Part shown: piece after piece, positions 1 to 51,281 of the stretch | Position numbering within the stretch: position 1 is the first letter of the stretch | Layout of the letters: each line of letters opens with the position of its first letter | Origin: a virus | Taxonomy: Duplodnaviria; Caudoviricetes | DNA: 51,281 bases | IMG/VR virus record: IMGVR_UViG_3300048865_000015 | Location: 1-51,281 of that record | Direction: 5' to 3' (one strand) | Made by a program: the position numbers and the translations under genes | The notes under the pieces: model-generated | Seen by the model: the letters and a program-made list of their open reading frames with translations, nothing else | The model's database searches: none | Told to the model about the DNA's origin: nothing

Positions 1-2
1 AG

Positions 3-764
3 ATGTACCGGCTGTTCCTGCCGATCATGCGCGACTTTGCCCATGCGCGCGAACAGGTGCTGCGCACCGATGGCGAACTCAACGGTCATGTCAACGTCGG
101 CATGATCGCCTCGGTCGCGCAAGGCGTGCTGTCGGATGCCCTGGCGGAGTTCGCCGCACAGCACCCCAAGGTCACGATTACCGTTACGGACGGCTATAGC
201 GCGACGCTGGCGGACCTGGTGGCGGCGGGCCAGCTGGACGCCGCCTTCATCAACAAGCCCCGGCGGCCGCTGTCGCTCAATGTCGAACACGTCGCCGACG
301 AAGACGTCATCATGGTGACGTCGGCCACGCATCCGCACAATCTGGCCGCGACGATTCCCTTCCGCGAGGCCGCCGCCCTGGAGCTGGCCCTGCCGACGCG
401 ACAGCATGGCCTGCGCGGCATCCTGGAAAGCTTCGCGCAGGCAGAGGATATCGACCTGTCTCCGGTCTTCGAAATGGACTCCATCGTGTCGATCATCAAG
501 CTGGTGGAGCGTACGCGCTATGCGACGCTATTGCCGCGTGTGGCGGTTCGCAACCACGTGTCGCGCGGCGGCCTGCGATGCCACGATGTGGTATCCCCGC
601 GCCTTATCCGCCAGGTGGCCTGCGTGACGCATCCACGGCGGACGCTGAGCGCCGAAGCCGCGGCATTCGTCGCCGTCCTGACCAAACATGTGCGCAGCCT
701 CGCCGACGAGGAAACGCCGGACACGCTGGGCGACACGAAGAGCGCGCCGGACCGCCTCACATAG
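3..764 (+). CDS. LysR-family transcriptional regulator (5'-truncated, substrate-binding domain)
   Basis: GHVNVG...FAAQHPKVTITVTDG...GQLDAA and C-terminal LSAEAAAFV are typical of the LysR substrate domain; the HTH lies outside the window. Confidence 0.85.
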   Translation: MYRLFLPIMRDFAHAREQVLRTDGELNGHVNVGMIASVAQGVLSDALAEFAAQHPKVTITVTDGYSATLADLVAAGQLDAAFINKPRRPLSLNVEHVADEDVIMVTSATHPHNLAATIPFREAAALELALPTRQHGLRGILESFAQAEDIDLSPVFEMDSIVSIIKLVERTRYATLLPRVAVRNHVSRGGLRCHDVVSPRLIRQVACVTHPRRTLSAEAAAFVAVLTKHVRSLADEETPDTLGDTKSAPDRLT

Positions 765-867
765 AGACCGCAGGCTGGCGGCACATAAGATCATCGGTTG
801 GCGCCACATACGGACCATCAGGCAGCGCCATATAGGAAACACGGCTTGGCGGCACGCGCTCGTGCGG

Positions 868-1791
868 CTATCCGTCCACCCTGGCACGCAAGGTATCGAA
901 GGCCCGCAGCACGCGCCGCACCGTCGTGGCGGCGCGCCAGAAGCGGCGCCGCAGTGCGTTGCCCGGCAGCCATAGCGGCCGCACCACTTCTGCTTCCGCC
1001 CAGGCGGGCTTCCATCGGCGCATATTGCGCAAACGTTCAGTGATGGTCACCGTCGGTATGCCGCAGGTAGACGCCAAATGCCCCACCCCCGAATCCGATC
1101 CGATGAACCATCCGGACTCATACAGGTATGCGGCCAACGCATCGAGCGACGGGGCGTCGACGAAGCGAAATGCATGCGGGTTGGCCCCATCCAGCCACGC
1201 CGCGCGTTCGTGCTGCTCCACGACGAACTCGGGCTGCAACCCTCGGCGCGCGAGGGCCTGGGCCAGCTTTTCGTACTTGGCGCGCGGCCAGCATCCCTCC
1301 GGCGAACCCGCGGTCGGGTGGATGACGACGCGTTGTCGATGCGTGCGGTGGCGCAGGCCAGGCGGCGGCGCCAGGCCGTTCGCATCATCCCAGGCCGCCA
1401 CGCCGAACACGTCGCGGGCGTAAAGTCCGAGTTCGCCGACCAGCGCTGGCCGCCCGTGCTCGCGCAGGCGTGCCGCCGCTCGCGCGCGCCATTCATCGAA
1501 ACAGGCGAACCTGCCTTGCTCGATGGCCCCGCGCGGCAGGGGGCGATCGGCATGCATCTGCACGACCACATCGAAATCGGCCAACTCCGCCGCCGCCCGT
1601 TCCGCGGTTGGCACGGGGCGAATATCCAATTGCGGACACCATCGCGCCAGCCTGCTTATCTGCGCGCTGAATACGGTCACATCGCGCCCGGCGCGCGCCA
1701 GGTTATTGGCCAGCGACATCATCAGCAGGGAATCGCCCAGGCGCGCGGAAAGCACCAATGCGATACGGCGGGCGGAATGGAAGTCAGTCAT
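868..1791 (-). CDS. Glycosyltransferase family 9 (ADP-heptose:LPS heptosyltransferase-like)
   Basis: RLGDSLL, VVIHPTA...WP and FIGSDSGVGHLASTCGIPTVTI motifs. Confidence 0.85.
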   Translation of the reverse strand: MTDFHSARRIALVLSARLGDSLLMMSLANNLARAGRDVTVFSAQISRLARWCPQLDIRPVPTAERAAAELADFDVVVQMHADRPLPRGAIEQGRFACFDEWRARAAARLREHGRPALVGELGLYARDVFGVAAWDDANGLAPPPGLRHRTHRQRVVIHPTAGSPEGCWPRAKYEKLAQALARRGLQPEFVVEQHERAAWLDGANPHAFRFVDAPSLDALAAYLYESGWFIGSDSGVGHLASTCGIPTVTITERLRNMRRWKPAWAEAEVVRPLWLPGNALRRRFWRAATTVRRVLRAFDTLRARVDG

Positions 1792-2168
1792 TCTGAAATG
1801 CGTGCGGCGCGGTGAGGCTAGCGTGTCTACGCGGTAGAGCGGTGCGCAAGCTTACCCGCAAAACCGGGCCGCCGCGACGCCGCGGCCCGCAGGTGGTGCA
1901 GCCGGGCACTATCCCCCCAAACGCCAGCGTGGCGGGGGCCAGCACCGGGCGGCTATCCGTGGTCGCGCCTGCACGCCATAAGCGCCGGGACATGCGTTAC
2001 GGCGCCGCCGCGCCGGCTCCCCTTGATGCGCGGTCGGCGCGATCGGACTCTTGCCGCGCGCCAAGGGAATGGTTGCCAGCTACTCAAAACGGTGTTGCAT
2101 GATTCTAAAAGCGCCCCCGGATGCAGGCCAATAGAGTGGCTGTTCCTCTTCACCCCAAGGAGCCCACC

Positions 2169-3287
2169 ATGGCGACCACGAACGGCGCATCGACCTACGA
2201 TTCGACAATGCTGATTCTGTTCTGCGGCAGCGATTACTACGTCATCGACGACTACAACAAGCGCGACCTATATGCGGGGCCGACCCGAATCACGGATACC
2301 TGGCCGGAGCTGCAGCATATTCACGTTGCAACCGGGGGGACCGGGACGGCAAAGGGAACCTTCGGCTCGGACCTCGACGCTGTCTACTACGAAGCGAGTT
2401 CCAAAAAATTAGTATTTTTCAAAGGCGCGAGCTGCGCCATCGCCGACTACTCCAGTGGCCAGAAACCCACATGGGACCACGGGCTCATAGCGGACTTCTA
2501 CCAATTTTCCGGAACCGCCCCTACGACAGCCTTCACGGCCGACATTGATGGCGCAGTCGTGGGAAGAGATAGCAATCCGAATGTGGCGCATCAGCTCTTC
2601 CTGATCAAGAATGGGTATTATGCCGCCGGACCATCTACGCCGCCCCGGAAAGGCAGTCCGGTGCTCCTGACGTACTCGTCTACGAAGACACAGGCTGGCT
2701 GGCCTGTCCCGGAGCAGGACGACACCACCGTGGCCGCGGAGTACGTCTATCCGCCTGGCAGCCAGGTATGGGAGTCGACCCTGTTCGCCACCAATAACAA
2801 GAACAGCCAGTCGGTCGACGACTATACGGTCATGTTCTATACCTCCACGCAGAAGAGTGCTGCGCCAGATAAGTTGTGGCCCCACTTCAACGGCGCCCCC
2901 ATCGATGCCGCGGTGCGGCTGGATCCCAGCTTGTGCGGCTGCGGAAATACTGGCTCCGGTGACCCTGGCTCCGGTAACCCTGGCTCCGGTAACCCTGGCT
3001 CTGGTGACCCTGGCTCCGGCACTCCCGGTAGCGGCACGGGACAACCGCTGTGCTGCGAGCTTCCGATGATCCTACAGACGATCTGCAGTCTGACTGCATT
3101 GCTGAATAAGGTCGTCGACGCATGCTACCCACCATCGTCCTGGCCGAAGCATCCTTATCCAACCGGTTGCGGTAACGATGGTCATAAGGGCAAGGGATGC
3201 AAATGCTCGAACGGACAGGGTTCAAACGGCAGCCAGGGAGGGGACAGCACCGCCATAGTCGACCCTAGCGCTGGCTCGGGGCACTGA
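2169..3287 (+). CDS. Hemopexin-repeat-like protein with GSG(D/N)P linker and Cys-rich tail (copy 1)
   Basis: DLDAVYY...KLVFFKG, DIDGAV...LFLIKNG, PIDAAV resemble hemopexin blades; AAGGAG RBS before ATG 2169. Confidence 0.55.
   Translation: MATTNGASTYDSTMLILFCGSDYYVIDDYNKRDLYAGPTRITDTWPELQHIHVATGGTGTAKGTFGSDLDAVYYEASSKKLVFFKGASCAIADYSSGQKPTWDHGLIADFYQFSGTAPTTAFTADIDGAVVGRDSNPNVAHQLFLIKNGYYAAGPSTPPRKGSPVLLTYSSTKTQAGWPVPEQDDTTVAAEYVYPPGSQVWESTLFATNNKNSQSVDDYTVMFYTSTQKSAAPDKLWPHFNGAPIDAAVRLDPSLCGCGNTGSGDPGSGNPGSGNPGSGDPGSGTPGSGTGQPLCCELPMILQTICSLTALLNKVVDACYPPSSWPKHPYPTGCGNDGHKGKGCKCSNGQGSNGSQGGDSTAIVDPSAGSGH
2951..3030 (+). repeat. 15-bp tandem repeat (ggctccggtgaccct-like, ~5 units) encoding GSG(D/N)P
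   Basis: Directly visible in DNA and protein. Confidence 0.85.
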
Positions 3288-3409
3288 GCGTTCCTCGGAT
3301 CCATTACCGGGAAGTCGTCGCTGCGCCAAGGCATGCAGTCCTCTCCTGGCGCAGCGGCAATGTCGACGCTGCACCCCTGCGACGGATTCGCCGACGGTGT
3401 GGACGCGCC

Positions 3410-3678
3410 GGCTCAAGCTCCGTGGCGGCCGTGGCCAAGGCGCACGGGGTGAGAGTATGAAGATTCAGGGGTGAATGCCTTGCGATGGAGTGGTTCCGCA
3501 ACCGCATCGAAGCCAAGGTCGTCAGCGAAATCTGGCGACGACATTACAACCAGGTGCGGCCGTATTCCAGCCTGAAAAACCTGCCCCCCTTCGCATGCGG
3601 ATTCCAGTGAGGCTCGGTTGCCGCATAACCGAAGCCGTTTTTCAAGTATTCAGTTGTCCGAAGATACCGGGCAGGTGA
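3410..3678 (+). mobile_element. Internally deleted IS3-family (IS407-group-like) remnant
   Basis: From 3461 reads RFRGECLAMEWFRNRIEAKVVSEIWRRHYNQVRPYSSL (OrfB C-terminus), preceded by VAAVAKAHGV (OrfA-like); ends in an IR-like gtccgaagataccgggcaggtga. Confidence 0.7.
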
Positions 3679-3823
3679 GGCACGCGGCGTGCGATCGGAC
3701 GCTTGTCGCACGTCAAGGAAATCGGCGCCTCATAGTCAAAACGATGTCGCATGATTCTAAAAGCGGCCCCGGATGGTAAGCCAATAGAGTGACTGCTCCA
3801 CTTCCCTCCCAAAAGAGCCGACC

Positions 3824-4573
3824 ATGGCGACCACGAACGGCGGACTCGATACGACAATGCTGATTCTGTTCTGCGGCAGTCATTACTACGTCATCGACGA
3901 CATCAACAAGTGCGATGTATATGCGGGGCCGAGCCGAATCACGGATACCTGGCCGGAGCTGCAGCATATCCAGGTTGCCCCCGGGGGGACGGCAACGGGA
4001 ACCTTCGCCTCGGATCTCGACGCTGTCTACTACGAAGTGAGTTCCAGAAAATTAGTATTTTTCAAAGGCGCGAGCTGCACCGTCGCCGACTATTCCAGTG
4101 GCCAGAAACCCACATGGGACAGCGGGCTCATAACGGAGTTCTACCAATTTTCCGAACACCCCTACACGGTATCCTTCACGGCCGACATTGATGGCGCAGT
4201 CGTGGGATTAGGTTGGGTACTGCAGCTCTACCTGTACAAGGAGGGGGATTACACCTCCGGAACATCGAGGCCGCCCCGGAAAGGCAGTCCGATGTCCATG
4301 GATAACGCGGGTACGCTGGCACAGGCGGGCTGGGACAATCTGCTGCAGGGCGACAGCATCGTGGCAGCGGAGTACGTCTATCCGCCCGAAAGGCCGCGGG
4401 AATCGGCCCTGTTCACTACCCATAAGAAGAACAGCCAGTCGGTCGACGACTACGCGATCATGTTCTTTCGCTCCAGGCAGCAGAATGCTCCGCTGAATAA
4501 ACTGTGGCCTCACTTCAACGGCGCTCCAGTCGATGCCGCGGTGCGGCTGGATCCCAGCTTCTGCGGCTGCTGA
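3824..4573 (+). CDS. Hemopexin-repeat-like protein (copy 2, C-terminally shortened)
   Basis: Highly similar to 2169..3287; TGA at 4571 where copy 1 has GGA. Confidence 0.6.
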   Translation: MATTNGGLDTTMLILFCGSHYYVIDDINKCDVYAGPSRITDTWPELQHIQVAPGGTATGTFASDLDAVYYEVSSRKLVFFKGASCTVADYSSGQKPTWDSGLITEFYQFSEHPYTVSFTADIDGAVVGLGWVLQLYLYKEGDYTSGTSRPPRKGSPMSMDNAGTLAQAGWDNLLQGDSIVAAEYVYPPERPRESALFTTHKKNSQSVDDYAIMFFRSRQQNAPLNKLWPHFNGAPVDAAVRLDPSFCGC

Positions 4574-4785
4574 AATACTGGCTCCGGCAACCCTGGCTCT
4601 GGTCACCCTGGCTCCGATGATCCTGGTAGCGGCACGGGACAATCGATGTGCTGCGAGCTTCAGCTGATACTACGACCCTGTGGCGCGACGGGACTACCCC
4701 CGAAACGGTGGACAGGCGGGCACCTCACGCGGCGGCGCACCTGGCGCGCCGGAGGTGGTCACGTTCTGGGCACAGTCGCCGATGG

Positions 4786-4815
4786 AATAAAAAACGCCGC
4801 TGGCTAGAGCGGCGT
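4786..4815 (-). terminator. Intrinsic terminator downstream of the displaced tRNA 3' end
   Basis: Minus strand acgccgct-ctagcc-agcggcgt followed by a T-run. Confidence 0.6.
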
Positions 4816-4838
4816 AAGTGTTTAAAGCACAAGATTTT

Positions 4839-4883
4839 TGGTAGGCCCCCCGAGAGTCGAACTCGGCACCAACGGATTATGAG
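4839..4883 (-). repeat. Left att junction: displaced original 3' half of the tRNA(CAT)
   Basis: 45-bp near repeat of 50972..51016; exact 18-bp core gcaccaacggattatgag at 4866-4883 and 50999-51016. Confidence 0.93.
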
Positions 4884-4927
4884 AACGGTCCCGGTGCCCG
4901 AGGCCATTGATTTATAAGGACTTTTCG

Positions 4928-5827
4928 ATGATCGCAGCAGAGAGCGAATCGGATCATGGGCTTACAGTCCCCACGTTTTCCCCCACGGTGACCCTCCCGG
5001 CTCCTGTAGGTGCTCATGACCACGCCGCACAGCGCGAGTGGGAGCACTATCAGGTAGCCAAGGGCATCGAGCGCTACCGCCGCAGCCTCGTCCGAGAGAA
5101 CAAGCATGGCAAAGTCACCCAGCGAGACCTGGGAGATGTCACGCACGGACAGCGCATCGCTTCCGAGTTGATCGGGCCGATGGTTGCGGCGGTAAGCGAG
5201 TATCAGCAGGCGTTCGCAGACCGGCTCAACAGCCCGGACTGCCCTGACCGCCTCCCCGAGGCGACCACCGCCCTCACCCTGCTGCCGGCGGAGACCATCG
5301 CCGCCTGCGCCGTCCTGACCGCCCTGGCGAACCCCGTGGACGCCGGATGGACGTCGGTGCGAATCGCCTGCGCCGCCCGGCTCCGCCATGAGCTGGAGTA
5401 CCAGGAGTGGAAGCGGGCCGAGGCCGCCGCCGAGAAGGAGCGAAAGGCCACGGGCGAGGACGGGATCAACCTGTTCAAGCTGATGCTCCGCAGGACCAAG
5501 GGGGACGTGGACAAGCGCGTCTTCGACAAGTGGTCAAAGAAGTCCGGGAAGCTGCTCAAGCAGCACTGGGACCAGCGTCTCAAGGTCTTCATCGGCGGCG
5601 AAGTCATGACGCTGCTGGTGGAGTCCAACGGATGGTTCAAGGTCGAGTCGAAGTTCGAGCCCGGCCAGAAGTACCCGAAAGAAATGTTCGGGATGACGGA
5701 GACGGCCCTGGCCCTCACCAGTCACCTCGAAGGGCAGTGCGAATTGCAACGCCCATTCCTGGCCCCGATGATCTGCGAGCCCGCAGACTACGTGGTCGAA
5801 CCGCAGGTTTCTGCCGCTCTCAACTAA
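4928..5827 (+). CDS. T7-type RNA polymerase, N-terminal domain subunit
   Basis: QREWEHYQVAKGIERYRR resembles T7 QLALEHESYEMGEARFRK; ends RPFLAPMICEPADY resembling T7 PMFQPCVVPPKPW; AAGGA RBS before ATG 4928. Confidence 0.8.
   Translation: MIAAESESDHGLTVPTFSPTVTLPAPVGAHDHAAQREWEHYQVAKGIERYRRSLVRENKHGKVTQRDLGDVTHGQRIASELIGPMVAAVSEYQQAFADRLNSPDCPDRLPEATTALTLLPAETIAACAVLTALANPVDAGWTSVRIACAARLRHELEYQEWKRAEAAAEKERKATGEDGINLFKLMLRRTKGDVDKRVFDKWSKKSGKLLKQHWDQRLKVFIGGEVMTLLVESNGWFKVESKFEPGQKYPKEMFGMTETALALTSHLEGQCELQRPFLAPMICEPADYVVEPQVSAALN
4967..4990 (+). promoter_or_regulatory. Putative integrase arm-type site pair (CCCCACG x2)
   Basis: GTCCCCACGTTTTCCCCCACGGTG matches 50879-50902 at 21/24. Confidence 0.55.
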
Positions 5828-5845
5828 AGTGAATCGCTTACAAGG
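5825..5845 (+). promoter_or_regulatory. Operator-like palindrome (AAGTG-aat-CGCTT)
   Basis: Member of a 7-copy motif TAAAGYG-N3-CRCYT. Confidence 0.65.
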
Positions 5846-5855
5846 ATCTGTCGCC

Positions 5856-6050
5856 ATGAACCAAACTTACCCGCAAAACATCCTGGCAGACGTGCCCTGC
5901 ACGGTCGTAATCGCCGGCCGCACCATCCGCGTCGACCTGCCCAATGGCGTGCGCATCGGCGACTCCCATTGGGAGCACGAGGTCGCCAAGCGCGTCGCGC
6001 AGGGCATCCAGGACGCCTTCGAAACCTTCCCTCCCCGGAGCCACGTATGA
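5856..6050 (+). CDS. Hypothetical protein between RNAP halves
   Basis: AAGGA RBS; ATGA-coupled to the next ORF. Confidence 0.6.
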   Translation: MNQTYPQNILADVPCTVVIAGRTIRVDLPNGVRIGDSHWEHEVAKRVAQGIQDAFETFPPRSHV

Positions 6051-6292
6051 GCCGCATTCCCTGCCGCACTGGCGACGTTAACGCCGCCCTCGAAGCCATG
6101 CAGAACCGCGTAGAGGTCGTCTTCGTAGGCCCTACCGGCTCCACCGTCGAGATCTCCGACGACGGAGGCCGCACCTACCCGGTCCGCATGTACATGCCGG
6201 CCAGCTGGAACGACGCGGACGACCTCCGAGCGTTCGCCAAGCTGTTCAAGAAGCTGGCGAAGCGCCTGGAGCGCGAAGGACGCGGTAACTGA
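6047..6292 (+). CDS. Hypothetical protein between RNAP halves
   Basis: GGAG RBS, ATGA overlap, phage-like codon usage. Confidence 0.6.
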   Translation: MSRIPCRTGDVNAALEAMQNRVEVVFVGPTGSTVEISDDGGRTYPVRMYMPASWNDADDLRAFAKLFKKLAKRLEREGRGN

Positions 6293-6344
6293 AACACCCG
6301 CCCCATCGGGGCACCCTGAGACGCTGACTGGATACTGAAACCAA

Positions 6345-8048
6345 ATGACGAAACTGAACGGCGGTTACCTGACCCTCAAGACGGACGCGGTGAAGTCGAC
6401 CGAGTACACCAACACGCACACGTCGGCCCTGGACGTCCCCCTGAAGGGGGCGCACCTGGAGGCCCTGAACCACATCCAGAAGACCCGCTGGCGCATCAAC
6501 CCGCGCGTCCTGGAGACGGCCCTGGGCGTCAAGGCGCGTGCGATGAACGTCGCTGGCTTCCCCGCCTGGGAAGAGAAGAAGCTGCCGGAGTTCCCGGCGT
6601 CGGGCATCACGACCTCGCCGGAGTTCAAGGCGCACATCCGCGAGCGGGAGAAGATCCACAACGAGAACGCCCGGAACGCCGGCATGCGGAAGAAGCTCTT
6701 CGACATGCTGGCGATGGCCGACGAGCTGCGGGCATTCCCCGCGCTCTGGTTCCCGCACTACGCGGACTTCCGTGGTCGCTTCTACCCGCGCCCCCAGGAC
6801 CTGCACACGCAGGGCGATAGCCTCGTCAAGGGGCTCCTGGAGTTCGCGGAGCCGGTAATGACCAGCTCGCGCGGGTTCTTCTGGATGTGCGTCAACGCGG
6901 CGAACTACTACGGCGAGGACAAGCTGTTCCTGCATGAGCGGGCGCAGTGGGCGCAGGACCACATGGACGGCATCCTGGCCGTGGCCCACGACCCCCTGGG
7001 CGACGTGGACGCAAAGGCGTTTGAGTTCTGGTCCAACGCGGACAGCCCCTGGGAGTTCCTGGCGGCCTGCTTCGCCATCCAGGAGGCCGGCGCCTACCTG
7101 CGCGAGCACCCGGACTCCCCGACGTTCCCGAGCCGCATGGTGTGCCGCTATGACGCGACCTGCTCCGGCATCCAGCACCTCTCGGCCCTGATGAAGGACG
7201 AGAAGTCTGCCGCGCGTGTCAACGTGCTGCCCACCGGGCGCCGCGAGGACATCTACAAGGACGTGGCCGAGGCGGTGATACCCGAGATCCGCCGGGACAT
7301 CGTGAACAGCACCACGGCGGCCCTGGCGGCACTGTGGGACGGCCGAGTCGAGCGCAAGACCGTCAAGCGGGCCGTCATGACGACGCCCTATGGCGTGTCG
7401 GAGCGCGGCATTCTGACGCAGCTGGTGGCCGATGGCTTCGCTGACCACGTCGAGAAGGGCAAGGACCGCTACGCGGCGGCCGAGTACCTGACCGAGAAGA
7501 TCGTCGGTGCCCTGGACGAGTCCATCGAAGCCCCGCGCCGCGCCATGGCGTACTTCCGCGAGGTCGCCAAGTTCCTGGAAGAGCGGGACCTGCCCCTCGT
7601 GTGGGACACCCCGAGCGGGTTCACCGCGAAGCAGGCGTACTTCAAGACCGACGTGACGCGAGTCACGACGCTGTCCGGGAAGGTCACCCTGCGGCACGAG
7701 TGCCCCGAGGCCGGCTTCCAGCCCGGCAAGCAGGTCCTGGGCGCGGCGCCGAACGTGGTTCACTCGTTCGATGCGACCCACCTTGCCCTGGTGTGCGTCG
7801 AGATGAAGCGGCGCGGCATCCGCGACCTCGCCTTCGTCCATGACTCGTTCGGATGTCACGCCGAGCACAGCGACGTCCTCCTGGAAGTCACCAAGGACAA
7901 GTTCATCGAGCTGTACAGCGGCGACACGCTGGAGCAGTGGCGTCAATCAGTTATCCGGCACTCAGGGTGCCCCGATGTACCCGCAATACCTGCCCTCGGC
8001 AACCTGGACGTTGAGTGCGTCCGCAAGTCCGAGTTCTTTTTCTCCTGA
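6345..8048 (+). CDS. T7-type RNA polymerase, catalytic subunit
   Basis: DFRGRFYP, motif A YDATCSGIQH, motif B RKTVKRAVMTTPYG, motif C FVHDSFG, C-terminal FFFS. Confidence 0.95.
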   Translation: MTKLNGGYLTLKTDAVKSTEYTNTHTSALDVPLKGAHLEALNHIQKTRWRINPRVLETALGVKARAMNVAGFPAWEEKKLPEFPASGITTSPEFKAHIREREKIHNENARNAGMRKKLFDMLAMADELRAFPALWFPHYADFRGRFYPRPQDLHTQGDSLVKGLLEFAEPVMTSSRGFFWMCVNAANYYGEDKLFLHERAQWAQDHMDGILAVAHDPLGDVDAKAFEFWSNADSPWEFLAACFAIQEAGAYLREHPDSPTFPSRMVCRYDATCSGIQHLSALMKDEKSAARVNVLPTGRREDIYKDVAEAVIPEIRRDIVNSTTAALAALWDGRVERKTVKRAVMTTPYGVSERGILTQLVADGFADHVEKGKDRYAAAEYLTEKIVGALDESIEAPRRAMAYFREVAKFLEERDLPLVWDTPSGFTAKQAYFKTDVTRVTTLSGKVTLRHECPEAGFQPGKQVLGAAPNVVHSFDATHLALVCVEMKRRGIRDLAFVHDSFGCHAEHSDVLLEVTKDKFIELYSGDTLEQWRQSVIRHSGCPDVPAIPALGNLDVECVRKSEFFFS

Positions 8049-8050
8049 TA

Positions 8051-8066
8051 TAAAGTGAGTCACTTA
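8051..8066 (+). promoter_or_regulatory. Operator-like palindrome (AAGTG-agt-CACTT)
   Basis: Perfect inverted-repeat member of the 7-copy motif. Confidence 0.65.
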
Positions 8067-8067
8067 G

Positions 8068-8808
8068 ATGCAAGCAGTTAAGCTCCCCTACAGCAGCGTG
8101 ACGCAGATCGTTGCCGCCTTCAACCAGGGCGCTAAGTTCAAAGTCATTACCGCCACGGGCCATGAGTACCCGGTCTCCGCCATCAAGCCCAGTCCCTCCT
8201 ACACGGGGTTCAGGGTCGCGGCCGGCGGCAAGGACTACAGCATGTTCAACCCTGACGGGACTCACAGGACGAATGAAAAGCTGAAGCTCGTGGCCGTGGA
8301 CGCGGCGGACAGGTACGCCAGGGTCTTCGTTACCGAGGAAGAGGCCCAGGCCATGCAGGCGGCCAAGTCGTCCCACGCCCCGGCGTACAGGTCGCCCTTC
8401 GCCGCCGACCCGCGCCCGGTGACCTCGAAGGGAGTGCTGGAGCCGCGCAAGCCCGCCCCGTTCCTGCAACGGTACTTCGCTGGAGTCACCTTCCACAACC
8501 CGAAGACCCGCGAGATCGTCCATAACGTTGACGTCTCCGGGACCCAGATGGTCGTCACGCTGCGCAACCCGGAGACGGGCGCCCTGCGCACCACGCCTCG
8601 CTACAACCTGAACGGGACGCACAAGTTCCAGGCCGACCGCAATCTGGTCGAGGGCAACCCGCCCAAGGCGCCCAAGAAGGTGCGCGTGAAGGTCTACAAG
8701 AACGCGATCAACGGCCATCTCTTCGTCATCCGCGAGGGCGAGGTCCTGCCGAACATCCGGGGGATCAGCAACGCCACCGTGGTAGGCAGCACGACCATCA
8801 CCGAGTAA
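8068..8808 (+). CDS. Hypothetical phage protein with two internally similar segments
   Basis: 246-aa ORF; FNPDGTHR / YNLNGTHK similarity. Confidence 0.7.
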   Translation: MQAVKLPYSSVTQIVAAFNQGAKFKVITATGHEYPVSAIKPSPSYTGFRVAAGGKDYSMFNPDGTHRTNEKLKLVAVDAADRYARVFVTEEEAQAMQAAKSSHAPAYRSPFAADPRPVTSKGVLEPRKPAPFLQRYFAGVTFHNPKTREIVHNVDVSGTQMVVTLRNPETGALRTTPRYNLNGTHKFQADRNLVEGNPPKAPKKVRVKVYKNAINGHLFVIREGEVLPNIRGISNATVVGSTTITE

Positions 8809-8817
8809 CACCAACCG

Positions 8818-8844
8818 CCCCGGCCAGTCCGGGGTTTTTCTTTT
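8818..8844 (+). terminator. Intrinsic terminator
   Basis: ccccgg-ccagt-ccgggg-tttttctttt. Confidence 0.75.
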
Positions 8845-8864
8845 CCTACACCTGAAACCTGACA

Positions 8865-9485
8865 ATGGCTGACAAGAAGAAGTCCAAGATCATCGAGAAG
8901 TGCGTAACCCCGAAGGGTATCTTCAACTACGCATGGCTTGCCAAGCGCGACACCTCGGAATACGGCAAGAACAAGTACAAGTGCGCGATCCTGCTGGAGC
9001 AGGGCGTCAAGGAGAACGATGCGTTCGCCAAGAAGCTGAACGACCTGCACAAGGCCGCGAAGGGCAAGGCGGATAGCAAGCCGGCCAAGGACGGCTCCGC
9101 GCTGGCCGACGCCGCGATGGAGGACGGTAACGACAAGAAGGAGCGCCTGCGCGGCTTCTGGGTCATCACCGCGAAGTCGAACAACAAGCCCGAGCAGAAG
9201 GCGGCGGACGGCAAGACGGACCTGAAGGACACCGCCCGATCCGGCGACTTCGGCCGCATGTCCGTGGCCCTGGCCGAGTACGACACGGGCTCCAACAAGG
9301 GCCTGACGCTGTACCTGAACGGCATCAAGCTGCTGGAGCGTCGCGCCGGCCACGACCTGGGGTTCGAAGACGAGTCGGAAGACTACGAGAACGACGACCA
9401 GGAAGGCACGACCGACGAGGACGACCAGGACGACGACCAGGACGACGGCGGCGAGCGCAAGTCGCGTGACAACAAGGACTTCTAA
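8865..9485 (+). CDS. Single-stranded DNA-binding protein (T7 gp2.5-like)
   Basis: TPKG..YAWL.K.D, GLTLYLNGIKLLE, acidic tail ending in F. Confidence 0.85.
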   Translation: MADKKKSKIIEKCVTPKGIFNYAWLAKRDTSEYGKNKYKCAILLEQGVKENDAFAKKLNDLHKAAKGKADSKPAKDGSALADAAMEDGNDKKERLRGFWVITAKSNNKPEQKAADGKTDLKDTARSGDFGRMSVALAEYDTGSNKGLTLYLNGIKLLERRAGHDLGFEDESEDYENDDQEGTTDEDDQDDDQDDGGERKSRDNKDF

Positions 9486-9855
9486 GGTCCGTGTGGACGT
9501 GGTGCCCATGCCGGCGCCGCGTCCCCGCGCGACGAAGTTCGGGTCCATCTACTACCCGGCCTCCTACTCGGCCCACATGAAAGAGATCGCGGCGAAGCTG
9601 CCGCAGGTCGACGAGCCACCCCTGACGGGCGAGCTGGTAGTCGGCGTCGAACTCGTGTGCAAGCCCATCGCCAAGTCGAAATTCACCACGCCTGCTGGTG
9701 ACGTCGACAACCTCGCAAAGCCGATCCTCGACGTGCTGACCAAACAAGGCTGGTACGCCGACGACCGGCAGATCGTCTCACTCCAAATCCACAAGCGCTT
9801 CCCCGCCGAGGGCGAAGAGCCGCACATCACTTTCCAAATCACGGAACGCACATGA
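9466..9855 (+). CDS. rusA: RusA-like Holliday junction resolvase
   Basis: PAPRPR, GDVDNLAKPILDVL, WYADDRQIV; start uncertain. Confidence 0.85.
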   Translation: MTTRTSKVRVDVVPMPAPRPRATKFGSIYYPASYSAHMKEIAAKLPQVDEPPLTGELVVGVELVCKPIAKSKFTTPAGDVDNLAKPILDVLTKQGWYADDRQIVSLQIHKRFPAEGEEPHITFQITERT

Positions 9856-10118
9856 TTAACGCACTGATCGCCCTGATCCACAAGATCGCCTCGGCGCTGG
9901 AAGCCGCTGTCGAGCGTGAAGAGAAGAAGGCCGAGGCCGCCTTCCAGAAGGCCAAGGAAGCCCTGGAGAAGGCCACCGGCCACCGCAAGACCGCAGCCAC
10001 GGGCGCGAAGACCGCCGCCGCCCTGAAGGACCTCGTGACCATCTATCCGCAGCCCCCGCTGCCCGATGGCGACCCGACGATGGTCCCGGCGCAATACGCC
10101 GACAACTTCAAGAAGTAA
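9852..10118 (+). CDS. Hypothetical protein
   Basis: Overlaps rusA stop (ATGA). Confidence 0.6.
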   Translation: MINALIALIHKIASALEAAVEREEKKAEAAFQKAKEALEKATGHRKTAATGAKTAAALKDLVTIYPQPPLPDGDPTMVPAQYADNFKK

Positions 10119-10151
10119 CCAAACAACCCCCCGCCTACAAGGAACGCAGCA

Positions 10152-10412
10152 ATGAAGCTCTCTCCGCAAGCCATCACCATCCTCCGCCACCTCCAGTCGG
10201 CGGGCTCCATCACCAACGTCGAGGCACACGCCGTTCACCGTGTCCGCTCGCTGTCGCGCCGGATCACCGAGCTGCGCGACGCGGGTGTCCCCATCGAGAA
10301 GGAACGGCGCCGCGACGTCACCGGCCAGATCTACGTCCGCTACAGCCGCGTGCCCGGCAAGCCGCTGCCGAACGACGTCTTCGAGCAGGCATACGGGGGC
10401 TCGTCGAAGTGA
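10152..10412 (+). CDS. Winged helix-turn-helix DNA-binding protein
   Basis: ILRHLQSAGSITNVEA...SLSRRITELRDAG. Confidence 0.75.
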   Translation: MKLSPQAITILRHLQSAGSITNVEAHAVHRVRSLSRRITELRDAGVPIEKERRRDVTGQIYVRYSRVPGKPLPNDVFEQAYGGSSK

Positions 10413-10603
10413 GCGAGCGCACCGAAAGCATCAAGTACGAGCCGGTCGAGGCGGGTCACTACAGCTGCACCGGCTGCGTGTTTGAAGAGGACGACCGGGC
10501 CTGTCTAGCGCACGCCTGCGACCCCGCCAAGTTCCCCCTGGGACACCCGCTGCGTCGCGCGGACGTCTTCGGGATCATCTGGATCAAGAAGGAGCAGCAA
10601 TGA
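10409..10603 (+). CDS. Small Cys-containing hypothetical protein
   Basis: CTGCVF...C...C; coupled overlaps. Confidence 0.55.
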   Translation: MSERTESIKYEPVEAGHYSCTGCVFEEDDRACLAHACDPAKFPLGHPLRRADVFGIIWIKKEQQ

Positions 10604-10827
10604 AGAAGATCGCCGCCGCCATCACGACGGCCCTGTTCCTGGCGACGGTCGCCATGGCCGCCGAGGACATCCTGGTCGACGGCAGCAAGCACCAGCTGCC
10701 TTCGCACAAGCTGGACTGGCACGACACACTGGACGTGGTCAACGACCCGATCCACGGCGTAACCTGCTACGTGGCCCGCGCGAGCGATAGCCATGCGATG
10801 CAGATGCAGTGCCTGAAGACCCAATGA
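10600..10827 (+). CDS. Small exported hypothetical protein
   Basis: AAGGAG RBS; signal peptide MKKIAAAITTALFLATVAMA. Confidence 0.6.
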   Translation: MKKIAAAITTALFLATVAMAAEDILVDGSKHQLPSHKLDWHDTLDVVNDPIHGVTCYVARASDSHAMQMQCLKTQ

Positions 10828-11126
10828 CCCGTTTCCTCGCCTGGATGGCCGCACTCGCGGTCATCGTGTTCGGGGTCGTCAAGTGCAGCGGCTCCGATTG
10901 GTATCAGCGCGAACAGGCTGACGCCCGTGCGCAGCAGATAGCCCGGGAGACCCCGCACGTTATCCGCGATAGCGGCGACGGCTGCAAGGTGTACGCCTTC
11001 GAGGCCGGCGGTCGCACGCACTACTTCACGCGGTGCCCGGACAGCCGCACTACCACCGAGTCCAGTTGGACGGAGACCTGCGGCAAGAATTGCCACCGCA
11101 CGATCACCGAAAGCATCCCGAACTAA
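10824..11126 (+). CDS. Membrane-anchored hypothetical protein
   Basis: N-terminal hydrophobic helix; DGCKVYAF; ATGA overlap. Confidence 0.6.
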   Translation: MTRFLAWMAALAVIVFGVVKCSGSDWYQREQADARAQQIARETPHVIRDSGDGCKVYAFEAGGRTHYFTRCPDSRTTTESSWTETCGKNCHRTITESIPN

Positions 11127-11131
11127 ACCCC

Positions 11132-11156
11132 GCCCGCTACCCAGCGGGCATTTTTT
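11132..11156 (+). terminator. Intrinsic terminator
   Basis: gcccgct-accc-agcgggc-atttttt. Confidence 0.7.
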
Positions 11157-11161
11157 CGCCT

Positions 11162-11857
11162 ATGCAGACTATGAGCATCCACACCAGCAGCATCACGCAG
11201 CACAAGGGCCTGATGCCCGCCACCGCAGACGCGAAGCGGATCCAGTACGAGTCAATGTTCTTCCGCGCGAGCCCCAAATTCGCGGAGGACGAGGGCGATG
11301 ACCTGACCATCGCGTTCCTACAGTCAGCGTCGAGCCTGTGGGGCAATCTGGACGATTGCATCATCGACACCCGATGGCACTACCTGATGCCCGGGATGTA
11401 CCCGTGCATCCCCGGCTGGCACGTCGACGACGCACCGCGCGATCCGAAGAAGTACGGCGGCCAACCGGACCTCTGGACCGACGGGGTCGGGCCGGAGCAT
11501 CTACTGTGTGTGGTCGATACCGGCACCGGCTCCCTCACGCAGTTCCTGGAAAGCGCCCCGTTCATCCCGAAGACGGTCCTCGTCGAGGACCTGGAACACA
11601 GCGGCGCCAACTTCTTCAAGACAGCTGACCAGCTCATCGAATTCCAGCGTTCCATGCACAACGGGATCAAGACCACCACCGTGGACCCCGGCGCCATCGT
11701 GGAATTCGACTCGCGCTCCTGGCATCGCGGAATGCCAGCGACCGGCAAGGGGTTCCGCTGGTTCGCGCGGATGACGCGCGGGTCGCACCACAAGCCGGCG
11801 AACGAGATCCGCCACAACTCCCAGGTCTACCTGACCGATGCCAACCAAGGATGGTAA
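11162..11857 (+). CDS. Putative 2OG-Fe(II) dioxygenase-fold protein
   Basis: PGWHVDD (HxD) and distal WHRG...RWFAR. Confidence 0.55.
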   Translation: MQTMSIHTSSITQHKGLMPATADAKRIQYESMFFRASPKFAEDEGDDLTIAFLQSASSLWGNLDDCIIDTRWHYLMPGMYPCIPGWHVDDAPRDPKKYGGQPDLWTDGVGPEHLLCVVDTGTGSLTQFLESAPFIPKTVLVEDLEHSGANFFKTADQLIEFQRSMHNGIKTTTVDPGAIVEFDSRSWHRGMPATGKGFRWFARMTRGSHHKPANEIRHNSQVYLTDANQGW

Positions 11858-11860
11858 CGA

Positions 11861-12031
11861 ATGACGAAAGAAGCAATCACGACGACGACCCTGAAATTCC
11901 GTGGGTACTTCGCCACTCACCTGGGCGGCGATAACTGGATGCTGCGCGGGCGCGGCGAGCGTCGCACGATCAAGCACGCGGAGCTGCAAGCCCTGCTGAA
12001 CGCCCGTCCCAAGAAGAAGGTGGCCCGCTGA
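11861..12031 (+). CDS. Small basic hypothetical protein (56 aa)
   Basis: Manual translation MTKEAITTTTLKFRG...KKKVAR; fills the gap, TGATG overlap with primase. Confidence 0.5.
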   Translation: MTKEAITTTTLKFRGYFATHLGGDNWMLRGRGERRTIKHAELQALLNARPKKKVAR

Positions 12032-13680
12032 TGCAGGAATCGGAGTCGACACTGGTATCGAAAGGGCCGTGCGACGACTGCGGATCCAGCGACGCATGCG
12101 CAACATACGATGATGGGCACACGCACTGTTTCTCTTGTGGTGAGACCCGCCAGAACGGGGCCTCGCCGGGGGCAGCAACTGCTGCTCCAAAGCGCCCGAA
12201 GGAGCTACTCCCGATTGGCGAGTACATCGACCTCAACAAGCGGTGCCTCGACGAGGCAACCTGCCGGCGCTACGGATACAGCGTCGGTGAGGATCGGGAA
12301 GGCGGAGTCGTCCAGATAGCGACGTACTGCGACCCCCTGGGTAACCCGGTGGCGCAGAAGTGCCGTACCCCCGACAAGGAGTTCTTCGTCGTGGGCTCGC
12401 TGAAAAAAGCAGGGCTGTACGGCCAGCACCTGTGGCGCACGAAGGGCAAGCGGCTCATCATCACCGAGGGTGAGATCGACTGTCTCTCCGTCGCCCAGGC
12501 GCAGTCGCTGAAGTGGCCCGTGGTGTCCGTCCCGAACGGCGCACAGGGCGCGGCGAAGGCCATCGCGGCGCAGCTCGAATGGGTCTCCGGCTACGACGAG
12601 GTCGTCCTCTGGTTCGACAACGACGAGCCGGGCCGCGCGGCGGTCGAGGACTGCGTCAAGATCCTGCCGGCCGGCAAGGTCAAGGTCGTGTTCGCACCGG
12701 GCGATCTCAAGGACGCCAACGACGTCCTGCGTGAGCTGGGGCCAACCGCAGTGGTCAACCTGCTGTGGGAAGCGAAGGTCTACCGGCCGGACGGCGTACT
12801 CGGCGGCGAAGAGCTGACCGTGGAGCGCCTGAAGGCGAAGACCGCCCCGGGATGGCAGACGCCCTACCCCCTGGTCAATGCCATGACGCGAGGCATCCGC
12901 CCGCGCCAGCTCTGGGTCATCACCGCAGGCACCGGCGTCGGTAAGTCGACGGACGCCCGCGAGTGGATGTACGCCGCGCTGTGCGAAGGCAAGTCATGCG
13001 GCGCCGTGTTCCTTGAAGAATCCGTCGAGGACACCGCGAAGTATCTGGTTGCCCTGGACAACAACGTGCTGGCCGAGGACCTGGAAGACAACCCGGAGAT
13101 CCTGACGGATGCGCAGTGGGCTGCTTCGTTGAAGAAGCTGTTCCGCGAGAACCTGTACCAGACCTACGAGCACTTCGGCGCCACGGACACAGACGGCCTG
13201 CTGGCGAAGCTGGAGTTCATGGCAGTCAACGGGGCTGAGTTGATCTTCCTGGATCACCTGACCATCGCCACCACCGGCCTGGACAACGACGAGCAGGACG
13301 AGTTCATCGTCAAGCTGCGTTCGATGGTCGAGCGTACCGGCGTGAGCATCGTTGCCATCGCCCACATCCGCAAGGAATCCACGGGCATGCGCACGGCTGA
13401 AGAGGGGGCGCAGATTTCCCTGAGCGCTCTGAAGGGCTCTGCGGTCCTCAAGCAGGTCCCCGACGTCATCCTGGCGAAGGAACGGAACCAGCAGGCGACC
13501 GACCCGCGCGAGCGCGACGTGTCCCAGCTGCGCGTCCTGAAGGTGCGGCGCGGTGGCAAGACGGGCCTCGCAGACCGGCTCCTGTACGACGCCAAGACGG
13601 GTCGGATGAAGCCGCTGCCGCCGGAGCCGGACCCAATGGACGTGGACGAGAGCGGGGTCGGTGACGACATCCCGTTCTGA
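12031..13680 (+). CDS. Primase/helicase (T7 gp4-like)
   Basis: Zn finger CDDCGSSD...CFSC, TOPRIM ITEGEID/FDNDEPG, Walker A AGTGVGKST, IFLDHL. Confidence 0.95.
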   Translation: MQESESTLVSKGPCDDCGSSDACATYDDGHTHCFSCGETRQNGASPGAATAAPKRPKELLPIGEYIDLNKRCLDEATCRRYGYSVGEDREGGVVQIATYCDPLGNPVAQKCRTPDKEFFVVGSLKKAGLYGQHLWRTKGKRLIITEGEIDCLSVAQAQSLKWPVVSVPNGAQGAAKAIAAQLEWVSGYDEVVLWFDNDEPGRAAVEDCVKILPAGKVKVVFAPGDLKDANDVLRELGPTAVVNLLWEAKVYRPDGVLGGEELTVERLKAKTAPGWQTPYPLVNAMTRGIRPRQLWVITAGTGVGKSTDAREWMYAALCEGKSCGAVFLEESVEDTAKYLVALDNNVLAEDLEDNPEILTDAQWAASLKKLFRENLYQTYEHFGATDTDGLLAKLEFMAVNGAELIFLDHLTIATTGLDNDEQDEFIVKLRSMVERTGVSIVAIAHIRKESTGMRTAEEGAQISLSALKGSAVLKQVPDVILAKERNQQATDPRERDVSQLRVLKVRRGGKTGLADRLLYDAKTGRMKPLPPEPDPMDVDESGVGDDIPF

Positions 13681-13993
13681 TGGGATCGCCCGAACGCTGC
13701 TCCGCCTCTCCAAGTACCGCGCAAAGAGGGATGGCATACGCCACACCCTGACCCTCGCTGACATTCACGTTCCCGAGTATTGCCCCGTCCTGGGCATACG
13801 TCTCAAACCGTCCAAGGGACGCGCCGGCCCCGCTTCGCCGTCCCTGGACCGCATCAACCCCCGCCGTGGATACACCCCCGACAACGTCGTCGTCGTGTCC
13901 TGGCGGGCCAACTCAATCAAGAAGGACGGCACCCCAGAAGAGCTGGAGCGTGTCGCGTCCTTCTATCGACAAATAGCTGACCGGAAGAAATGA
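13661..13993 (+). CDS. HNH-type endonuclease
   Basis: CPVLG...SPSLDRINPRRGYTPDNVVVVSWRAN..K. Confidence 0.75.
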   Translation: MTTSRSDGIARTLLRLSKYRAKRDGIRHTLTLADIHVPEYCPVLGIRLKPSKGRAGPASPSLDRINPRRGYTPDNVVVVSWRANSIKKDGTPEELERVASFYRQIADRKK

Positions 13994-14184
13994 CCGACAT
14001 CCTGGTAGTTGATACCCGCACCGAGTACCGCGCATGGCGCCGCGTCTCGGAACACAACCGCACCCTACTCGACATCAAGGCTGCTGCGGAAGATGCAGCG
14101 AAGCGCTGTATCGCAGATGGCCGCCTGCCCGTGATGGTCGAAGTGACCATCAAGGTGGCCCCCGTCGACACGGTGGGCGAATGA
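13990..14184 (+). CDS. Hypothetical protein
   Basis: ATGA-coupled on both sides. Confidence 0.55.
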   Translation: MTDILVVDTRTEYRAWRRVSEHNRTLLDIKAAAEDAAKRCIADGRLPVMVEVTIKVAPVDTVGE

Positions 14185-16058
14185 CCGCCCCGACCAAGCC
14201 GCTCGCATTCGACCTGGAGACCAACGGGTTCCTGATGGAACTCGACCGAATCTGGGTGATGGGAGTGGGCGAGGTCGGGACCGACGAGGTCACCACCTAC
14301 ACCGATTACGACAAGAATTATCCCCCGCTGGCCGAAGGCGTCGAGCGCCTGCGCCAGCAGGTCCAGGGCGGCGGCAAGGTCGTTGCCCACAACGGCATCA
14401 ACTTCGACCGCAAGGCCCTGCTCAAGGTCACCGGCCTGGACATCCCGTGGTGGTCGATGATCGACACGCTGGTCGCCGGCCGCCTGCGCAACCCCGAGCG
14501 TCTCGGCGGGCACTCCCTCGAAAGCTACGGCACGGAGATGGGGATCCTGAAGGGCTCGCACAAAGAGTTCGACCGCTACTCCGAAGAGATGCGCTCGTAC
14601 TGCGGGCAGGACATCGTCGTCACCAAGGCGCTGTACGACAAGCTCACGCCGGTATTCGGCTGGGGCGAGTCCTTCAGCCTGGAGATGTACGTCGCCTACC
14701 TCATCGACCTCCAGATGGAGAACGGGTTCAAGCTCAACGTCCGCGAGGCGATGACGCTGGCCGCCGAATTCTGGGAAGAGCGCACGCGCTGCCTCTCCGA
14801 GATGCAACGGGTGTTCCCTCCGATCTACGTGTCGGCCGGGCTGACCGTGCCGAAGCGCTCGCAGACGCGGGCCGGCGTTAGCTACACGGCCGGCGCACCG
14901 TACACCAAGATCGAGATGCAGGAGTTCAACCCCGGCTCCGAGCATCACGTCGCGCGGCGCCTGAAGGCGAGGTACGGCTGGGTCGCCCCGCTCACCGAGA
15001 TGGGCAACCCGAACATCACCGAGGCGGTCCTGAAGAAGCTGGACTTCCCAGAGGTCCAACCGCTGCTGCGTTTCATGCGCGTGGACAAGCAGTGGACCCA
15101 GGTGGCCGCGCCGCCGAAGATCAAGAAGGACACCGGCAAGCGCATGGGCGGCGGATGGCTGCACCACGCCGACGAGAACGACCGCGTCCATGGCTACGTG
15201 AATCCCAACGGCGCCGTCACCGGGCGCATGACGCACTCGAATCCCAACTCCGCGAACATCGACAAGGACGAGCGGATGCGGGCGCTGTGGATCGCGGATG
15301 TCGGATATGTGCTGGTCGGCTGCGACGCCGAGGGTATCGAGCTGCGCAACCTCGCGCATTACCTGTACCCCTACGACGGCGGCCGGCTGACGCGACAGGT
15401 CCTGGAGGGCGACAAGGCCCAAGGGACCGACGCGCACTCCATGAACCGGAAGAACACCGACCTGTTCTCGCGCGACGGCGCGAAGACGCTGCTGTATGGC
15501 TGCTTGTACGGGGCCGGCGATGAGAAGGCTGGCGCCATCTGGATCGCGGATTGGCAGGCCAGCGGCAAGCCGAAGGGCGAATGGCCGCAGTGGGCGTTCA
15601 AGGGCGGCAAGCTGAAGCCGGCGAAGCTCATCGGGAAGGTCTGCAAGCAGCGCCTGATCGACGGTATCAAGGGCTTCCGCTCACTCATTGGCGACATCCA
15701 GGCGGCGGCGAAAGAGCGTGGATGGCTCAAGGGTCTCGACGGTCGTCGAGTGCGCGTCCGCTCGCAGCACGCCGCGCTCAACACGCTGCTCCAGTCGGCC
15801 GGCGCCGTACTCATGAAGAAGGCGCTCTGCATCTACCACGAGGACATCACCAAGGTCCACGGGCTGGTTCATGGCGTCGACTTCCGCTACGTCGCAAACA
15901 TCCACGATGAGGTCCAGCAGGAGGTCCGACCCCAGTACGCCGAGCTGGCCGGCAAGACGTTCGCGCAGGCCATCACCAAGGCCGGCGAGCACTTCAAGTT
16001 CCGATGCCGTCTCGACGGCTCCTACGACATAGGAAACAACTGGCATGAAACCCATTGA
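14181..16058 (+). CDS. DNA polymerase family A (T7 gp5-like)
   Basis: FDLET, AHNGINFD, GAVTGR, DAEGIELR, RDGAKTLLYGCLYG, NIHDEVQ. Confidence 0.95.
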   Translation: MTAPTKPLAFDLETNGFLMELDRIWVMGVGEVGTDEVTTYTDYDKNYPPLAEGVERLRQQVQGGGKVVAHNGINFDRKALLKVTGLDIPWWSMIDTLVAGRLRNPERLGGHSLESYGTEMGILKGSHKEFDRYSEEMRSYCGQDIVVTKALYDKLTPVFGWGESFSLEMYVAYLIDLQMENGFKLNVREAMTLAAEFWEERTRCLSEMQRVFPPIYVSAGLTVPKRSQTRAGVSYTAGAPYTKIEMQEFNPGSEHHVARRLKARYGWVAPLTEMGNPNITEAVLKKLDFPEVQPLLRFMRVDKQWTQVAAPPKIKKDTGKRMGGGWLHHADENDRVHGYVNPNGAVTGRMTHSNPNSANIDKDERMRALWIADVGYVLVGCDAEGIELRNLAHYLYPYDGGRLTRQVLEGDKAQGTDAHSMNRKNTDLFSRDGAKTLLYGCLYGAGDEKAGAIWIADWQASGKPKGEWPQWAFKGGKLKPAKLIGKVCKQRLIDGIKGFRSLIGDIQAAAKERGWLKGLDGRRVRVRSQHAALNTLLQSAGAVLMKKALCIYHEDITKVHGLVHGVDFRYVANIHDEVQQEVRPQYAELAGKTFAQAITKAGEHFKFRCRLDGSYDIGNNWHETH

Positions 16059-16353
16059 CGAGTTTGATCTGCCCTCGTTCCTGACCCGGTATCGAGAGCA
16101 GGACAACGAGTTCTATGAGGTGGAGAACGGGATCAAGTTGGTCCAGTCCGGTGATTGGCAGGATGAGGGCAAGTATTCCTACAGGTCCGACACCTACCAG
16201 CACGTAGCCACCGGCCGATTCTTCGCCATCTCTAAGTCCCGCAGTGGCTCGTACTTCACCGACTACGACTACGGCGACCCCGACATCTTCGAGGTCTACC
16301 CGCACGTCGTCACGCGCATCGAATACCACACCAAACCGCAGGAGCAACAATGA
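16045..16353 (+). CDS. Hypothetical phage protein
   Basis: 102-aa ORF with RSGSYFTDY. Confidence 0.65.
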   Translation: MKPIDEFDLPSFLTRYREQDNEFYEVENGIKLVQSGDWQDEGKYSYRSDTYQHVATGRFFAISKSRSGSYFTDYDYGDPDIFEVYPHVVTRIEYHTKPQEQQ

Positions 16354-16514
16354 ACATTATCTCCGCAGTCATCGCGATCACTTTCATCGCCCTCGCGGTT
16401 GCCTTCGACTTCGTCGTGACCGTCACTTTGTTCGCGGCGATAGTGCTGGCCGGCTTGCTGATCTACGGCTGGCCCGTCCTGCTGGTCATCGGCGTCTACA
16501 AGGTGTTCTTCTGA
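16350..16514 (+). CDS. Small membrane protein (54 aa)
   Basis: GGAG RBS; MNIISAVIAITFIALAVAF..., hydrophobic. Confidence 0.55.
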   Translation: MNIISAVIAITFIALAVAFDFVVTVTLFAAIVLAGLLIYGWPVLLVIGVYKVFF

Positions 16515-16633
16515 TGTCGGATCGCATCATGGACCGCATCATGACCACCTGCCTAGTGGTAGCAATGGTCGCCGCGACCTCGCTTCTGGTGGAACTCGCC
16601 ATCGGGACCATCGTGCTGATGCTCACCAGCTAG
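16514..16633 (+). CDS. Small membrane protein (39 aa)
   Basis: TGATG coupling; hydrophobic. Confidence 0.45.
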   Translation: MSDRIMDRIMTTCLVVAMVAATSLLVELAIGTIVLMLTS

Positions 16634-17427
16634 TGACCATCGCGCTGATTGATGGCGACGAGGCGATCTACAAAGCCACCGTCATCAAGGTCGAGGACAC
16701 CGACTGGGAAGCGGAGACCATCACTTCCCGTCCCCCGACTTTCGAGGAAGCATGCGACGCCCTGGACCGCATCGTGGACGCATGGGTCCAGGCGGTCGAC
16801 GCAGACGAGTACGTGTTCTGCCTGAGCCCGAAGCAGCGCGGCCTGTTCCGCCGGGGCATCTACCCGGACTACAAGCAGGCTCGCGGCGAGAAGCCCGAGC
16901 AGTACAAGCCGCTGGAGGACTGGTGCCACGAGAACCTGCCGGTTGTCTGGTATCACGGCCTAGAGGCCGACGACGTCATGGGCGTCCTGTCCGGTGAGGG
17001 CAAGGTCATCTGCTCCAACGACAAGGACATGAAGACCGTCCCGGGCCGGCTGTACATCACCGGCAAGCAGCAGCTGGTCACCATCACCCCGTCCCGCGCG
17101 GACTGGCAGTGGATGTACCAGACCCTCATGGGCGACTCCACGGACGGCTTCGGCGGCTGCATAGGCTGCGGCCCGAAGACCGCCGAGAAGATCCTGGACG
17201 AATGCACCAACCTGCGCGAGATGGTCGACGCTGCCGTGGCGCAGTACGAGGCCCCGAAGAAGGGCAAGTACAAGGACGTCAGCCAGACCCGCCAGGACTT
17301 CCGCATCCAGACCGGGCTCGCCCGAATCCTCCGACCTTCCGACTACAACCCAAAGACCGGGGATGTTCGCTACGCCATCCCGGGACAGAAGGACATTTCA
17401 TTCAATGCAAGAAGCTACGCAGCGTGA
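16633..17427 (+). CDS. 5'-3' exonuclease (T7 gp6-like)
   Basis: ALIDGD, YKQAR, LEADDVMG, DKDM, GDSTDGFGGCIGCGPKTA. Confidence 0.92.
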   Translation: MTIALIDGDEAIYKATVIKVEDTDWEAETITSRPPTFEEACDALDRIVDAWVQAVDADEYVFCLSPKQRGLFRRGIYPDYKQARGEKPEQYKPLEDWCHENLPVVWYHGLEADDVMGVLSGEGKVICSNDKDMKTVPGRLYITGKQQLVTITPSRADWQWMYQTLMGDSTDGFGGCIGCGPKTAEKILDECTNLREMVDAAVAQYEAPKKGKYKDVSQTRQDFRIQTGLARILRPSDYNPKTGDVRYAIPGQKDISFNARSYAA

Positions 17428-17965
17428 CCCGTTCCCGCTGATCGGCCTCACCGGCCGCGCCCGCGTGGGCAAGGACACCGTCGCAAAGTTTCTAGCGGAC
17501 GAGGCGATGTACAAGGCCATCTCGTTCGCGGAGCCGATGCGGGTGTTTGTCTGCGAGATCGCCGGGATCCCCCGGGAACAACTGGACGAGGTCAAGGACT
17601 CGGTCATCCCGTGGCTGGGCAAGAGCCCGCGACAGATGCTCCAGTCCCTGGGCACCGAGTGGGGCCGCGAGATGGTCAAGCAATCCATTTGGATCGACGT
17701 CTGTATGGCGCGGGCCAGTCAGCTCAAGCGGGCCGTGGTGACTGACGTTCGGTTCGACGACGAGGCCCAGGCCATCCACGCACGCGGCGGCAAGATCGTG
17801 AAGGTCATCCGCCCCGACGCCCTGGAGGTCAGCTCGCACATCTCCGAGATGGGCATCTCGCCGTGGCTGGTCGACGACACGATCATCAACGACGGGTCGA
17901 TGCGCGACCTCCAGCGCAAGGTCTGCGGCCTCACCCACCGCTACTGGCTGGAGCGCAACCAATGA
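17405..17965 (+). CDS. Deoxynucleoside monophosphate kinase
   Basis: IGLTGRARVGKDT, SPRQMLQSLGTEWGR, VTDVRFDDE, HISE. Confidence 0.9.
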   Translation: MQEATQRDPFPLIGLTGRARVGKDTVAKFLADEAMYKAISFAEPMRVFVCEIAGIPREQLDEVKDSVIPWLGKSPRQMLQSLGTEWGREMVKQSIWIDVCMARASQLKRAVVTDVRFDDEAQAIHARGGKIVKVIRPDALEVSSHISEMGISPWLVDDTIINDGSMRDLQRKVCGLTHRYWLERNQ

Positions 17966-18576
17966 TCGGCGCCGCCGTCTCCTGGATCGCCGGGGCCATC
18001 CCGGCGTCCGCCCGTAAGTACGTCCTGGCGGCGCTCGCGGCGGTCGCCCTGGCGGTCGCGGGTCTCCTGTACCGAGCCCACGTCTACGACGAGGGTGTCA
18101 CCGCCGGCCTTGCCCAGGCCAAAGCAACCTACGACGCCGCCCTGGCCCAGGCGCGGCAGCAGGACGAGGCCGTGTCCAAGCAAGCGACCGACGCCCTGCG
18201 AACTCAACTCAAGGAGGAAACCGATGCGCACAAAGTTCGCCTGGATCAGCTCCAGGCTGCGCTGGCTACTGCTGGCGCCGATAACGTTCGCCTCAGCAAT
18301 GAGCTTGTCCGCCTGCACAACGACGCCGCCGGTGGTCGTCCGCGAGCTGCCACCGCTGCCGCCGGCCCTGGCAAAGCCGCCCCAGCCGCTGAAGGAGCTG
18401 TCAGCGTCCAGTCAGGTATCACCCTGAAGGACCTGATGCTCAATGATGAAACGAATTACACGATCTGCCGGAAGAATGCTCAACGGCATCAAGCGGTTCT
18501 GGACTGGTACAACGCCCTCCGAAATGGGGACGCAGCAGGCCAAGCCAAGGCGCTATCCGAGGTCGACGGCGAGTAA
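17962..18576 (+). CDS. Inner-membrane spanin (Rz-like)
   Basis: N-terminal TM helix, Ala-rich coiled coil, C-terminal NYTIC; contains a nested lipoprotein ORF. Confidence 0.7.
   Translation: MIGAAVSWIAGAIPASARKYVLAALAAVALAVAGLLYRAHVYDEGVTAGLAQAKATYDAALAQARQQDEAVSKQATDALRTQLKEETDAHKVRLDQLQAALATAGADNVRLSNELVRLHNDAAGGRPRAATAAAGPGKAAPAAEGAVSVQSGITLKDLMLNDETNYTICRKNAQRHQAVLDWYNALRNGDAAGQAKALSEVDGE
18224..18427 (+). CDS. Outer-membrane spanin lipoprotein (Rz1-like), nested in +1 frame
   Basis: AAGGAGG RBS at 18211; signal peptide with lipobox LSAC; Pro-rich mature part. Confidence 0.75.
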   Translation: MRTKFAWISSRLRWLLLAPITFASAMSLSACTTTPPVVVRELPPLPPALAKPPQPLKELSASSQVSP

Positions 18577-18871
18577 CTCGACACAAGGTAGAGGCGACCC
18601 TATATCTCTAAGATCCTTAGGATCTCTAGGAGAGGACGAGGGTGACATTCCGGCCAACTGCCCGAGCCAGACGGATCTCCGTACCGTCGGCAGTTGGCTC
18701 GCCCACCAATACCCCCTGGAGTCCTTGCTCGACCTGATCCGGTCCAAGGACTACTCGGCCGCCCATGAACTCACTGGTGCTCACGATGCCATCCAAGCCA
18801 TATTCCAACTGGCGGATGACCTGGACGAGGCACAGCGGGACGCGGAGCAAGCGGAAGAAGTCAGTCTGTGA
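18443..18871 (+). CDS. Hypothetical protein (start uncertain)
   Basis: Acidic helical C-terminal half fills the gap after the spanin. Confidence 0.4.
   Translation: MMKRITRSAGRMLNGIKRFWTGTTPSEMGTQQAKPRRYPRSTASNSTQGRGDPISLRSLGSLGEDEGDIPANCPSQTDLRTVGSWLAHQYPLESLLDLIRSKDYSAAHELTGAHDAIQAIFQLADDLDEAQRDAEQAEEVSL
18570..18593 (+). promoter_or_regulatory. Putative phage-RNAP (late) promoter CGAGTAACTCGACACAAGGTAGAG
   Basis: Exact 24-bp match at 48617-48640; heads the morphogenesis block. Confidence 0.6.
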
Positions 18872-19334
18872 ACTACTGGCTTTCCTGCGCCGCGCGGGCT
18901 ATCCCTTTCTTGCGGATTGGAGCGTGGCTTTACTACGCCGCTGCCACATCTACGTTCTGCGCCGTGGTCCTGACATTCAGGCTGCGGTCTGGTTCGAGCC
19001 GATGGGCAAGACGAAAGCGGCCATGCACCTCTGCGCGGCTCCCCAGGTACGGGGACGCTGGGTCACCCCGGCGCATCTTCGTTTCCTCAGCGGGGCCGCG
19101 CGATCCCATGGTTTTCATACGGTGATTGCGGAACCGCTACCCCACCACGTGGGCTACCTAACCCGCCTGGGATTCGCCCAGGCTGGCCCCGACTTCTACC
19201 TATCCCTGTATGAGCAAGCCCAAAATCCCGAAGACCCCGGACGCCCCGCAACCGGACGCCCCGGCGGCGAAGCTTGTCCAGCCGCTGACGGACGACCCCC
19301 TGGCGGCTTTGACCAAGAAAAACAACCTGCGTAA
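18765..19334 (+). CDS. Putative GNAT-fold protein preceding virion genes (start uncertain)
   Basis: HLCAAPQVRGRW...YLTRLGF resemble GNAT motifs. Confidence 0.45.
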   Translation: MNSLVLTMPSKPYSNWRMTWTRHSGTRSKRKKSVCELLAFLRRAGYPFLADWSVALLRRCHIYVLRRGPDIQAAVWFEPMGKTKAAMHLCAAPQVRGRWVTPAHLRFLSGAARSHGFHTVIAEPLPHHVGYLTRLGFAQAGPDFYLSLYEQAQNPEDPGRPATGRPGGEACPAADGRPPGGFDQEKQPA

Positions 19335-19398
19335 GTACCTGACCGCTGGTGCCCCTGCGCCCGTGGGGGCGCCTCCGGGCGTCGGAGTGAACCTCTGA
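19210..19398 (+). CDS. Small virion assembly protein (gp7.3-like position)
   Basis: MSKPKIPK..., directly upstream of the portal. Confidence 0.6.
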   Translation: MSKPKIPKTPDAPQPDAPAAKLVQPLTDDPLAALTKKNNLRKYLTAGAPAPVGAPPGVGVNL

Positions 19399-20915
19399 AG
19401 CTCGAAGACCGCTACCGCGAGCTGTCCCCTGACCGGGATCCATACTTGCGGCGAGCCCAGGCTTGCGCGGCACTCACGGTTCCCTCCGTGTGCCCGCCTG
19501 ACGGCCAGACGCCTTCCCAGGTACTCCCTCAAACCAACACGTCCTTCGGCTACCGCGCGACCACCAACGTCGCGTCGAAGCTGATGATCGCCTTTATGCC
19601 CCCGGGCGACTCTGCGTTCAACATGAACGTGACCACGCAGAAGCTCCTGGAGGCCGGCGTTCTCTCCCCGCCGCCTGAGATCATCAAGGGGCTGGCCCAG
19701 TGCGCCCGACTCATCAACGACAAGATCGAGGCGCTCAACTGGCGGCGGCAGACCTACGTCACCATGCTCCATCTGGTGATAGCGGGGAACGTCGTCGAGT
19801 ACATCCAGCCGGATGGACGCATCAAGACATTCAGCCTGACCCAATTCGTCAACGTCCGAGACTGCGACGGTAAGGTCCTGGAGATCGTGACGGCCGAGAC
19901 CTTGAAGGTCCGGGGCCTGCCCGAGAATCTCCGCGCACTTACCGCCAAGAAGGAAGACGAGCGGGTTGTGCTGTACTCGCAATTCAAGCGGATCGACGAC
20001 GAGCACTACGCGGTCCAGCAGGACCTGGACGCAGTCAACGTTCACCCGTACACCGAGCACGAGGGCGTCATGCCTGCCAATGCTATCGCGTGGGAACTCG
20101 TTCCCGGCGAGCAATATGGCCGCTCGCATGTCGAGCAGAACTACGCGGACCTCCTGGCCCTCGACAAGACGTCCCAGCAGCTGCTGGAGTGCGGCGCTGT
20201 CGCGGCCCGAAACCTGATCTTCGTCGCGCCCAACGCGGCCGGCGGCAACCTGCGCAAGCGTATTGCGGAGGCCCGCAACGGATCCGTCCTGTCGGGACGC
20301 GGCGGTGCTCAGGGCGACGTCCAGCCCTTCCAGTTCAACAACCAGTCTGCGATGCAGGCGCTCAACGTCGAGAAGCAGGACCTCAAGCGTGACCTCTCGG
20401 TCGCGTTCCTCCTGACCAACGACCTGCGGCGCGATGCAGAGCGCGTGACGGCCTACGAGCTTCAGATGCTGGTCACCGAGATCGAGCAGTCCATGGGTGG
20501 CGTTTACAGCTACCTGGGACCCGAGGTCGTCGGCTGGCGCATCAAGAAGCTCATGGCGATCATGCAGCAGAAGAACCAGTTGCCGCAGATAGGCGACGGC
20601 TCCACGCAGATTGTCGTGACCACGGGCCTCGCCGCCCTGGGCAACGATGCGAAGCTGAAGAAGGTCCAGTCCTTCCTGTCGCTCCTGAACGAGACGCCCC
20701 AGGCGTTCCAGCAGGAGGCCGCAAGCTACGTCAAGTTCGACACGATCCTCACGCCCGCCGCTGTAGCCCTCGGGTTCCCTGACTCCATCAAGACGGCCGA
20801 TCAGGTCGCCCAGGAGCAGCAGGCCCAGGCCCAGCAGGAGATGGCTTCCCAAGCAATCCAGCGAGCCGCCGCGCCTGTCGCGGGCGCGATGGCCGCTAAC
20901 GCAACCGCTCAATGA
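19395..20915 (+). CDS. Portal / head-tail connector (T7 gp8-like); probable CTG start
   Basis: NVASKLMIAFMPP, GEQYGRSHVE, RDAERVTAYE; ORF track starts at TTG 19446. Confidence 0.92.
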   Translation: MKLEDRYRELSPDRDPYLRRAQACAALTVPSVCPPDGQTPSQVLPQTNTSFGYRATTNVASKLMIAFMPPGDSAFNMNVTTQKLLEAGVLSPPPEIIKGLAQCARLINDKIEALNWRRQTYVTMLHLVIAGNVVEYIQPDGRIKTFSLTQFVNVRDCDGKVLEIVTAETLKVRGLPENLRALTAKKEDERVVLYSQFKRIDDEHYAVQQDLDAVNVHPYTEHEGVMPANAIAWELVPGEQYGRSHVEQNYADLLALDKTSQQLLECGAVAARNLIFVAPNAAGGNLRKRIAEARNGSVLSGRGGAQGDVQPFQFNNQSAMQALNVEKQDLKRDLSVAFLLTNDLRRDAERVTAYELQMLVTEIEQSMGGVYSYLGPEVVGWRIKKLMAIMQQKNQLPQIGDGSTQIVVTTGLAALGNDAKLKKVQSFLSLLNETPQAFQQEAASYVKFDTILTPAAVALGFPDSIKTADQVAQEQQAQAQQEMASQAIQRAAAPVAGAMAANATAQ

Positions 20916-21718
20916 CGACTCCCAATCAAGCCCCCCAAGGCGAGCAGCAGCCCGCCGCCCCAGCCCCGGACAGTCCCGAGTACATCGCTAAGATGGTCTC
21001 GGCATTCGAGAACCAGGACCCCAACGCGGCCCCGGCCGCAGCCCCTGCGAGTCCCGAGACCCCCAAGGACCCCCCGGCCGAAGCGGACCCCAACGCGCCC
21101 GCCCCGAAGCTGACCGACGACCCGGACGCCCCGAAAGAGGATCCGAAGCCGGAGGACAAGCCCAAGGACGCCGAGAAGACCGAAGAGAAATCCGACGACG
21201 AAGCGAAGGAACCCACGCCGTGGGCCAAGGCATTCGAAGACGGCACGTTTCTCAACGAGTTCAACGCCGAGAAGCCCAGCGAAGACTTCGTCAAGAATCT
21301 CGCCGGTGCGCTGGGTCTCACGACCGAGCAGGTCACGCAGATGCAGGCGCAGTTCCGCGCCGGTCAGCTGGCCCTGGTCGAGCAGACCAACGCGAAGCTG
21401 TACGAGGCGGCCGGCGGCAAGGAAGGCTTCAACCAGTTGATCGACTGGGGCCGGAAGAACCTGACGCCCGAGCAACGCGCGTTCTACGACCAGCAACTGA
21501 ATGGTCCTGACGCCATCGCCACCGTGCAGCTCCTGCGTCAACGCATGAATGTCGGCCGGGATCCCCAGCTGACACAAGTCAACGGGGGCGCAAGCGGCCC
21601 TGTGACGGCGTTCCGCGACCAAGCCGAAATGATCGCGGCAATGTCGGATCCGAAGTATCACTCGTCGCCGGCCTATCGGGCTGACGTCGAGGCCCGCATG
21701 CGTATCAGTCCCTTCTAA
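20912..21718 (+). CDS. Capsid scaffolding protein
   Basis: AGGKEGFNQLIDWG, AAMSDPKY..SPAYRADVE. Confidence 0.88.
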   Translation: MTTPNQAPQGEQQPAAPAPDSPEYIAKMVSAFENQDPNAAPAAAPASPETPKDPPAEADPNAPAPKLTDDPDAPKEDPKPEDKPKDAEKTEEKSDDEAKEPTPWAKAFEDGTFLNEFNAEKPSEDFVKNLAGALGLTTEQVTQMQAQFRAGQLALVEQTNAKLYEAAGGKEGFNQLIDWGRKNLTPEQRAFYDQQLNGPDAIATVQLLRQRMNVGRDPQLTQVNGGASGPVTAFRDQAEMIAAMSDPKYHSSPAYRADVEARMRISPF

Positions 21719-21725
21719 GTTCCAT

Positions 21726-21800
21726 TCCGAAGTAGCTCAGTGGTAGAGCCCCCGGCTGTTAACCGGGCGGTCCTTGGTTCGATCCCAAGCTTCGGAGCCA
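21726..21800 (+). tRNA. tRNA-Asn(GTT), phage-encoded
   Basis: Acceptor TCCGAAG/CTTCGGA, anticodon arm cccgg-ctGTTaa-ccggg, T arm cttgg-ttcgatc-ccaag, encoded CCA. Confidence 0.92.
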
Positions 21801-21879
21801 TCCCCCCTTCTGTTCCGCCCCTCGCTCTCCATTCCCCCGGAGACAGGCGGAGCTATCCCTCCCTCCATACGAAGACTCA

Positions 21880-22872
21880 ATGACGTTTTCTGCTAACAAC
21901 GGCAATCCCGTTGCTTTCGGTACTGGTCAATCGAACCCGGCCGATGATCGTTCCCTGTTCCTGAAGCTGTTCGGCGGCGAGGTCCTGACCTCGTTCACCG
22001 CCGCGACGCTGACCAAGGGCAAGTTCCGCGAGAAGAACATCTCCGGCGGCAAGTCGTTCCAGTTCCCGCGCACCGGCACGTCGATGGCCGAGTACCAACA
22101 GCGCGGCCAGGAAATGCTGGGCAACCCGTTCGCTACCGGCGAGGTGGAGATCACCGTCGACGGTCTGCTGACTGCCTCGCACGCCCTGTACGACATGGAC
22201 GTCGCGATGTCGCAATTCGACGTCCGTGGTCCCATGACGCAAGACATGGGTCAGGCCCTGGCCCGTGTGTACGACGCCAACAACTACCGCTCGGTGGCCC
22301 TGGCCGCTCGCACGGCACCTGTGGGTCCGTTCCCCGGCGGCACCCGGGTTGTCAACGCCGGTCTCCTGACCTCCGGCGCCATCGACGGCACCGTGTGGAT
22401 GGACCAGATCCGCGTCGCCAAGCTGGCCCTGCAAGCCAAGAACGTGCCCCCGGGTACGACCATCTACATGGCGGTTCCCTACGCCGTGTTCGACGCGATC
22501 AAGTACGCCCGCGACTCCGTGTCCGGCCAGTACCTGAACTTGTCGACCATCATCCAGCTGGCCTCGGCCGGCGTGGGCTCGGCGGTTACCGAAGCCATCC
22601 GTTTCGAGGGCGTGACGATCTACCCGACGTCGCTGATCCCGAACACGAATGACACGGCGAACCAAGCCGTGTGGTCGAAGTACCGCGCGGACTACTCCAA
22701 GACCTCCGCCGTGATGTGGGCGCCGGATGCCGTTGGCGTCCTGACCCTGAAGGGCATCGGCGTGGAAACCTACCGCGACGTTCGCCGTCAGGAAGACTTC
22801 ATCGTGGCGAAGCAGGCCACGGGACACGGCACCCTGCGTGCTGAATTGGCTGTGGAATTCGCCACGGCCTAA
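21880..22872 (+). CDS. Major capsid protein (T7 gp10-like)
   Basis: LFLKLFGGEVLTSF, ISGGKSFQFP, GHGTLRAELA. Confidence 0.95.
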   Translation: MTFSANNGNPVAFGTGQSNPADDRSLFLKLFGGEVLTSFTAATLTKGKFREKNISGGKSFQFPRTGTSMAEYQQRGQEMLGNPFATGEVEITVDGLLTASHALYDMDVAMSQFDVRGPMTQDMGQALARVYDANNYRSVALAARTAPVGPFPGGTRVVNAGLLTSGAIDGTVWMDQIRVAKLALQAKNVPPGTTIYMAVPYAVFDAIKYARDSVSGQYLNLSTIIQLASAGVGSAVTEAIRFEGVTIYPTSLIPNTNDTANQAVWSKYRADYSKTSAVMWAPDAVGVLTLKGIGVETYRDVRRQEDFIVAKQATGHGTLRAELAVEFATA

Positions 22873-22877
22873 CCCTC

Positions 22878-22917
22878 ATGGGGATCACTGATTAACTTCG
22901 GTGGTCCCCATTTTTTT
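22878..22917 (+). terminator. Terminator after the capsid gene (T-phi position)
   Basis: atggggatcactga...tcggtggtccccat followed by a T-run. Confidence 0.85.
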
Positions 22918-22930
22918 CGATTCTTTCCCA

Positions 22931-23512
22931 ATGTCTATGACCCGACTCGAAGCAGTCAACCAGATGCTTCAAGCGGTAGGCGAGTCCGTTATCCTCGTCG
23001 AGGTCGCAGGTGCCGGCGACTACGCCAACTGTTCTTCGATCATCGACCAGATCACGAAGCAGGTATTGGCAAAGGATTGGCACTTCAATACCGAGACCCG
23101 GACGTTCACTCCGGCGTCCGATGGGACCATTGCGATCCCCCCGGAAGTCCTGAAGATCGACCCCGTCCGCAGCATCGACGACTTCGTCCAGCGGCAGGGC
23201 CAGCTCTACGACCGGCGCAACTGCACCTTCGTGTTCTCCGGGCCTGTCCAGTGCAACGTCACCCTGGCGTTCGCATTCGAGGACTGTCCCTACCACGTCC
23301 AGCAGAAGATCGTCGCTGACGCGGCGGCGAAGTACCAGCGCAACTACGTGGGCTCCACCACCGCCGACAAGTTCCTCCAGGAGGACCGCGCGGAGGCCGG
23401 CGCCGACACCGAGGACGCCGAGTCCACCGTCGACGACTACAACATGCTGACGGACAACCCTGACCTCCAGTGGCTGCACCGCCGCACCTTCACCAACGGG
23501 ACGATCCTCTAA
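22931..23512 (+). CDS. Tail tubular protein A (gp11-like)
   Basis: TRLEAVNQMLQAVGE, WHFNTE, LYDR. Confidence 0.9.
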   Translation: MSMTRLEAVNQMLQAVGESVILVEVAGAGDYANCSSIIDQITKQVLAKDWHFNTETRTFTPASDGTIAIPPEVLKIDPVRSIDDFVQRQGQLYDRRNCTFVFSGPVQCNVTLAFAFEDCPYHVQQKIVADAAAKYQRNYVGSTTADKFLQEDRAEAGADTEDAESTVDDYNMLTDNPDLQWLHRRTFTNGTIL

Positions 23513-25848
23513 TGCCGATGGACTCCCTGTTGCAGCCCCGCGTAGGGTCGCTGCATGCAGGTGTGAGCCGGCAGGCTCCCCTGCTCCGGTCGCCGTCCCA
23601 GATGCACGAGATCGAGAACTTCCTGCCCTCCGTGGACATCGGCGGCCTCGTCGACCGCGTGGGGACCTCGGTCATCTCCATGCTGGGCTCGTCGGTCTAC
23701 CAGACCTCCGGGCATTTCATGTTCCGCACGTCGGACAACCAGCGCTGGGTGTTCCTCCTGAAGAACCAGGCCGGCGGCGGTAGCGGCTTCGAAGTCCGCA
23801 ACCTGACCAACGGCGCGACCGCAGAAATCACCGTGGGACCCTACGTGCAGTCCTACGTGGGCTACTCGACCAACCTGCGCTACCTCCCGATCAAGGACAC
23901 CGTCCTGATCCTGAACCCCGCAGTGACGGCCCGCTGGAATCCCGTGGGCCAATCTGGCGCGGGCACGCGCATGTACGTGACCATCAACAAGCTCTCCAGC
24001 TCGCGGCAGACGTTCTACCTGAACTCGGCCGTGGGCAGCGCCAACGTGGTCTACGACGGCTCAGGCGGCGCCAAGACGCGCGACTGGGTCGCCCAGCAGC
24101 TCCAGAATTCCGTGGGCGCCAACATGCCCGGCCTGGGCTGCTCGCGCATCAACAACGTCCTGAAGATCCAGGGACCCGCCGACATCATCGGCTCCATCCT
24201 GGGCGGCAACGACTGGGACCAGACGGCCATGACCATCATCAAGGGCCGCGTGACCGCAACGTCGGACCTGCCCGCCTCGTTCTTCCATGGTGAGGCGCTG
24301 ATGGTCGACCTGGGATCCGGCGACGCCAAGGCGGCCTACTGGGTCACCTACGACCAGACGACGAACACCTACAAGGAGACGTCGTGGGGCGACAACTTCG
24401 TCCCGACCGGATCGCTGGCCCAGAACACGATGCCTATCCGCCTGCACCAGACCGGCCCGAACTCCTTCGAGCTTCAGCCGGTGGACTGGGAGCAGCGCAA
24501 GGTGGGCGACGACAACTCCAACCCGCCCCCGCCGTTCATCGACTCCACGATCACCGACATGGCGCTGTGGAAGGGTCGCCTGTGGCTGGCCTCGGGGGAC
24601 ACGGTCTACTCGTCGCAGCCTGACGACTACTTCAACTTCTGGAGTTCCAGCGCCCGGCAAAGCCTGGACTCGGACCCGGTGAGCTGCTCGACGGACGCGG
24701 AGCTTGGCGCCATCACGCACCTCGCCTCGTTCCACGATAGCCTGATGGTGTTCACCGCGAACGCCCAATGCACGCTCGACGGCTCCCAGCCGGTCAAGCC
24801 CAGCACGGCGTCTCTCGGGACCCCGACCCGATACGACGTGGATCCCCTGTGCGTCCCCGTGGTCATCGGTGATGCCATGTACTACACCGGGACGTCCGAG
24901 GGCCGCTCGGTCCTCTGGGAATACCAGTACCAATACCAGACCCAGAACAACTACGCGGAAGACCTGAGCAAGCATGTGCCCCGGTACTGCCCCGGAGACA
25001 TCCGGCGTATCGACGGCAGCGCCCAGTCCGGTCGCGTATTCATGTGGTCGGCTGCGGATCCGGTTCGCCTGTACGTGCAGACCTCGTACTGGCAGGAACA
25101 GCAGCGCAAGCAGAACGCATGGTGCAAGGTGTCCTTCTCCAACGTGACGAGCATCTGGCATCACTGGGTCGACGAAGGGACGCTGTACGTCATGGGGACT
25201 GTCGGCGGCTACGTCGCCCTGCTGTCCGCCCCGGTCGATAGCAACCTGGGCGAGAACCCGGACACCGACGTGCGCATCGACATGCGACAGACCGTGCAGG
25301 TCACGTGGAACGCGACGCTGAATCGTAGCGAGATCGCCATGCCCGCCGGCATGTATCAGGTGACCGGCGCCGTGGTACTGGAGCCCAACGCGGGCGGCTG
25401 GTACACCGAGCACGACATCACCGTCGTATGGAACGGCCAGCAATGGATCGGGTACTTCCCGCAGCAGGTCGACGTCACGAAGCACTACCTGCTGGGCGTG
25501 CGATTCAACCGCTCGTTCACCTTCTCGCCCTTCTACCCTGCGGTAGGCGACAGCCAAACGCCGATGGGGCGGCTCCAGGTCCACAAGGTACACATGGACT
25601 GCCTGAAGTCCGGGGACTTCACCGGGACGGTCACGCGACCCGACCGCATCCCCATGACTGTCCAGCAGTCCCCGCGCACCGTGGGCGCACCGCTGGTCCC
25701 CAACAACGGCGAGAACTTGCAGTACGCCATCCCCTTCAACGCACAAGGCCACAAGGCCCAGCTCACCATCACGACGAACTCGTCGGCCCCGATGGTGGTC
25801 ACTGGGTACACGCTGGCCGCGCGGTACTCCAACCTGTTCCAGTCGTAA
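23512..25848 (+). CDS. Tail tubular protein B (gp12-like)
   Basis: GVSRQ, WEQRKVGDDNSNPPPPF, DDYFNFW, QNAWCK. Confidence 0.9.
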   Translation: MPMDSLLQPRVGSLHAGVSRQAPLLRSPSQMHEIENFLPSVDIGGLVDRVGTSVISMLGSSVYQTSGHFMFRTSDNQRWVFLLKNQAGGGSGFEVRNLTNGATAEITVGPYVQSYVGYSTNLRYLPIKDTVLILNPAVTARWNPVGQSGAGTRMYVTINKLSSSRQTFYLNSAVGSANVVYDGSGGAKTRDWVAQQLQNSVGANMPGLGCSRINNVLKIQGPADIIGSILGGNDWDQTAMTIIKGRVTATSDLPASFFHGEALMVDLGSGDAKAAYWVTYDQTTNTYKETSWGDNFVPTGSLAQNTMPIRLHQTGPNSFELQPVDWEQRKVGDDNSNPPPPFIDSTITDMALWKGRLWLASGDTVYSSQPDDYFNFWSSSARQSLDSDPVSCSTDAELGAITHLASFHDSLMVFTANAQCTLDGSQPVKPSTASLGTPTRYDVDPLCVPVVIGDAMYYTGTSEGRSVLWEYQYQYQTQNNYAEDLSKHVPRYCPGDIRRIDGSAQSGRVFMWSAADPVRLYVQTSYWQEQQRKQNAWCKVSFSNVTSIWHHWVDEGTLYVMGTVGGYVALLSAPVDSNLGENPDTDVRIDMRQTVQVTWNATLNRSEIAMPAGMYQVTGAVVLEPNAGGWYTEHDITVVWNGQQWIGYFPQQVDVTKHYLLGVRFNRSFTFSPFYPAVGDSQTPMGRLQVHKVHMDCLKSGDFTGTVTRPDRIPMTVQQSPRTVGAPLVPNNGENLQYAIPFNAQGHKAQLTITTNSSAPMVVTGYTLAARYSNLFQS

Positions 25849-26396
25849 TGATCCACATCACAGCCAAGGCGCACCACGCCCGTATCGTTGCTCAGAACCT
25901 GAGAACGGAGGACCAGCGAGAGCTGGCCCTTGCGTGTCCGGGCAGGGATCCGGTCGAGGTCGTCCTTGGCCTGTGGGTGGACTCGATTGTCTCGAAGGTC
26001 TTCCTGACCGACGACGGCCGATGCGCCGCCGTATGGGGCGTATACCCGGTCCCGGGGCATCCTGGGGTCGGCTCCATATGGCTGGTGGCAACCCCCGCCA
26101 TCAAGGACATCGCCCTCCCATTCCTGCGTGAGTGCCACCGGTCTATCGACGGCGCCCACGATCACTTCCCGGTTCTCGTATGCACCCCGTGGCGCGAGAA
26201 CTCCCTCCACCTCAAGTGGCTCCAGTGGTGCGGCTTCACGCCCACCGACATGGGCCACGAACATTTCATAGCTTACTCGCATGTGCGGACCCCTAGTGGT
26301 GCCTCTCATCATGCTGGCGGTCACTGCGGCGTCAGCTGTGATGCAGAACAACCAGCAGAACAAGGCAATCGAGGCTCAAGCCAAGAGCCAGAATAA
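25848..26396 (+). CDS. gp13-like protein (internal virion protein A position)
   Basis: NLRTEDQREL, N..HLKWLQWCGF; synteny. Confidence 0.7.
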   Translation: MIHITAKAHHARIVAQNLRTEDQRELALACPGRDPVEVVLGLWVDSIVSKVFLTDDGRCAAVWGVYPVPGHPGVGSIWLVATPAIKDIALPFLRECHRSIDGAHDHFPVLVCTPWRENSLHLKWLQWCGFTPTDMGHEHFIAYSHVRTPSGASHHAGGHCGVSCDAEQPAEQGNRGSSQEPE

Positions 26397-26826
26397 GCAG
26401 GTCGAAGCCGGCTACATGGCGAACCAGCAGGCGGCGCAAGCCGCGCAGGCCCAGGCGTTCGAAGAACGCACCGACCGCGCCAACGAGGCGCAGCGTCAAC
26501 TGGCGATGGCCCGCGTGGCGGCTGCTGAAGGTCGCGGATCCCTGGCTTCCATGGCAATCAACATCACCGGCTCCGAAGCCGACGACCTCTCGCGCATCGA
26601 CGCCTCCACGAAGAACCAGCTCGGCTCCCTCCGGGACCGCGACGCCGCCCTCCAGGCTGGCGCCGTGGACCAGATGTCGGCCCTGCAAGTCCAGGGCAAT
26701 GCGTCGCAGCTCGGCGCCGGCCTGGGCGTGGCTCAGGGCGCGATGTCTGCGGCGGCGATGTACTACGGCAACACGTCGAAGAACAACCTCGCCCAGAACA
26801 ACCGACCAACCTTAAGCGGAGGCTGA
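26281..26826 (+). CDS. Internal virion protein (gp14-like)
   Basis: MCGP start, Ala/Gln-rich; synteny. Confidence 0.75.
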   Translation: MCGPLVVPLIMLAVTAASAVMQNNQQNKAIEAQAKSQNKQVEAGYMANQQAAQAAQAQAFEERTDRANEAQRQLAMARVAAAEGRGSLASMAINITGSEADDLSRIDASTKNQLGSLRDRDAALQAGAVDQMSALQVQGNASQLGAGLGVAQGAMSAAAMYYGNTSKNNLAQNNRPTLSGG

Positions 26827-26827
26827 T

Positions 26828-29356
26828 ATGGCTGGACAACTCCAGCAGTCGTTCCGGGAGAATGACCCCCGGCTTCCCGACTTCAGCGGTGCCGCGTCCG
26901 TGCGCACCCAGCAGGCCGTGCCTGCCCCCACGCCGCAGTATGCCGGCGCACAGAAGGCCCAAGCCTTCCAGGCGCTGTCCAATGCCTTCGGCAATTTCTT
27001 CGGCGGCCTGAACCAGACGCTCCAGAACGTCAACAACACCGTAGAGACCGAGCACCTCGTACAGACCCAGCGCGAGAACGAAGCGCTCCAGAAGCAGGCC
27101 GTGGCCGACCAGGGCGAAGGCCGCGAGATGGACCCGAAGTACGCGGGCCGTCAGTCCTACTACGAGGCATACCAGAACTCGGCGGCGGACGCCCATGCCT
27201 TCGACCTGAGCCAAGGGCTGGAGCAGAAGCTCCGCGAGATGCCCAAGGACGGCTCGGTGAATCCCGCCGACGTCGCGGCGGAGCACTTCCGCCAGGAGTT
27301 CGGCTCGGGCACCGGCGACCGCGACTTCGACTCGCGGCTCCTGTACCAGTACCACCAGACCGCGCAGCGCCTTGTCGCCGCGACCAACGAGCAGGTCGCA
27401 CAGACCGTCGAGCGCAACACCACGGCCGGCATCATCAACGATGCCGTGACCCAGATGAACTCCGCCGAGGGCATGACCCCCGGCAAGTTCGCTGACCTGA
27501 ACTCGCGCATCCTGACGGTAACCCGTGGGGACCAAGTGCAGGCCGACAAGATCGTCGAGGCCGCGCTGTCCGACCCGCGCAACCTGACGCAGTCGCTGTC
27601 CATGCTGAACTCCCTTCAGGAGTCCGGCTGGGCCGACCGCAACCCCGACGCCTACAACCGCATCTCGCAGCAGGCCGTCCAGAACATCCACAAGATCAAG
27701 TCGGTCCAGGCCGGCATGGAGGTGGACAACTGGAATGCGCGGGCTCACGCGCTCGCGCTGAACCCCAACGCCACCCCGGCGGACTGGGCGCAGCTGGCGG
27801 CGGAGGCGCACCAGATCGACTCGAATCACGGTGTCGGCATGGAGCGCTTCGGGATGGTGTACGCCGGCTTAAGGACCGCCGCGACCAAGCAGGCGGGGGT
27901 CAACCTGTTCCTCCAGACCCTGAATGGCTTCGGTGGATCCCATGACCCCGGCGTGGTCGCCACGCACTTCGGGGAGAAGGCATCGGCCGTCACGGACAAG
28001 TACATGGACCCTGGGATCTCCCAGCTGGTCTCCGGCCCCGGGTCGAATTACCCGGCGCTGCGCGACTCCATGGGTGGCAATGCGGGCTACGTGGATCCGC
28101 TCGCGGACGACCAGACGCCCACCGAGTTCGCCTCGCTGATCTCCCAGCCGGCCATCCGGCAGGCGTCGGACAACGGCATGCCTCCGCGCATCAAGACGCA
28201 AATCAGCAACGCCCTGCTGGGCACGGACCCGACCAACGGTTCCCGCGCCTTCCAGCTCATGACGCAGCTGGAGGCCCGCGTCGGCTCCGCCGGCCTGAGC
28301 CGCTACTTCAGTGACCCCAACGCCGAGCTGGTGTACCAGGGCATGAAGGCCATCGCTCCGGCGAACGGCGACGTGACCAAGGTATTCCAGGACGTCCGGG
28401 ACAACTGGCAGGAAACGCAGAAGCTCGCCAAGCAGTACGAGTCCGGCAACGTGAATCTCGCGGACATCTTCGGCCAAACCGGCATGAAGCCCGATGAGAT
28501 CGACAAGGCGTTCCGTGACGGCATGAGCAAGGCCCTGGCGAAGGACACCGGCCGCGCCGGGTTCTTCTCGAATCCCACGGCCGGCATCTCGCCGTCGCAG
28601 ATGAACCAGCTGAAGGCCATGGTCGCGTACCAGGGCATCAAGCTGCAAGGCGCCGGGGCGCTGGACCTCAAGACCGCCATCGCCAACACGGCGACGGTCT
28701 TCCAGAACCGCTTCCTTGCCCTGCCCGGCAAGAACGGCGCAGTGTCGTATGTGGCCGACCCATTCGACGGCAAGGGCCGCGCTATGCGTGCCCCGCTGAA
28801 CGGCGATCCCAACAGCCCCATCTCGACGCTCAAGGGTTACGGCGCGGTCTATGCCGGCTTCCCCATGATGAACGCGCTGGGAGAGCAGGAGGACCCCGTC
28901 AAGACGGCCCGCAAGGACCTGGAGCTGATGCACAAGACGCTGCCCGGGATGGTCGCTGACTCCGACCAGCTGTCCCTGGGACGGCCCCGCGCGGACGGCC
29001 TGATGCCGATCCTGAACATCACGGGTCAACCCATACAGATCGCCGCCGGCCAGAACATCTCCGTACTCAGCGATGAGAAGGTGCCGTTCTGGTCCATGCA
29101 CGTCACCCAGCAGTATCAGGTCAAGCCGGCCAAGGTGCCGAACGATCCGCAGGAGGCCCAGGAGTTCTTCAAGCAGCACCTGCCGCCTGGAGTCTTCCCG
29201 GTCTACTCGCCGTCGTCCCACACCTACACGCTGCACTACGGCTTCCGCCTGATGGGCGACGAAGAGGCGCGTGAGGCGTCGCTGGCGAAGCAGGCCGAAC
29301 GGTGGAGTCACCGCGACGGCAATAACCCGCCTGACGGTCTGGGCGTCACCTTCTGA
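26828..29356 (+). CDS. Internal virion protein (gp15-like)
   Basis: 842-aa helical protein; GGAGG RBS; synteny. Confidence 0.7.
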   Translation: MAGQLQQSFRENDPRLPDFSGAASVRTQQAVPAPTPQYAGAQKAQAFQALSNAFGNFFGGLNQTLQNVNNTVETEHLVQTQRENEALQKQAVADQGEGREMDPKYAGRQSYYEAYQNSAADAHAFDLSQGLEQKLREMPKDGSVNPADVAAEHFRQEFGSGTGDRDFDSRLLYQYHQTAQRLVAATNEQVAQTVERNTTAGIINDAVTQMNSAEGMTPGKFADLNSRILTVTRGDQVQADKIVEAALSDPRNLTQSLSMLNSLQESGWADRNPDAYNRISQQAVQNIHKIKSVQAGMEVDNWNARAHALALNPNATPADWAQLAAEAHQIDSNHGVGMERFGMVYAGLRTAATKQAGVNLFLQTLNGFGGSHDPGVVATHFGEKASAVTDKYMDPGISQLVSGPGSNYPALRDSMGGNAGYVDPLADDQTPTEFASLISQPAIRQASDNGMPPRIKTQISNALLGTDPTNGSRAFQLMTQLEARVGSAGLSRYFSDPNAELVYQGMKAIAPANGDVTKVFQDVRDNWQETQKLAKQYESGNVNLADIFGQTGMKPDEIDKAFRDGMSKALAKDTGRAGFFSNPTAGISPSQMNQLKAMVAYQGIKLQGAGALDLKTAIANTATVFQNRFLALPGKNGAVSYVADPFDGKGRAMRAPLNGDPNSPISTLKGYGAVYAGFPMMNALGEQEDPVKTARKDLELMHKTLPGMVADSDQLSLGRPRADGLMPILNITGQPIQIAAGQNISVLSDEKVPFWSMHVTQQYQVKPAKVPNDPQEAQEFFKQHLPPGVFPVYSPSSHTYTLHYGFRLMGDEEAREASLAKQAERWSHRDGNNPPDGLGVTF

Positions 29357-29361
29357 TAACC

Positions 29362-30174
29362 ATGAACGACGATATAAACCCGCAGGCCATCATGAGCCAA
29401 GCCCTGCAAACGCAGATCGACCAACGGACCATGTCCGGCGAGCTGCGCGTGCAGAAGCAGGTAGCCCAGCAACCCGCGACCGGAGGTTCCACCTGGGACC
29501 TCCCGTCGTTCTTTGACTACCTACGGAACAACAAAGCAGTGGTCCCACAATTTCAAGGCGCAGCGCAACCGGCCGGCGGCTGGTTCGACCAAGCGTCCCA
29601 AGCCATTGGTGGCACCGAGGGCTTCGAGTCCAAGGCGTACCACGGCGTCTACTCCCCTCTCCGCAAACCCGGGGACATCTTCGTGAAACCCGGTGAATAC
29701 CAACCGGGCATGAAGTCCGAAGTGTCCATCGGCTACGGCTACAACATCGCAGGCAACCCCGACTCCGAGAACGTGTTCAAGGACGTCCTGGGCATCGACA
29801 AGGATCGCTACACCAAGATCGTGAACGGCCAGGACGGCATCACGCCCGCCGAGGGCATGAAGCTGCGGGACTACATGATCTATCAGGCCAACGCATCGCT
29901 GGACCGGCAGATCAAGCAGCCGCTGTCCGACCACCAACGCGCCGCCCTGGTGTCGATGGTCTACAACTTCGGCCCCACCGGCTTCGCGCGTACCGGCATC
30001 CCGGCGGCGATCAACGCTGGCGCGGATCCGCAGAAGGTCGCGCAGATGATCCAGGCGGCCTCCCCGGCACAGCCCAAGCTGAAGGCGCGGCGCCAAGCCG
30101 AAGCGCAGCTTTTCCTGGGCGTCCAGGGTGCGTCGCAGATGCTCGCCAGCACTACCTCCAACTACACCAAGTAA
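29362..30174 (+). CDS. GH24 phage lysozyme with N-terminal extension
   Basis: EGFESKAY, SIGYGYN, QRAALVSMVYNFG, RRQAEAQLF. Confidence 0.85.
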   Translation: MNDDINPQAIMSQALQTQIDQRTMSGELRVQKQVAQQPATGGSTWDLPSFFDYLRNNKAVVPQFQGAAQPAGGWFDQASQAIGGTEGFESKAYHGVYSPLRKPGDIFVKPGEYQPGMKSEVSIGYGYNIAGNPDSENVFKDVLGIDKDRYTKIVNGQDGITPAEGMKLRDYMIYQANASLDRQIKQPLSDHQRAALVSMVYNFGPTGFARTGIPAAINAGADPQKVAQMIQAASPAQPKLKARRQAEAQLFLGVQGASQMLASTTSNYTK

Positions 30175-30181
30175 ACCAATC

Positions 30182-33100
30182 GTGGCAGACACTTCCAACA
30201 TCGTCGTCGATCAACCCGGCCAGGACATGGCCGCAGTGAACACCGCCCCCGGGGTAACCCAGGAGGACACCGAGTTCGCGCACCTGAATCACTCCGATGC
30301 GCTGGACGTGGCTGCTGCGAGCTGGCGTCAGAACACCATCCTGGGCACCGTGTGGAACCACCTGGGTCACGTGGATCTCGACGCCGAGCATGACCCCACA
30401 TTCAATCCCTACGCCTACATCAAAGAGCACGAGTCCGAGTACAAGGACATCATCCCTCTGGTGGCGCAGGGCTCGGAAATATTCGACCGCGCCGACTCAA
30501 AGCGTGCGTTCGATCTGTACGTCGCGGCGCAGCGTCAGAACCTGAAGGACCGCGAGACCATTGCGAACGGCGACGCCTGGGGCACCGTCCTGGGCCTGGG
30601 CGCCTCAATGCTCGACGTGACGGCCCTGGCAAGCCTGGGCGGTCTCGCCTTCAAGGGCGCCGCCGCAGCGACCACGCTGGGCCGCATGGGCATCGGCGCA
30701 GGCATCGCGGGAATCGACCAGGGCATCAACGAGGCCGTCTCGCACCAGCTGGACGACACCCGGACGGCTGAAGAGTCGTTCATGAATATCGGGACCGGCG
30801 TGGCCCTCGGCGGTGCGCTTGGCCCCATCTTCGTTCACGCGAAGCCGGACAACCCGCTGAACCCGGGCCACCCGGACAACCCGCTGCACCCTGACAACCT
30901 GGACAACGTCCACCCCGTCAACGAGCACTACGTCGGCCAAGTCCCCGAAGAGGGCGACTCCATCGGCGCCATGCGAGCTACGCGCGGCAACGAGGCCAAC
31001 GAGATCGCCAAGGGCAAGGGCAAGATCGCCCAGGCCATCGACTGGGCACTGGCGTCCCGCTTTACCCCGCTGGGCCGCCTGACGAATTACAAGTCCCCCG
31101 CTGCCCGCGAGGGCCTGCTGTCGATGTACGACACCGGCGGGATCCTGACCCGCGCCATGGCCGAGGGTGAGGCGCGTCCGGTCGAAGCCGAGACGATCAA
31201 GACCATATTCGACCAGCGAGCGCAGGCGGTACGCAACGACGTCGCCCAGATCTACCGGCAGGCCAACGTGGACCTCGGGCAATCTGCGGTCGGCGCGGAC
31301 CTGCGCGGGGTCGTCAACACGATTACCCTGGGCGGCAAGGACATCAACACCGTCCCGCAGCAGGCGTTCAACGAAGCCATCACCCTGATCCAGCACGGCA
31401 GCAATGCCGGCGCCCCGTCCTCGCAGATCAGCCAGGACGTCATGGATCACCTCGTCGCCTCCGGCCTGACGCCGGATCAAGCGAAGCTCGTCCACAAGCG
31501 CGTATACGAGGCCGAGGCCCGCTACCACCAAGCCTACGAGGATGTGTGGAACGAGGCCGTCCGCATCGGATTGGCTGACCCCAAGACCGCCGTGGAAGGC
31601 CGGTACGGTATGCCGCAGCTCTGGGACCGCGAGCGCATCGACGCGGACGCCATGGGCTTCAAGGCGATCATGCACCAGCACCTGGGCACCAAGCCCACGG
31701 AAGACTGGCTGCGCGAGGAAGGCTGGATCAAGGACCCGAACAAGCCGGCGACGGCTCCGGCGTCCGGTGAGAAGGCCGTCGAGATCCCGTACTCGTCCTG
31801 GGACGACATCGTCAACTCCGGCGACAAGACACTCCAGAATGACATCCTGAACCACTGGCGCGGCGAAGAGCAGGCGTTCCAGAACGACTACCTCCAGGCC
31901 CAGCTCCAGGCCGCCGAGCAGCGTCAGCTCAAGGCGCAGGAGGACGCAGCCGAACTCCTGAAGCAACTCGGCAAGGCCGAGACCGAGCACACCCAGTCCC
32001 GGCTGTCGGAGATGCGGGCCGCCGCCCGTCACGCCGAGCGCCACATGGTCGCCCAGCGCCTGGGTAGCGCCCAGTTGAAGGCGGAGAAGGCCGAGGCGAA
32101 GGTCAAGGCCGTCCTGGCGCGTACCGGCGGTGACCCCGATGGGATCGCGGCGGACCTCCAGCAGGCCCTGCGAGACAACGGGTTCGCCATCGACCGCCAG
32201 GGTCCGAAGATCCCCGAGGCCGAAGCCAGGGTATCCGAGGCCGACGCCCTGGTCGCCTCCCTGAAAGGGAAGAAGGCCGAGAACGTCGAAGCCCGCGCCG
32301 GGCTGACCGAGGACACCCCCGAGCGGCGCCAGCTGCGCAGGGACTCCCGGAAGATCAATCAGGATCTCCGCGACGCCATCAAGGCCCACCAGGACGCCCA
32401 GGTCGAGCTCCGGGACGCCAACGCTTCCCTGGACCGCCTCGCCAAGGAGCAGCGGAACAGCCAGAAATGGCTCGAAGCTGTAGCCAAGGACGTGGAGACC
32501 ATGAAGGCGAACGAGGCCGAGGCACTCCTGGATCCGGGTCTCCGCGCTGCGAACGAAGGGCAGGCCGACCGGCTGGCCTACCTGAAGCAGAAGCTGGACG
32601 AAGCCACCCAGGCTCGCCGGGCCGCCTACGCCGCCCGACGTCAGCTGGGCCAGGACGCCCGTGCCGCCGCCAAGGAATCCGGCCGCGCCGCCGCCGCGCT
32701 GCGCAAGACCGCGTTCAAGGCCCGCAAGTACACCTCCGACACGTCACCCCTGGTCAAGTACGTCGACCAGCTGGCGAACAACCTGCGAGGCAACGAGCGG
32801 GCTCCGCGCGGTCTCCTGTTGGACGAGGCGCCGACCACCGGCCGCCTGAAGGAACGGAAGTTCCAGTTCAACAACGACGAGTACCGGCAGCTGCGCGAGG
32901 CCGGCTTCCTGAAGTCCAACGCGGACGACGCATTCATGGGCTACCACCAGGACCTGGGCGGACACATTGCCGTCCACCGGGCCATGGGCGGGCGCAAGAT
33001 GGAAGACGTGATGCGCGAGGTCCAGGAGGACTACGACCGCATGATCGGCAGCGAGGCGGACCCGAAGAAGCGCGAGCAGCTCAAGGCTGAGGCCAAGAGC

Positions 33101-34426
33101 GCTCTCGATGACCTCCAGGCCGCCCGTGACCGCATCCTGGGCAAGTACGATCCCAAGGACCACAACGGTCTCGTGTGGACCGCCGACATGGTCAAGAAGC
33201 TGGGCATCGTCCGCTACATGGGCGGGTTCATCTTCTCGTCCATCGGTGACATCGCCCAGGCCGCGTTCGCGGCCCCTGGCTCCGTCCTGAAGACCATCGC
33301 GTTCAAGGGTGCCCGCGACTACTCCTACATCCTGAAGAAGGCTGCGGAAGGCGACGCGGACATGAAAGAGCTGGAGCGGATCCTCGGCTCCTTCGAGACC
33401 GGCCTGCACATGAACATGAGCGACAAGGCCCTGGGCCGTGGCGCCGTGCGTGACTACGTGGGCTTCGGCTCCGGCATGACCCGGGACCTCTCGGGGAAAG
33501 CGGAGAAGCTCTTCGACGTCATGGCGGACGCGGGCAACAAGCTGTCGGGACTCAAGGCGTGGTCGGACAACATCCGCCGCACTGCGGGGCTCGTGCAGCT
33601 CGCCAACATCCGCGAATGGGTCGGCAGCTACGCGAAGCTCAACGCGAGCAAGCGGGCTCAATTGGCCGTCCTGGGCATCGGTGAAGCCGAGGCCAAGCGG
33701 CTGAACGAGCTGTTCGCCAAGTACGGCACGGAGCAGCGCCGAGGTCTCTTCAGCCCCGGGATGTCCAAGTGGCTCGACGAGCCCGATGGCGAGGCCATGA
33801 AGTACGTCCTGGAGTCCGCGCTCGTCAAGGCGCAGAAGCGTGCCTCTTACACGTCTGGCTACGGCAACCAGCCGCTCCTGATGGACAAGTGGTACGGCAA
33901 GCTGTTCTTGCAGTTCCAGTCCCAGGCGTTCCAGTTCACCAACAACTTCCTCCGCGCTGGCTTCCAGCACGGGGCAGTCACAGGTGACCAATGGCGCTTC
34001 GCCTCGGCGCTCGGTACGGCCCTGGCCGCCGGTGTCCTGATGAATGCCATCGCCACGTTCCGCAAGGGCGAGGACATCCAGAAGCAGCTCGATAACCCCG
34101 AGCAGTTCGCCTACAACGTTATCCAGCGCTCCAGCCTCCTGGGCTGGGCAGGCTCGTATGTAGACGCGGGCGTCAAGCTCATGGACCCAGTCCTGCAAAA
34201 GCACGCCGGGTTCACGCTCGGCGGCGGGGCCTCGAAGTACTCCCAGAACTCCTGGCTCGCCAACCTGATCGGGCCGTGGGGCGGGAACATCGAGACGCTC
34301 CAGCAGATCGGCGCCAACGCCGTGAACGGTGACTTCGACAAGATGGGCAAGAAGGCCCTCCTGCTCGCTCCCCTCAACCAGCAAATGTCCATCGTAGGAC
34401 GCATAGTCTCAACCCTCAACAACTAG
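30182..34426 (+). CDS. Large internal virion protein (gp16-like)
   Basis: ~1410 aa, coiled coils, KLFLQFQSQAF; synteny. Confidence 0.75.
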   Translation: MADTSNIVVDQPGQDMAAVNTAPGVTQEDTEFAHLNHSDALDVAAASWRQNTILGTVWNHLGHVDLDAEHDPTFNPYAYIKEHESEYKDIIPLVAQGSEIFDRADSKRAFDLYVAAQRQNLKDRETIANGDAWGTVLGLGASMLDVTALASLGGLAFKGAAAATTLGRMGIGAGIAGIDQGINEAVSHQLDDTRTAEESFMNIGTGVALGGALGPIFVHAKPDNPLNPGHPDNPLHPDNLDNVHPVNEHYVGQVPEEGDSIGAMRATRGNEANEIAKGKGKIAQAIDWALASRFTPLGRLTNYKSPAAREGLLSMYDTGGILTRAMAEGEARPVEAETIKTIFDQRAQAVRNDVAQIYRQANVDLGQSAVGADLRGVVNTITLGGKDINTVPQQAFNEAITLIQHGSNAGAPSSQISQDVMDHLVASGLTPDQAKLVHKRVYEAEARYHQAYEDVWNEAVRIGLADPKTAVEGRYGMPQLWDRERIDADAMGFKAIMHQHLGTKPTEDWLREEGWIKDPNKPATAPASGEKAVEIPYSSWDDIVNSGDKTLQNDILNHWRGEEQAFQNDYLQAQLQAAEQRQLKAQEDAAELLKQLGKAETEHTQSRLSEMRAAARHAERHMVAQRLGSAQLKAEKAEAKVKAVLARTGGDPDGIAADLQQALRDNGFAIDRQGPKIPEAEARVSEADALVASLKGKKAENVEARAGLTEDTPERRQLRRDSRKINQDLRDAIKAHQDAQVELRDANASLDRLAKEQRNSQKWLEAVAKDVETMKANEAEALLDPGLRAANEGQADRLAYLKQKLDEATQARRAAYAARRQLGQDARAAAKESGRAAAALRKTAFKARKYTSDTSPLVKYVDQLANNLRGNERAPRGLLLDEAPTTGRLKERKFQFNNDEYRQLREAGFLKSNADDAFMGYHQDLGGHIAVHRAMGGRKMEDVMREVQEDYDRMIGSEADPKKREQLKAEAKSALDDLQAARDRILGKYDPKDHNGLVWTADMVKKLGIVRYMGGFIFSSIGDIAQAAFAAPGSVLKTIAFKGARDYSYILKKAAEGDADMKELERILGSFETGLHMNMSDKALGRGAVRDYVGFGSGMTRDLSGKAEKLFDVMADAGNKLSGLKAWSDNIRRTAGLVQLANIREWVGSYAKLNASKRAQLAVLGIGEAEAKRLNELFAKYGTEQRRGLFSPGMSKWLDEPDGEAMKYVLESALVKAQKRASYTSGYGNQPLLMDKWYGKLFLQFQSQAFQFTNNFLRAGFQHGAVTGDQWRFASALGTALAAGVLMNAIATFRKGEDIQKQLDNPEQFAYNVIQRSSLLGWAGSYVDAGVKLMDPVLQKHAGFTLGGGASKYSQNSWLANLIGPWGGNIETLQQIGANAVNGDFDKMGKKALLLAPLNQQMSIVGRIVSTLNN

Positions 34427-36564
34427 TGTTCCCCACGACCTACCAGACGGACGGCACAACGACCGTCTTCACGTTCGACTGGCCGTACCTGGATCGGTCG
34501 CACGTTTTCGTCACGGTGAACGACGCCCCGCGCTCGTTCTCCTTTATCGACGATCACACCCTCAAGATCGTGGACCTCTTCGGGAATCCGTTCCCGGAGG
34601 GGCTCCCGCTCAAGATTTACCGGGTAACCCCCGACCTCGTTTCTTACGCGGCGTTCAAGGATGCCGCGAACCTCACCGCTGACGACCTGAACCGCGCCCG
34701 GTTGCAGGTGCTGTTCCTGGTACAGGAGCGCAGCGGTGGCATCGCCGGCTACATCGGGCAGGCGATCCAGAATGTCACCAACGAGATCGACACGATCTCC
34801 GGTGCCCTCGATACGCTCGCGGAGACGCAAGGGATTCTCCAGGCTGGCCTGGGGACCTTGGAAGGTCTCAACTCCCGCATCGAGAAGATCGAGAACGGCG
34901 CCCAGGCGCTGCAAGACCAGATCAACCAGGAGATCCAGAACCGCTCGGAAGCCGACTCGTCGCTGTCCCAGCGGATCGACAGCCTGGAGGTCGACACCGC
35001 CAACTACAAGGCGCAGTTCAACTCCCAGATCACGCTGCTGTCCAGCGAGCAAGAAGCGCTCGCCGCGCTGACCCAGTCCTTGTCCGCCCGCGTCGACAAC
35101 ATCGACACCGGCGGAGACGACGATGGGAACCCCGGCGACGACACGGACGACCTCGCGGCGTCGATCATCAACTCGGCCGTAGCGTCGGTCAAGCAGGACT
35201 TCAGCCTGGGCGGAAAGATCTCTGCGGTCGCGCAGCAGATCGAGACCCTGGAGGCGGACCTCAACGACAACGTCAAGGCCATGATCCAGGTGGAGCAGCA
35301 GGCGCGTGTCGACGCCGACGAGGCGCTGGCAACGCAAATCACCACGCTCCAGTCTGAAGTCGGAGACAACCTGTCCCAGGTCGTCGAAGAGATCAAGGCG
35401 GACATCACGTCCGTCGACGGCAAGGTGACCGGCCTGGAGTCCCAGTGGACCCTCAAGGCCCAGGTGACCCGCGCGGACGGCACGGTGGTCATGGGCGGCA
35501 TCGGGCTCGCAGCGACGGCCAACGATGACTACGTCGGGTCCAAGCTTGCCCTGATGGCCGACGCGGTCCTCTTCGTGGACCCCAACACGCCAGACGGTGA
35601 GCTGGTCCCGTTCCTCGAATCGGGGCTCGTGGATGGCTCCCCGACGCTCGTTATCCCCTCGCACAACGTGGGGGACAAAACGCTTCCCGGGCGCGTCCTG
35701 GTAGATGGCTCGATTGACGCACGCGCCATCGCGGCGAACTCCATCACCGGCGACAGGCTCACGGCAGGATCCATCACCACCGACAAGGTGGCCGTGGGTC
35801 TCGGCGCCAACCTCCTGAACGCCTCTGAATTCGTCGACATGACGGGTGCGCAGCCGTCCCACTGGTACGTAGGCTACACGGGTAACGTACCGCCCGCCAA
35901 CGTCGCGTTCACGCGCGACTTGGCCGGCTGGGCGCTCCTGGGCGGCCACACCGCCTGCCTGTACCTAACCTGGACGAACGGCGACGCCAACATCGGGTCC
36001 ACCAACTGCTTTATCTATTCGGATCCGATCCCCGTGGTCGCCGGGTCGAAGTACGAGTTCTCCGCATACGTTGGGGCGCACCGGGCTCCCGCCGACATCG
36101 GAGTCTTCTGGTACGACACCAACCAAGCGGGGATAGGGGCATCGGGCTTCACCGGCACCGCCGGCTGCTCCCTCGCTAAGGACTCGTGGTTTGGCGGCCC
36201 CTCGCTGCCCGGGTACTTCCGCATGGGCGCTATCGGTAAGGCCCCGGCCAATGCCGCCATGGCCCGTCTCGTGATTCGCAAGGGCGCACACGTCGCCCCC
36301 GCGACGGACTCGTACCTGTTCATCACGCAGCCGATGTTCGCGCAGACGACGGACAACGCGACCCAACTGTCGCCATACACCCGTGGTGGCCTGTCGACCC
36401 TCATCACCCCTGGGGGTATCACGACGCCGTCGCTGTCCGCCTTGTCAGCCACCATCGGCCTCCTGCGCACGGCGGGGTCCGGGGCTCGCATGGAACTCGA
36501 ATCGAACCAGCTGCGCGTGTATGACGCCAACAACGTCCTGCGCGTGCGTCTTGGAGTTTGGTAA
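34426..36564 (+). CDS. Tail fiber/adaptor: T7 gp17 N-terminal domain, coiled coil and host-specificity-J-like C-terminus
   Basis: TDGTTTVFTFDWPYL...LTADDLN; WTLKAQV...GGIGL, LVDGSIDARAI, LRVYDANNVLRVRLGVW. Confidence 0.8.
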   Translation: MFPTTYQTDGTTTVFTFDWPYLDRSHVFVTVNDAPRSFSFIDDHTLKIVDLFGNPFPEGLPLKIYRVTPDLVSYAAFKDAANLTADDLNRARLQVLFLVQERSGGIAGYIGQAIQNVTNEIDTISGALDTLAETQGILQAGLGTLEGLNSRIEKIENGAQALQDQINQEIQNRSEADSSLSQRIDSLEVDTANYKAQFNSQITLLSSEQEALAALTQSLSARVDNIDTGGDDDGNPGDDTDDLAASIINSAVASVKQDFSLGGKISAVAQQIETLEADLNDNVKAMIQVEQQARVDADEALATQITTLQSEVGDNLSQVVEEIKADITSVDGKVTGLESQWTLKAQVTRADGTVVMGGIGLAATANDDYVGSKLALMADAVLFVDPNTPDGELVPFLESGLVDGSPTLVIPSHNVGDKTLPGRVLVDGSIDARAIAANSITGDRLTAGSITTDKVAVGLGANLLNASEFVDMTGAQPSHWYVGYTGNVPPANVAFTRDLAGWALLGGHTACLYLTWTNGDANIGSTNCFIYSDPIPVVAGSKYEFSAYVGAHRAPADIGVFWYDTNQAGIGASGFTGTAGCSLAKDSWFGGPSLPGYFRMGAIGKAPANAAMARLVIRKGAHVAPATDSYLFITQPMFAQTTDNATQLSPYTRGGLSTLITPGGITTPSLSALSATIGLLRTAGSGARMELESNQLRVYDANNVLRVRLGVW

Positions 36565-36899
36565 TGACCGCAGGTCTTCAGATATTCGACGGTGGTGGAA
36601 ACATCGTATGGGACACCGATATGTTCATCTGCCGATCCCTCGGCTACGTGGACGTCGGTATGGGCTCCGGGCAGGTAGTCGACGCCCGGTTCACCAGCGG
36701 GATCCCCTGGGCGTTCCCGGTGATGTCCGCGCCCTCGGTGATGTCCCAGCCGTCCTCGATCATATTCATCAATCAGAACCTATGGATCGCTGCCCCATCA
36801 ATCGCGTTCTCCGGGAACATGATGTTGTGGACGCGGACGAATCCAATACCGTCTGGGTGGGACACGCCAGCCTGCCGGATCTACTACGGAGTGCGATAA
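36564..36899 (+). CDS. Small tail-tip protein
   Basis: MTAGLQIFDGGGNIVWD...IYYGVR. Confidence 0.6.
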   Translation: MTAGLQIFDGGGNIVWDTDMFICRSLGYVDVGMGSGQVVDARFTSGIPWAFPVMSAPSVMSQPSSIIFINQNLWIAAPSIAFSGNMMLWTRTNPIPSGWDTPACRIYYGVR

Positions 36900-37604
36900 G
36901 TGCCGGCCGGTCTTCAAGTCTGGAACAACCAAAGCTACACCCAGATCGATGGGTCGACCACGCATACGATACTGCTGCGAAGCGGTAGCGTGACGACGAC
37001 GGCGCTTCCGCCGGGCCTTGTTATCGACGGGAACAACTACAGCCAGTGCGCGGTGACGCTGAACCCCGGAGAGATCCTGGCGTTCGGCGGTAACGGGGCG
37101 GTGGCCCATGCCGGCTCGGCGGGCAACACGGCCTACCTGCATGTCATGGCGCCGCCGGGATCTCCGGTGCTGTACTGGGTCTTTGGCAGCTACGTCCCCT
37201 CCGGCCTGAACTACGGGCTCCAAGTCTTCAACGAGAGCGGCGCCATGATCTATGACTCCGGGCGCCTGCCCATTCGCGTAGTGGGCGAGGTCATGGGAGT
37301 CGGTACGTTCACCGGGTATCCCTCGGGCCGGCAGCTTGCCCTGGTGCCGTGGACGCAGCATGCCATCCTGACGCGCTCATCCGCCCCCGGCGGTCAGTTC
37401 GGCGTCGTGCTGTTGCAGACCACCACCACGGGATTCGCGCGGGTCGACTACACCGGCACGGTGTTCATAAGTGACGCCACATATCTGCGGCAGCAGTACC
37501 TCTACCAGATCCAGACCGGCCAAGGTGAACCCAATGGCTGGTCAGGCTCCTTCGATAACCTCCTTCAGAACAAGTACACCGTGATTGACGTCACGGGCTA
37601 TTAA
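36900..37604 (+). CDS. Tail-tip protein
   Basis: MPAGLQVWN, YGLQVFNESGAMIYDS, VIDVTGY. Confidence 0.6.
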   Translation: MPAGLQVWNNQSYTQIDGSTTHTILLRSGSVTTTALPPGLVIDGNNYSQCAVTLNPGEILAFGGNGAVAHAGSAGNTAYLHVMAPPGSPVLYWVFGSYVPSGLNYGLQVFNESGAMIYDSGRLPIRVVGEVMGVGTFTGYPSGRQLALVPWTQHAILTRSSAPGGQFGVVLLQTTTTGFARVDYTGTVFISDATYLRQQYLYQIQTGQGEPNGWSGSFDNLLQNKYTVIDVTGY

Positions 37605-37611
37605 GGACACC

Positions 37612-39852
37612 ATGGCTTGGTATCGAGCTGGGACCGTCACGGTGAACAACGGTGATACGTTGATCGTCGGCGCCGGGACCTCATTTCTCACAACCATCAA
37701 GGCCGGCGACATCTTCGTCGGCCCCGACAACCTGCTGTACGAGATCGACACCGTCGTCTCCACCACGCAGTTCACCATAAAGACGCCCTATGGTGGCGAG
37801 TCGGCCGTAGGCGCATCCTACGAGATCATCCCGACCACGTCGTACCTGAAGACCCTGGCGTCGCAGGTCACGGACTTGATCGCGCTGTACCAGGGCGTCC
37901 CCCAGAACACCACGGACGCCCAGGCCGCCGCTGCCGAAGCACAGGCCGCCCGCGACGCTGCCATCCAGGCCAAGCAGGATCTGGAGGACGCGCGTGACGC
38001 GGCGGAGCTGTACAAGAACCAGGCATCGGATGCCGCCACTGCGGCGAAGAATTCCGAGACCAACGCGGCGCAGTCCGAGACCAACGCCAAGCAGTCCGAG
38101 ACCAACGCGGAGTCTGCGGCTGAACGTGCCGAGGCCGCCGCAGTCACCGTAGCCAACGTCAAGTCCGTCAACGGACGCGACGGCGCCATTGTGCTGACCG
38201 GTGCGGACGTCGGGATCAGCCCCATGTTCACGGGTGACATCACCCTTATGCCCGAGACGCTGGAAGAGGATGACGACGTCAAGATAACCCTGGCCCGTCA
38301 ACTCGATACCAACCCAGCATCGTTGCGCTCCACGGTGCCCGTCACGGGCACAGCATGGCAGCTGGACCTCGGAGATGGAACTACTCAGGACCGCGCTCGC
38401 TTGATGCGTAAGGACCCGGGGAACCAGTACACGCTGTACCCGGTGTGGTCTGTCGACCGCAACACGGGCTCCACGCGGTTCATAAACCCGCTGGCCGGCT
38501 CCGCGCCGCTCATGACGTTCTCCCGAAACGACACCTCCGAGGCCGTGTCCCTGTGCTTCAACACCACCGTGGGAGCACTCGACAACTGCAAGTACGACTT
38601 GCACTGGGAGCCCGGTGACGTCTTCGGCCTTCGCCTGTTCGACTCGTCGTTCTCCAACCCCGCGTATGTGTGGTCGGTGGACCCCGCGTCTGGCAGCGTG
38701 ACGTTCCAGAACAGTCCGATGGTGAAGCCGACTGCCGCCCATGCGCAGATCGTCCTGGCGAACGCGGGCGCCGGCTTCTACAACCGGATCCTCGGGACAA
38801 CCGGCGACGGCGTTACGAAGCGCTGGGCGCTCGACGTCGGATACGGCGCGAACCTGGACTTCTCCCTGACTCGCTACGACGACACCGGCGCCAAGCTGGA
38901 CCAGCCGCTGTACGTCGAGCGCGGCACCGGGAACATCACGATGGGCGGCGGGAATCCCTCGACCACCCAGGTGTGGCTGAGTGGCAAGGGCAACCAGCTC
39001 GTCTTCAACAAGCCCGCCACCACGGACCCGGCGCAGATCGTAGCCAAGGCGAACAACGTCACCCAGTGGTCCGTAGAGCTGGGAGACACGACGGCTGGCA
39101 ACTTGTCCGTGACGCGCTACGACGGCGCTGGCGCCAAGATCGACCAGCCTCTGGTCGTCGATCCGAGCAACGGGAGGGTATCGGTCGGCAAGGGGAACAC
39201 GGGGACCGCCCTGTTCTGGATGTCCGGCAAGTCGAACACCCTCGTCATGGACCGGACCACCAACGCCGACACCCACGCCATCGTCTCCGCGACGGGTGGC
39301 ATCGCTCAGTGGGGCATCGACATGGGATGCAGCACAAACGCTGGCGCTCGGCCGGGACACTTCGCAATCGACCGATACAACCCAGCTACGGGCGCCTACG
39401 TCGATACCCCGATGAATATCAACCCGACCACGGGCGTCGCAAACTTTAAGACGGGCTTCGCTGTTGGACCGAACGGGACGGATATGTGCGCCGACGCCAC
39501 GGTCTACACCTCGCCGGTCTATGTGCAAGGGACGAGCACCGCCTTCCCCGGCGCGTCCGCAACCTGCCGGTACGCGAAGCTGGGCCGCTGGGTGTTCTTT
39601 GTCTGCGGCATAAACATCCCCGACGCGAGCATCGCCCCGAACTCGGTCATCTCGATCAACATGCCCTATGCGGCTGTGTACACCATGGTTTACGCCGGCC
39701 GGAACAACTCTGTGGGCGGCAGCATGATGCAAGTCGTTCATTCCAGCGGGCAGTATCAGGCCGTGGTATTCAAATACGACAACACCGGTGCCGGTGTCGG
39801 CGTCACCAACGCTGGCATCATCTTCTCTGGATGCTTCCTCGCAACAGCATGA
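37612..39852 (+). CDS. Tail fiber (receptor-binding) protein
   Basis: MAWYRAGTVTVNNG N-terminus, SETNA repeats, repeated beta modules. Confidence 0.8.
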   Translation: MAWYRAGTVTVNNGDTLIVGAGTSFLTTIKAGDIFVGPDNLLYEIDTVVSTTQFTIKTPYGGESAVGASYEIIPTTSYLKTLASQVTDLIALYQGVPQNTTDAQAAAAEAQAARDAAIQAKQDLEDARDAAELYKNQASDAATAAKNSETNAAQSETNAKQSETNAESAAERAEAAAVTVANVKSVNGRDGAIVLTGADVGISPMFTGDITLMPETLEEDDDVKITLARQLDTNPASLRSTVPVTGTAWQLDLGDGTTQDRARLMRKDPGNQYTLYPVWSVDRNTGSTRFINPLAGSAPLMTFSRNDTSEAVSLCFNTTVGALDNCKYDLHWEPGDVFGLRLFDSSFSNPAYVWSVDPASGSVTFQNSPMVKPTAAHAQIVLANAGAGFYNRILGTTGDGVTKRWALDVGYGANLDFSLTRYDDTGAKLDQPLYVERGTGNITMGGGNPSTTQVWLSGKGNQLVFNKPATTDPAQIVAKANNVTQWSVELGDTTAGNLSVTRYDGAGAKIDQPLVVDPSNGRVSVGKGNTGTALFWMSGKSNTLVMDRTTNADTHAIVSATGGIAQWGIDMGCSTNAGARPGHFAIDRYNPATGAYVDTPMNINPTTGVANFKTGFAVGPNGTDMCADATVYTSPVYVQGTSTAFPGASATCRYAKLGRWVFFVCGINIPDASIAPNSVISINMPYAAVYTMVYAGRNNSVGGSMMQVVHSSGQYQAVVFKYDNTGAGVGVTNAGIIFSGCFLATA

Positions 39853-40268
39853 CCCCCTCAGTGACCCTTGACCCCGACCAGAAGTACCTCGTGCTGGCCG
39901 GGGGCGTACTCCGCCTCTCGGACTACGCAATTATCCCCAACGACCCCGACAACGCTGAGTACATCGCGTACCTAGACGAGGTCTTCCCGCAACCGGACGT
40001 CGGCTTGGTGACCATCATCCTCCAACAGATCATGGACGCCAAGGCGCACTCCCTGAACTACGACGACATCAAGACGGCGATCACCTACGCGGACGAGCCG
40101 GCTGTCCCGAAGTTCCAGGCCGAGGGCAAGGCGTTCCGCGCGTGGCGGTCCCTCGTGTGGGATGCCGCCTACAAGAAGCTCGCGGAACTCCAGGCGACCA
40201 ACTCCCCGATCCCGAAGTTCTCCGAGCTTCTCCCGCTCATCCCGAAACTCCAACTCCCAACTGAATAA
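39849..40268 (+). CDS. Tail fiber assembly/chaperone-like protein
   Basis: IPNDPDNAEY, YDDIKTAITYADEP..FQAEGKAFRAWRSLVW. Confidence 0.7.
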   Translation: MTPSVTLDPDQKYLVLAGGVLRLSDYAIIPNDPDNAEYIAYLDEVFPQPDVGLVTIILQQIMDAKAHSLNYDDIKTAITYADEPAVPKFQAEGKAFRAWRSLVWDAAYKKLAELQATNSPIPKFSELLPLIPKLQLPTE

Positions 40269-40552
40269 TGGCAACAGCAATCATCGCCGCCGGCACGTCC
40301 GCTCTGGCGTCCGACGACTTCACGCTGACCGCCGGGCAGACGTCCAACGTCGTCCTGGTCGGCGCTGCCGGCGCGGAGCCTGACCCGGGCGCCTTCGCTG
40401 ACGTGCAGTACAAGACGTCGGCCAACACCTACATCAAGATCGGGTCGCTCAAGGCCAACTACGTGGACCGCATAGTGACCCTCGTGGGTCCCGGGACCTT
40501 CCGCGTCAACCGGCCTGCCTCGGCCGTCTCCTGCGGCGTGGACCGGGACTGA
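40268..40552 (+). CDS. Hypothetical (probable virion) protein
   Basis: Beta-rich 94 aa, coupled. Confidence 0.6.
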   Translation: MATAIIAAGTSALASDDFTLTAGQTSNVVLVGAAGAEPDPGAFADVQYKTSANTYIKIGSLKANYVDRIVTLVGPGTFRVNRPASAVSCGVDRD

Positions 40553-41175
40553 TGCTCCGGCCCATCATCCAGGGCCTGCGGCGCGGTCAGTGCCGTCCTA
40601 CGTGCATCGACGCCCCCATGGTCGCAATGGCCGCCGGGGGCGCCACGCCGATGCAGGAGACGTTCTGGAATCCCAATGACGCAGGCGTCGGCCTGACGGT
40701 CTCTGGCGACGGCATGACCGTCCTGGACACCGACACGACCGGCTCCGCTGTCCGCTCGACCCGGGCGCAGTCCTCGGGCGTCCGCCAGTTCGAATGCGCG
40801 ATCATCGCGCTCGGCGGCGGCGGTGTAGGCGTGGGCGTGGCATCGGCCAGCTCCCCGCTCACCAGTGCCCCCGGCGGCCAATCGGGGTCCTGGGGCTACC
40901 GCTCGCCCGGCACCTCGTGGGCTCAAGGAACCCAGGTCGGCACGTGGGCCGCATACGGCCCCGGCGACATCATCGGCATCGTGTGCGACTTCAATGCCCA
41001 CACGATCAAGGCATACAAGAACGGCGTGCTCCAGGGCACCCTGACCGGCTCCGCGCTTCCCGCGACCGCCTACTGTCAAGGCGGCGCCATGGCTGGCACG
41101 GCCGGCGCATCCCTCACCCTCATTACCACCAACCTCAACTTCCCCATTGCAGGCGCTACCGCCTGGGACGATTAA
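40552..41175 (+). CDS. SPRY/B30.2-like domain protein
   Basis: VRST...SSGVRQFE, VGVGVA, YGPGDIIGIVCDF...YKNGVLQG. Confidence 0.7.
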   Translation: MLRPIIQGLRRGQCRPTCIDAPMVAMAAGGATPMQETFWNPNDAGVGLTVSGDGMTVLDTDTTGSAVRSTRAQSSGVRQFECAIIALGGGGVGVGVASASSPLTSAPGGQSGSWGYRSPGTSWAQGTQVGTWAAYGPGDIIGIVCDFNAHTIKAYKNGVLQGTLTGSALPATAYCQGGAMAGTAGASLTLITTNLNFPIAGATAWDD

Positions 41176-41177
41176 AC

Positions 41178-41390
41178 ATGGCAATCAAAGAAGCTCCGAA
41201 GTCCGCATTCGTATGGGTCCTGAACGGTCAGGTCTCCGCTATCACCTTCCCCGGCGAGCCGGTATCCCACAACCTGGGCGTGTGCGCTGGCGAGGTCCCC
41301 ATCGACCAGTGCCCCGGCGTGGGCGACTTCTACCCGCCCAAGGACGCCCCGAAGACCAAGGCGAAGGCCAAGTCCGCTGATGCTGCGTAA
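41178..41390 (+). CDS. Hypothetical protein
   Basis: 70 aa MAIKEAPK...; coupled to the holin. Confidence 0.55.
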   Translation: MAIKEAPKSAFVWVLNGQVSAITFPGEPVSHNLGVCAGEVPIDQCPGVGDFYPPKDAPKTKAKAKSADAA

Positions 41391-41674
41391 TGGACAACCA
41401 GTTCTCCTTCCGCCAGTTGCTGGCCGTCCTGGTCGGCATGGGCGTCGTCATCGGCCTGGGCAAGCTCCTGGCCTCTGACGAGAAGTTCACGTGGCGGCTG
41501 GCAATCGGCCGCTCCATCGTGAGCGCGGGGCTGGCCGTGGCCGCCGGCTCCATCATCGCGTTTGTCCCTGGCCTCAACCAGCTGGCGATCCTCGGCTTGG
41601 CCGCTGCGTCCGCAGTGCTGGGCGAGCAGTTCATCGAGCGCCTGATCCACCTCAAGGCGGGCGGATCGAATTGA
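41390..41674 (+). CDS. Holin
   Basis: 94 aa, multiple TM helices, GLGKLLASDE...GRSI. Confidence 0.75.
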   Translation: MDNQFSFRQLLAVLVGMGVVIGLGKLLASDEKFTWRLAIGRSIVSAGLAVAAGSIIAFVPGLNQLAILGLAAASAVLGEQFIERLIHLKAGGSN

Positions 41675-42000
41675 GCAAACGCCCCAAAGACCTCCGGGTC
41701 CTGGGGCGAGAGTTCACCGTGGTCACGGGCACCGAAGAGGCAATGCCCGACTGCTACGGCGACCTACACCCCCACACGCGGGTCATTCGGATCCGCGATG
41801 ACGTCAAAGGCTTCGACGAGGTCGACACGGTCCTCCATGAACTCATGCACGGGGTTCGATGGTGCCAGGGCCGGCAGTACCAAGGCGAGGTCGAGGAGGA
41901 CTGGGTGACAACCCTTGCCACCGGCCTCACCCACGTTCTACGAGACAACCCTGCGCTGCTGCGATGGATCGCGGCGACGCTACGCAAAGACACGACGTGA
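41671..42000 (+). CDS. Small HExxH metallopeptidase-like protein
   Basis: DTVLHELMH; TTG start overlapping the holin stop. Confidence 0.65.
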   Translation: MSKRPKDLRVLGREFTVVTGTEEAMPDCYGDLHPHTRVIRIRDDVKGFDEVDTVLHELMHGVRWCQGRQYQGEVEEDWVTTLATGLTHVLRDNPALLRWIAATLRKDTT

Positions 42001-42275
42001 GCGACAACAAACAAGCCATCGAGCAGCGCTTCGAACAGTGCCTGCTCGACGGTCTCCAGGGACAACCCCTGGTGACCAAGGACGGCCCGGTGACGGACCC
42101 GGAGACCGGAGAGATCCTGAAGGGTCCCCCGGAATCCTCGTTCCTCTCCGTGGTCCTGAACTACATCAAGCTGCTGCGCGGCGAGCAGCCCCCGAAGACA
42201 CCGACCACCGGCAAGGCCAAGGGCATGCTGGCCGAATTCGAGAACCGCATGCCGTTCGGAGCCCGGCCTAATTGA
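41997..42275 (+). CDS. Terminase small subunit (probable)
   Basis: Directly upstream of the large terminase; ends in MPF. Confidence 0.65.
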   Translation: MSDNKQAIEQRFEQCLLDGLQGQPLVTKDGPVTDPETGEILKGPPESSFLSVVLNYIKLLRGEQPPKTPTTGKAKGMLAEFENRMPFGARPN

Positions 42276-44137
42276 GCCTACGCCCCTGGTGGTGGCAGTC
42301 GGATGATCCTCTCCGCGAGGACTTCCGAAACATGGCCTACCTGATCTGGGAGCATATGTCGCTCCCAGCTCCGACGCCGGCTCAATACGACATCGCGTAC
42401 TTCCTCCAGTTCGGCTGGGCCGGCTACGGCATCACGCCGCAGGGCGAGATCGTGGAATGGTTCGGCCACGAAGCGGTCGAGCCTGACCGCACCGGCTGGA
42501 CCCGGATGGGCGACGCTGACGCCGCGTTCCGCGAGGACGTCCTGGAGGCGTTCCGGGGGATCGGCAAGTCCTACCTGACCGCAGGGTTCGCCCTGTGGCG
42601 CCTGTACCGTAACCCCTTCAGCGAGAAGATCCTGGTGGTCTCTGCCTCCGGCAGCAAGGCCAAGGAATTCGTCTCGATGGCGAAGACGCTCCTGACGTCC
42701 ATGGACATCTTCGCGCACCTCGTGCCGCGCGAGGATCAACGCGACACCGCGTGGGCCTTCGACGTCAATGGCGCCTCCATCTCCCAATCCCCCTCGGTCA
42801 AGGCCGTGGGCATCACCGGGCAGATCACGGGCTCCCGCGCCACGCTCATCATCGCGGACGACATCGAGGTCACGGACAACTCCAGGACCGAAGAGGCCCG
42901 CGAGCGCCTGCTCCACAAGACCAACGAGTTCGCCGCGATCAAGGTGACCGGTGGCGCCGATGTAATCTTCCTGGGCACGCCTCAGACCGAAGAGTCCATC
43001 TACACCAAGCTGATCCGCGAGATGGGTGCCCGGGGCTGGATACTGCCGGCTCGCTACCCCATGGCGGACAAGCGGGCCTCCTACGTCTTCAAGCGCGAAG
43101 GCGGCGCCGAGATCGATTGCCTATGCCCCCGGGCTCGGGCGGTCGACGCGGACCCCACGCTGGCCTGGAAGCCCACGGACCCCGAGCGGTTCAACGAGTC
43201 CGAGTTGCAGGCACGGGAGTCCAAGGGACGCTCGTACTTCGCATTGCAGTTCCAGCTGGACACCTCCCTATCGGATGCCGAGCGGTATCCCTTGAAGCAG
43301 CACGACCTCATCGTGATGGCGTGCAACCCCTTCAAGGCGCCGATGATCGTCCAGTGGGGCAAGGACTCCAACCGGCGGAACCTCCGCGTGGACCTGATGA
43401 ACTACGGGTTCTCTGGGGACCACTGGCTCGCTCCGCTCTTCGTCGATACCGAATGGCGGGAGTATGAGCAGTCCCTGCTCTTCGTCGACCCGAGCGGCCG
43501 AGGCAAGGACGAGACGGCCTGGGCTGTCGTGAAGACCCTCCACGGCATGATCTACGCAGTGGAGACCGGCGGTATCTCCGGCGACCCCGGCGCGGCCATG
43601 GCGGCTGTCGCTGCGGCGGCGAAGAACCACAAGGTCCACGAGGTCGTCGTCGAGCCCAACTACGCCGGCGCCATCTGGATCAACGCCTTCGAGCCGATCC
43701 TGGCCAAGATATGGCCCGCTGAGAAGCCCGGGGACACCGCCGGCTGTTCCATCCGCGAGGCGGAGTGGAGCCGCACCCAGAAGGAACTCCGCATCATCGA
43801 GACGCTGGAGCCCGTCATGACCACCCACCGGCTGGTCGTGGACGAGTCCGTGGCGTCCGATGGCGTCCTGATGTACCAGCTCACCCACATCACCCGAGAG
43901 CGCAACTGCCTGACGCACGATGACCGCATTGACGCCCTTGCCGGCGCCGTGGCGGAACTCGTGAACACCCTTCGGGTGGACGTCGATCAAGCTGCGCGGG
44001 AGATGAAGGAGGCGGAAGAGGACGAGATGCTGGAGGCATTCGTCGAGAGCTGCGAGCGGTCTGAGCGCGGCGAGTGGCGCAAGCTGTCCTGGGAAGGCGA
44101 AGAGGTCTTCAGCTACGAGTCCGATTCACACCTGTAG
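42272..44137 (+). CDS. Terminase large subunit (T7 gp19-like)
   Basis: EAFRGIGKSY, GQITGSRATLIIADDIE, VDPSGRGKDET, HDDRIDAL. Confidence 0.95.
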   Translation: MSLRPWWWQSDDPLREDFRNMAYLIWEHMSLPAPTPAQYDIAYFLQFGWAGYGITPQGEIVEWFGHEAVEPDRTGWTRMGDADAAFREDVLEAFRGIGKSYLTAGFALWRLYRNPFSEKILVVSASGSKAKEFVSMAKTLLTSMDIFAHLVPREDQRDTAWAFDVNGASISQSPSVKAVGITGQITGSRATLIIADDIEVTDNSRTEEARERLLHKTNEFAAIKVTGGADVIFLGTPQTEESIYTKLIREMGARGWILPARYPMADKRASYVFKREGGAEIDCLCPRARAVDADPTLAWKPTDPERFNESELQARESKGRSYFALQFQLDTSLSDAERYPLKQHDLIVMACNPFKAPMIVQWGKDSNRRNLRVDLMNYGFSGDHWLAPLFVDTEWREYEQSLLFVDPSGRGKDETAWAVVKTLHGMIYAVETGGISGDPGAAMAAVAAAAKNHKVHEVVVEPNYAGAIWINAFEPILAKIWPAEKPGDTAGCSIREAEWSRTQKELRIIETLEPVMTTHRLVVDESVASDGVLMYQLTHITRERNCLTHDDRIDALAGAVAELVNTLRVDVDQAAREMKEAEEDEMLEAFVESCERSERGEWRKLSWEGEEVFSYESDSHL

Positions 44138-44148
44138 AAGGAAAGCAC

Positions 44149-44265
44149 ATGACAGCGGTTGTAATCGGCAGCATCCTCGGCATCGTCCTGGGATTCACGG
44201 TGACCCTCGGGCTCACCCTGTGGGTCCTGGACCAGCTGGTGGACAGCTGCTGCCCTGGATGGTGA
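44149..44265 (+). CDS. Small membrane protein
   Basis: AAGGA RBS; 38 aa hydrophobic. Confidence 0.5.
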   Translation: MTAVVIGSILGIVLGFTVTLGLTLWVLDQLVDSCCPGW

Positions 44266-44349
44266 GGTCGTAGAACGGCCTACAAGGCGCTGGGATCACG
44301 GTGTGGGGGTAGGCTTAGGCCGCGCCTCATTCGCGCCCCCAGCGCCCGC

Positions 44350-44610
44350 CTATGCGGTCCTGTGCCCCTGCTGCTGAAGGTAGCCATGGAACCGCTGGAC
44401 CACGAAGGCGTAGTTGACGGCCTTGTTGCCCACGATGTATTCCTTGGGATCCATGGTGTCACGGAAGGCCGCATAGGCGTCCGGGTACATCGCTATCATC
44501 CTGGCGAGTTCACGGCGGGCTCGCTCATTGGCGGCCAGCAGGACGGCACGTAGAGCGATGACGGCCACGAGAAGGCACAAGGCCACCGCCGCGATGGTTC
44601 CGAGGGTCAT
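44350..44610 (-). CDS. Possible antisense membrane-anchored protein
   Basis: MTLGTIAAVALCLLVAVIAL...; only plausible minus-strand ORF in the prophage. Confidence 0.4.
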   Translation of the reverse strand: MTLGTIAAVALCLLVAVIALRAVLLAANERARRELARMIAMYPDAYAAFRDTMDPKEYIVGNKAVNYAFVVQRFHGYLQQQGHRTA

Positions 44611-44789
44611 GATGGGGCACGGGGAGTCACTGGGACGCATATGCTACCCCAGGCACCCTCGGCCTCAAAAATACCCAGAAAATGCGTGATGAGGTGTTCG
44701 GCCCCGCGCGAGCCAAGTTCCCCCCATGGCCCGGCCGGCGCCCCTCTGGCGGAATTCAAGGCTCGGCCAGGGCCGGCGGCAGGCGCATA

Positions 44790-45211
44790 CCCCACGTCAG
44801 GCCCCACGTCCCACGGGACGGCACGGGCTAACTCGTTGATCCATAAGGGCTATTGGCCCTGGCGCTATCGGATTAGGACAACGCAGGTGCCAGCACGGGC
44901 ATGCAATAGGCGTCCTGGGCGGCCTGGGACGGCACGGGATCGCATCGGGGCATGGGCGAGTGCGCACACTTGCACGCCTCTGTTTTTTTGCTTCCATGGG
45001 CAGGCAAGGCCATAGACGGCCCAGGGACACCTCATGCCTCACGGGACAACCCAGCGCCTCACCTGCCGCCACGGCACGCCTATACGGGCTGTACGGGCCG
45101 GCAATCGCCATCTATATGACGCACGGGACGGCACGGGCCGCCATCGACCTGGGATTGCGACGATCACGGGATAGCGCATGCCTGCCGATGCCGACTAAGG
45201 GACGGCACGGG
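44790..45211. repeat. Non-coding region with 4x GGGACGGCACGGG; probable virion genome end/packaging region
   Basis: Copies at 44815, 44926, 45125, 45199; lies between terminase and early promoter. Confidence 0.6.
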
Positions 45212-45284
45212 CTGGCCTGGGACCGCATGGGCTATGCCCGCTTTCGTTGCTTGTGTGCAACATCGTTGTAGATTGACACGCTTC

Positions 45285-45326
45285 TAAAGCGAGTCACTTG
45301 CAAGCTCGAAAAAACGTCTGTAGTAT
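45285..45326 (+). promoter_or_regulatory. Sigma70 early promoter TTGCAA-17-TAGTAT with operator-like site over the -35
   Basis: -35 at 45298-45303, -10 at 45321-45326; palindrome AAGCG-agt-CACTT within 45285-45300. Confidence 0.7.
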
Positions 45327-45356
45327 TCGGGTTTCAGCAGTACCGCACTACGCAAC

Positions 45357-45377
45357 TAAAGCGTTTCACTTACAAGG
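45357..45377 (+). promoter_or_regulatory. Operator-like palindrome
   Basis: TAAAGCGTTTCACTTACAAGG. Confidence 0.65.
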
Positions 45378-45387
45378 AACTCCGCAC

Positions 45388-45600
45388 ATGAAACTAATTC
45401 AGACGCTCATATCAGCGGACGGCACGCGCCGGGCTCGGGTCTTTTGGGATAAGGAATGGCAAGAGTACCGAGTGTGTTTCGCCATGCGCCCGGACGGCAA
45501 GGGAACGTGGCTTGTCCAGCAAGAAGCGGATTACTTCACAAGCGAACGCGAAGATGCGCTGCGTACCGCTGAACAGTACACGCCCGGCCACGAATACTAA
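45388..45600 (+). CDS. Early hypothetical protein
   Basis: AAGGA RBS; MKLIQTL...WQEYRV. Confidence 0.65.
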   Translation: MKLIQTLISADGTRRARVFWDKEWQEYRVCFAMRPDGKGTWLVQQEADYFTSEREDALRTAEQYTPGHEY

Positions 45601-45610
45601 GGGGACAACC

Positions 45611-45775
45611 ATGCAAATCATCATGACCATACTTACCGTGCTTACCCTGGTTTCCGTTATCGGCATGGTTGCCGCTGACGCATACGCGGACCCGTCCGCA
45701 AGCAACCGCGTCCAACTGGCCGCCGTGGTGCTGTCCCTGGGCGTAACCCTGGGCATTGTTGCGGCATTTCACTAA
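45611..45775 (+). CDS. Early small two-TM membrane protein
   Basis: AAGGGG RBS; two hydrophobic helices. Confidence 0.6.
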   Translation: MQIIMTILTVLTLVSVIGMVAADAYADPSASNRVQLAAVVLSLGVTLGIVAAFH

Positions 45776-45792
45776 AGCGTTTCGCTTACAAG
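45773..45792 (+). promoter_or_regulatory. Operator-like palindrome
   Basis: TAAAGCGTTTCGCTTACAAG. Confidence 0.65.
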
Positions 45793-45797
45793 TGATA

Positions 45798-45849
45798 GGT
45801 CGAAACGGGCGTAAGCCCGTCCACGTGTAAGGCACGTGCTGATGAGACC
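45798..45849 (+). ncRNA. Hammerhead ribozyme type II (HHR1)
   Basis: ggtc-GAAA-cgggc(gtaa)gcccg-TC^-cacgtg(taagg)cacgtg-CTGATGA-gacc; predicted cleavage after 45821. Confidence 0.92.
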
Positions 45850-45886
45850 GACGCAAGCCCGCGTCATAAACAATGGAGCAATCAAA

Positions 45887-46372
45887 ATGCAAGCAACGAT
45901 CAATGACTACCTGCTGGACAAGGCACGCTCTTCGCTGACCATCTACATGATTCACGAGGCCGAAAAGCTGCGCCGTTCCCTGGGATTCGGGTATGTCGAA
46001 AGCGCAGAGGCACCAGACACCTATGACAAACTCCGCGCCGCCTGGGACGTCAGCATGCGCACAAAGGCCGCCTTGCCCGTCTACAACGGGGGAAGCGACA
46101 AGACCATATACACGATGAACGAAGGCAACTATGCCTTCCGTTTCGTCCACGATGCCGCGCATGTCATGCTCCAGGCCAATTTCAGCCCGGCAGGCGAAGC
46201 CCGCGTATTTCAGTACCTGGGCAACAAGGTAAAGCGGGCATTCGGCGCGTACAGCATGGAATACAAGCTGTACGCGGCGGACACCATCGGGCAGGTTGCG
46301 TACTACGCGGTACATCGGGACTACGTGGTGGATCAACTGGCCTTCGCCCGCGCCATGCTCCAGGTCCATTGA
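45887..46372 (+). CDS. Early hypothetical protein
   Basis: GGAG RBS; NYAFRFVHDAAH motif. Confidence 0.7.
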   Translation: MQATINDYLLDKARSSLTIYMIHEAEKLRRSLGFGYVESAEAPDTYDKLRAAWDVSMRTKAALPVYNGGSDKTIYTMNEGNYAFRFVHDAAHVMLQANFSPAGEARVFQYLGNKVKRAFGAYSMEYKLYAADTIGQVAYYAVHRDYVVDQLAFARAMLQVH

Positions 46373-46393
46373 TAAAGTGTTTCGCCTACAAGG
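46373..46393 (+). promoter_or_regulatory. Operator-like palindrome
   Basis: TAAAGTGTTTCGCCTACAAGG. Confidence 0.6.
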
Positions 46394-46401
46394 AATCGAC
46401 C

Positions 46402-46896
46402 ATGCTTCAGTCCCGAATCCATCCGCTCAAGCCTGAATTCACCTTTGCCGGTTTCACGTTCCCGCGCTACGTCGCCACGCTTCCAACCGGGACCATGAAA
46501 GCCCGGGTAAGCCAGCGCAAGCCGCCCATGACTGGCGATTATTACCACGCGCCTACGCCGAACAACCGCGCCGGCATCGGCTTCTATCTGTCGGATAGCG
46601 ACGGTTGCCCGTTCTCCCTGCGGCATCAATGGTGCGATGAGGTACACGGCGCGTACATAGATCATCGGGGATGGTTCGCGGACGATTACCAAGACACGAA
46701 GTATCGCGGCATTGTTTTCCGCCTGCCGCATGGGCGCGGTTTCCTGGCCGGCTATTCCATGGGCGAAAACATGCTTTCGTCAGTTGACTTCTATGTGTAC
46801 CGCGATGCGGTGGACGCGGCATATGCGGCCGATGCGCTGGCCGAGCAAGCGGCAGACCGTGAACGGGAATACGTAGACCAGACCGAAGGCGCGTAG
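46402..46896 (+). CDS. Early hypothetical protein
   Basis: AAGGA RBS; GWFADD...RGIVFRLPHGRGFLAG. Confidence 0.7.
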   Translation: MLQSRIHPLKPEFTFAGFTFPRYVATLPTGTMKARVSQRKPPMTGDYYHAPTPNNRAGIGFYLSDSDGCPFSLRHQWCDEVHGAYIDHRGWFADDYQDTKYRGIVFRLPHGRGFLAGYSMGENMLSSVDFYVYRDAVDAAYAADALAEQAADREREYVDQTEGA

Positions 46897-46898
46897 CA

Positions 46899-46951
46899 GG
46901 TCGAAACGGGCCATGTGCCCGTCCACGTGTAAGGCACGTGCTGATGAGACC
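46899..46951 (+). ncRNA. Hammerhead ribozyme type II (HHR2)
   Basis: As HHR1 but loop III is catgt; predicted cleavage after 46923. Confidence 0.92.
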
Positions 46952-46968
46952 AAACCGGAGATAACGCA

Positions 46969-47136
46969 ATGAACCGCGCAGACCGTCCATTGACCCCTGA
47001 AGAGCTCGACGACGAATACAACCAGGATGGCGATGGGGAACATCCCGAAATGACACGCGCCTTATGGCGTCAGCAGGTAGCGGAGCAGCGGACCATCGCG
47101 GGCTACTGGGAATGGGTTGCCTACATGCTTAGGTAG
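46969..47136 (+). CDS. Early small protein (55 aa) flanked by HHR2 and HHR3
   Basis: GGAG RBS; MNRADRPLTPEELDDEY...GEHP...WRQQV...GYWEWV; absent from the ORF track. Confidence 0.7.
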   Translation: MNRADRPLTPEELDDEYNQDGDGEHPEMTRALWRQQVAEQRTIAGYWEWVAYMLR

Positions 47137-47138
47137 CA

Positions 47139-47190
47139 GGTCGAAACGGGCGTAAGCCCGTCCACGTGTAAGGCACGTGCTGATGAGACC
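47139..47190 (+). ncRNA. Hammerhead ribozyme type II (HHR3)
   Basis: Identical to HHR1; predicted cleavage after 47162. Confidence 0.92.
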
Positions 47191-47207
47191 AAACGGGAGA
47201 TAGCCCT

Positions 47208-47432
47208 ATGACTGTACGTATTGACTTCGCCTTGTCGCTGACCATCGACGACGCCGTGGCATTCCGCAAGGCCGCGTATGAGCGTGCCCGCGAATCCATG
47301 ACGGACGAAGAGGGAGCAAGCGACTACCTGGACATTACCGCGACAAGCCTGGGGGACTGCGCCGTCATGCTGCTTGATCCGGGCTCTCTTCCCGGCGCAG
47401 AGATTCAGGACAGCACAAGCGAAGAGTTCTAA
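47208..47432 (+). CDS. Early acidic hypothetical protein
   Basis: GGAG RBS after HHR3. Confidence 0.65.
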   Translation: MTVRIDFALSLTIDDAVAFRKAAYERARESMTDEEGASDYLDITATSLGDCAVMLLDPGSLPGAEIQDSTSEEF

Positions 47433-47434
47433 CC

Positions 47435-47620
47435 ATGGAATACACGGAACGGACCATTACCGCCATGCGGGCATGCGTGCTGGCGCTTGCGGACCTGGGT
47501 AACGCCAAGGCCATAGACGCGGACCCGGCGGATTCGGAATACATCGCGCGATGCAAGGCGAATGCACGCGCGGCCCTGCGCCAGCTCGAATACGCGGACG
47601 GCGCACATTTTCAGCAGTAA
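47435..47620 (+). CDS. Early hypothetical protein
   Basis: Tightly packed 61-aa ORF. Confidence 0.55.
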   Translation: MEYTERTITAMRACVLALADLGNAKAIDADPADSEYIARCKANARAALRQLEYADGAHFQQ

Positions 47621-47633
47621 CGGAGATTCAAAC

Positions 47634-47849
47634 ATGACCATCAAAGAATACGCATTCGACGTAACCCTATTCGCGGTAATCCGCGTAAAAGCGACAAGCG
47701 AAAAGGCGGCCCGCGCAATGATCCGCGACGCTCTGAACGGTTCCGGCGCAAACCTGGGCGCGTGGCCCGATGGTGCGCCGATCATGGCCGAAGTGAGTGC
47801 GGACGGCATATGCGGGCCATGTGAGATCGACGGGGAACCGGCAGAGTGA
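47634..47849 (+). CDS. Early hypothetical protein
   Basis: GGAG RBS; MTIKEYAFDV. Confidence 0.65.
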   Translation: MTIKEYAFDVTLFAVIRVKATSEKAARAMIRDALNGSGANLGAWPDGAPIMAEVSADGICGPCEIDGEPAE

Positions 47850-47851
47850 CA

Positions 47852-47906
47852 GGACGAAACACGGCATCGCGCCGTGTCTGCGCGTGATTCGCGTACTGAT
47901 GAGTCC
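47852..47906 (+). ncRNA. Hammerhead ribozyme type II (HHR4, divergent stems)
   Basis: ggac-GAAA-cacggc(atcgc)gccgtg-TC^-tgcgcg(tgatt)cgcgta-CTGATGA-gtcc; predicted cleavage after 47878. Confidence 0.9.
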
Positions 47907-47928
47907 ATAACCCAATGTAGAGATAGAC

Positions 47929-48246
47929 ATGCAATTCCAGAAACCCGCAACCGCCGCCGCCGGCTGGCTTGGTGAGCGCGTCAAAACCGGCTTTCAATTC
48001 GAGATTGAAGGGACGCTGTATCACTTTCTGGCTGAAGCGGTTCCGCATACGTGCGCGACGCTGGCCGGTTGCTCCCTGGTGTCCGCCCGGGTCTATGAAA
48101 CCATGGGCTTCGTTACCGTGGGCATCGTGGTTTACGTGCTGCGTAAGCGCGTAAAGCGCGATGCCGTGGCGATAGAAGCCGACGCCATCAAAGCCGCCGA
48201 GACCGTCGACGCGGCCCTATCCAAAATCCGCAACCCGTACCGCTAA
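47929..48246 (+). CDS. Early hypothetical protein
   Basis: 105-aa ORF after HHR4. Confidence 0.55.
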   Translation: MQFQKPATAAAGWLGERVKTGFQFEIEGTLYHFLAEAVPHTCATLAGCSLVSARVYETMGFVTVGIVVYVLRKRVKRDAVAIEADAIKAAETVDAALSKIRNPYR

Positions 48247-48248
48247 CC

Positions 48249-48356
48249 ATGAATACCCTACTGCCCTACGTGCCCATTGAATACCCAACGCTGGACGAGG
48301 TAATCGAGTCGATACCCGCCCTGGTCGAATACCTCAATGATTCGGCCGGCAACTAA
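48249..48356 (+). CDS. Small acidic peptide (35 aa)
   Basis: MNTLLPYVPIEYPTLDEVIE...; stop codon is part of an operator-like motif. Confidence 0.4.
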   Translation: MNTLLPYVPIEYPTLDEVIESIPALVEYLNDSAGN

Positions 48357-48369
48357 AGCGAGTCACCTA
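48354..48369 (+). promoter_or_regulatory. Operator-like palindrome
   Basis: TAAAGCGAGTCACCTA. Confidence 0.55.
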
Positions 48370-48616
48370 GTAGAGCTGGGACCGTCCAGGACGGCCCTAG
48401 GCGCGATTTCCGGCCCGGGATGGTATGTTGATGTACCCCCGGGCTTTCGTGCGCCCCTGGGCCGTTTAAATGCGTCCCGCGCCCCGCAAGCAACCGGACA
48501 TAGGGTGAGACCCATTCCGACGCCCCGAATTCCAGCAGCACGCCTCAGCCGGCCGGTGACCTCTCCGCGCAGCCTGGGGCATCGTTGCCTCTATCTAGCC
48601 TTAGCGCGGCCGGTTT

Positions 48617-48640
48617 CGAGTAACTCGACACAAGGTAGAG
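48617..48640 (+). promoter_or_regulatory. Putative phage-RNAP promoter
   Basis: Exact copy of 18570-18593. Confidence 0.6.
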
Positions 48641-48917
48641 TCGCTGGGATAGTCTATAAGATGTCTATATGACATCTAGGGATAGCACTGGTTAACACGG
48701 GAGTGTCGCTGATTGCCACTCCCCCACTGACAATGTCCTGACTTACAGTGCCTGTCAGCCATCTGTAGCACCACACCAACAACTTGTAATACATCGTGAT
48801 GCGATATGAAAACCCTTGCATAATTTAAAGGGATTTGCTGAGGGACCATCTATCTAGTTGCAGTACCCTTTGAAGTTAGACGGTATCATTAACCCGCCTT
48901 AACCCGGAGAGTAGTCC

Positions 48918-49295
48918 ATGACTGTGAAAGTTGATCCATCCGCACTCGTCCTGCGTAAGCGATTCGGCACGTGGCTCAAGACCATGCGCGAAGACGCCGG
49001 GAAGACCCAGCTCGACATAGCGACGTACCTGAACTACGGGTACACCGTCATGGTGTCCCAGATAGAACGGGGCGTGTCCGCCTTACCTGAGCATGACCTG
49101 CTCTTGTGGGCGGAAGCGCTCAATGTGCCGGCGGCCGAATTCGCTTCACGCTATCTGTATTACTACCGTCCCTACATCTTCGAAGCCTTGTATGGCAAGG
49201 ACCCCTATGTCATCGAAAAGCTCTCCCGTGCTCCAAAGACAATCGGACCAGCTCCCGGGAACCCTCATCCAAGCCGCGCACACCGCCGCGCGTGA
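48918..49295 (+). CDS. XRE-family HTH repressor (CI-like)
   Basis: FGTWLKTMREDAGKTQLDIA...VSQIERG; adjacent to integrase. Confidence 0.85.
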   Translation: MTVKVDPSALVLRKRFGTWLKTMREDAGKTQLDIATYLNYGYTVMVSQIERGVSALPEHDLLLWAEALNVPAAEFASRYLYYYRPYIFEALYGKDPYVIEKLSRAPKTIGPAPGNPHPSRAHRRA

Positions 49296-49525
49296 CGAGT
49301 GGGGCAATCGAGTCAGCGACCTGTTTACAGAATGCCCCGAGACGCCCTACTTCGCCATCGACCTGGGCGAGCTGGAATTGGTGGTGGAAGTGGTCGGCGG
49401 CTGGGTACGGATCCACACACCGAATTGGGTGATGCTCTGGCAAGAGCCTGAGACAACCTGTACTTTCAATGCGCTCTGGTCGCGGCTCACGCAGATCGGA
49501 GACGGCCTGGGAATCGAGAGGAATC

Positions 49526-50752
49526 ATGACACTCTACAAGCGGCCTGATAGCGACGTCTGGTGGTACGAGTTCCAGGTGGCGGGCAACCGCTACCGTGGC
49601 AGCACCAAGACGGCCAATAAGCGCGAAGCGACGGCCATTGAGGTCGAGCGGAGGCGGGAAGCCGTCGAGGACCTGTCGCGTGCCCGTCTGGGCATAAAGC
49701 GATTCACTTTGTGGGAAGTCGCTCAGAAGTGGCTGGCCTCGTCCGAGCATGCACTGAAGGACCACAAGAACAACGTGAGCCGCGTGCGCAAGCTCTTCGG
49801 GATCGAGATGGTCCAGGAGGGCAAGGGCAACTGGGTGGAGGTCGAGGGCAAGCGCTACGGCCTGTCCAAGACCCTCTATGTCCACGAGGTGACCCAGGAC
49901 ACCCTGATGACCCTCCGGGACACCCGTGTCCGCGAAGGGAACTCCCCGGCCACCATCAACCGCGAGATGTCGCTGATGCAGTCCCTGATGGGCTACGCGG
50001 CGGACATGCGCTGCGTGATGCCGGCCGTGCCTATCGTGTGGAGCCAGAAGCGCAACCGCGCGGCGTCGCTGAAGATGCGGGAGCCGGGCGGCAAGCTGCG
50101 CTGGCTCACCGTACCCGAAGAGAAGGCCGTGCTCGCCAAGCTGGCCGAGGCGATCCATGAGGGCGACTGCGCCGGCCAGGACAACTACGACCTGTCCGTG
50201 CTGCTCCTGGACACCGGGGCGCGGTACAGCGAGATCGCGGAGCTGAAGTGGTCCCAGGTGGACCTGGACGCGGGCCGGATCTACCTGTACCGCCCCAAGG
50301 TGGACAACGAGGGCGGCCTGGACCTCACGGCGCGGTCCCTGGAGATCCTTAAGCGGCGCCGGGAAGCCACGCGGCCCCGTAGCTTCGTCTTCCCGGGCAT
50401 GCGCCCGGCGGGCCGAGGCCGGCAGGTGTGGGTGGATGTGGATGTGTGCCGTGGGCATGCGACGGACGGCATACAGCAGGCGATAGACGCCGCCGGCCTG
50501 AACGCGGACCTCTCGCGCGGCAAGGCGACGCCGCACACCTTCCGGGACACCTTCGCGTCACGGCTGGTCCAGGCGGGCCTGTCGCTTCTCAAGGTGAGCC
50601 ATCTGCTCGGCCACGCGGACGAGTCGATGACCCGTAAGTACGCGCACCTGTGCCCGGAGAACACCGGACGCGAGGCGCGGGACCTCCTGAACCGGCTGCA
50701 TGCGAGTAACTCGACACAGGGTGACGACCCTATCGCCGTCGCCCTGGGTTGA
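49526..50752 (+). CDS. int: Tyrosine integrase
   Basis: Arm-binding N-terminus LYKR..VWWYEF; DTGARYSE, HTFRDTFASRL, LLGH, KYAH. Confidence 0.95.
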   Translation: MTLYKRPDSDVWWYEFQVAGNRYRGSTKTANKREATAIEVERRREAVEDLSRARLGIKRFTLWEVAQKWLASSEHALKDHKNNVSRVRKLFGIEMVQEGKGNWVEVEGKRYGLSKTLYVHEVTQDTLMTLRDTRVREGNSPATINREMSLMQSLMGYAADMRCVMPAVPIVWSQKRNRAASLKMREPGGKLRWLTVPEEKAVLAKLAEAIHEGDCAGQDNYDLSVLLLDTGARYSEIAELKWSQVDLDAGRIYLYRPKVDNEGGLDLTARSLEILKRRREATRPRSFVFPGMRPAGRGRQVWVDVDVCRGHATDGIQQAIDAAGLNADLSRGKATPHTFRDTFASRLVQAGLSLLKVSHLLGHADESMTRKYAHLCPENTGREARDLLNRLHASNSTQGDDPIAVALG

Positions 50753-50846
50753 GAAACTGGACACAGGGTGACGACCCTATGGCCGTAGCCCAACAAGTCA
50801 GGAGACGGTCATGCGCGAGTAACTGGACACAGGGTGACGACCCTAT
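50704..50846 (+). repeat. Three 30-bp direct repeats GAGWAACTSGACACAGGGTGACGACCCTAT
   Basis: Copies at 50704, 50751, 50817; first part matches the promoter-like motif at 18570/48617. Confidence 0.85.
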
Positions 50847-50878
50847 CGGGACGTTGCGTGGGAGCCACGATGCAAGTG

Positions 50879-50916
50879 GTCCCCACGTTCCGCCCCACGG
50901 TGAAGCTCCCCACGGT
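50879..50916 (+). promoter_or_regulatory. Putative integrase arm-type sites (CCCCACG x3)
   Basis: Counterpart of 4967-4990 on the other side of the att core. Confidence 0.55.
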
Positions 50917-50949
50917 AAAGCCGGTTGCTTTATACTTCCGGCTTAACTT

Positions 50950-50971
50950 CCTGAGTTTGCTCAGGTTTTAT
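50950..50971 (+). terminator. Hairpin/terminator next to att
   Basis: cctgag-tttg-ctcagg followed by ttttat. Confidence 0.45.
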
Positions 50972-51050
<79 letters not shown>

Positions 51051-51111
51051 TTGGTTTTTCAACCGACTCCGGCCGCATTCACGGCCGGATTTTTCACCTT
51101 TGCAGCGCGCC

Positions 51112-51281
51112 TTACTGGCCTTCGAGGAAACTCTTCAGCTTGTCGGCACGGCTCGGATGGCGCAGCTTGCGCAACGCCTTGGCTTCGATCTGGCGAATCC
51201 GTTCGCGGGTGACGTCGAACTGCTTGCCGACTTCTTCCAGCGTCTGGTCGGTGCTCATTTCGATACCGAAGCGCATGCGCA
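51112..51281 (-). CDS. rpoD: RNA polymerase sigma70 factor, C-terminal fragment
   Basis: [56 protein letters not shown]. Confidence 0.95.

Follow-up and report, generated by a model that had tools for sequence, protein, structure and literature searches.

A naturally split T7-type RNA polymerase encoded by two genes of a T7-like prophage

The polymerase locus and its prophage

We analyzed a 51,281-nt stretch of viral DNA (Caudoviricetes; IMG/VR record IMGVR_UViG_3300048865_000015), hereafter the window. It holds a complete T7-like prophage whose integration site is tRNA-Met. The window has a G+C content of ∼64%, and one of four sequencing runs holds the whole stretch and may be its source. 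An attL site marks the left border of the ∼46-kb prophage, which encodes SSB, RusA, primase-helicase, DNA polymerase, exonuclease, portal, capsid, tail and internal virion proteins, terminase, and integrase. A second promoter-like motif is present in three tandem copies at 50704–50835. The prophage has only one RNA polymerase (RNAP) locus, and its polymerase is not encoded as one polypeptide: two ORFs, termed here the N-half and the C-half genes, lie 517 bp apart, and the interval contains stop codons in every frame as well as two further ORFs (Table 1). The N-half gene is the first gene of the prophage and starts 44 nt past the att core.

Table 1. Features of the split polymerase locus and of the prophage border (positions in the window)
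Feature	Position	Strand	Description
attL	4835–4883		49-nt copy, 90% identical, of the tRNA-Met 3' part
RNAP N-half gene	4928–5827	+	299 aa; PHROG, family profile, alignment to T7
20-nt oriented motif AACTAAAGTGAATCGCTTAC	5822–5841	+	overlaps the N-half stop codon TAA (5825–5827)
ORF A	5856–6050	+	64 aa; homologues in the same gap of relatives L022 and L004
ORF B	6047–6292	+	81 aa; homologues in the same gap of relatives L003 and L004
RNAP C-half gene	6345–8048	+	567 aa; Pfam, PHROG, motif alignment to T7
Second 20-nt motif copy ATATAAAGTGAGTCACTTAG	8048–8067	+	abuts the C-half stop, ends directly before the ATG of the next ORF (8068)
attL partner	50968–51016		inside the intact tRNA-Met 50972–51050 (−)

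A first-pass annotation, made from the DNA letters alone, had taken the first ORF for the N-terminal part of a T7-type polymerase and the second for its continuation, and our analysis confirms both ORFs. ATG 4928 is the likelier start codon of the N-half (an AAGGA Shine-Dalgarno sequence lies 8 nt upstream), with TTG 4907 as the alternative. The N-half protein terminates in ...RPFLAPMICEPADYVVEPQVSAALN and carries the conserved tail RPFLAPMICEPADY; the C-half begins with MTKLNGGYL. We find no recognizable Shine-Dalgarno sequence at the C-half start in the window or in the relatives L003, L004, L022, and L028.

PHROG family 414 (RNA polymerase, 816 positions) is matched by the N-half over profile positions 5–245 (E = 2.9e-15) and by the C-half over positions 248–816. 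No part of the polymerase is thus lost between the two ORFs, in keeping with the earlier remark that the segments flanking the cut are contiguous in T7. Of the two Pfam assignments proposed as a check, RNA_pol (PF00940) is clear for the C-half (313.3 bits, cut-off 22, residues 175–537), whereas the N-half scores 25 bits with RPOL_N (PF14700), under the gathering score of 30.1. Single-sequence searches with the N-half gave no meaningful match in the Protein Data Bank (phmmer) and a single weak match in phage records (tblastn), and a family profile was needed: a profile built from 32 stand-alone N-halves matches residues 20–234 of T7 RNAP (E = 1.5e-5). Using T7 gene 1 from NC_001604 as reference, we find the N-half to be colinear with T7 residues ∼20–278, and the C-half equivalent to residues ∼279–883 (C-half residue 39 aligns with T7 residue 318). 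As the T7 enzyme has PPKPW at residues 274–278 and GGGYW at 283–287, the cut maps within a four-residue linker, between Trp-278 and Gly-283. The two halves add up to 866 aa (299 + 567), and the N-terminal domain is of full length.

The catalytic motifs had been described as intact, and they are. The C-half contains DFRGR (141–145), YDATCSGIQH (Asp-270), KRAVMTTPYG (Lys-341 and Tyr-349), His-473, HDSFG (Asp-500), and a C-terminal FFFS. These align with the DxxGR block and with Asp-537, Lys-631, Tyr-639, His-784, and Asp-812 of T7 RNAP, and are invariant across 36 homologues.

Conservation of the split among relatives

A protein search with the C-half returned 643 matches at E ≤ 0.001 (eligible lengths 311–993 aa), the best 120 of which we examined. 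All but three fused proteins (808–839 aa) are shorter than 650 aa, and in 109 of these 117 short matches a GG[YFW] occurs among the first 21 residues. The same cut is hence found in 109 of the 120 best matches, at identities down to about 35%. Stand-alone N-half homologues number 42 (261–352 aa, 35–70% identity); they come from Burkholderia, Cupriavidus, Ralstonia, Achromobacter, Caldimonas, and Variovorax and are labeled “hypothetical protein.” The locus tags of N-half and C-half are consecutive in two of these named genomes. The N-half family should accordingly be annotated as phage RNA polymerase N-terminal subunit.

An alignment-based scan of viral contigs in IMG/VR yielded 80 related loci; a single-protein query gave no locus. 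Twelve are split at this site and 57 are fused here; two more are fused here but cut elsewhere, and nine are cut off by the contig end. All 13 split loci (window included) have an N-half ORF directly upstream of the C-half and an ATG 3–9 codons ahead of the GGY motif, and eight have a Shine-Dalgarno-like site. The N-half tails extend beyond the conserved motif by 1 to ∼25 aa among relatives. Relatives diverged by about 10% and with the same N-gap-C order are present in an isolate run (X2) and in a soil metagenome run (X4). Nucleotide searches were less productive: in 50,697 phage records, blastn with 4800–8100 found no more than 4 short matches. A single-protein scan of genome contigs gave only one irrelevant match of 48 residues (L001).

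Phylogenetic analysis places all 13 split rows in one clade of 15 rows (SH-aLRT 97), so that the trait needs two changes. The remaining two rows, L011 and L015, are fused and nest within the split clade, and a re-fusion or a second cut must therefore be assumed; constraining the split rows to a single clade was not rejected (AU p = 0.115). Fused genes in close relatives, together with halves that are inactive as a pair, had been named as evidence that would count against a natural split; two such genes do exist inside the clade, and the other 13 rows are split. NG86 estimates of dN/dS are 0.25 for the N-half and 0.28 for the C-half (window versus L003), and 0.38 and 0.25, respectively (L006 versus L022); they are rough, since dS is near saturation (0.65–1.0). 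Taken together, the sequence comparisons confirm that the split is real, old, and not a product of decay, as the first-pass annotation had argued.

The inter-half boundary and a proposed two-subunit enzyme

The spacer between the halves (5828–6344, 517 bp) contains two overlapping small ORFs, the ATG of ORF B overlapping the stop codon of ORF A (ATGA), in keeping with the coupled ORFs first described. Neither ORF matches a Pfam or PHROG family, and neither has a usable feature match in the ESM Atlas, where the structure rows have TM scores of ∼0.5 or less. An exhaustive phmmer search with ORF B against 1.84 billion representatives returned 16 matches, namely the query, six proteins of 63–76 aa, and nine others (344–2866 aa, matched over several short stretches each), which we read as spurious. 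The gap differs widely among relatives, from a 4-nt ATGA overlap (L020) over 9–33 bp (L028, L012, and L008) to 1685 bp (L006), and its cargo is unrelated between them; L010, for example, carries a Bro-N/ANT gene. With its genome-specific motif and ever-changing cargo, the inter-half boundary is a clear example of an accessory-gene hot spot in T7-like genomes.

The 20-nt motif on the N-half stop codon occurs in six copies in the window (≤3 mismatches), with 0.04 expected by chance, and both half genes carry it at their stop codons, in the window as well as in four of the five closest relatives. The copy behind the C-half occupies the position of the T7 phi1.1A/B promoters after gene 1. This pattern looks more like a candidate phage promoter or a cassette boundary than an operator. 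The “operator-like site” of the first-pass annotation may correspond to the copy at 5822–5841; the other candidate is an imperfect 18-nt palindrome at 6071–6088, which lies inside ORF B and has no other copy. An operator between the halves is not borne out; the site is one of several oriented copies of a genome-specific motif, which is located on both stop codons. On this reading, separate regulation of the halves would be plausible.

We think it likely that a single-subunit-type RNA polymerase of a T7-like prophage is made here as two polypeptides, which would associate non-covalently and be active; this confidence refers to the explanation as a whole. The N-half would carry that part of the N-terminal domain which binds and melts the promoter. 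Its T7 counterpart contains the AT-rich recognition loop and the intercalating hairpin, which are needed for promoter opening. The C-half contributes the end of the N-terminal domain together with thumb, palm, fingers, and all catalytic residues. The invariant N-half tail (RP..PMICEP.DY) would dock onto the first residues of the C-half and onto its WFPHY/DFRGR region, thereby rebuilding the T7 architecture around a cut in a short, variable surface linker (T7 residues 279–282). The cut arose once, at most twice, in a lineage of prophages with named homologues predominantly in Burkholderiales, and has been under purifying selection since. The boundary carries the oriented 20-nt motif, probably a phage-type promoter present also after the C-half gene, and has taken up different small accessory genes in different relatives, here ORF A and ORF B. 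The two-subunit reading of the first-pass annotation therefore stands in its core, a genuine, selected two-gene enzyme with a promoter-binding part and a catalytic body, and is not supported with respect to the operator.

Complex prediction, which had been suggested as a check, gave a score of 0.79 for the two halves, with 0.00 for the best of three controls; this mark is reached by 116 of 157 solved complexes and by 2 of 215 mismatched pairs. At least 77% of the contacts are shared between runs, the partner pLDDT is at least 70, and the predicted interface comprises N-half residues 275 and 278–291 and C-half residues 2–11, 31–49, 124–138, and 149–154. The halves are thus predicted to dock on each other, but because T7 RNAP has been solved as one chain, the score may stem from T7 structures known to the model and indicates resemblance, not binding. 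In the one RNA library (X3), the only signal is two short metatranscriptome contigs, both inside the N-half (4933–5114 and 5516–5663), which could be DNA carry-over; spacer and C-half have no cover there.

Three other explanations would dispense with a two-subunit enzyme. A once-fused polymerase may have been broken by insertion and be an inactive pseudogene in a decaying prophage. The window is indeed a prophage, public genomes label both halves only as hypothetical protein or partial RNAP, and the RNA library covers none of the C-half. We nevertheless regard decay as very improbable, as the cut has been kept in 109 of the 120 best matches and in 13 loci of one clade, dN/dS is 0.25–0.38 for both halves, all catalytic residues are invariant, the ORFs are tightly coupled in some relatives (L020), and the prophage is complete. 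A single-chain polymerase could also be restored if the spacer were spliced out, either from the RNA as a self-splicing intron or from the protein, or if ribosomes read through or shifted frame to get past it. Group I introns occur in phage genes, and the ORFs of L008 and L028 share a frame and are separated by one stop codon and 9–33 nt. Against this, an Rfam scan of 4500–8500 contained no intron family even at E up to 1 (the best match is a 21-bit miRNA), we find no intein or Hint domain, and the spacer consists of two conserved coding ORFs that match no Pfam or PHROG family. In four relatives the gap (−4 to 33 nt) could not accommodate an intron, and longer gaps, up to 1685 bp, hold unrelated genes, a range that excludes an intron or intein; the N-half tails past the conserved motif vary as well. 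RNA cover across the gap is nil, so that the lack of a read or contig spanning it is uninformative on splicing. A spliced-out spacer, which the first-pass annotation had itself set against its reading, is thus not supported by these comparisons, and we consider a restored single chain hardly credible. Somewhat less remote, though still improbable, is a C-half that acts alone or with another factor, the N-half having drifted to a different or dispensable role. All catalytic motifs reside in the C-half, and one study describes N4 RNAPII and mini-vRNAP as working with much-reduced N-terminal parts and outside cofactors (PMC4496689). Speaking for a retained function, the N-half lies directly upstream of the C-half at every split locus, is colinear with T7 residues 20–278, a region that holds promoter-opening elements in T7, is under the same selection as the C-half, and has an invariant tail predicted to dock on the C-half.

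A more far-reaching account, which we put forward tentatively and regard as doubtful, is that the split, far from being neutral, is a regulatory device of temperate T7-like phages, an AND gate that silences the polymerase in the lysogen, with the boundary motif as a recombination point. Since the N-half starts 44 nt past the att core, integration severs it from the sequence upstream of attP, which here is the region of the three tandem copies of the second promoter-like motif; the C-half is preceded by a 20-nt motif copy of its own, at the stop codon of the N-half. The polymerase would then become active only when two separately controlled inputs coincide, a natural counterpart of the engineered split-T7 AND gates, and a self-amplifying polymerase would thereby be held in check in the lysogen. 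The boundary motif would double as a recombination point that captures accessory genes, and the near-identical layout in temperate pelagiphages would represent convergence on this design.

Comparison with known split polymerases

Full-text literature searches returned no description of a split RNAP in T7-like beta-proteobacterial prophages, which the survey of Boeckman et al. 2022 (Virology 568:86) may mention. N4 RNAPII had been cited as the known case, and the novelty thereby implied does not hold: the hinge-split layout is on record in marine SAR11 phages since 2019. The RNA polymerase of HTVC019Pvirus group III pelagiphages is described as “fragmented into two parts” by Chen et al. 2019 (PMC6811365), and the annotation of Pelagibacter phage HTVC025P (MH598799) lists RNA polymerase gp09 (329 aa), gp10, gp11, and RNA polymerase gp12 (558 aa). 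HTVC025P and the window both represent temperate T7-like phages with an integrase, with two small unannotated ORFs between an N-part of ∼300–330 aa and a C-part of ∼560 aa, and in both the cut falls at the same hinge region within the N-terminal domain. The HTVC025P cut lies after the GGY motif, whereas that of the window lies before it: gp09 ends ...PRDWESPFIGGYYGRKF... and gp12 begins at T7 ∼LVRTHS, about 10 residues downstream of the window cut. The two C-halves are 28% identical, and the host of HTVC025P is SAR11, of low G+C, in contrast to the G+C-rich window and its mostly Burkholderiales homologues. HTVC025P gp12 is found in the other main branch of the tree, beside the fused HTVC019P and T7 genes (support 99, FastTree), and its cut therefore arose independently.

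The hinge cut of a T7-type polymerase has thus been made at least twice in temperate lineages and kept over long divergence. This is evidence from nature that the mobile promoter-binding module need not share a polypeptide with the catalytic body. We know of no hinge-split enzyme that has been studied biochemically, and the genes are ready-made candidates for biochemistry and for orthogonal two-input transcription parts. Fused relatives (L009, L013, L017, and L062; L011 and L015; HTVC019P) share the neighborhood and the ...PM..PP.PW and GGY motifs, but have one ORF of 787–877 aa with a 4–8-residue linker where the split genes have a stop codon, a spacer, and a start codon.

Coliphage N4 RNAPII is the characterized heterodimeric T7-like enzyme (gp15, 269 aa, and gp16, 404 aa; PMC4496689). 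Like the polymerase of the window, it has two neighboring genes, and their products align to separate stretches of T7 RNAP without overlap. Its cut lies further downstream, as first stated: it follows the DX2GR block, with motifs A–C in gp16 (PMC4496689), whereas DFRGR of the window is located 140 residues inside the C-half. N4 RNAPII is also smaller (total ∼673 aa, compared with 866 aa in the window), its N-terminal domain and thumb being truncated, and it needs the cofactors gp1 and gp2 (PMC4496689). T7 RNAP itself (883 aa) is a single chain with the same domain order and catalytic residues as the window. A bisection study reports five “seams” and an enzyme that works when cut artificially at 67, 179, or 601, the fragments reassembling to active enzyme and serving as AND-type control elements (PMC4299498). 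The split in the window differs from these engineered cuts in being natural, in its position at T7 278/283, and in doing without added dimerization domains.

Position of the cut and integrity of the two halves

The first-pass annotation had proposed a T7-type RNA polymerase naturally split into two ORFs with no segment lost, and both points stand. ORF1 (N-half) and ORF2 (C-half) are separate genes with a 517-bp spacer between them, which contains two small ORFs, A and B. The halves match PHROG 414 (RNA polymerase, 816 positions) at profile positions 5-245 and 248-816, respectively; these matches abut, and ORF1 and ORF2 thus represent consecutive pieces with none missing. In T7 gene 1 (reference sequence from NC_001604) PPKPW corresponds to residues 274-278 and GGGYW to residues 283-287, which places the cut in the four-residue linker between these motifs. 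The Pfam profiles suggested as a check agree in part: RNA_pol scores 313 bits on ORF2, but RPOL_N reaches 25 bits on ORF1, under its threshold of 30.1 bits. A profile built from 32 stand-alone N-halves finds T7 RNAP residues 20-234 (E 1.5e-5). As annotated, the catalytic motifs are intact: the C-half contains DFRGR, motif A (D270), motif B (K341, Y349), H473, motif C (HDSFG, D500), and a C-terminal FFFS, all of them invariant across 36 homologues.

Coordinates of the polymerase genes, motifs and prophage features in the window
Feature	Position	Strand	Remarks
ORF1 (N-half)	4928-5827	+	299 aa; ATG 4928, TAA 5825-5827; AAGGA 8 nt upstream of ATG; C-terminal end ...RPFLAPMICEPADYVVEPQVSAALN
ORF A	5856-6050		in spacer
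ORF B	6047-6292		in spacer; overlaps ORF A in ATGA
ORF2 (C-half)	6345-8048	+	567 aa; N terminus MTKLNGGYL
246-aa ORF	8068-8808	+	begins immediately after second copy of 20-nt motif
20-nt motif AACTAAAGTGAATCGCTTAC	5822-5841	+	contains N-half stop codon
20-nt motif, copies	starts 5822, 8048, 45282, 45354, 45770, 48351	+	
Second oriented motif GAGTAACTCGACACARGGT	18571, 48618, 50704, 50751, 50817	+	5 copies vs 0.01 expected by chance
tRNA-Asn gene	21726-21800	+	within prophage, between scaffold and capsid genes
Hammerhead-ribozyme-like elements (four)	45798-45856, 46899-46951, 47138-47190, 47852-47916	+	cores CUGAUGAG ... CGAAAC
Integrase	49469-50752		last gene of prophage
49-nt direct repeat	4835-4883 and 50968-51016		copies 90% identical; 3' part of tRNA-Met gene
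tRNA-Met gene	50972-51050		

Conservation and history of the split

We queried the C-half against 5.8 billion proteins, admitting lengths of 311-993 aa so as not to exclude fused genes. Of the top 120 hits, 117 are shorter than 650 aa and three are fused (808, 809, and 839 aa). GG[YFW] is located within the first 21 residues, mostly at positions 4-10, in 109 of the 117 short hits; these proteins, with identities as low as about 35%, thus begin where the window's C-half does. Stand-alone N-half homologues (42 proteins, 261-352 aa, 35-70% identity) are labelled 'hypothetical protein' in Burkholderia, Cupriavidus, Ralstonia, Achromobacter, Caldimonas, and Variovorax, and the two halves have consecutive locus tags in Caldimonas and Variovorax. 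An alignment-based scan of IMG/VR, from which the best 80 of 590 relatives were kept, also returned the split that the annotation had suggested seeking: 12 loci are split at the window's cut site, 57 are fused there, two (L018 and L019) are fused there but cut elsewhere, and nine run off the contig end. An ORF matching the N-half profile is found directly upstream of the C-half in 13 of 13 split loci, window included. Relatives about 10% diverged, an isolate genome (sequencing run X2) and a soil metagenome (X4), have the same N-gap-C order.

A maximum-likelihood tree was calculated from 58 C-half rows. It omits 23 of the 80 loci (L014, L018, L019, L025, L030, L034, L039, L041, L042, L046, L047, L051, L054, L058, L060, L061, L063, L065, L066, L067, L069, L071, and L074), whose frame runs off the contig's 5' end, which appeared redundant with kept rows, or which are cut elsewhere (two loci). 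All 13 split rows fall inside one clade of 15 (SH-aLRT 97). The fused genes of L011 (5179-7671) and L015 (5104-7572) also fall inside this clade, where they form the sister group of the split L016 (support 99), and the tree thus requires two changes; a tree constrained to keep the split rows together passes the AU test (p 0.115). The history would comprise either one old cut and perhaps one re-fusion, or two cuts, and the L011 and L015 genes may be re-fusions of a split gene.

Could the arrangement reflect a decaying gene, or one whose spacer is removed? In the closest pairs the N-half has NG86 dN/dS ratios of 0.25 and 0.38 and the C-half ratios of 0.28 and 0.25, and on these values, which are rough with dS at 0.65-1.0 and near saturation, the two halves look equally constrained. 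We reject decay, against which the annotation had also argued, on the basis of the cut conserved in homologues and relatives, the common clade, and the dN/dS of both halves. Nothing in the sequence points to spacer removal: a search with Rfam over 4500-8500 returned no intron or other family beyond a chance 21-bit miRNA match, and coverage of RNA library X3 does not reach the spacer. The split is real and conserved, and the two genes very probably encode a working polymerase of two subunits.

Prediction of a complex between the halves, proposed as a check on two subunits, gave a score of 0.79 compared with 0.00 for the best of three controls; 116 of the 157 solved complexes and 2 of the 215 mismatched pairs attain this mark. 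At least 77% of contacts are shared between runs, the partner's pLDDT is 70 or higher, and the lowest-error contacts lie between the invariant tail of the N-half (278-291) and three stretches of the C-half, 2-11, 31-49, and 124-138, the last being the WFPHY region preceding DFRGR. T7 RNAP has often been solved as a single chain, so that the predicted docking may be a remembered T7 likeness and is no proof of binding. T7 RNAP tolerates artificial cuts at 67, 179, and 601 (PMC4299498).

Spacer, oriented motifs and prophage setting

Among relatives, no part of the locus varies more than the spacer. In L020 (840-915) the N-half stop TGA overlaps the C-half ATG as ATGA (4 nt), with GGAAGGAG upstream; of the two-gene layouts this one is the most compact, and it is translationally coupled. 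Spacers measure 9-33 nt in L028, L012, and L008 and 405-1685 nt in the remaining nine split loci, of which the window is one. Of the window's two spacer ORFs, A has counterparts in L022 and L004 and B in L003 and L004. Compared by eye, the L005 and L006 spacers seemingly share one small ORF unlike the window's; an ORF of L005 has weak, sub-threshold glycine-zipper matches, and L010 contains a Bro-N/ANT antirepressor-like gene. An ATG lies 3-9 codons ahead of the conserved GGY in 13 of 13 split loci, with a Shine-Dalgarno-like site in 8 of 13. Such a site is absent in L028 and likewise in the window (6325-6344), L003, L004, and L022, where a common ...CTGAAACC... stretch precedes the ATG.

The operator claimed between the halves was not borne out. 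Allowing up to three mismatches, AACTAAAGTGAATCGCTTAC occurs six times in the window, always on the + strand (0.04 expected by chance). The copy at 8048 abuts the C-half stop and terminates just before the next ATG; the 246-aa ORF that follows has no Pfam or PHROG family match. The motif has partial dyad symmetry (AAGYG..CRCTT), and its arms show no co-variation of the RNA-hairpin kind among copies. When a weight matrix from the six copies was run over the relatives' 9-13.7-kb loci, top matches coincided with the N- and C-half stops in L003 (ranks 4 and 3 among 13,649 positions scanned), L004 (2 and 1; 9,087), L005 (1 and 2; 9,779), L006 (1 and 2; 12,470), and L022 (43 and 1; 11,151), and the third-ranked L006 match immediately precedes the C-half start. 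In the more distant split loci (L007, L008, L010, L012, and L028) the matrix picks out nothing at the N-half stop, the best match there ranking 12th or lower. Copies are nearly identical within one genome and divergent between genomes. Homology between the window and the X2 isolate ends exactly at the post-C-half motif (8044-8067); X2 has its own copy, ...ATAAAGTGAGTTACTTAGATG, after the C-half stop and then a different gene, and by this alignment the motif is a mosaic boundary. T7 promoters phi1.1A and phi1.1B sit at the equivalent place after gene 1. Since the motif is oriented, multi-copy, genome-specific, and located at gene starts, we infer that a phage-polymerase promoter or a cassette boundary is a better reading of it than a repressor operator. 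The second operator candidate, an 18-nt imperfect palindrome (6071-6088), is located within ORF B and occurs nowhere else in the window.

The 51,281-base record is a whole IMG/VR virus record rated complete, with a single RNAP locus. The 49-nt repeats are, judging from their sequence, attL and attR bounding a ~46-kb prophage. Between them all large genes are on the + strand in T7 order: RNA polymerase, gp2.5-like SSB, RusA, primase-helicase, DNA polymerase, exonuclease, and dNMP kinase; then portal, scaffold, capsid, tail tube A and B, and internal virion proteins; then tail fibres, terminase, and integrase. The hammerhead-like elements sit among small ORFs in the terminase-integrase interval; three are 53-nt near-repeats, and two score 31.8 bits (E 9e-4) and 27.2 bits (E 0.015) against Rfam Hammerhead_II (gathering score 37).

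GAGTAACTCGACACARGGT is followed by GACGACCCTAT or GCGACCCTAT in four of five copies (all but 48618) and may define a second promoter class. Three tandem copies lie between the integrase gene and attR and would precede the N-half in the excised genome; L005, L006, and L022 have a related stretch after the N-half stop. After integration at tRNA-Met the N-half starts 44 nt from the att core (window 4835-4927 and 50860-51016), which severs the gene from sequences preceding attP in the free phage genome. It is therefore conceivable that the split helps to hold the polymerase silent in lysogens.

Comparison with known split polymerases

N4 RNAPII is cut after DX2GR, further downstream as the annotation had stated, and has a truncated N-terminal domain (PMC4496689); the window enzyme shows neither feature. 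A different natural cut, 14 nt wide, is found in L018 (297-2905) and L019 (4156-6752) just before the DFRTR (DxxGR) block, where ORF1 terminates in ...SLRGETTY and ORF2 begins MTTRISSRHTYPHFADFRTR; this site differs from both the N4 and the hinge site. Chen et al. 2019 describe an RNAP 'fragmented into two parts' in HTVC019Pvirus group III pelagiphages, except HTVC011P, and consider the fragmentation not recent (PMC6811365). The GenBank record of HTVC025P lists an RNA polymerase of 329 aa, small ORFs of 48 and 85 aa, and an RNA polymerase of 558 aa, a layout nearly identical to the window's. However, the HTVC025P cut follows GGY and lies about 10 residues further downstream than the window's, and a FastTree phylogeny places the HTVC025P C-half in the other main branch, alongside the fused genes of HTVC019P and T7; the two cuts are thus independent. 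A T7-type polymerase naturally encoded by two genes, with the cut near the hinge, is thus already known, solely as annotation and two sentences; the literature found, with Boeckman et al. 2022 outside its coverage, reports no biochemistry on any hinge-split form. By cut position and phylogeny, the window lineage is a new, independently arisen case of the kind noted in marine phages; its own contributions are the extent of the clade, the precise location of the cut (T7 278/283), a motif on both stop codons, and a gene boundary used as a slot for changing accessory genes.

What the first reader, a model, noticed from the sequence alone, without database searches (positions are those of the whole stretch)
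45798..47906. Four hammerhead ribozymes punctuate the phage early operon: a self-processing mRNA system
Seen: four intergenic elements (45798, 46899, 47139, 47852) carry the full hammerhead core (GAAA, GUC cleavage triplet, CUGAUGA) with three paired stems in type II topology. HHR2-4 start 2 nt after a stop codon, and all four precede an RBS/ATG. HHR4 has different sequences in all three stems yet keeps pairing, and HHR2 differs from HHR1/3 only in loop III, which indicates selection on structure. Known: T7 early mRNA is cut between genes by host RNase III; hammerhead cleavage leaves 5'-OH and 2',3'-cyclic phosphate ends. Inference: this phage replaces RNase III processing with self-cleavage, giving downstream cistrons a 5'-OH, hairpin-capped leader like a natural ribozyme insulator. 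Hammerheads have been reported in prophage regions, so the serial gene-punctuating layout is the notable part; I cannot verify novelty.
Basis: partly seen in the sequence, partly recalled or inferred. Interest (0 to 1): 0.95.

Follow-up and report, generated by a model that had tools for sequence, protein, structure and literature searches.

The report
Four hammerhead ribozymes between phage early genes
Four genuine self-cutting hammerhead RNA motifs sit between small genes of a temperate T7-like prophage and probably chop its early message into single-gene pieces, an arrangement already described for prophages in 2011.

Summary
Four type II hammerhead motifs lie at 45798-45849, 46899-46951, 47139-47190 and 47852-47906 (+). 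Each has the full catalytic core and three stems, and each sits between a stop codon and the next ribosome-binding site. A structural descriptor finds these 4 and 0 in 300 shuffles.

They score 27-32 bits against Rfam RF02276, below its 37-bit cut-off. I found no loop I/3'-tail pseudoknot.

The host element is a temperate T7-like prophage. All 9 relatives with 72-76% identical RNA polymerase carry 2-3 such hammerheads in the region ahead of the polymerase gene.

In public viral contigs the same compact form is common. I found 109 further copies in 71 loci, up to 8 per locus. Covariation is strong (99.7% paired against 65% shuffled), and 73 of 109 copies lie within -1..+4 nt of an upstream stop.

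The serial gene-flanking layout and the mRNA-processing idea were published in 2011 (PMC3088659). This scan has also noted similar arrays on other DNA. Cleavage here is untested. Replacement of RNase III is an analogy only. Verdict: real, a new member of a known kind.

The parts
45798..45849 (+). HHR1, type II hammerhead; predicted cleavage between 45821 and 45822
   Evidence: Sequence; RF02276 31.8 bits; MFE is a three-way junction; descriptor hit
46899..46951 (+). HHR2, type II hammerhead; predicted cleavage between 46923 and 46924; starts 2 nt after the TAG at 46894-46896
   Evidence: (28.5 bits). In 112-nt context the MFE is a competing fold but the centroid is the hammerhead
47139..47190 (+). 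HHR3, identical to HHR1; predicted cleavage between 47162 and 47163; starts 2 nt after the TAG at 47134-47136
   Evidence: (28.4 bits)
47852..47906 (+). HHR4, type II hammerhead with different sequence in all three stems; predicted cleavage between 47878 and 47879; starts 2 nt after the TGA at 47847-47849
   Evidence: (27.2 bits)
45388..45775 (+). Two small ORFs (45388-45600, phrog_7884; 45611-45775, no family) upstream of HHR1
45771..45792 (+). Copy of a six-copy 22-nt near-palindromic motif, directly before HHR1. A candidate operator or promoter, so HHR1 may trim a 5' leader rather than separate two cistrons
   Evidence: A similar motif precedes both hammerheads of relative L029
45887..46896 (+). 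Two ORFs between HHR1 and HHR2: 45887-46372 (phrog_7806) and 46402-46896 (phrog_33651, homologue of BcepNazgul gp10). Functions unknown
46969..47136 (+). 55-aa ORF (phrog_11556) bracketed by HHR2 and HHR3. Double cleavage would release a 239-nt RNA (46924-47162)
46893..46964 (+). About 72-nt repeat unit holding a stop codon, a hammerhead and a ribosome-binding site. The second copy is at 47133-47203
   Evidence: Read; core repeat listed as family D5
47208..47849 (+). Three small ORFs between HHR3 and HHR4 (47208-47432, 47435-47620, 47634-47849), with no hammerhead between them and no family match
47929..48246 (+). 105-aa ORF downstream of HHR4

Best explanation
The four elements are functional cis-acting type II hammerhead ribozymes in the early (pre-RNA-polymerase) gene block of a temperate T7-like prophage.

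Proposed mechanism (inferred, not shown here):
- As the block is transcribed, each element folds and cuts itself after the GUC.
- The upstream piece then ends about 25 nt after its stop codon, in hairpin III with a 2',3'-cyclic phosphate.
- The downstream piece starts with a 5'-OH, hairpin I and the CUGAUGA strand. A free 17-37 nt leader with the ribosome-binding site follows.
- The long message would thus become units of one to three genes: 45822-46923, 46924-47162, 47163-47878 and 47879 onward. The stability and translation of each unit would be uncoupled from its neighbours.
- HHR1 follows a candidate operator or promoter motif, so it may instead trim a 5' leader.

Shown here: motif identity, covariation, conservation within the phage clade, and the stereotyped stop-ribozyme-RBS layout. 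Inferred: cleavage in vivo, the end chemistry (general hammerhead chemistry), and any effect on stability or translation.
For: Core and stems:
- All four have a complete consensus core with no mispair next to it. They meet the acceptance rules quoted from Perreault 2011.
- The descriptor gives 4 hits against 0 in 300 shuffles.
- RF02276 aligns all four end to end.
- HHR4 keeps all pairs despite different stem sequences.

Wider family:
- A model built from HHR1-3 found 115 matches at E<=1e-3 in the window, L029 and 71 of the 80 viral loci fetched by a core pattern.
- On that alignment 99.7% of cells pair, against 65.4% in shuffles and 25-42% in slid controls. 13 of 16 pairs show double changes.

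Layout:
- 73 of 109 outside copies have an ORF end within -1..+4 nt upstream, against 4.5% of 2180 random placements.
- 91 of 109 have both an upstream ORF end and a downstream ORF start, against 27% at random.

Clade conservation:
- 9 of 9 records with RNA polymerase 72-76% identical carry 2-3 copies.
- In the record with direct terminal repeats, the copies lie 4.9-6.6 kb upstream of the polymerase gene on the same strand, again as TGA-CA-hammerhead.

Other:
- No terminator-like or promoter-like site above chance occurs inside the array.
- Published precedent: tandem prophage hammerheads cleave in vitro and in vivo (PMC3088659). Type II hammerheads near phage-like genes of Desulfovibrio vulgaris cleave in vivo (PMC8782182).
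Against: - No cleavage data exist for these copies.
- One contig from a metatranscriptome library (151 nt, depth 2.3) runs across the HHR1 site uncut, although DNA carry-over or an uncleaved fraction would give the same result.
- The scores are below Rfam's curated cut-off.
- I found no loop I/3'-tail pseudoknot. Loop-tail complementarity equals that of shuffled tails. Perreault et al. found such tertiary contacts critical for fast cleavage at 0.5 mM Mg2+, so these copies could be slow.
- The isolated folds beat shuffles only modestly.
- In context, the MFE of HHR2 is a competing fold.
- The pattern scan fixed the core and part of stem II, and the alignment was fitted to the model. Both inflate the pairing figures somewhat.
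- Of 36 loci fetched through the neighbouring 164-aa gene (L005-L041, with L029 set aside) and searched, only one other (L025) gave even a weak match, a variant core. The ribozymes therefore do not travel with that gene.
Confidence: 0.72

Rival explanations
1. The ribozymes mark mobile or shufflable gene cassettes. The roughly 70-nt stop-hammerhead-RBS unit would be a repeat that promotes recombination and exchange of small genes at the DNA level. RNA cleavage would be secondary or a passenger property.
For: HHR2 and HHR3 units are near-identical over about 72 nt and bracket one 55-aa gene. Hammerhead positions differ between relatives: in L029 a hammerhead precedes the 164-aa gene, here one follows it. 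The genes they flank are not constant (Perreault's wording).
Against: Strong compensatory covariation and an invariant catalytic core across 109 outside copies show selection on the RNA fold, not merely on a DNA repeat. Most copies in one array differ in stem sequence, which is poor for homologous recombination.
Confidence: 0.1
2. Double cleavage releases RNAs with 5'-OH and cyclic-phosphate ends. These would be rejoined, by the hammerhead itself or by an RtcB-type ligase, into circular or spliced RNAs, for example a 239-nt circle carrying the 55-aa ORF.
For: HHR2 and HHR3 share stems I, II and III. The two ends of the 46924-47162 product could therefore re-form one hammerhead that brings the ends together.
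Against: Perreault et al. looked for circular or spliced products from tandem prophage hammerheads and detected none (data not shown in their paper). No joints appeared in the runs laid, which were contigs only. Only one of the three intervals here is bracketed by matching ribozymes.
Confidence: 0.06
3. Cleavage is conditional rather than constitutive. These are slow, pseudoknot-less hammerheads whose folding is gated. One gate could be a ribosome terminating 0-4 nt upstream, which would cover the 5' strand of stem II. Another could be Mg2+. Processing would then report on translation or physiology.
For: No pseudoknot was found. The stop codon abuts the ribozyme in 73 of 109 copies. HHR2 has a competing fold with upstream coding sequence. 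Perreault et al. raise regulated cleavage for phage variants.
Against: Tight spacing may only reflect genome economy. Two features suggest a different tertiary contact that could give fast cleavage: a conserved A just 5' of stem II (112 of 113), and a 7-bp stem I (101 of 113) with a 3-nt loop (85 of 113). Nothing here measures rate.
Confidence: 0.1
4. The motifs are chance look-alikes or dead relics with no activity.
For: Scores are below Rfam's gathering score. The control genomes also give sub-threshold RF02276 hits in 6 of 14 genomes.
Against: 0 hits in 300 shuffles against 4 observed. All core positions are intact. The elements are conserved in 9 of 9 close relatives with covarying stems.
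Confidence: 0.02

Closest known systems
Clustered hammerhead ribozymes flanking genes in prophages (Perreault et al. 2011, PMC3088659; passages and section 7 read; figures and supplements not seen)
   Same: Type II topology, consensus core, prophage context near an integrase, and several copies flanking single genes or short gene blocks of unknown function. The proposed role is the same: cutting long phage transcripts into operon- or gene-length mRNAs.
   Different: These copies lack the loop I/3'-tail pseudoknot of the published type II consensus. They have a 4-bp stem II, and in the wider family a 7-bp stem I with a 3-nt loop (85 of 113). The host phage is T7-like. I could not check whether the published examples include such phages, because figures and supplements are closed.
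Rfam RF02276 Hammerhead_II
   Same: Full-length alignment to the model. It covers the core, stems I and III, and the conserved A before stem II.
   Different: 27-32 bits against a gathering score of 37. 0 of 42 copies in 12 related or similar loci reach the cut-off, so default annotation misses this compact form.
RNase III processing sites of the T7 early transcript (recalled textbook knowledge; no call)
   Same: Intercistronic position in the early block that lies ahead of the RNA polymerase gene of a T7-type genome. Products retain a terminal hairpin.
   Different: A host protein enzyme cuts a long duplex and leaves 5'-phosphate and 3'-OH ends. Here the RNA would cut itself, leaving 5'-OH and 2',3'-cyclic phosphate. 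No evidence shows that one replaced the other.
Type II hammerheads near phage-like genes in Desulfovibrio vulgaris, shown to cleave in vivo by cyPhyRNA-seq (PMC8782182; abstract and passages read)
   Same: Type II hammerheads, two of them close together, beside hypothetical, phage-like and HTH genes.
   Different: A different organism, and those copies were predicted with Rfam's model. No sequence comparison was made here.
Synthetic ribozyme insulators such as RiboJ (recalled; no call)
   Same: Self-cleavage just upstream of a ribosome-binding site, leaving a hairpin-led 5'-OH leader that uncouples a gene from upstream sequence.
   Different: An engineered part derived from a satellite RNA hammerhead, not a natural phage element.

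Membership tests
Hammerhead ribozyme, type II (RF02276) | Conserved core: C3 U4 G5 A6 N7 G8 A9, G12 A13 A14, A15.1-U16.1, and H17 not G | tested here: met
   All four read CUGAUGA, GAAA, an A-U closing pair and GUC
Hammerhead ribozyme, type II (RF02276) | Three helices around the core with standard pairs next to it (10.1-11.1, 1.1-2.1, 15.1-16.1), supported by covariation | tested here: met
   Stems of 4 pairs (II), 6-7 (III) and 6-7 (I). On the wider family, 99.7% of cells pair and 13 of 16 pairs show double changes
Hammerhead ribozyme, type II (RF02276) | Circular permutation: stems I and III capped by loops, stem II open | tested here: met
   The order is stem II 5' strand, GAAA, hairpin III, GUC, hairpin I, CUGAUGA, stem II 3' strand
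Hammerhead ribozyme, type II (RF02276) | Score at or above Rfam's gathering threshold (37 bits) | tested here: not met
   31.8, 28.5, 28.4 and 27.2 bits; nothing listed at gathering. This is a curation threshold, not a biochemical feature
Hammerhead ribozyme, type II (RF02276) | Pseudoknot between loop I and the 3' tail (present in a majority of type II hammerheads, not in all, per PMC3088659) | tested here: not met
   The longest loop-tail helix is 1-3 bp in the four copies, and the family distribution equals that of shuffled tails
Hammerhead ribozyme, type II (RF02276) | Site-specific self-cleavage giving 2',3'-cyclic phosphate and 5'-OH ends | not testable with these tools
   Only contigs of one metatranscriptome were available. 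One bridges HHR1 uncut at depth 2.3, which is inconclusive
Clustered prophage hammerheads (Perreault 2011) | Several hammerheads on the coding strand that flank single genes or short blocks in a prophage | tested here: met
   Four copies in 2.1 kb, each between a stop and a start. Prophage with integrase and att repeats at 4835-4883 and 50968-51016
T7-like (single-subunit RNA polymerase) podophage | Phage RNA polymerase, primase-helicase, DNA polymerase, connector, capsid, tail tube, internal virion protein and terminase, in T7 order | tested here: met
   PHROG hits in that order along 4907-44137. The polymerase is in two ORFs

The most novel reading that the evidence does not exclude
In this clade of temperate T7-like phages, self-cleaving hammerheads do the job that host RNase III sites do in T7. 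They would cut the early transcript between genes, so early expression would not depend on a host nuclease. Each early message would carry a 5'-OH, hairpin-led end that 5'-end-dependent decay would handle differently. The compact form without a pseudoknot (4-bp stem II with a conserved A 5' of it and usually an A 3' of it, 7-bp stem I, usually a 3-nt loop) would use a tertiary contact that has not been described.
Probability: 0.2. Interest if true: 0.55.

Novelty: new member of a known kind. Interest (0 to 1): 0.33.

Why it matters
What bacterial and phage hammerheads do is still called largely unresolved (2019 review PMC6765202, passages read).

This case adds three modest points.
- The ribozymes are a clade-wide feature of the pre-polymerase early block of temperate T7-like phages (the window plus 9 of 9 close relatives). 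Seven of those relatives are classed as proviruses. If any sits in a culturable strain, the processing hypothesis could be tested by induction and end-specific RNA-seq.
- A very common compact type II form falls under Rfam's cut-off. 0 of 42 copies reach it, so routine annotation misses these arrays.
- The layout of stop codon, 0-4 nt, ribozyme, about 17-30 nt, start codon is stereotyped across many phages. This ties cleavage closely to translation termination and initiation.

None of this changes the known picture of prophage hammerheads.

Tried and rejected
Searches that led nowhere or gave little:
- A near-exact pattern from HHR1-3 found 0 stretches in viral contigs.
- Single-protein locus searches gave 1 locus for the 164-aa ORF and 0 for the RNA polymerase. 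Alignments were needed instead.
- The BcepNazgul homologous region and L003 hold no hammerhead. The Rfam E-value search gave only a chance miRNA hit.
- blastn against phage records gave only short 69-86% matches inside the 164-aa gene.
- Pfam found nothing for the nine small ORFs. PHROGs gave only families of unknown function.

Weak hits treated as chance:
- SAM-SAH hit at 45847-45880: 20.5 bits against a cut-off of 40.
- RF02276 hit at 40509-40554: 11.3 bits.
- A loose regex hit on the - strand at 19116-19084, which fails the stem test.
- A 3/3/3-pair hit in L040.

Pseudoknot: none found by eye or by count.

Sequencing runs:
- X1 is probably the source sample.
- X3 covers only 47370-47601.
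- X2 (an RNA library) gave two contigs. One bridges HHR1. No ends, strand or level can be read from contigs, so the runs give neither support nor refutation. A part without cover means nothing.

Other checks:
- The sigma-70 and terminator scan gave nothing above chance.
- Five records with the largest arrays gave no T7-type polymerase hit, but they are only 57-78% complete.
- 39 of 109 outside copies lie inside a stop-free same-strand frame of at least 80 codons. I read this as the usual long open frames of GC-rich DNA, but I did not call genes properly.
- Supplements and figures of PMC3088659 were not available. They may list hammerheads of this compact form or from T7-like prophages.
Full report
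**What is there.** The stretch 45798-47906 holds four copies of one RNA design on the + strand. The design reads:
- A-GGUC (or GGAC);
- GAAA;
- a 6-7 bp hairpin closed by A-U;
- GUC;
- a 17-nt hairpin;
- CUGAUGA;
- GACC (or GUCC).

This is the hammerhead core in the type II permutation, with stems I and III capped and stem II open. All core positions match the consensus, and the three pairs next to the core are standard. These are the acceptance rules used by Perreault et al. (passage).

**Is it more than chance?**
- A descriptor requiring the core plus stems of at least 4, 4 and 3 pairs finds exactly these four on the + strand, none on the - strand, and none in 300 dinucleotide-preserving shuffles of the whole 51-kb window on both strands.
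- Rfam's type II model (RF02276) aligns all four from position 1 to 66 at 31.8, 28.5, 28.4 and 27.2 bits, with E 6e-4 to 9e-3 for the 2.3 kb searched.
- These scores are under the 37-bit gathering score, so the default whole-window search lists only two tRNAs.
- The genome tool's filtered search recovered only HHR4.
- Each isolated element folds into the three-way junction as its MFE. The energies beat shuffles only modestly (z -1.8 to -2.5).
- With flanks, the hammerhead is the MFE for HHR1, HHR3 and HHR4 and the centroid for all four. The MFE of HHR2 is a competing fold with upstream coding sequence.

**Details of the four.**
- HHR1 and HHR3 are identical. HHR2 differs only in loop III.
- HHR4 differs in all three stems and keeps every pair, including a U-A to A-U swap in stem II.
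- HHR2, HHR3 and HHR4 begin 2 nt after a stop codon (TAG-CA or TGA-CA). HHR1 begins 22 nt after one.
- An ATG follows at +37, +17, +17 and +22, preceded by GGAG- or GAGA-type motifs.
- HHR2 and HHR3 belong to a roughly 72-nt near-identical unit of stop, ribozyme and ribosome-binding site. The two copies bracket a 55-aa ORF.
- HHR1 is directly preceded by one copy of a six-copy, near-palindromic 22-nt motif. It may therefore lie at the start of a transcript rather than between two cistrons.

**Context.**
- The window is a prophage of about 46 kb between imperfect 49-nt repeats at 4835-4883 and 50968-51016. The second repeat overlaps a tRNA-Met gene.
- The gene order is T7-type. It runs single-subunit RNA polymerase (two ORFs, 4907-5827 and 6345-8048), primase-helicase, DNA polymerase, connector, capsid, tail protein, internal virion protein, and terminase at 42272-44137.
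- After the terminase come about 1 kb without convincing ORFs, the small-gene block with the ribozymes (45388-48246), an HTH protein, and an integrase.
- On the excised circle the ribozyme block therefore lies ahead of the polymerase gene, where T7 has its early genes.
- A relative with direct terminal repeats shows this order directly: hammerheads, a 424-aa ORF that I take to be the integrase (not tested), then the two polymerase ORFs, all on one strand.
- 'Early operon' is thus a reasonable inference from synteny. It is not shown.
- The nine small proteins have no Pfam family and only PHROGs of unknown function.
- No terminator-like or sigma-70-like site above chance lies within the array.

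**Relatives.**
- An alignment of the polymerase with its 75%-identical homologue fetched ten loci.
- Nine records have polymerases 72-76% identical. All nine carry 2-3 matches to my model R1 (G001; G011-G018). These counts are lower bounds, because the tool's first look missed one copy in G001.
- The tenth record, at 30% identity and 82% complete, has none.
- Stems differ between relatives while pairing is kept. One example is GGCC/GGCC in stem II in L171.
- By contrast, the neighbouring 164-aa gene is shared with many unrelated phages (99 homologues). Of the 36 other loci fetched through it (L005-L041 without L029) and searched, only L025 has a weak variant copy, with an extra A in the core (18.8 bits). 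L003 and L004 (BcepNazgul) have none either.
- The ribozymes therefore belong to the T7-like clade's early block, not to that gene.

**The wider family.**
80 loci were returned.
- Model R1 (built from HHR1-3) then found 115 matches at E<=1e-3: 4 in the window, 2 in L029, and 109 in 71 of the 80 loci.
- Copies per locus: one copy in 51 loci, two in 13, three in 2, four in 3, six in 1 and eight in 1. Copies within a locus are on one strand.
- On this alignment 99.7% of 1693 cells pair, against 65.4% in shuffles and 25-42% in slid controls. 13 of 16 pairs show changes on both sides.
- Caveats: the pattern fixed the core and most of stem II, and the alignment is fitted to the model.
- 73 of 109 outside copies have an ORF end within -1..+4 nt upstream, against 4.5% of 2180 random placements. 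104 of 109 have an ORF start within 80 nt downstream, against 65%. 91 of 109 have both, against 27%.
- Five records with the largest arrays gave no T7-type polymerase hit, but they are incomplete. The layout is probably not confined to T7-like phages.

**Form of the ribozyme.** Counts are on the 113 of 115 copies that could be parsed.
- Stem I has 7 pairs in 101 of 113 copies, and its loop has 3 nt in 85.
- H17 is C in 110.
- The nucleotide just 5' of stem II is A in 112. The one just 3' of it is A in 83.
- Complementarity between loop I and the 3' tail is no greater than with shuffled tails, so the pseudoknot of the published type II consensus is absent.
- Perreault et al. state that many hammerheads lack known contacts, so this absence is not new. 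It does leave open whether these copies are fast at physiological Mg2+.
- None of 42 R1 matches in 12 loci reaches any Rfam gathering score. Routine annotation will not show these arrays.

**Expression evidence.** Three public runs hold parts of the stretch, all kept as contigs.
- The DNA run that is probably the source breaks its contigs at the repeated ribozymes.
- A metatranscriptome run gave two contigs. One of 151 nt, at depth 2.3, spans 45779-45929 and so crosses the HHR1 site uncut.
- This fits an uncleaved fraction, DNA in the library, or an inactive ribozyme. It decides nothing.

**Mechanism.** The best-supported reading is co-transcriptional self-cleavage. It would turn the early transcript into units of one to three genes.
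- Each upstream unit would end in hairpin III with a cyclic phosphate, about 25 nt after its stop codon.
- Each downstream unit would begin with 5'-OH, hairpin I and a free ribosome-binding site.
- The end chemistry follows from general hammerhead chemistry. Effects on stability and translation are inferred.
- Because the stop codon abuts the ribozyme, a terminating ribosome would cover the 5' strand of stem II. Cleavage and upstream translation may therefore interact. This is my inference and is untested.

**Comparison with what is known.**
- Perreault et al. 2011 described hundreds of bacterial hammerheads near integrases and prophages. [quoted passage not shown]
- They showed cleavage of three tandem arrangements in vitro, and of the Agrobacterium triple in vivo.
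- A 2019 review still calls the role unresolved.
- A 2021 study showed in vivo cleavage of three type II hammerheads near phage-like genes.
- My literature searches turned up no paper tying hammerheads to T7-like prophages specifically. Only listings were scanned, and supplements are closed.
- The RNase III comparison with T7 rests on recalled textbook knowledge and on position only.
- This scan has already noted similar arrays on other DNA, including two type II hammerheads in a T7-like temperate phage.

**Verdict.** The element is a new member of a known kind. The modest additions are clade-wide conservation in temperate T7-like phages, a compact form missed by Rfam's threshold, and a quantified stop-ribozyme-start layout.

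Noticed in passing
window 5823-5844, 45283-45304, 45355-45376, 45771-45792, 46371-46392, 48352-48373 (+): A six-copy 22-nt motif with a 13-nt near-palindrome of the form AAGYGnnnYRCYT. Five copies lie in the small-gene block and one lies between the two RNA polymerase ORFs. A similar motif precedes both hammerheads of relative L029. It is a candidate repressor operator or promoter.
   Followed up: partly
window 18570-18596, 48617-48643, 50703-50729, 50816-50842; also three 41-nt copies at 50704-50857: A second repeat family (CGAGTAACTCGACACAAGGTAGAG-like) that loosely resembles single-subunit polymerase promoters. One copy lies before the virion genes and one before the HTH gene. Three copies overlap the integrase 3' end and the spacer before att.
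   Followed up: no
window 4907-5827 and 6345-8048 (+); L171 8141-9034 and 10001-11692: The T7-type RNA polymerase is encoded as two ORFs (phrog_414 positions 5-245 and 248-816) separated by about 0.5 kb. The same split seems present in the relative L171.
   Followed up: partly
window 4835-4883 and 50968-51016; tRNA-Met 50972-51050 (-): 49-nt repeats at 90% identity mark the prophage ends at a tRNA-Met gene. Sequence outside them (1-4834, and 51051 onward with an rpoD-like 3' end) looks like host DNA.
   Followed up: partly
window 2024-3075 and 3676-4673: Two tandem copies of about 1 kb, 76-90% identical, in the host-side flank. This looks like a duplicated gene.
   Followed up: no
window 21726-21800 (+): A tRNA-Asn (GTT) gene inside the structural module, between the ORF ending at 21718 and the major capsid gene.
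   Followed up: no
window 44265-45298: About 1 kb between terminase and the first small gene, without a convincing ORF, holding three copies of GGGACGGCACGGG-type repeats (44926, 45125, 45199). It is probably the region of the genome ends and early promoters.
   Followed up: no
L025 6425-6491 (+): A hammerhead-like element with an extra A in the core (CUGAAUGA), a longer loop I and 18.8 bits to R1. It resembles the A6a insertion variant that Perreault et al. report as slow.
   Followed up: no
L068 2151-4801 (+); L046 7261-11601 (-): Arrays of 8 and 6 compact type II hammerheads within 2.7 and 4.3 kb of viral contigs that gave no T7-type polymerase hit.
   Followed up: partly
window 45850-45865 (+): A 5-bp hairpin (GACGC...GCGUC) directly after HHR1. 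Its loop repeats the GCCCG of stem III. HHR2, HHR3 and HHR4 have no such hairpin.
   Followed up: no
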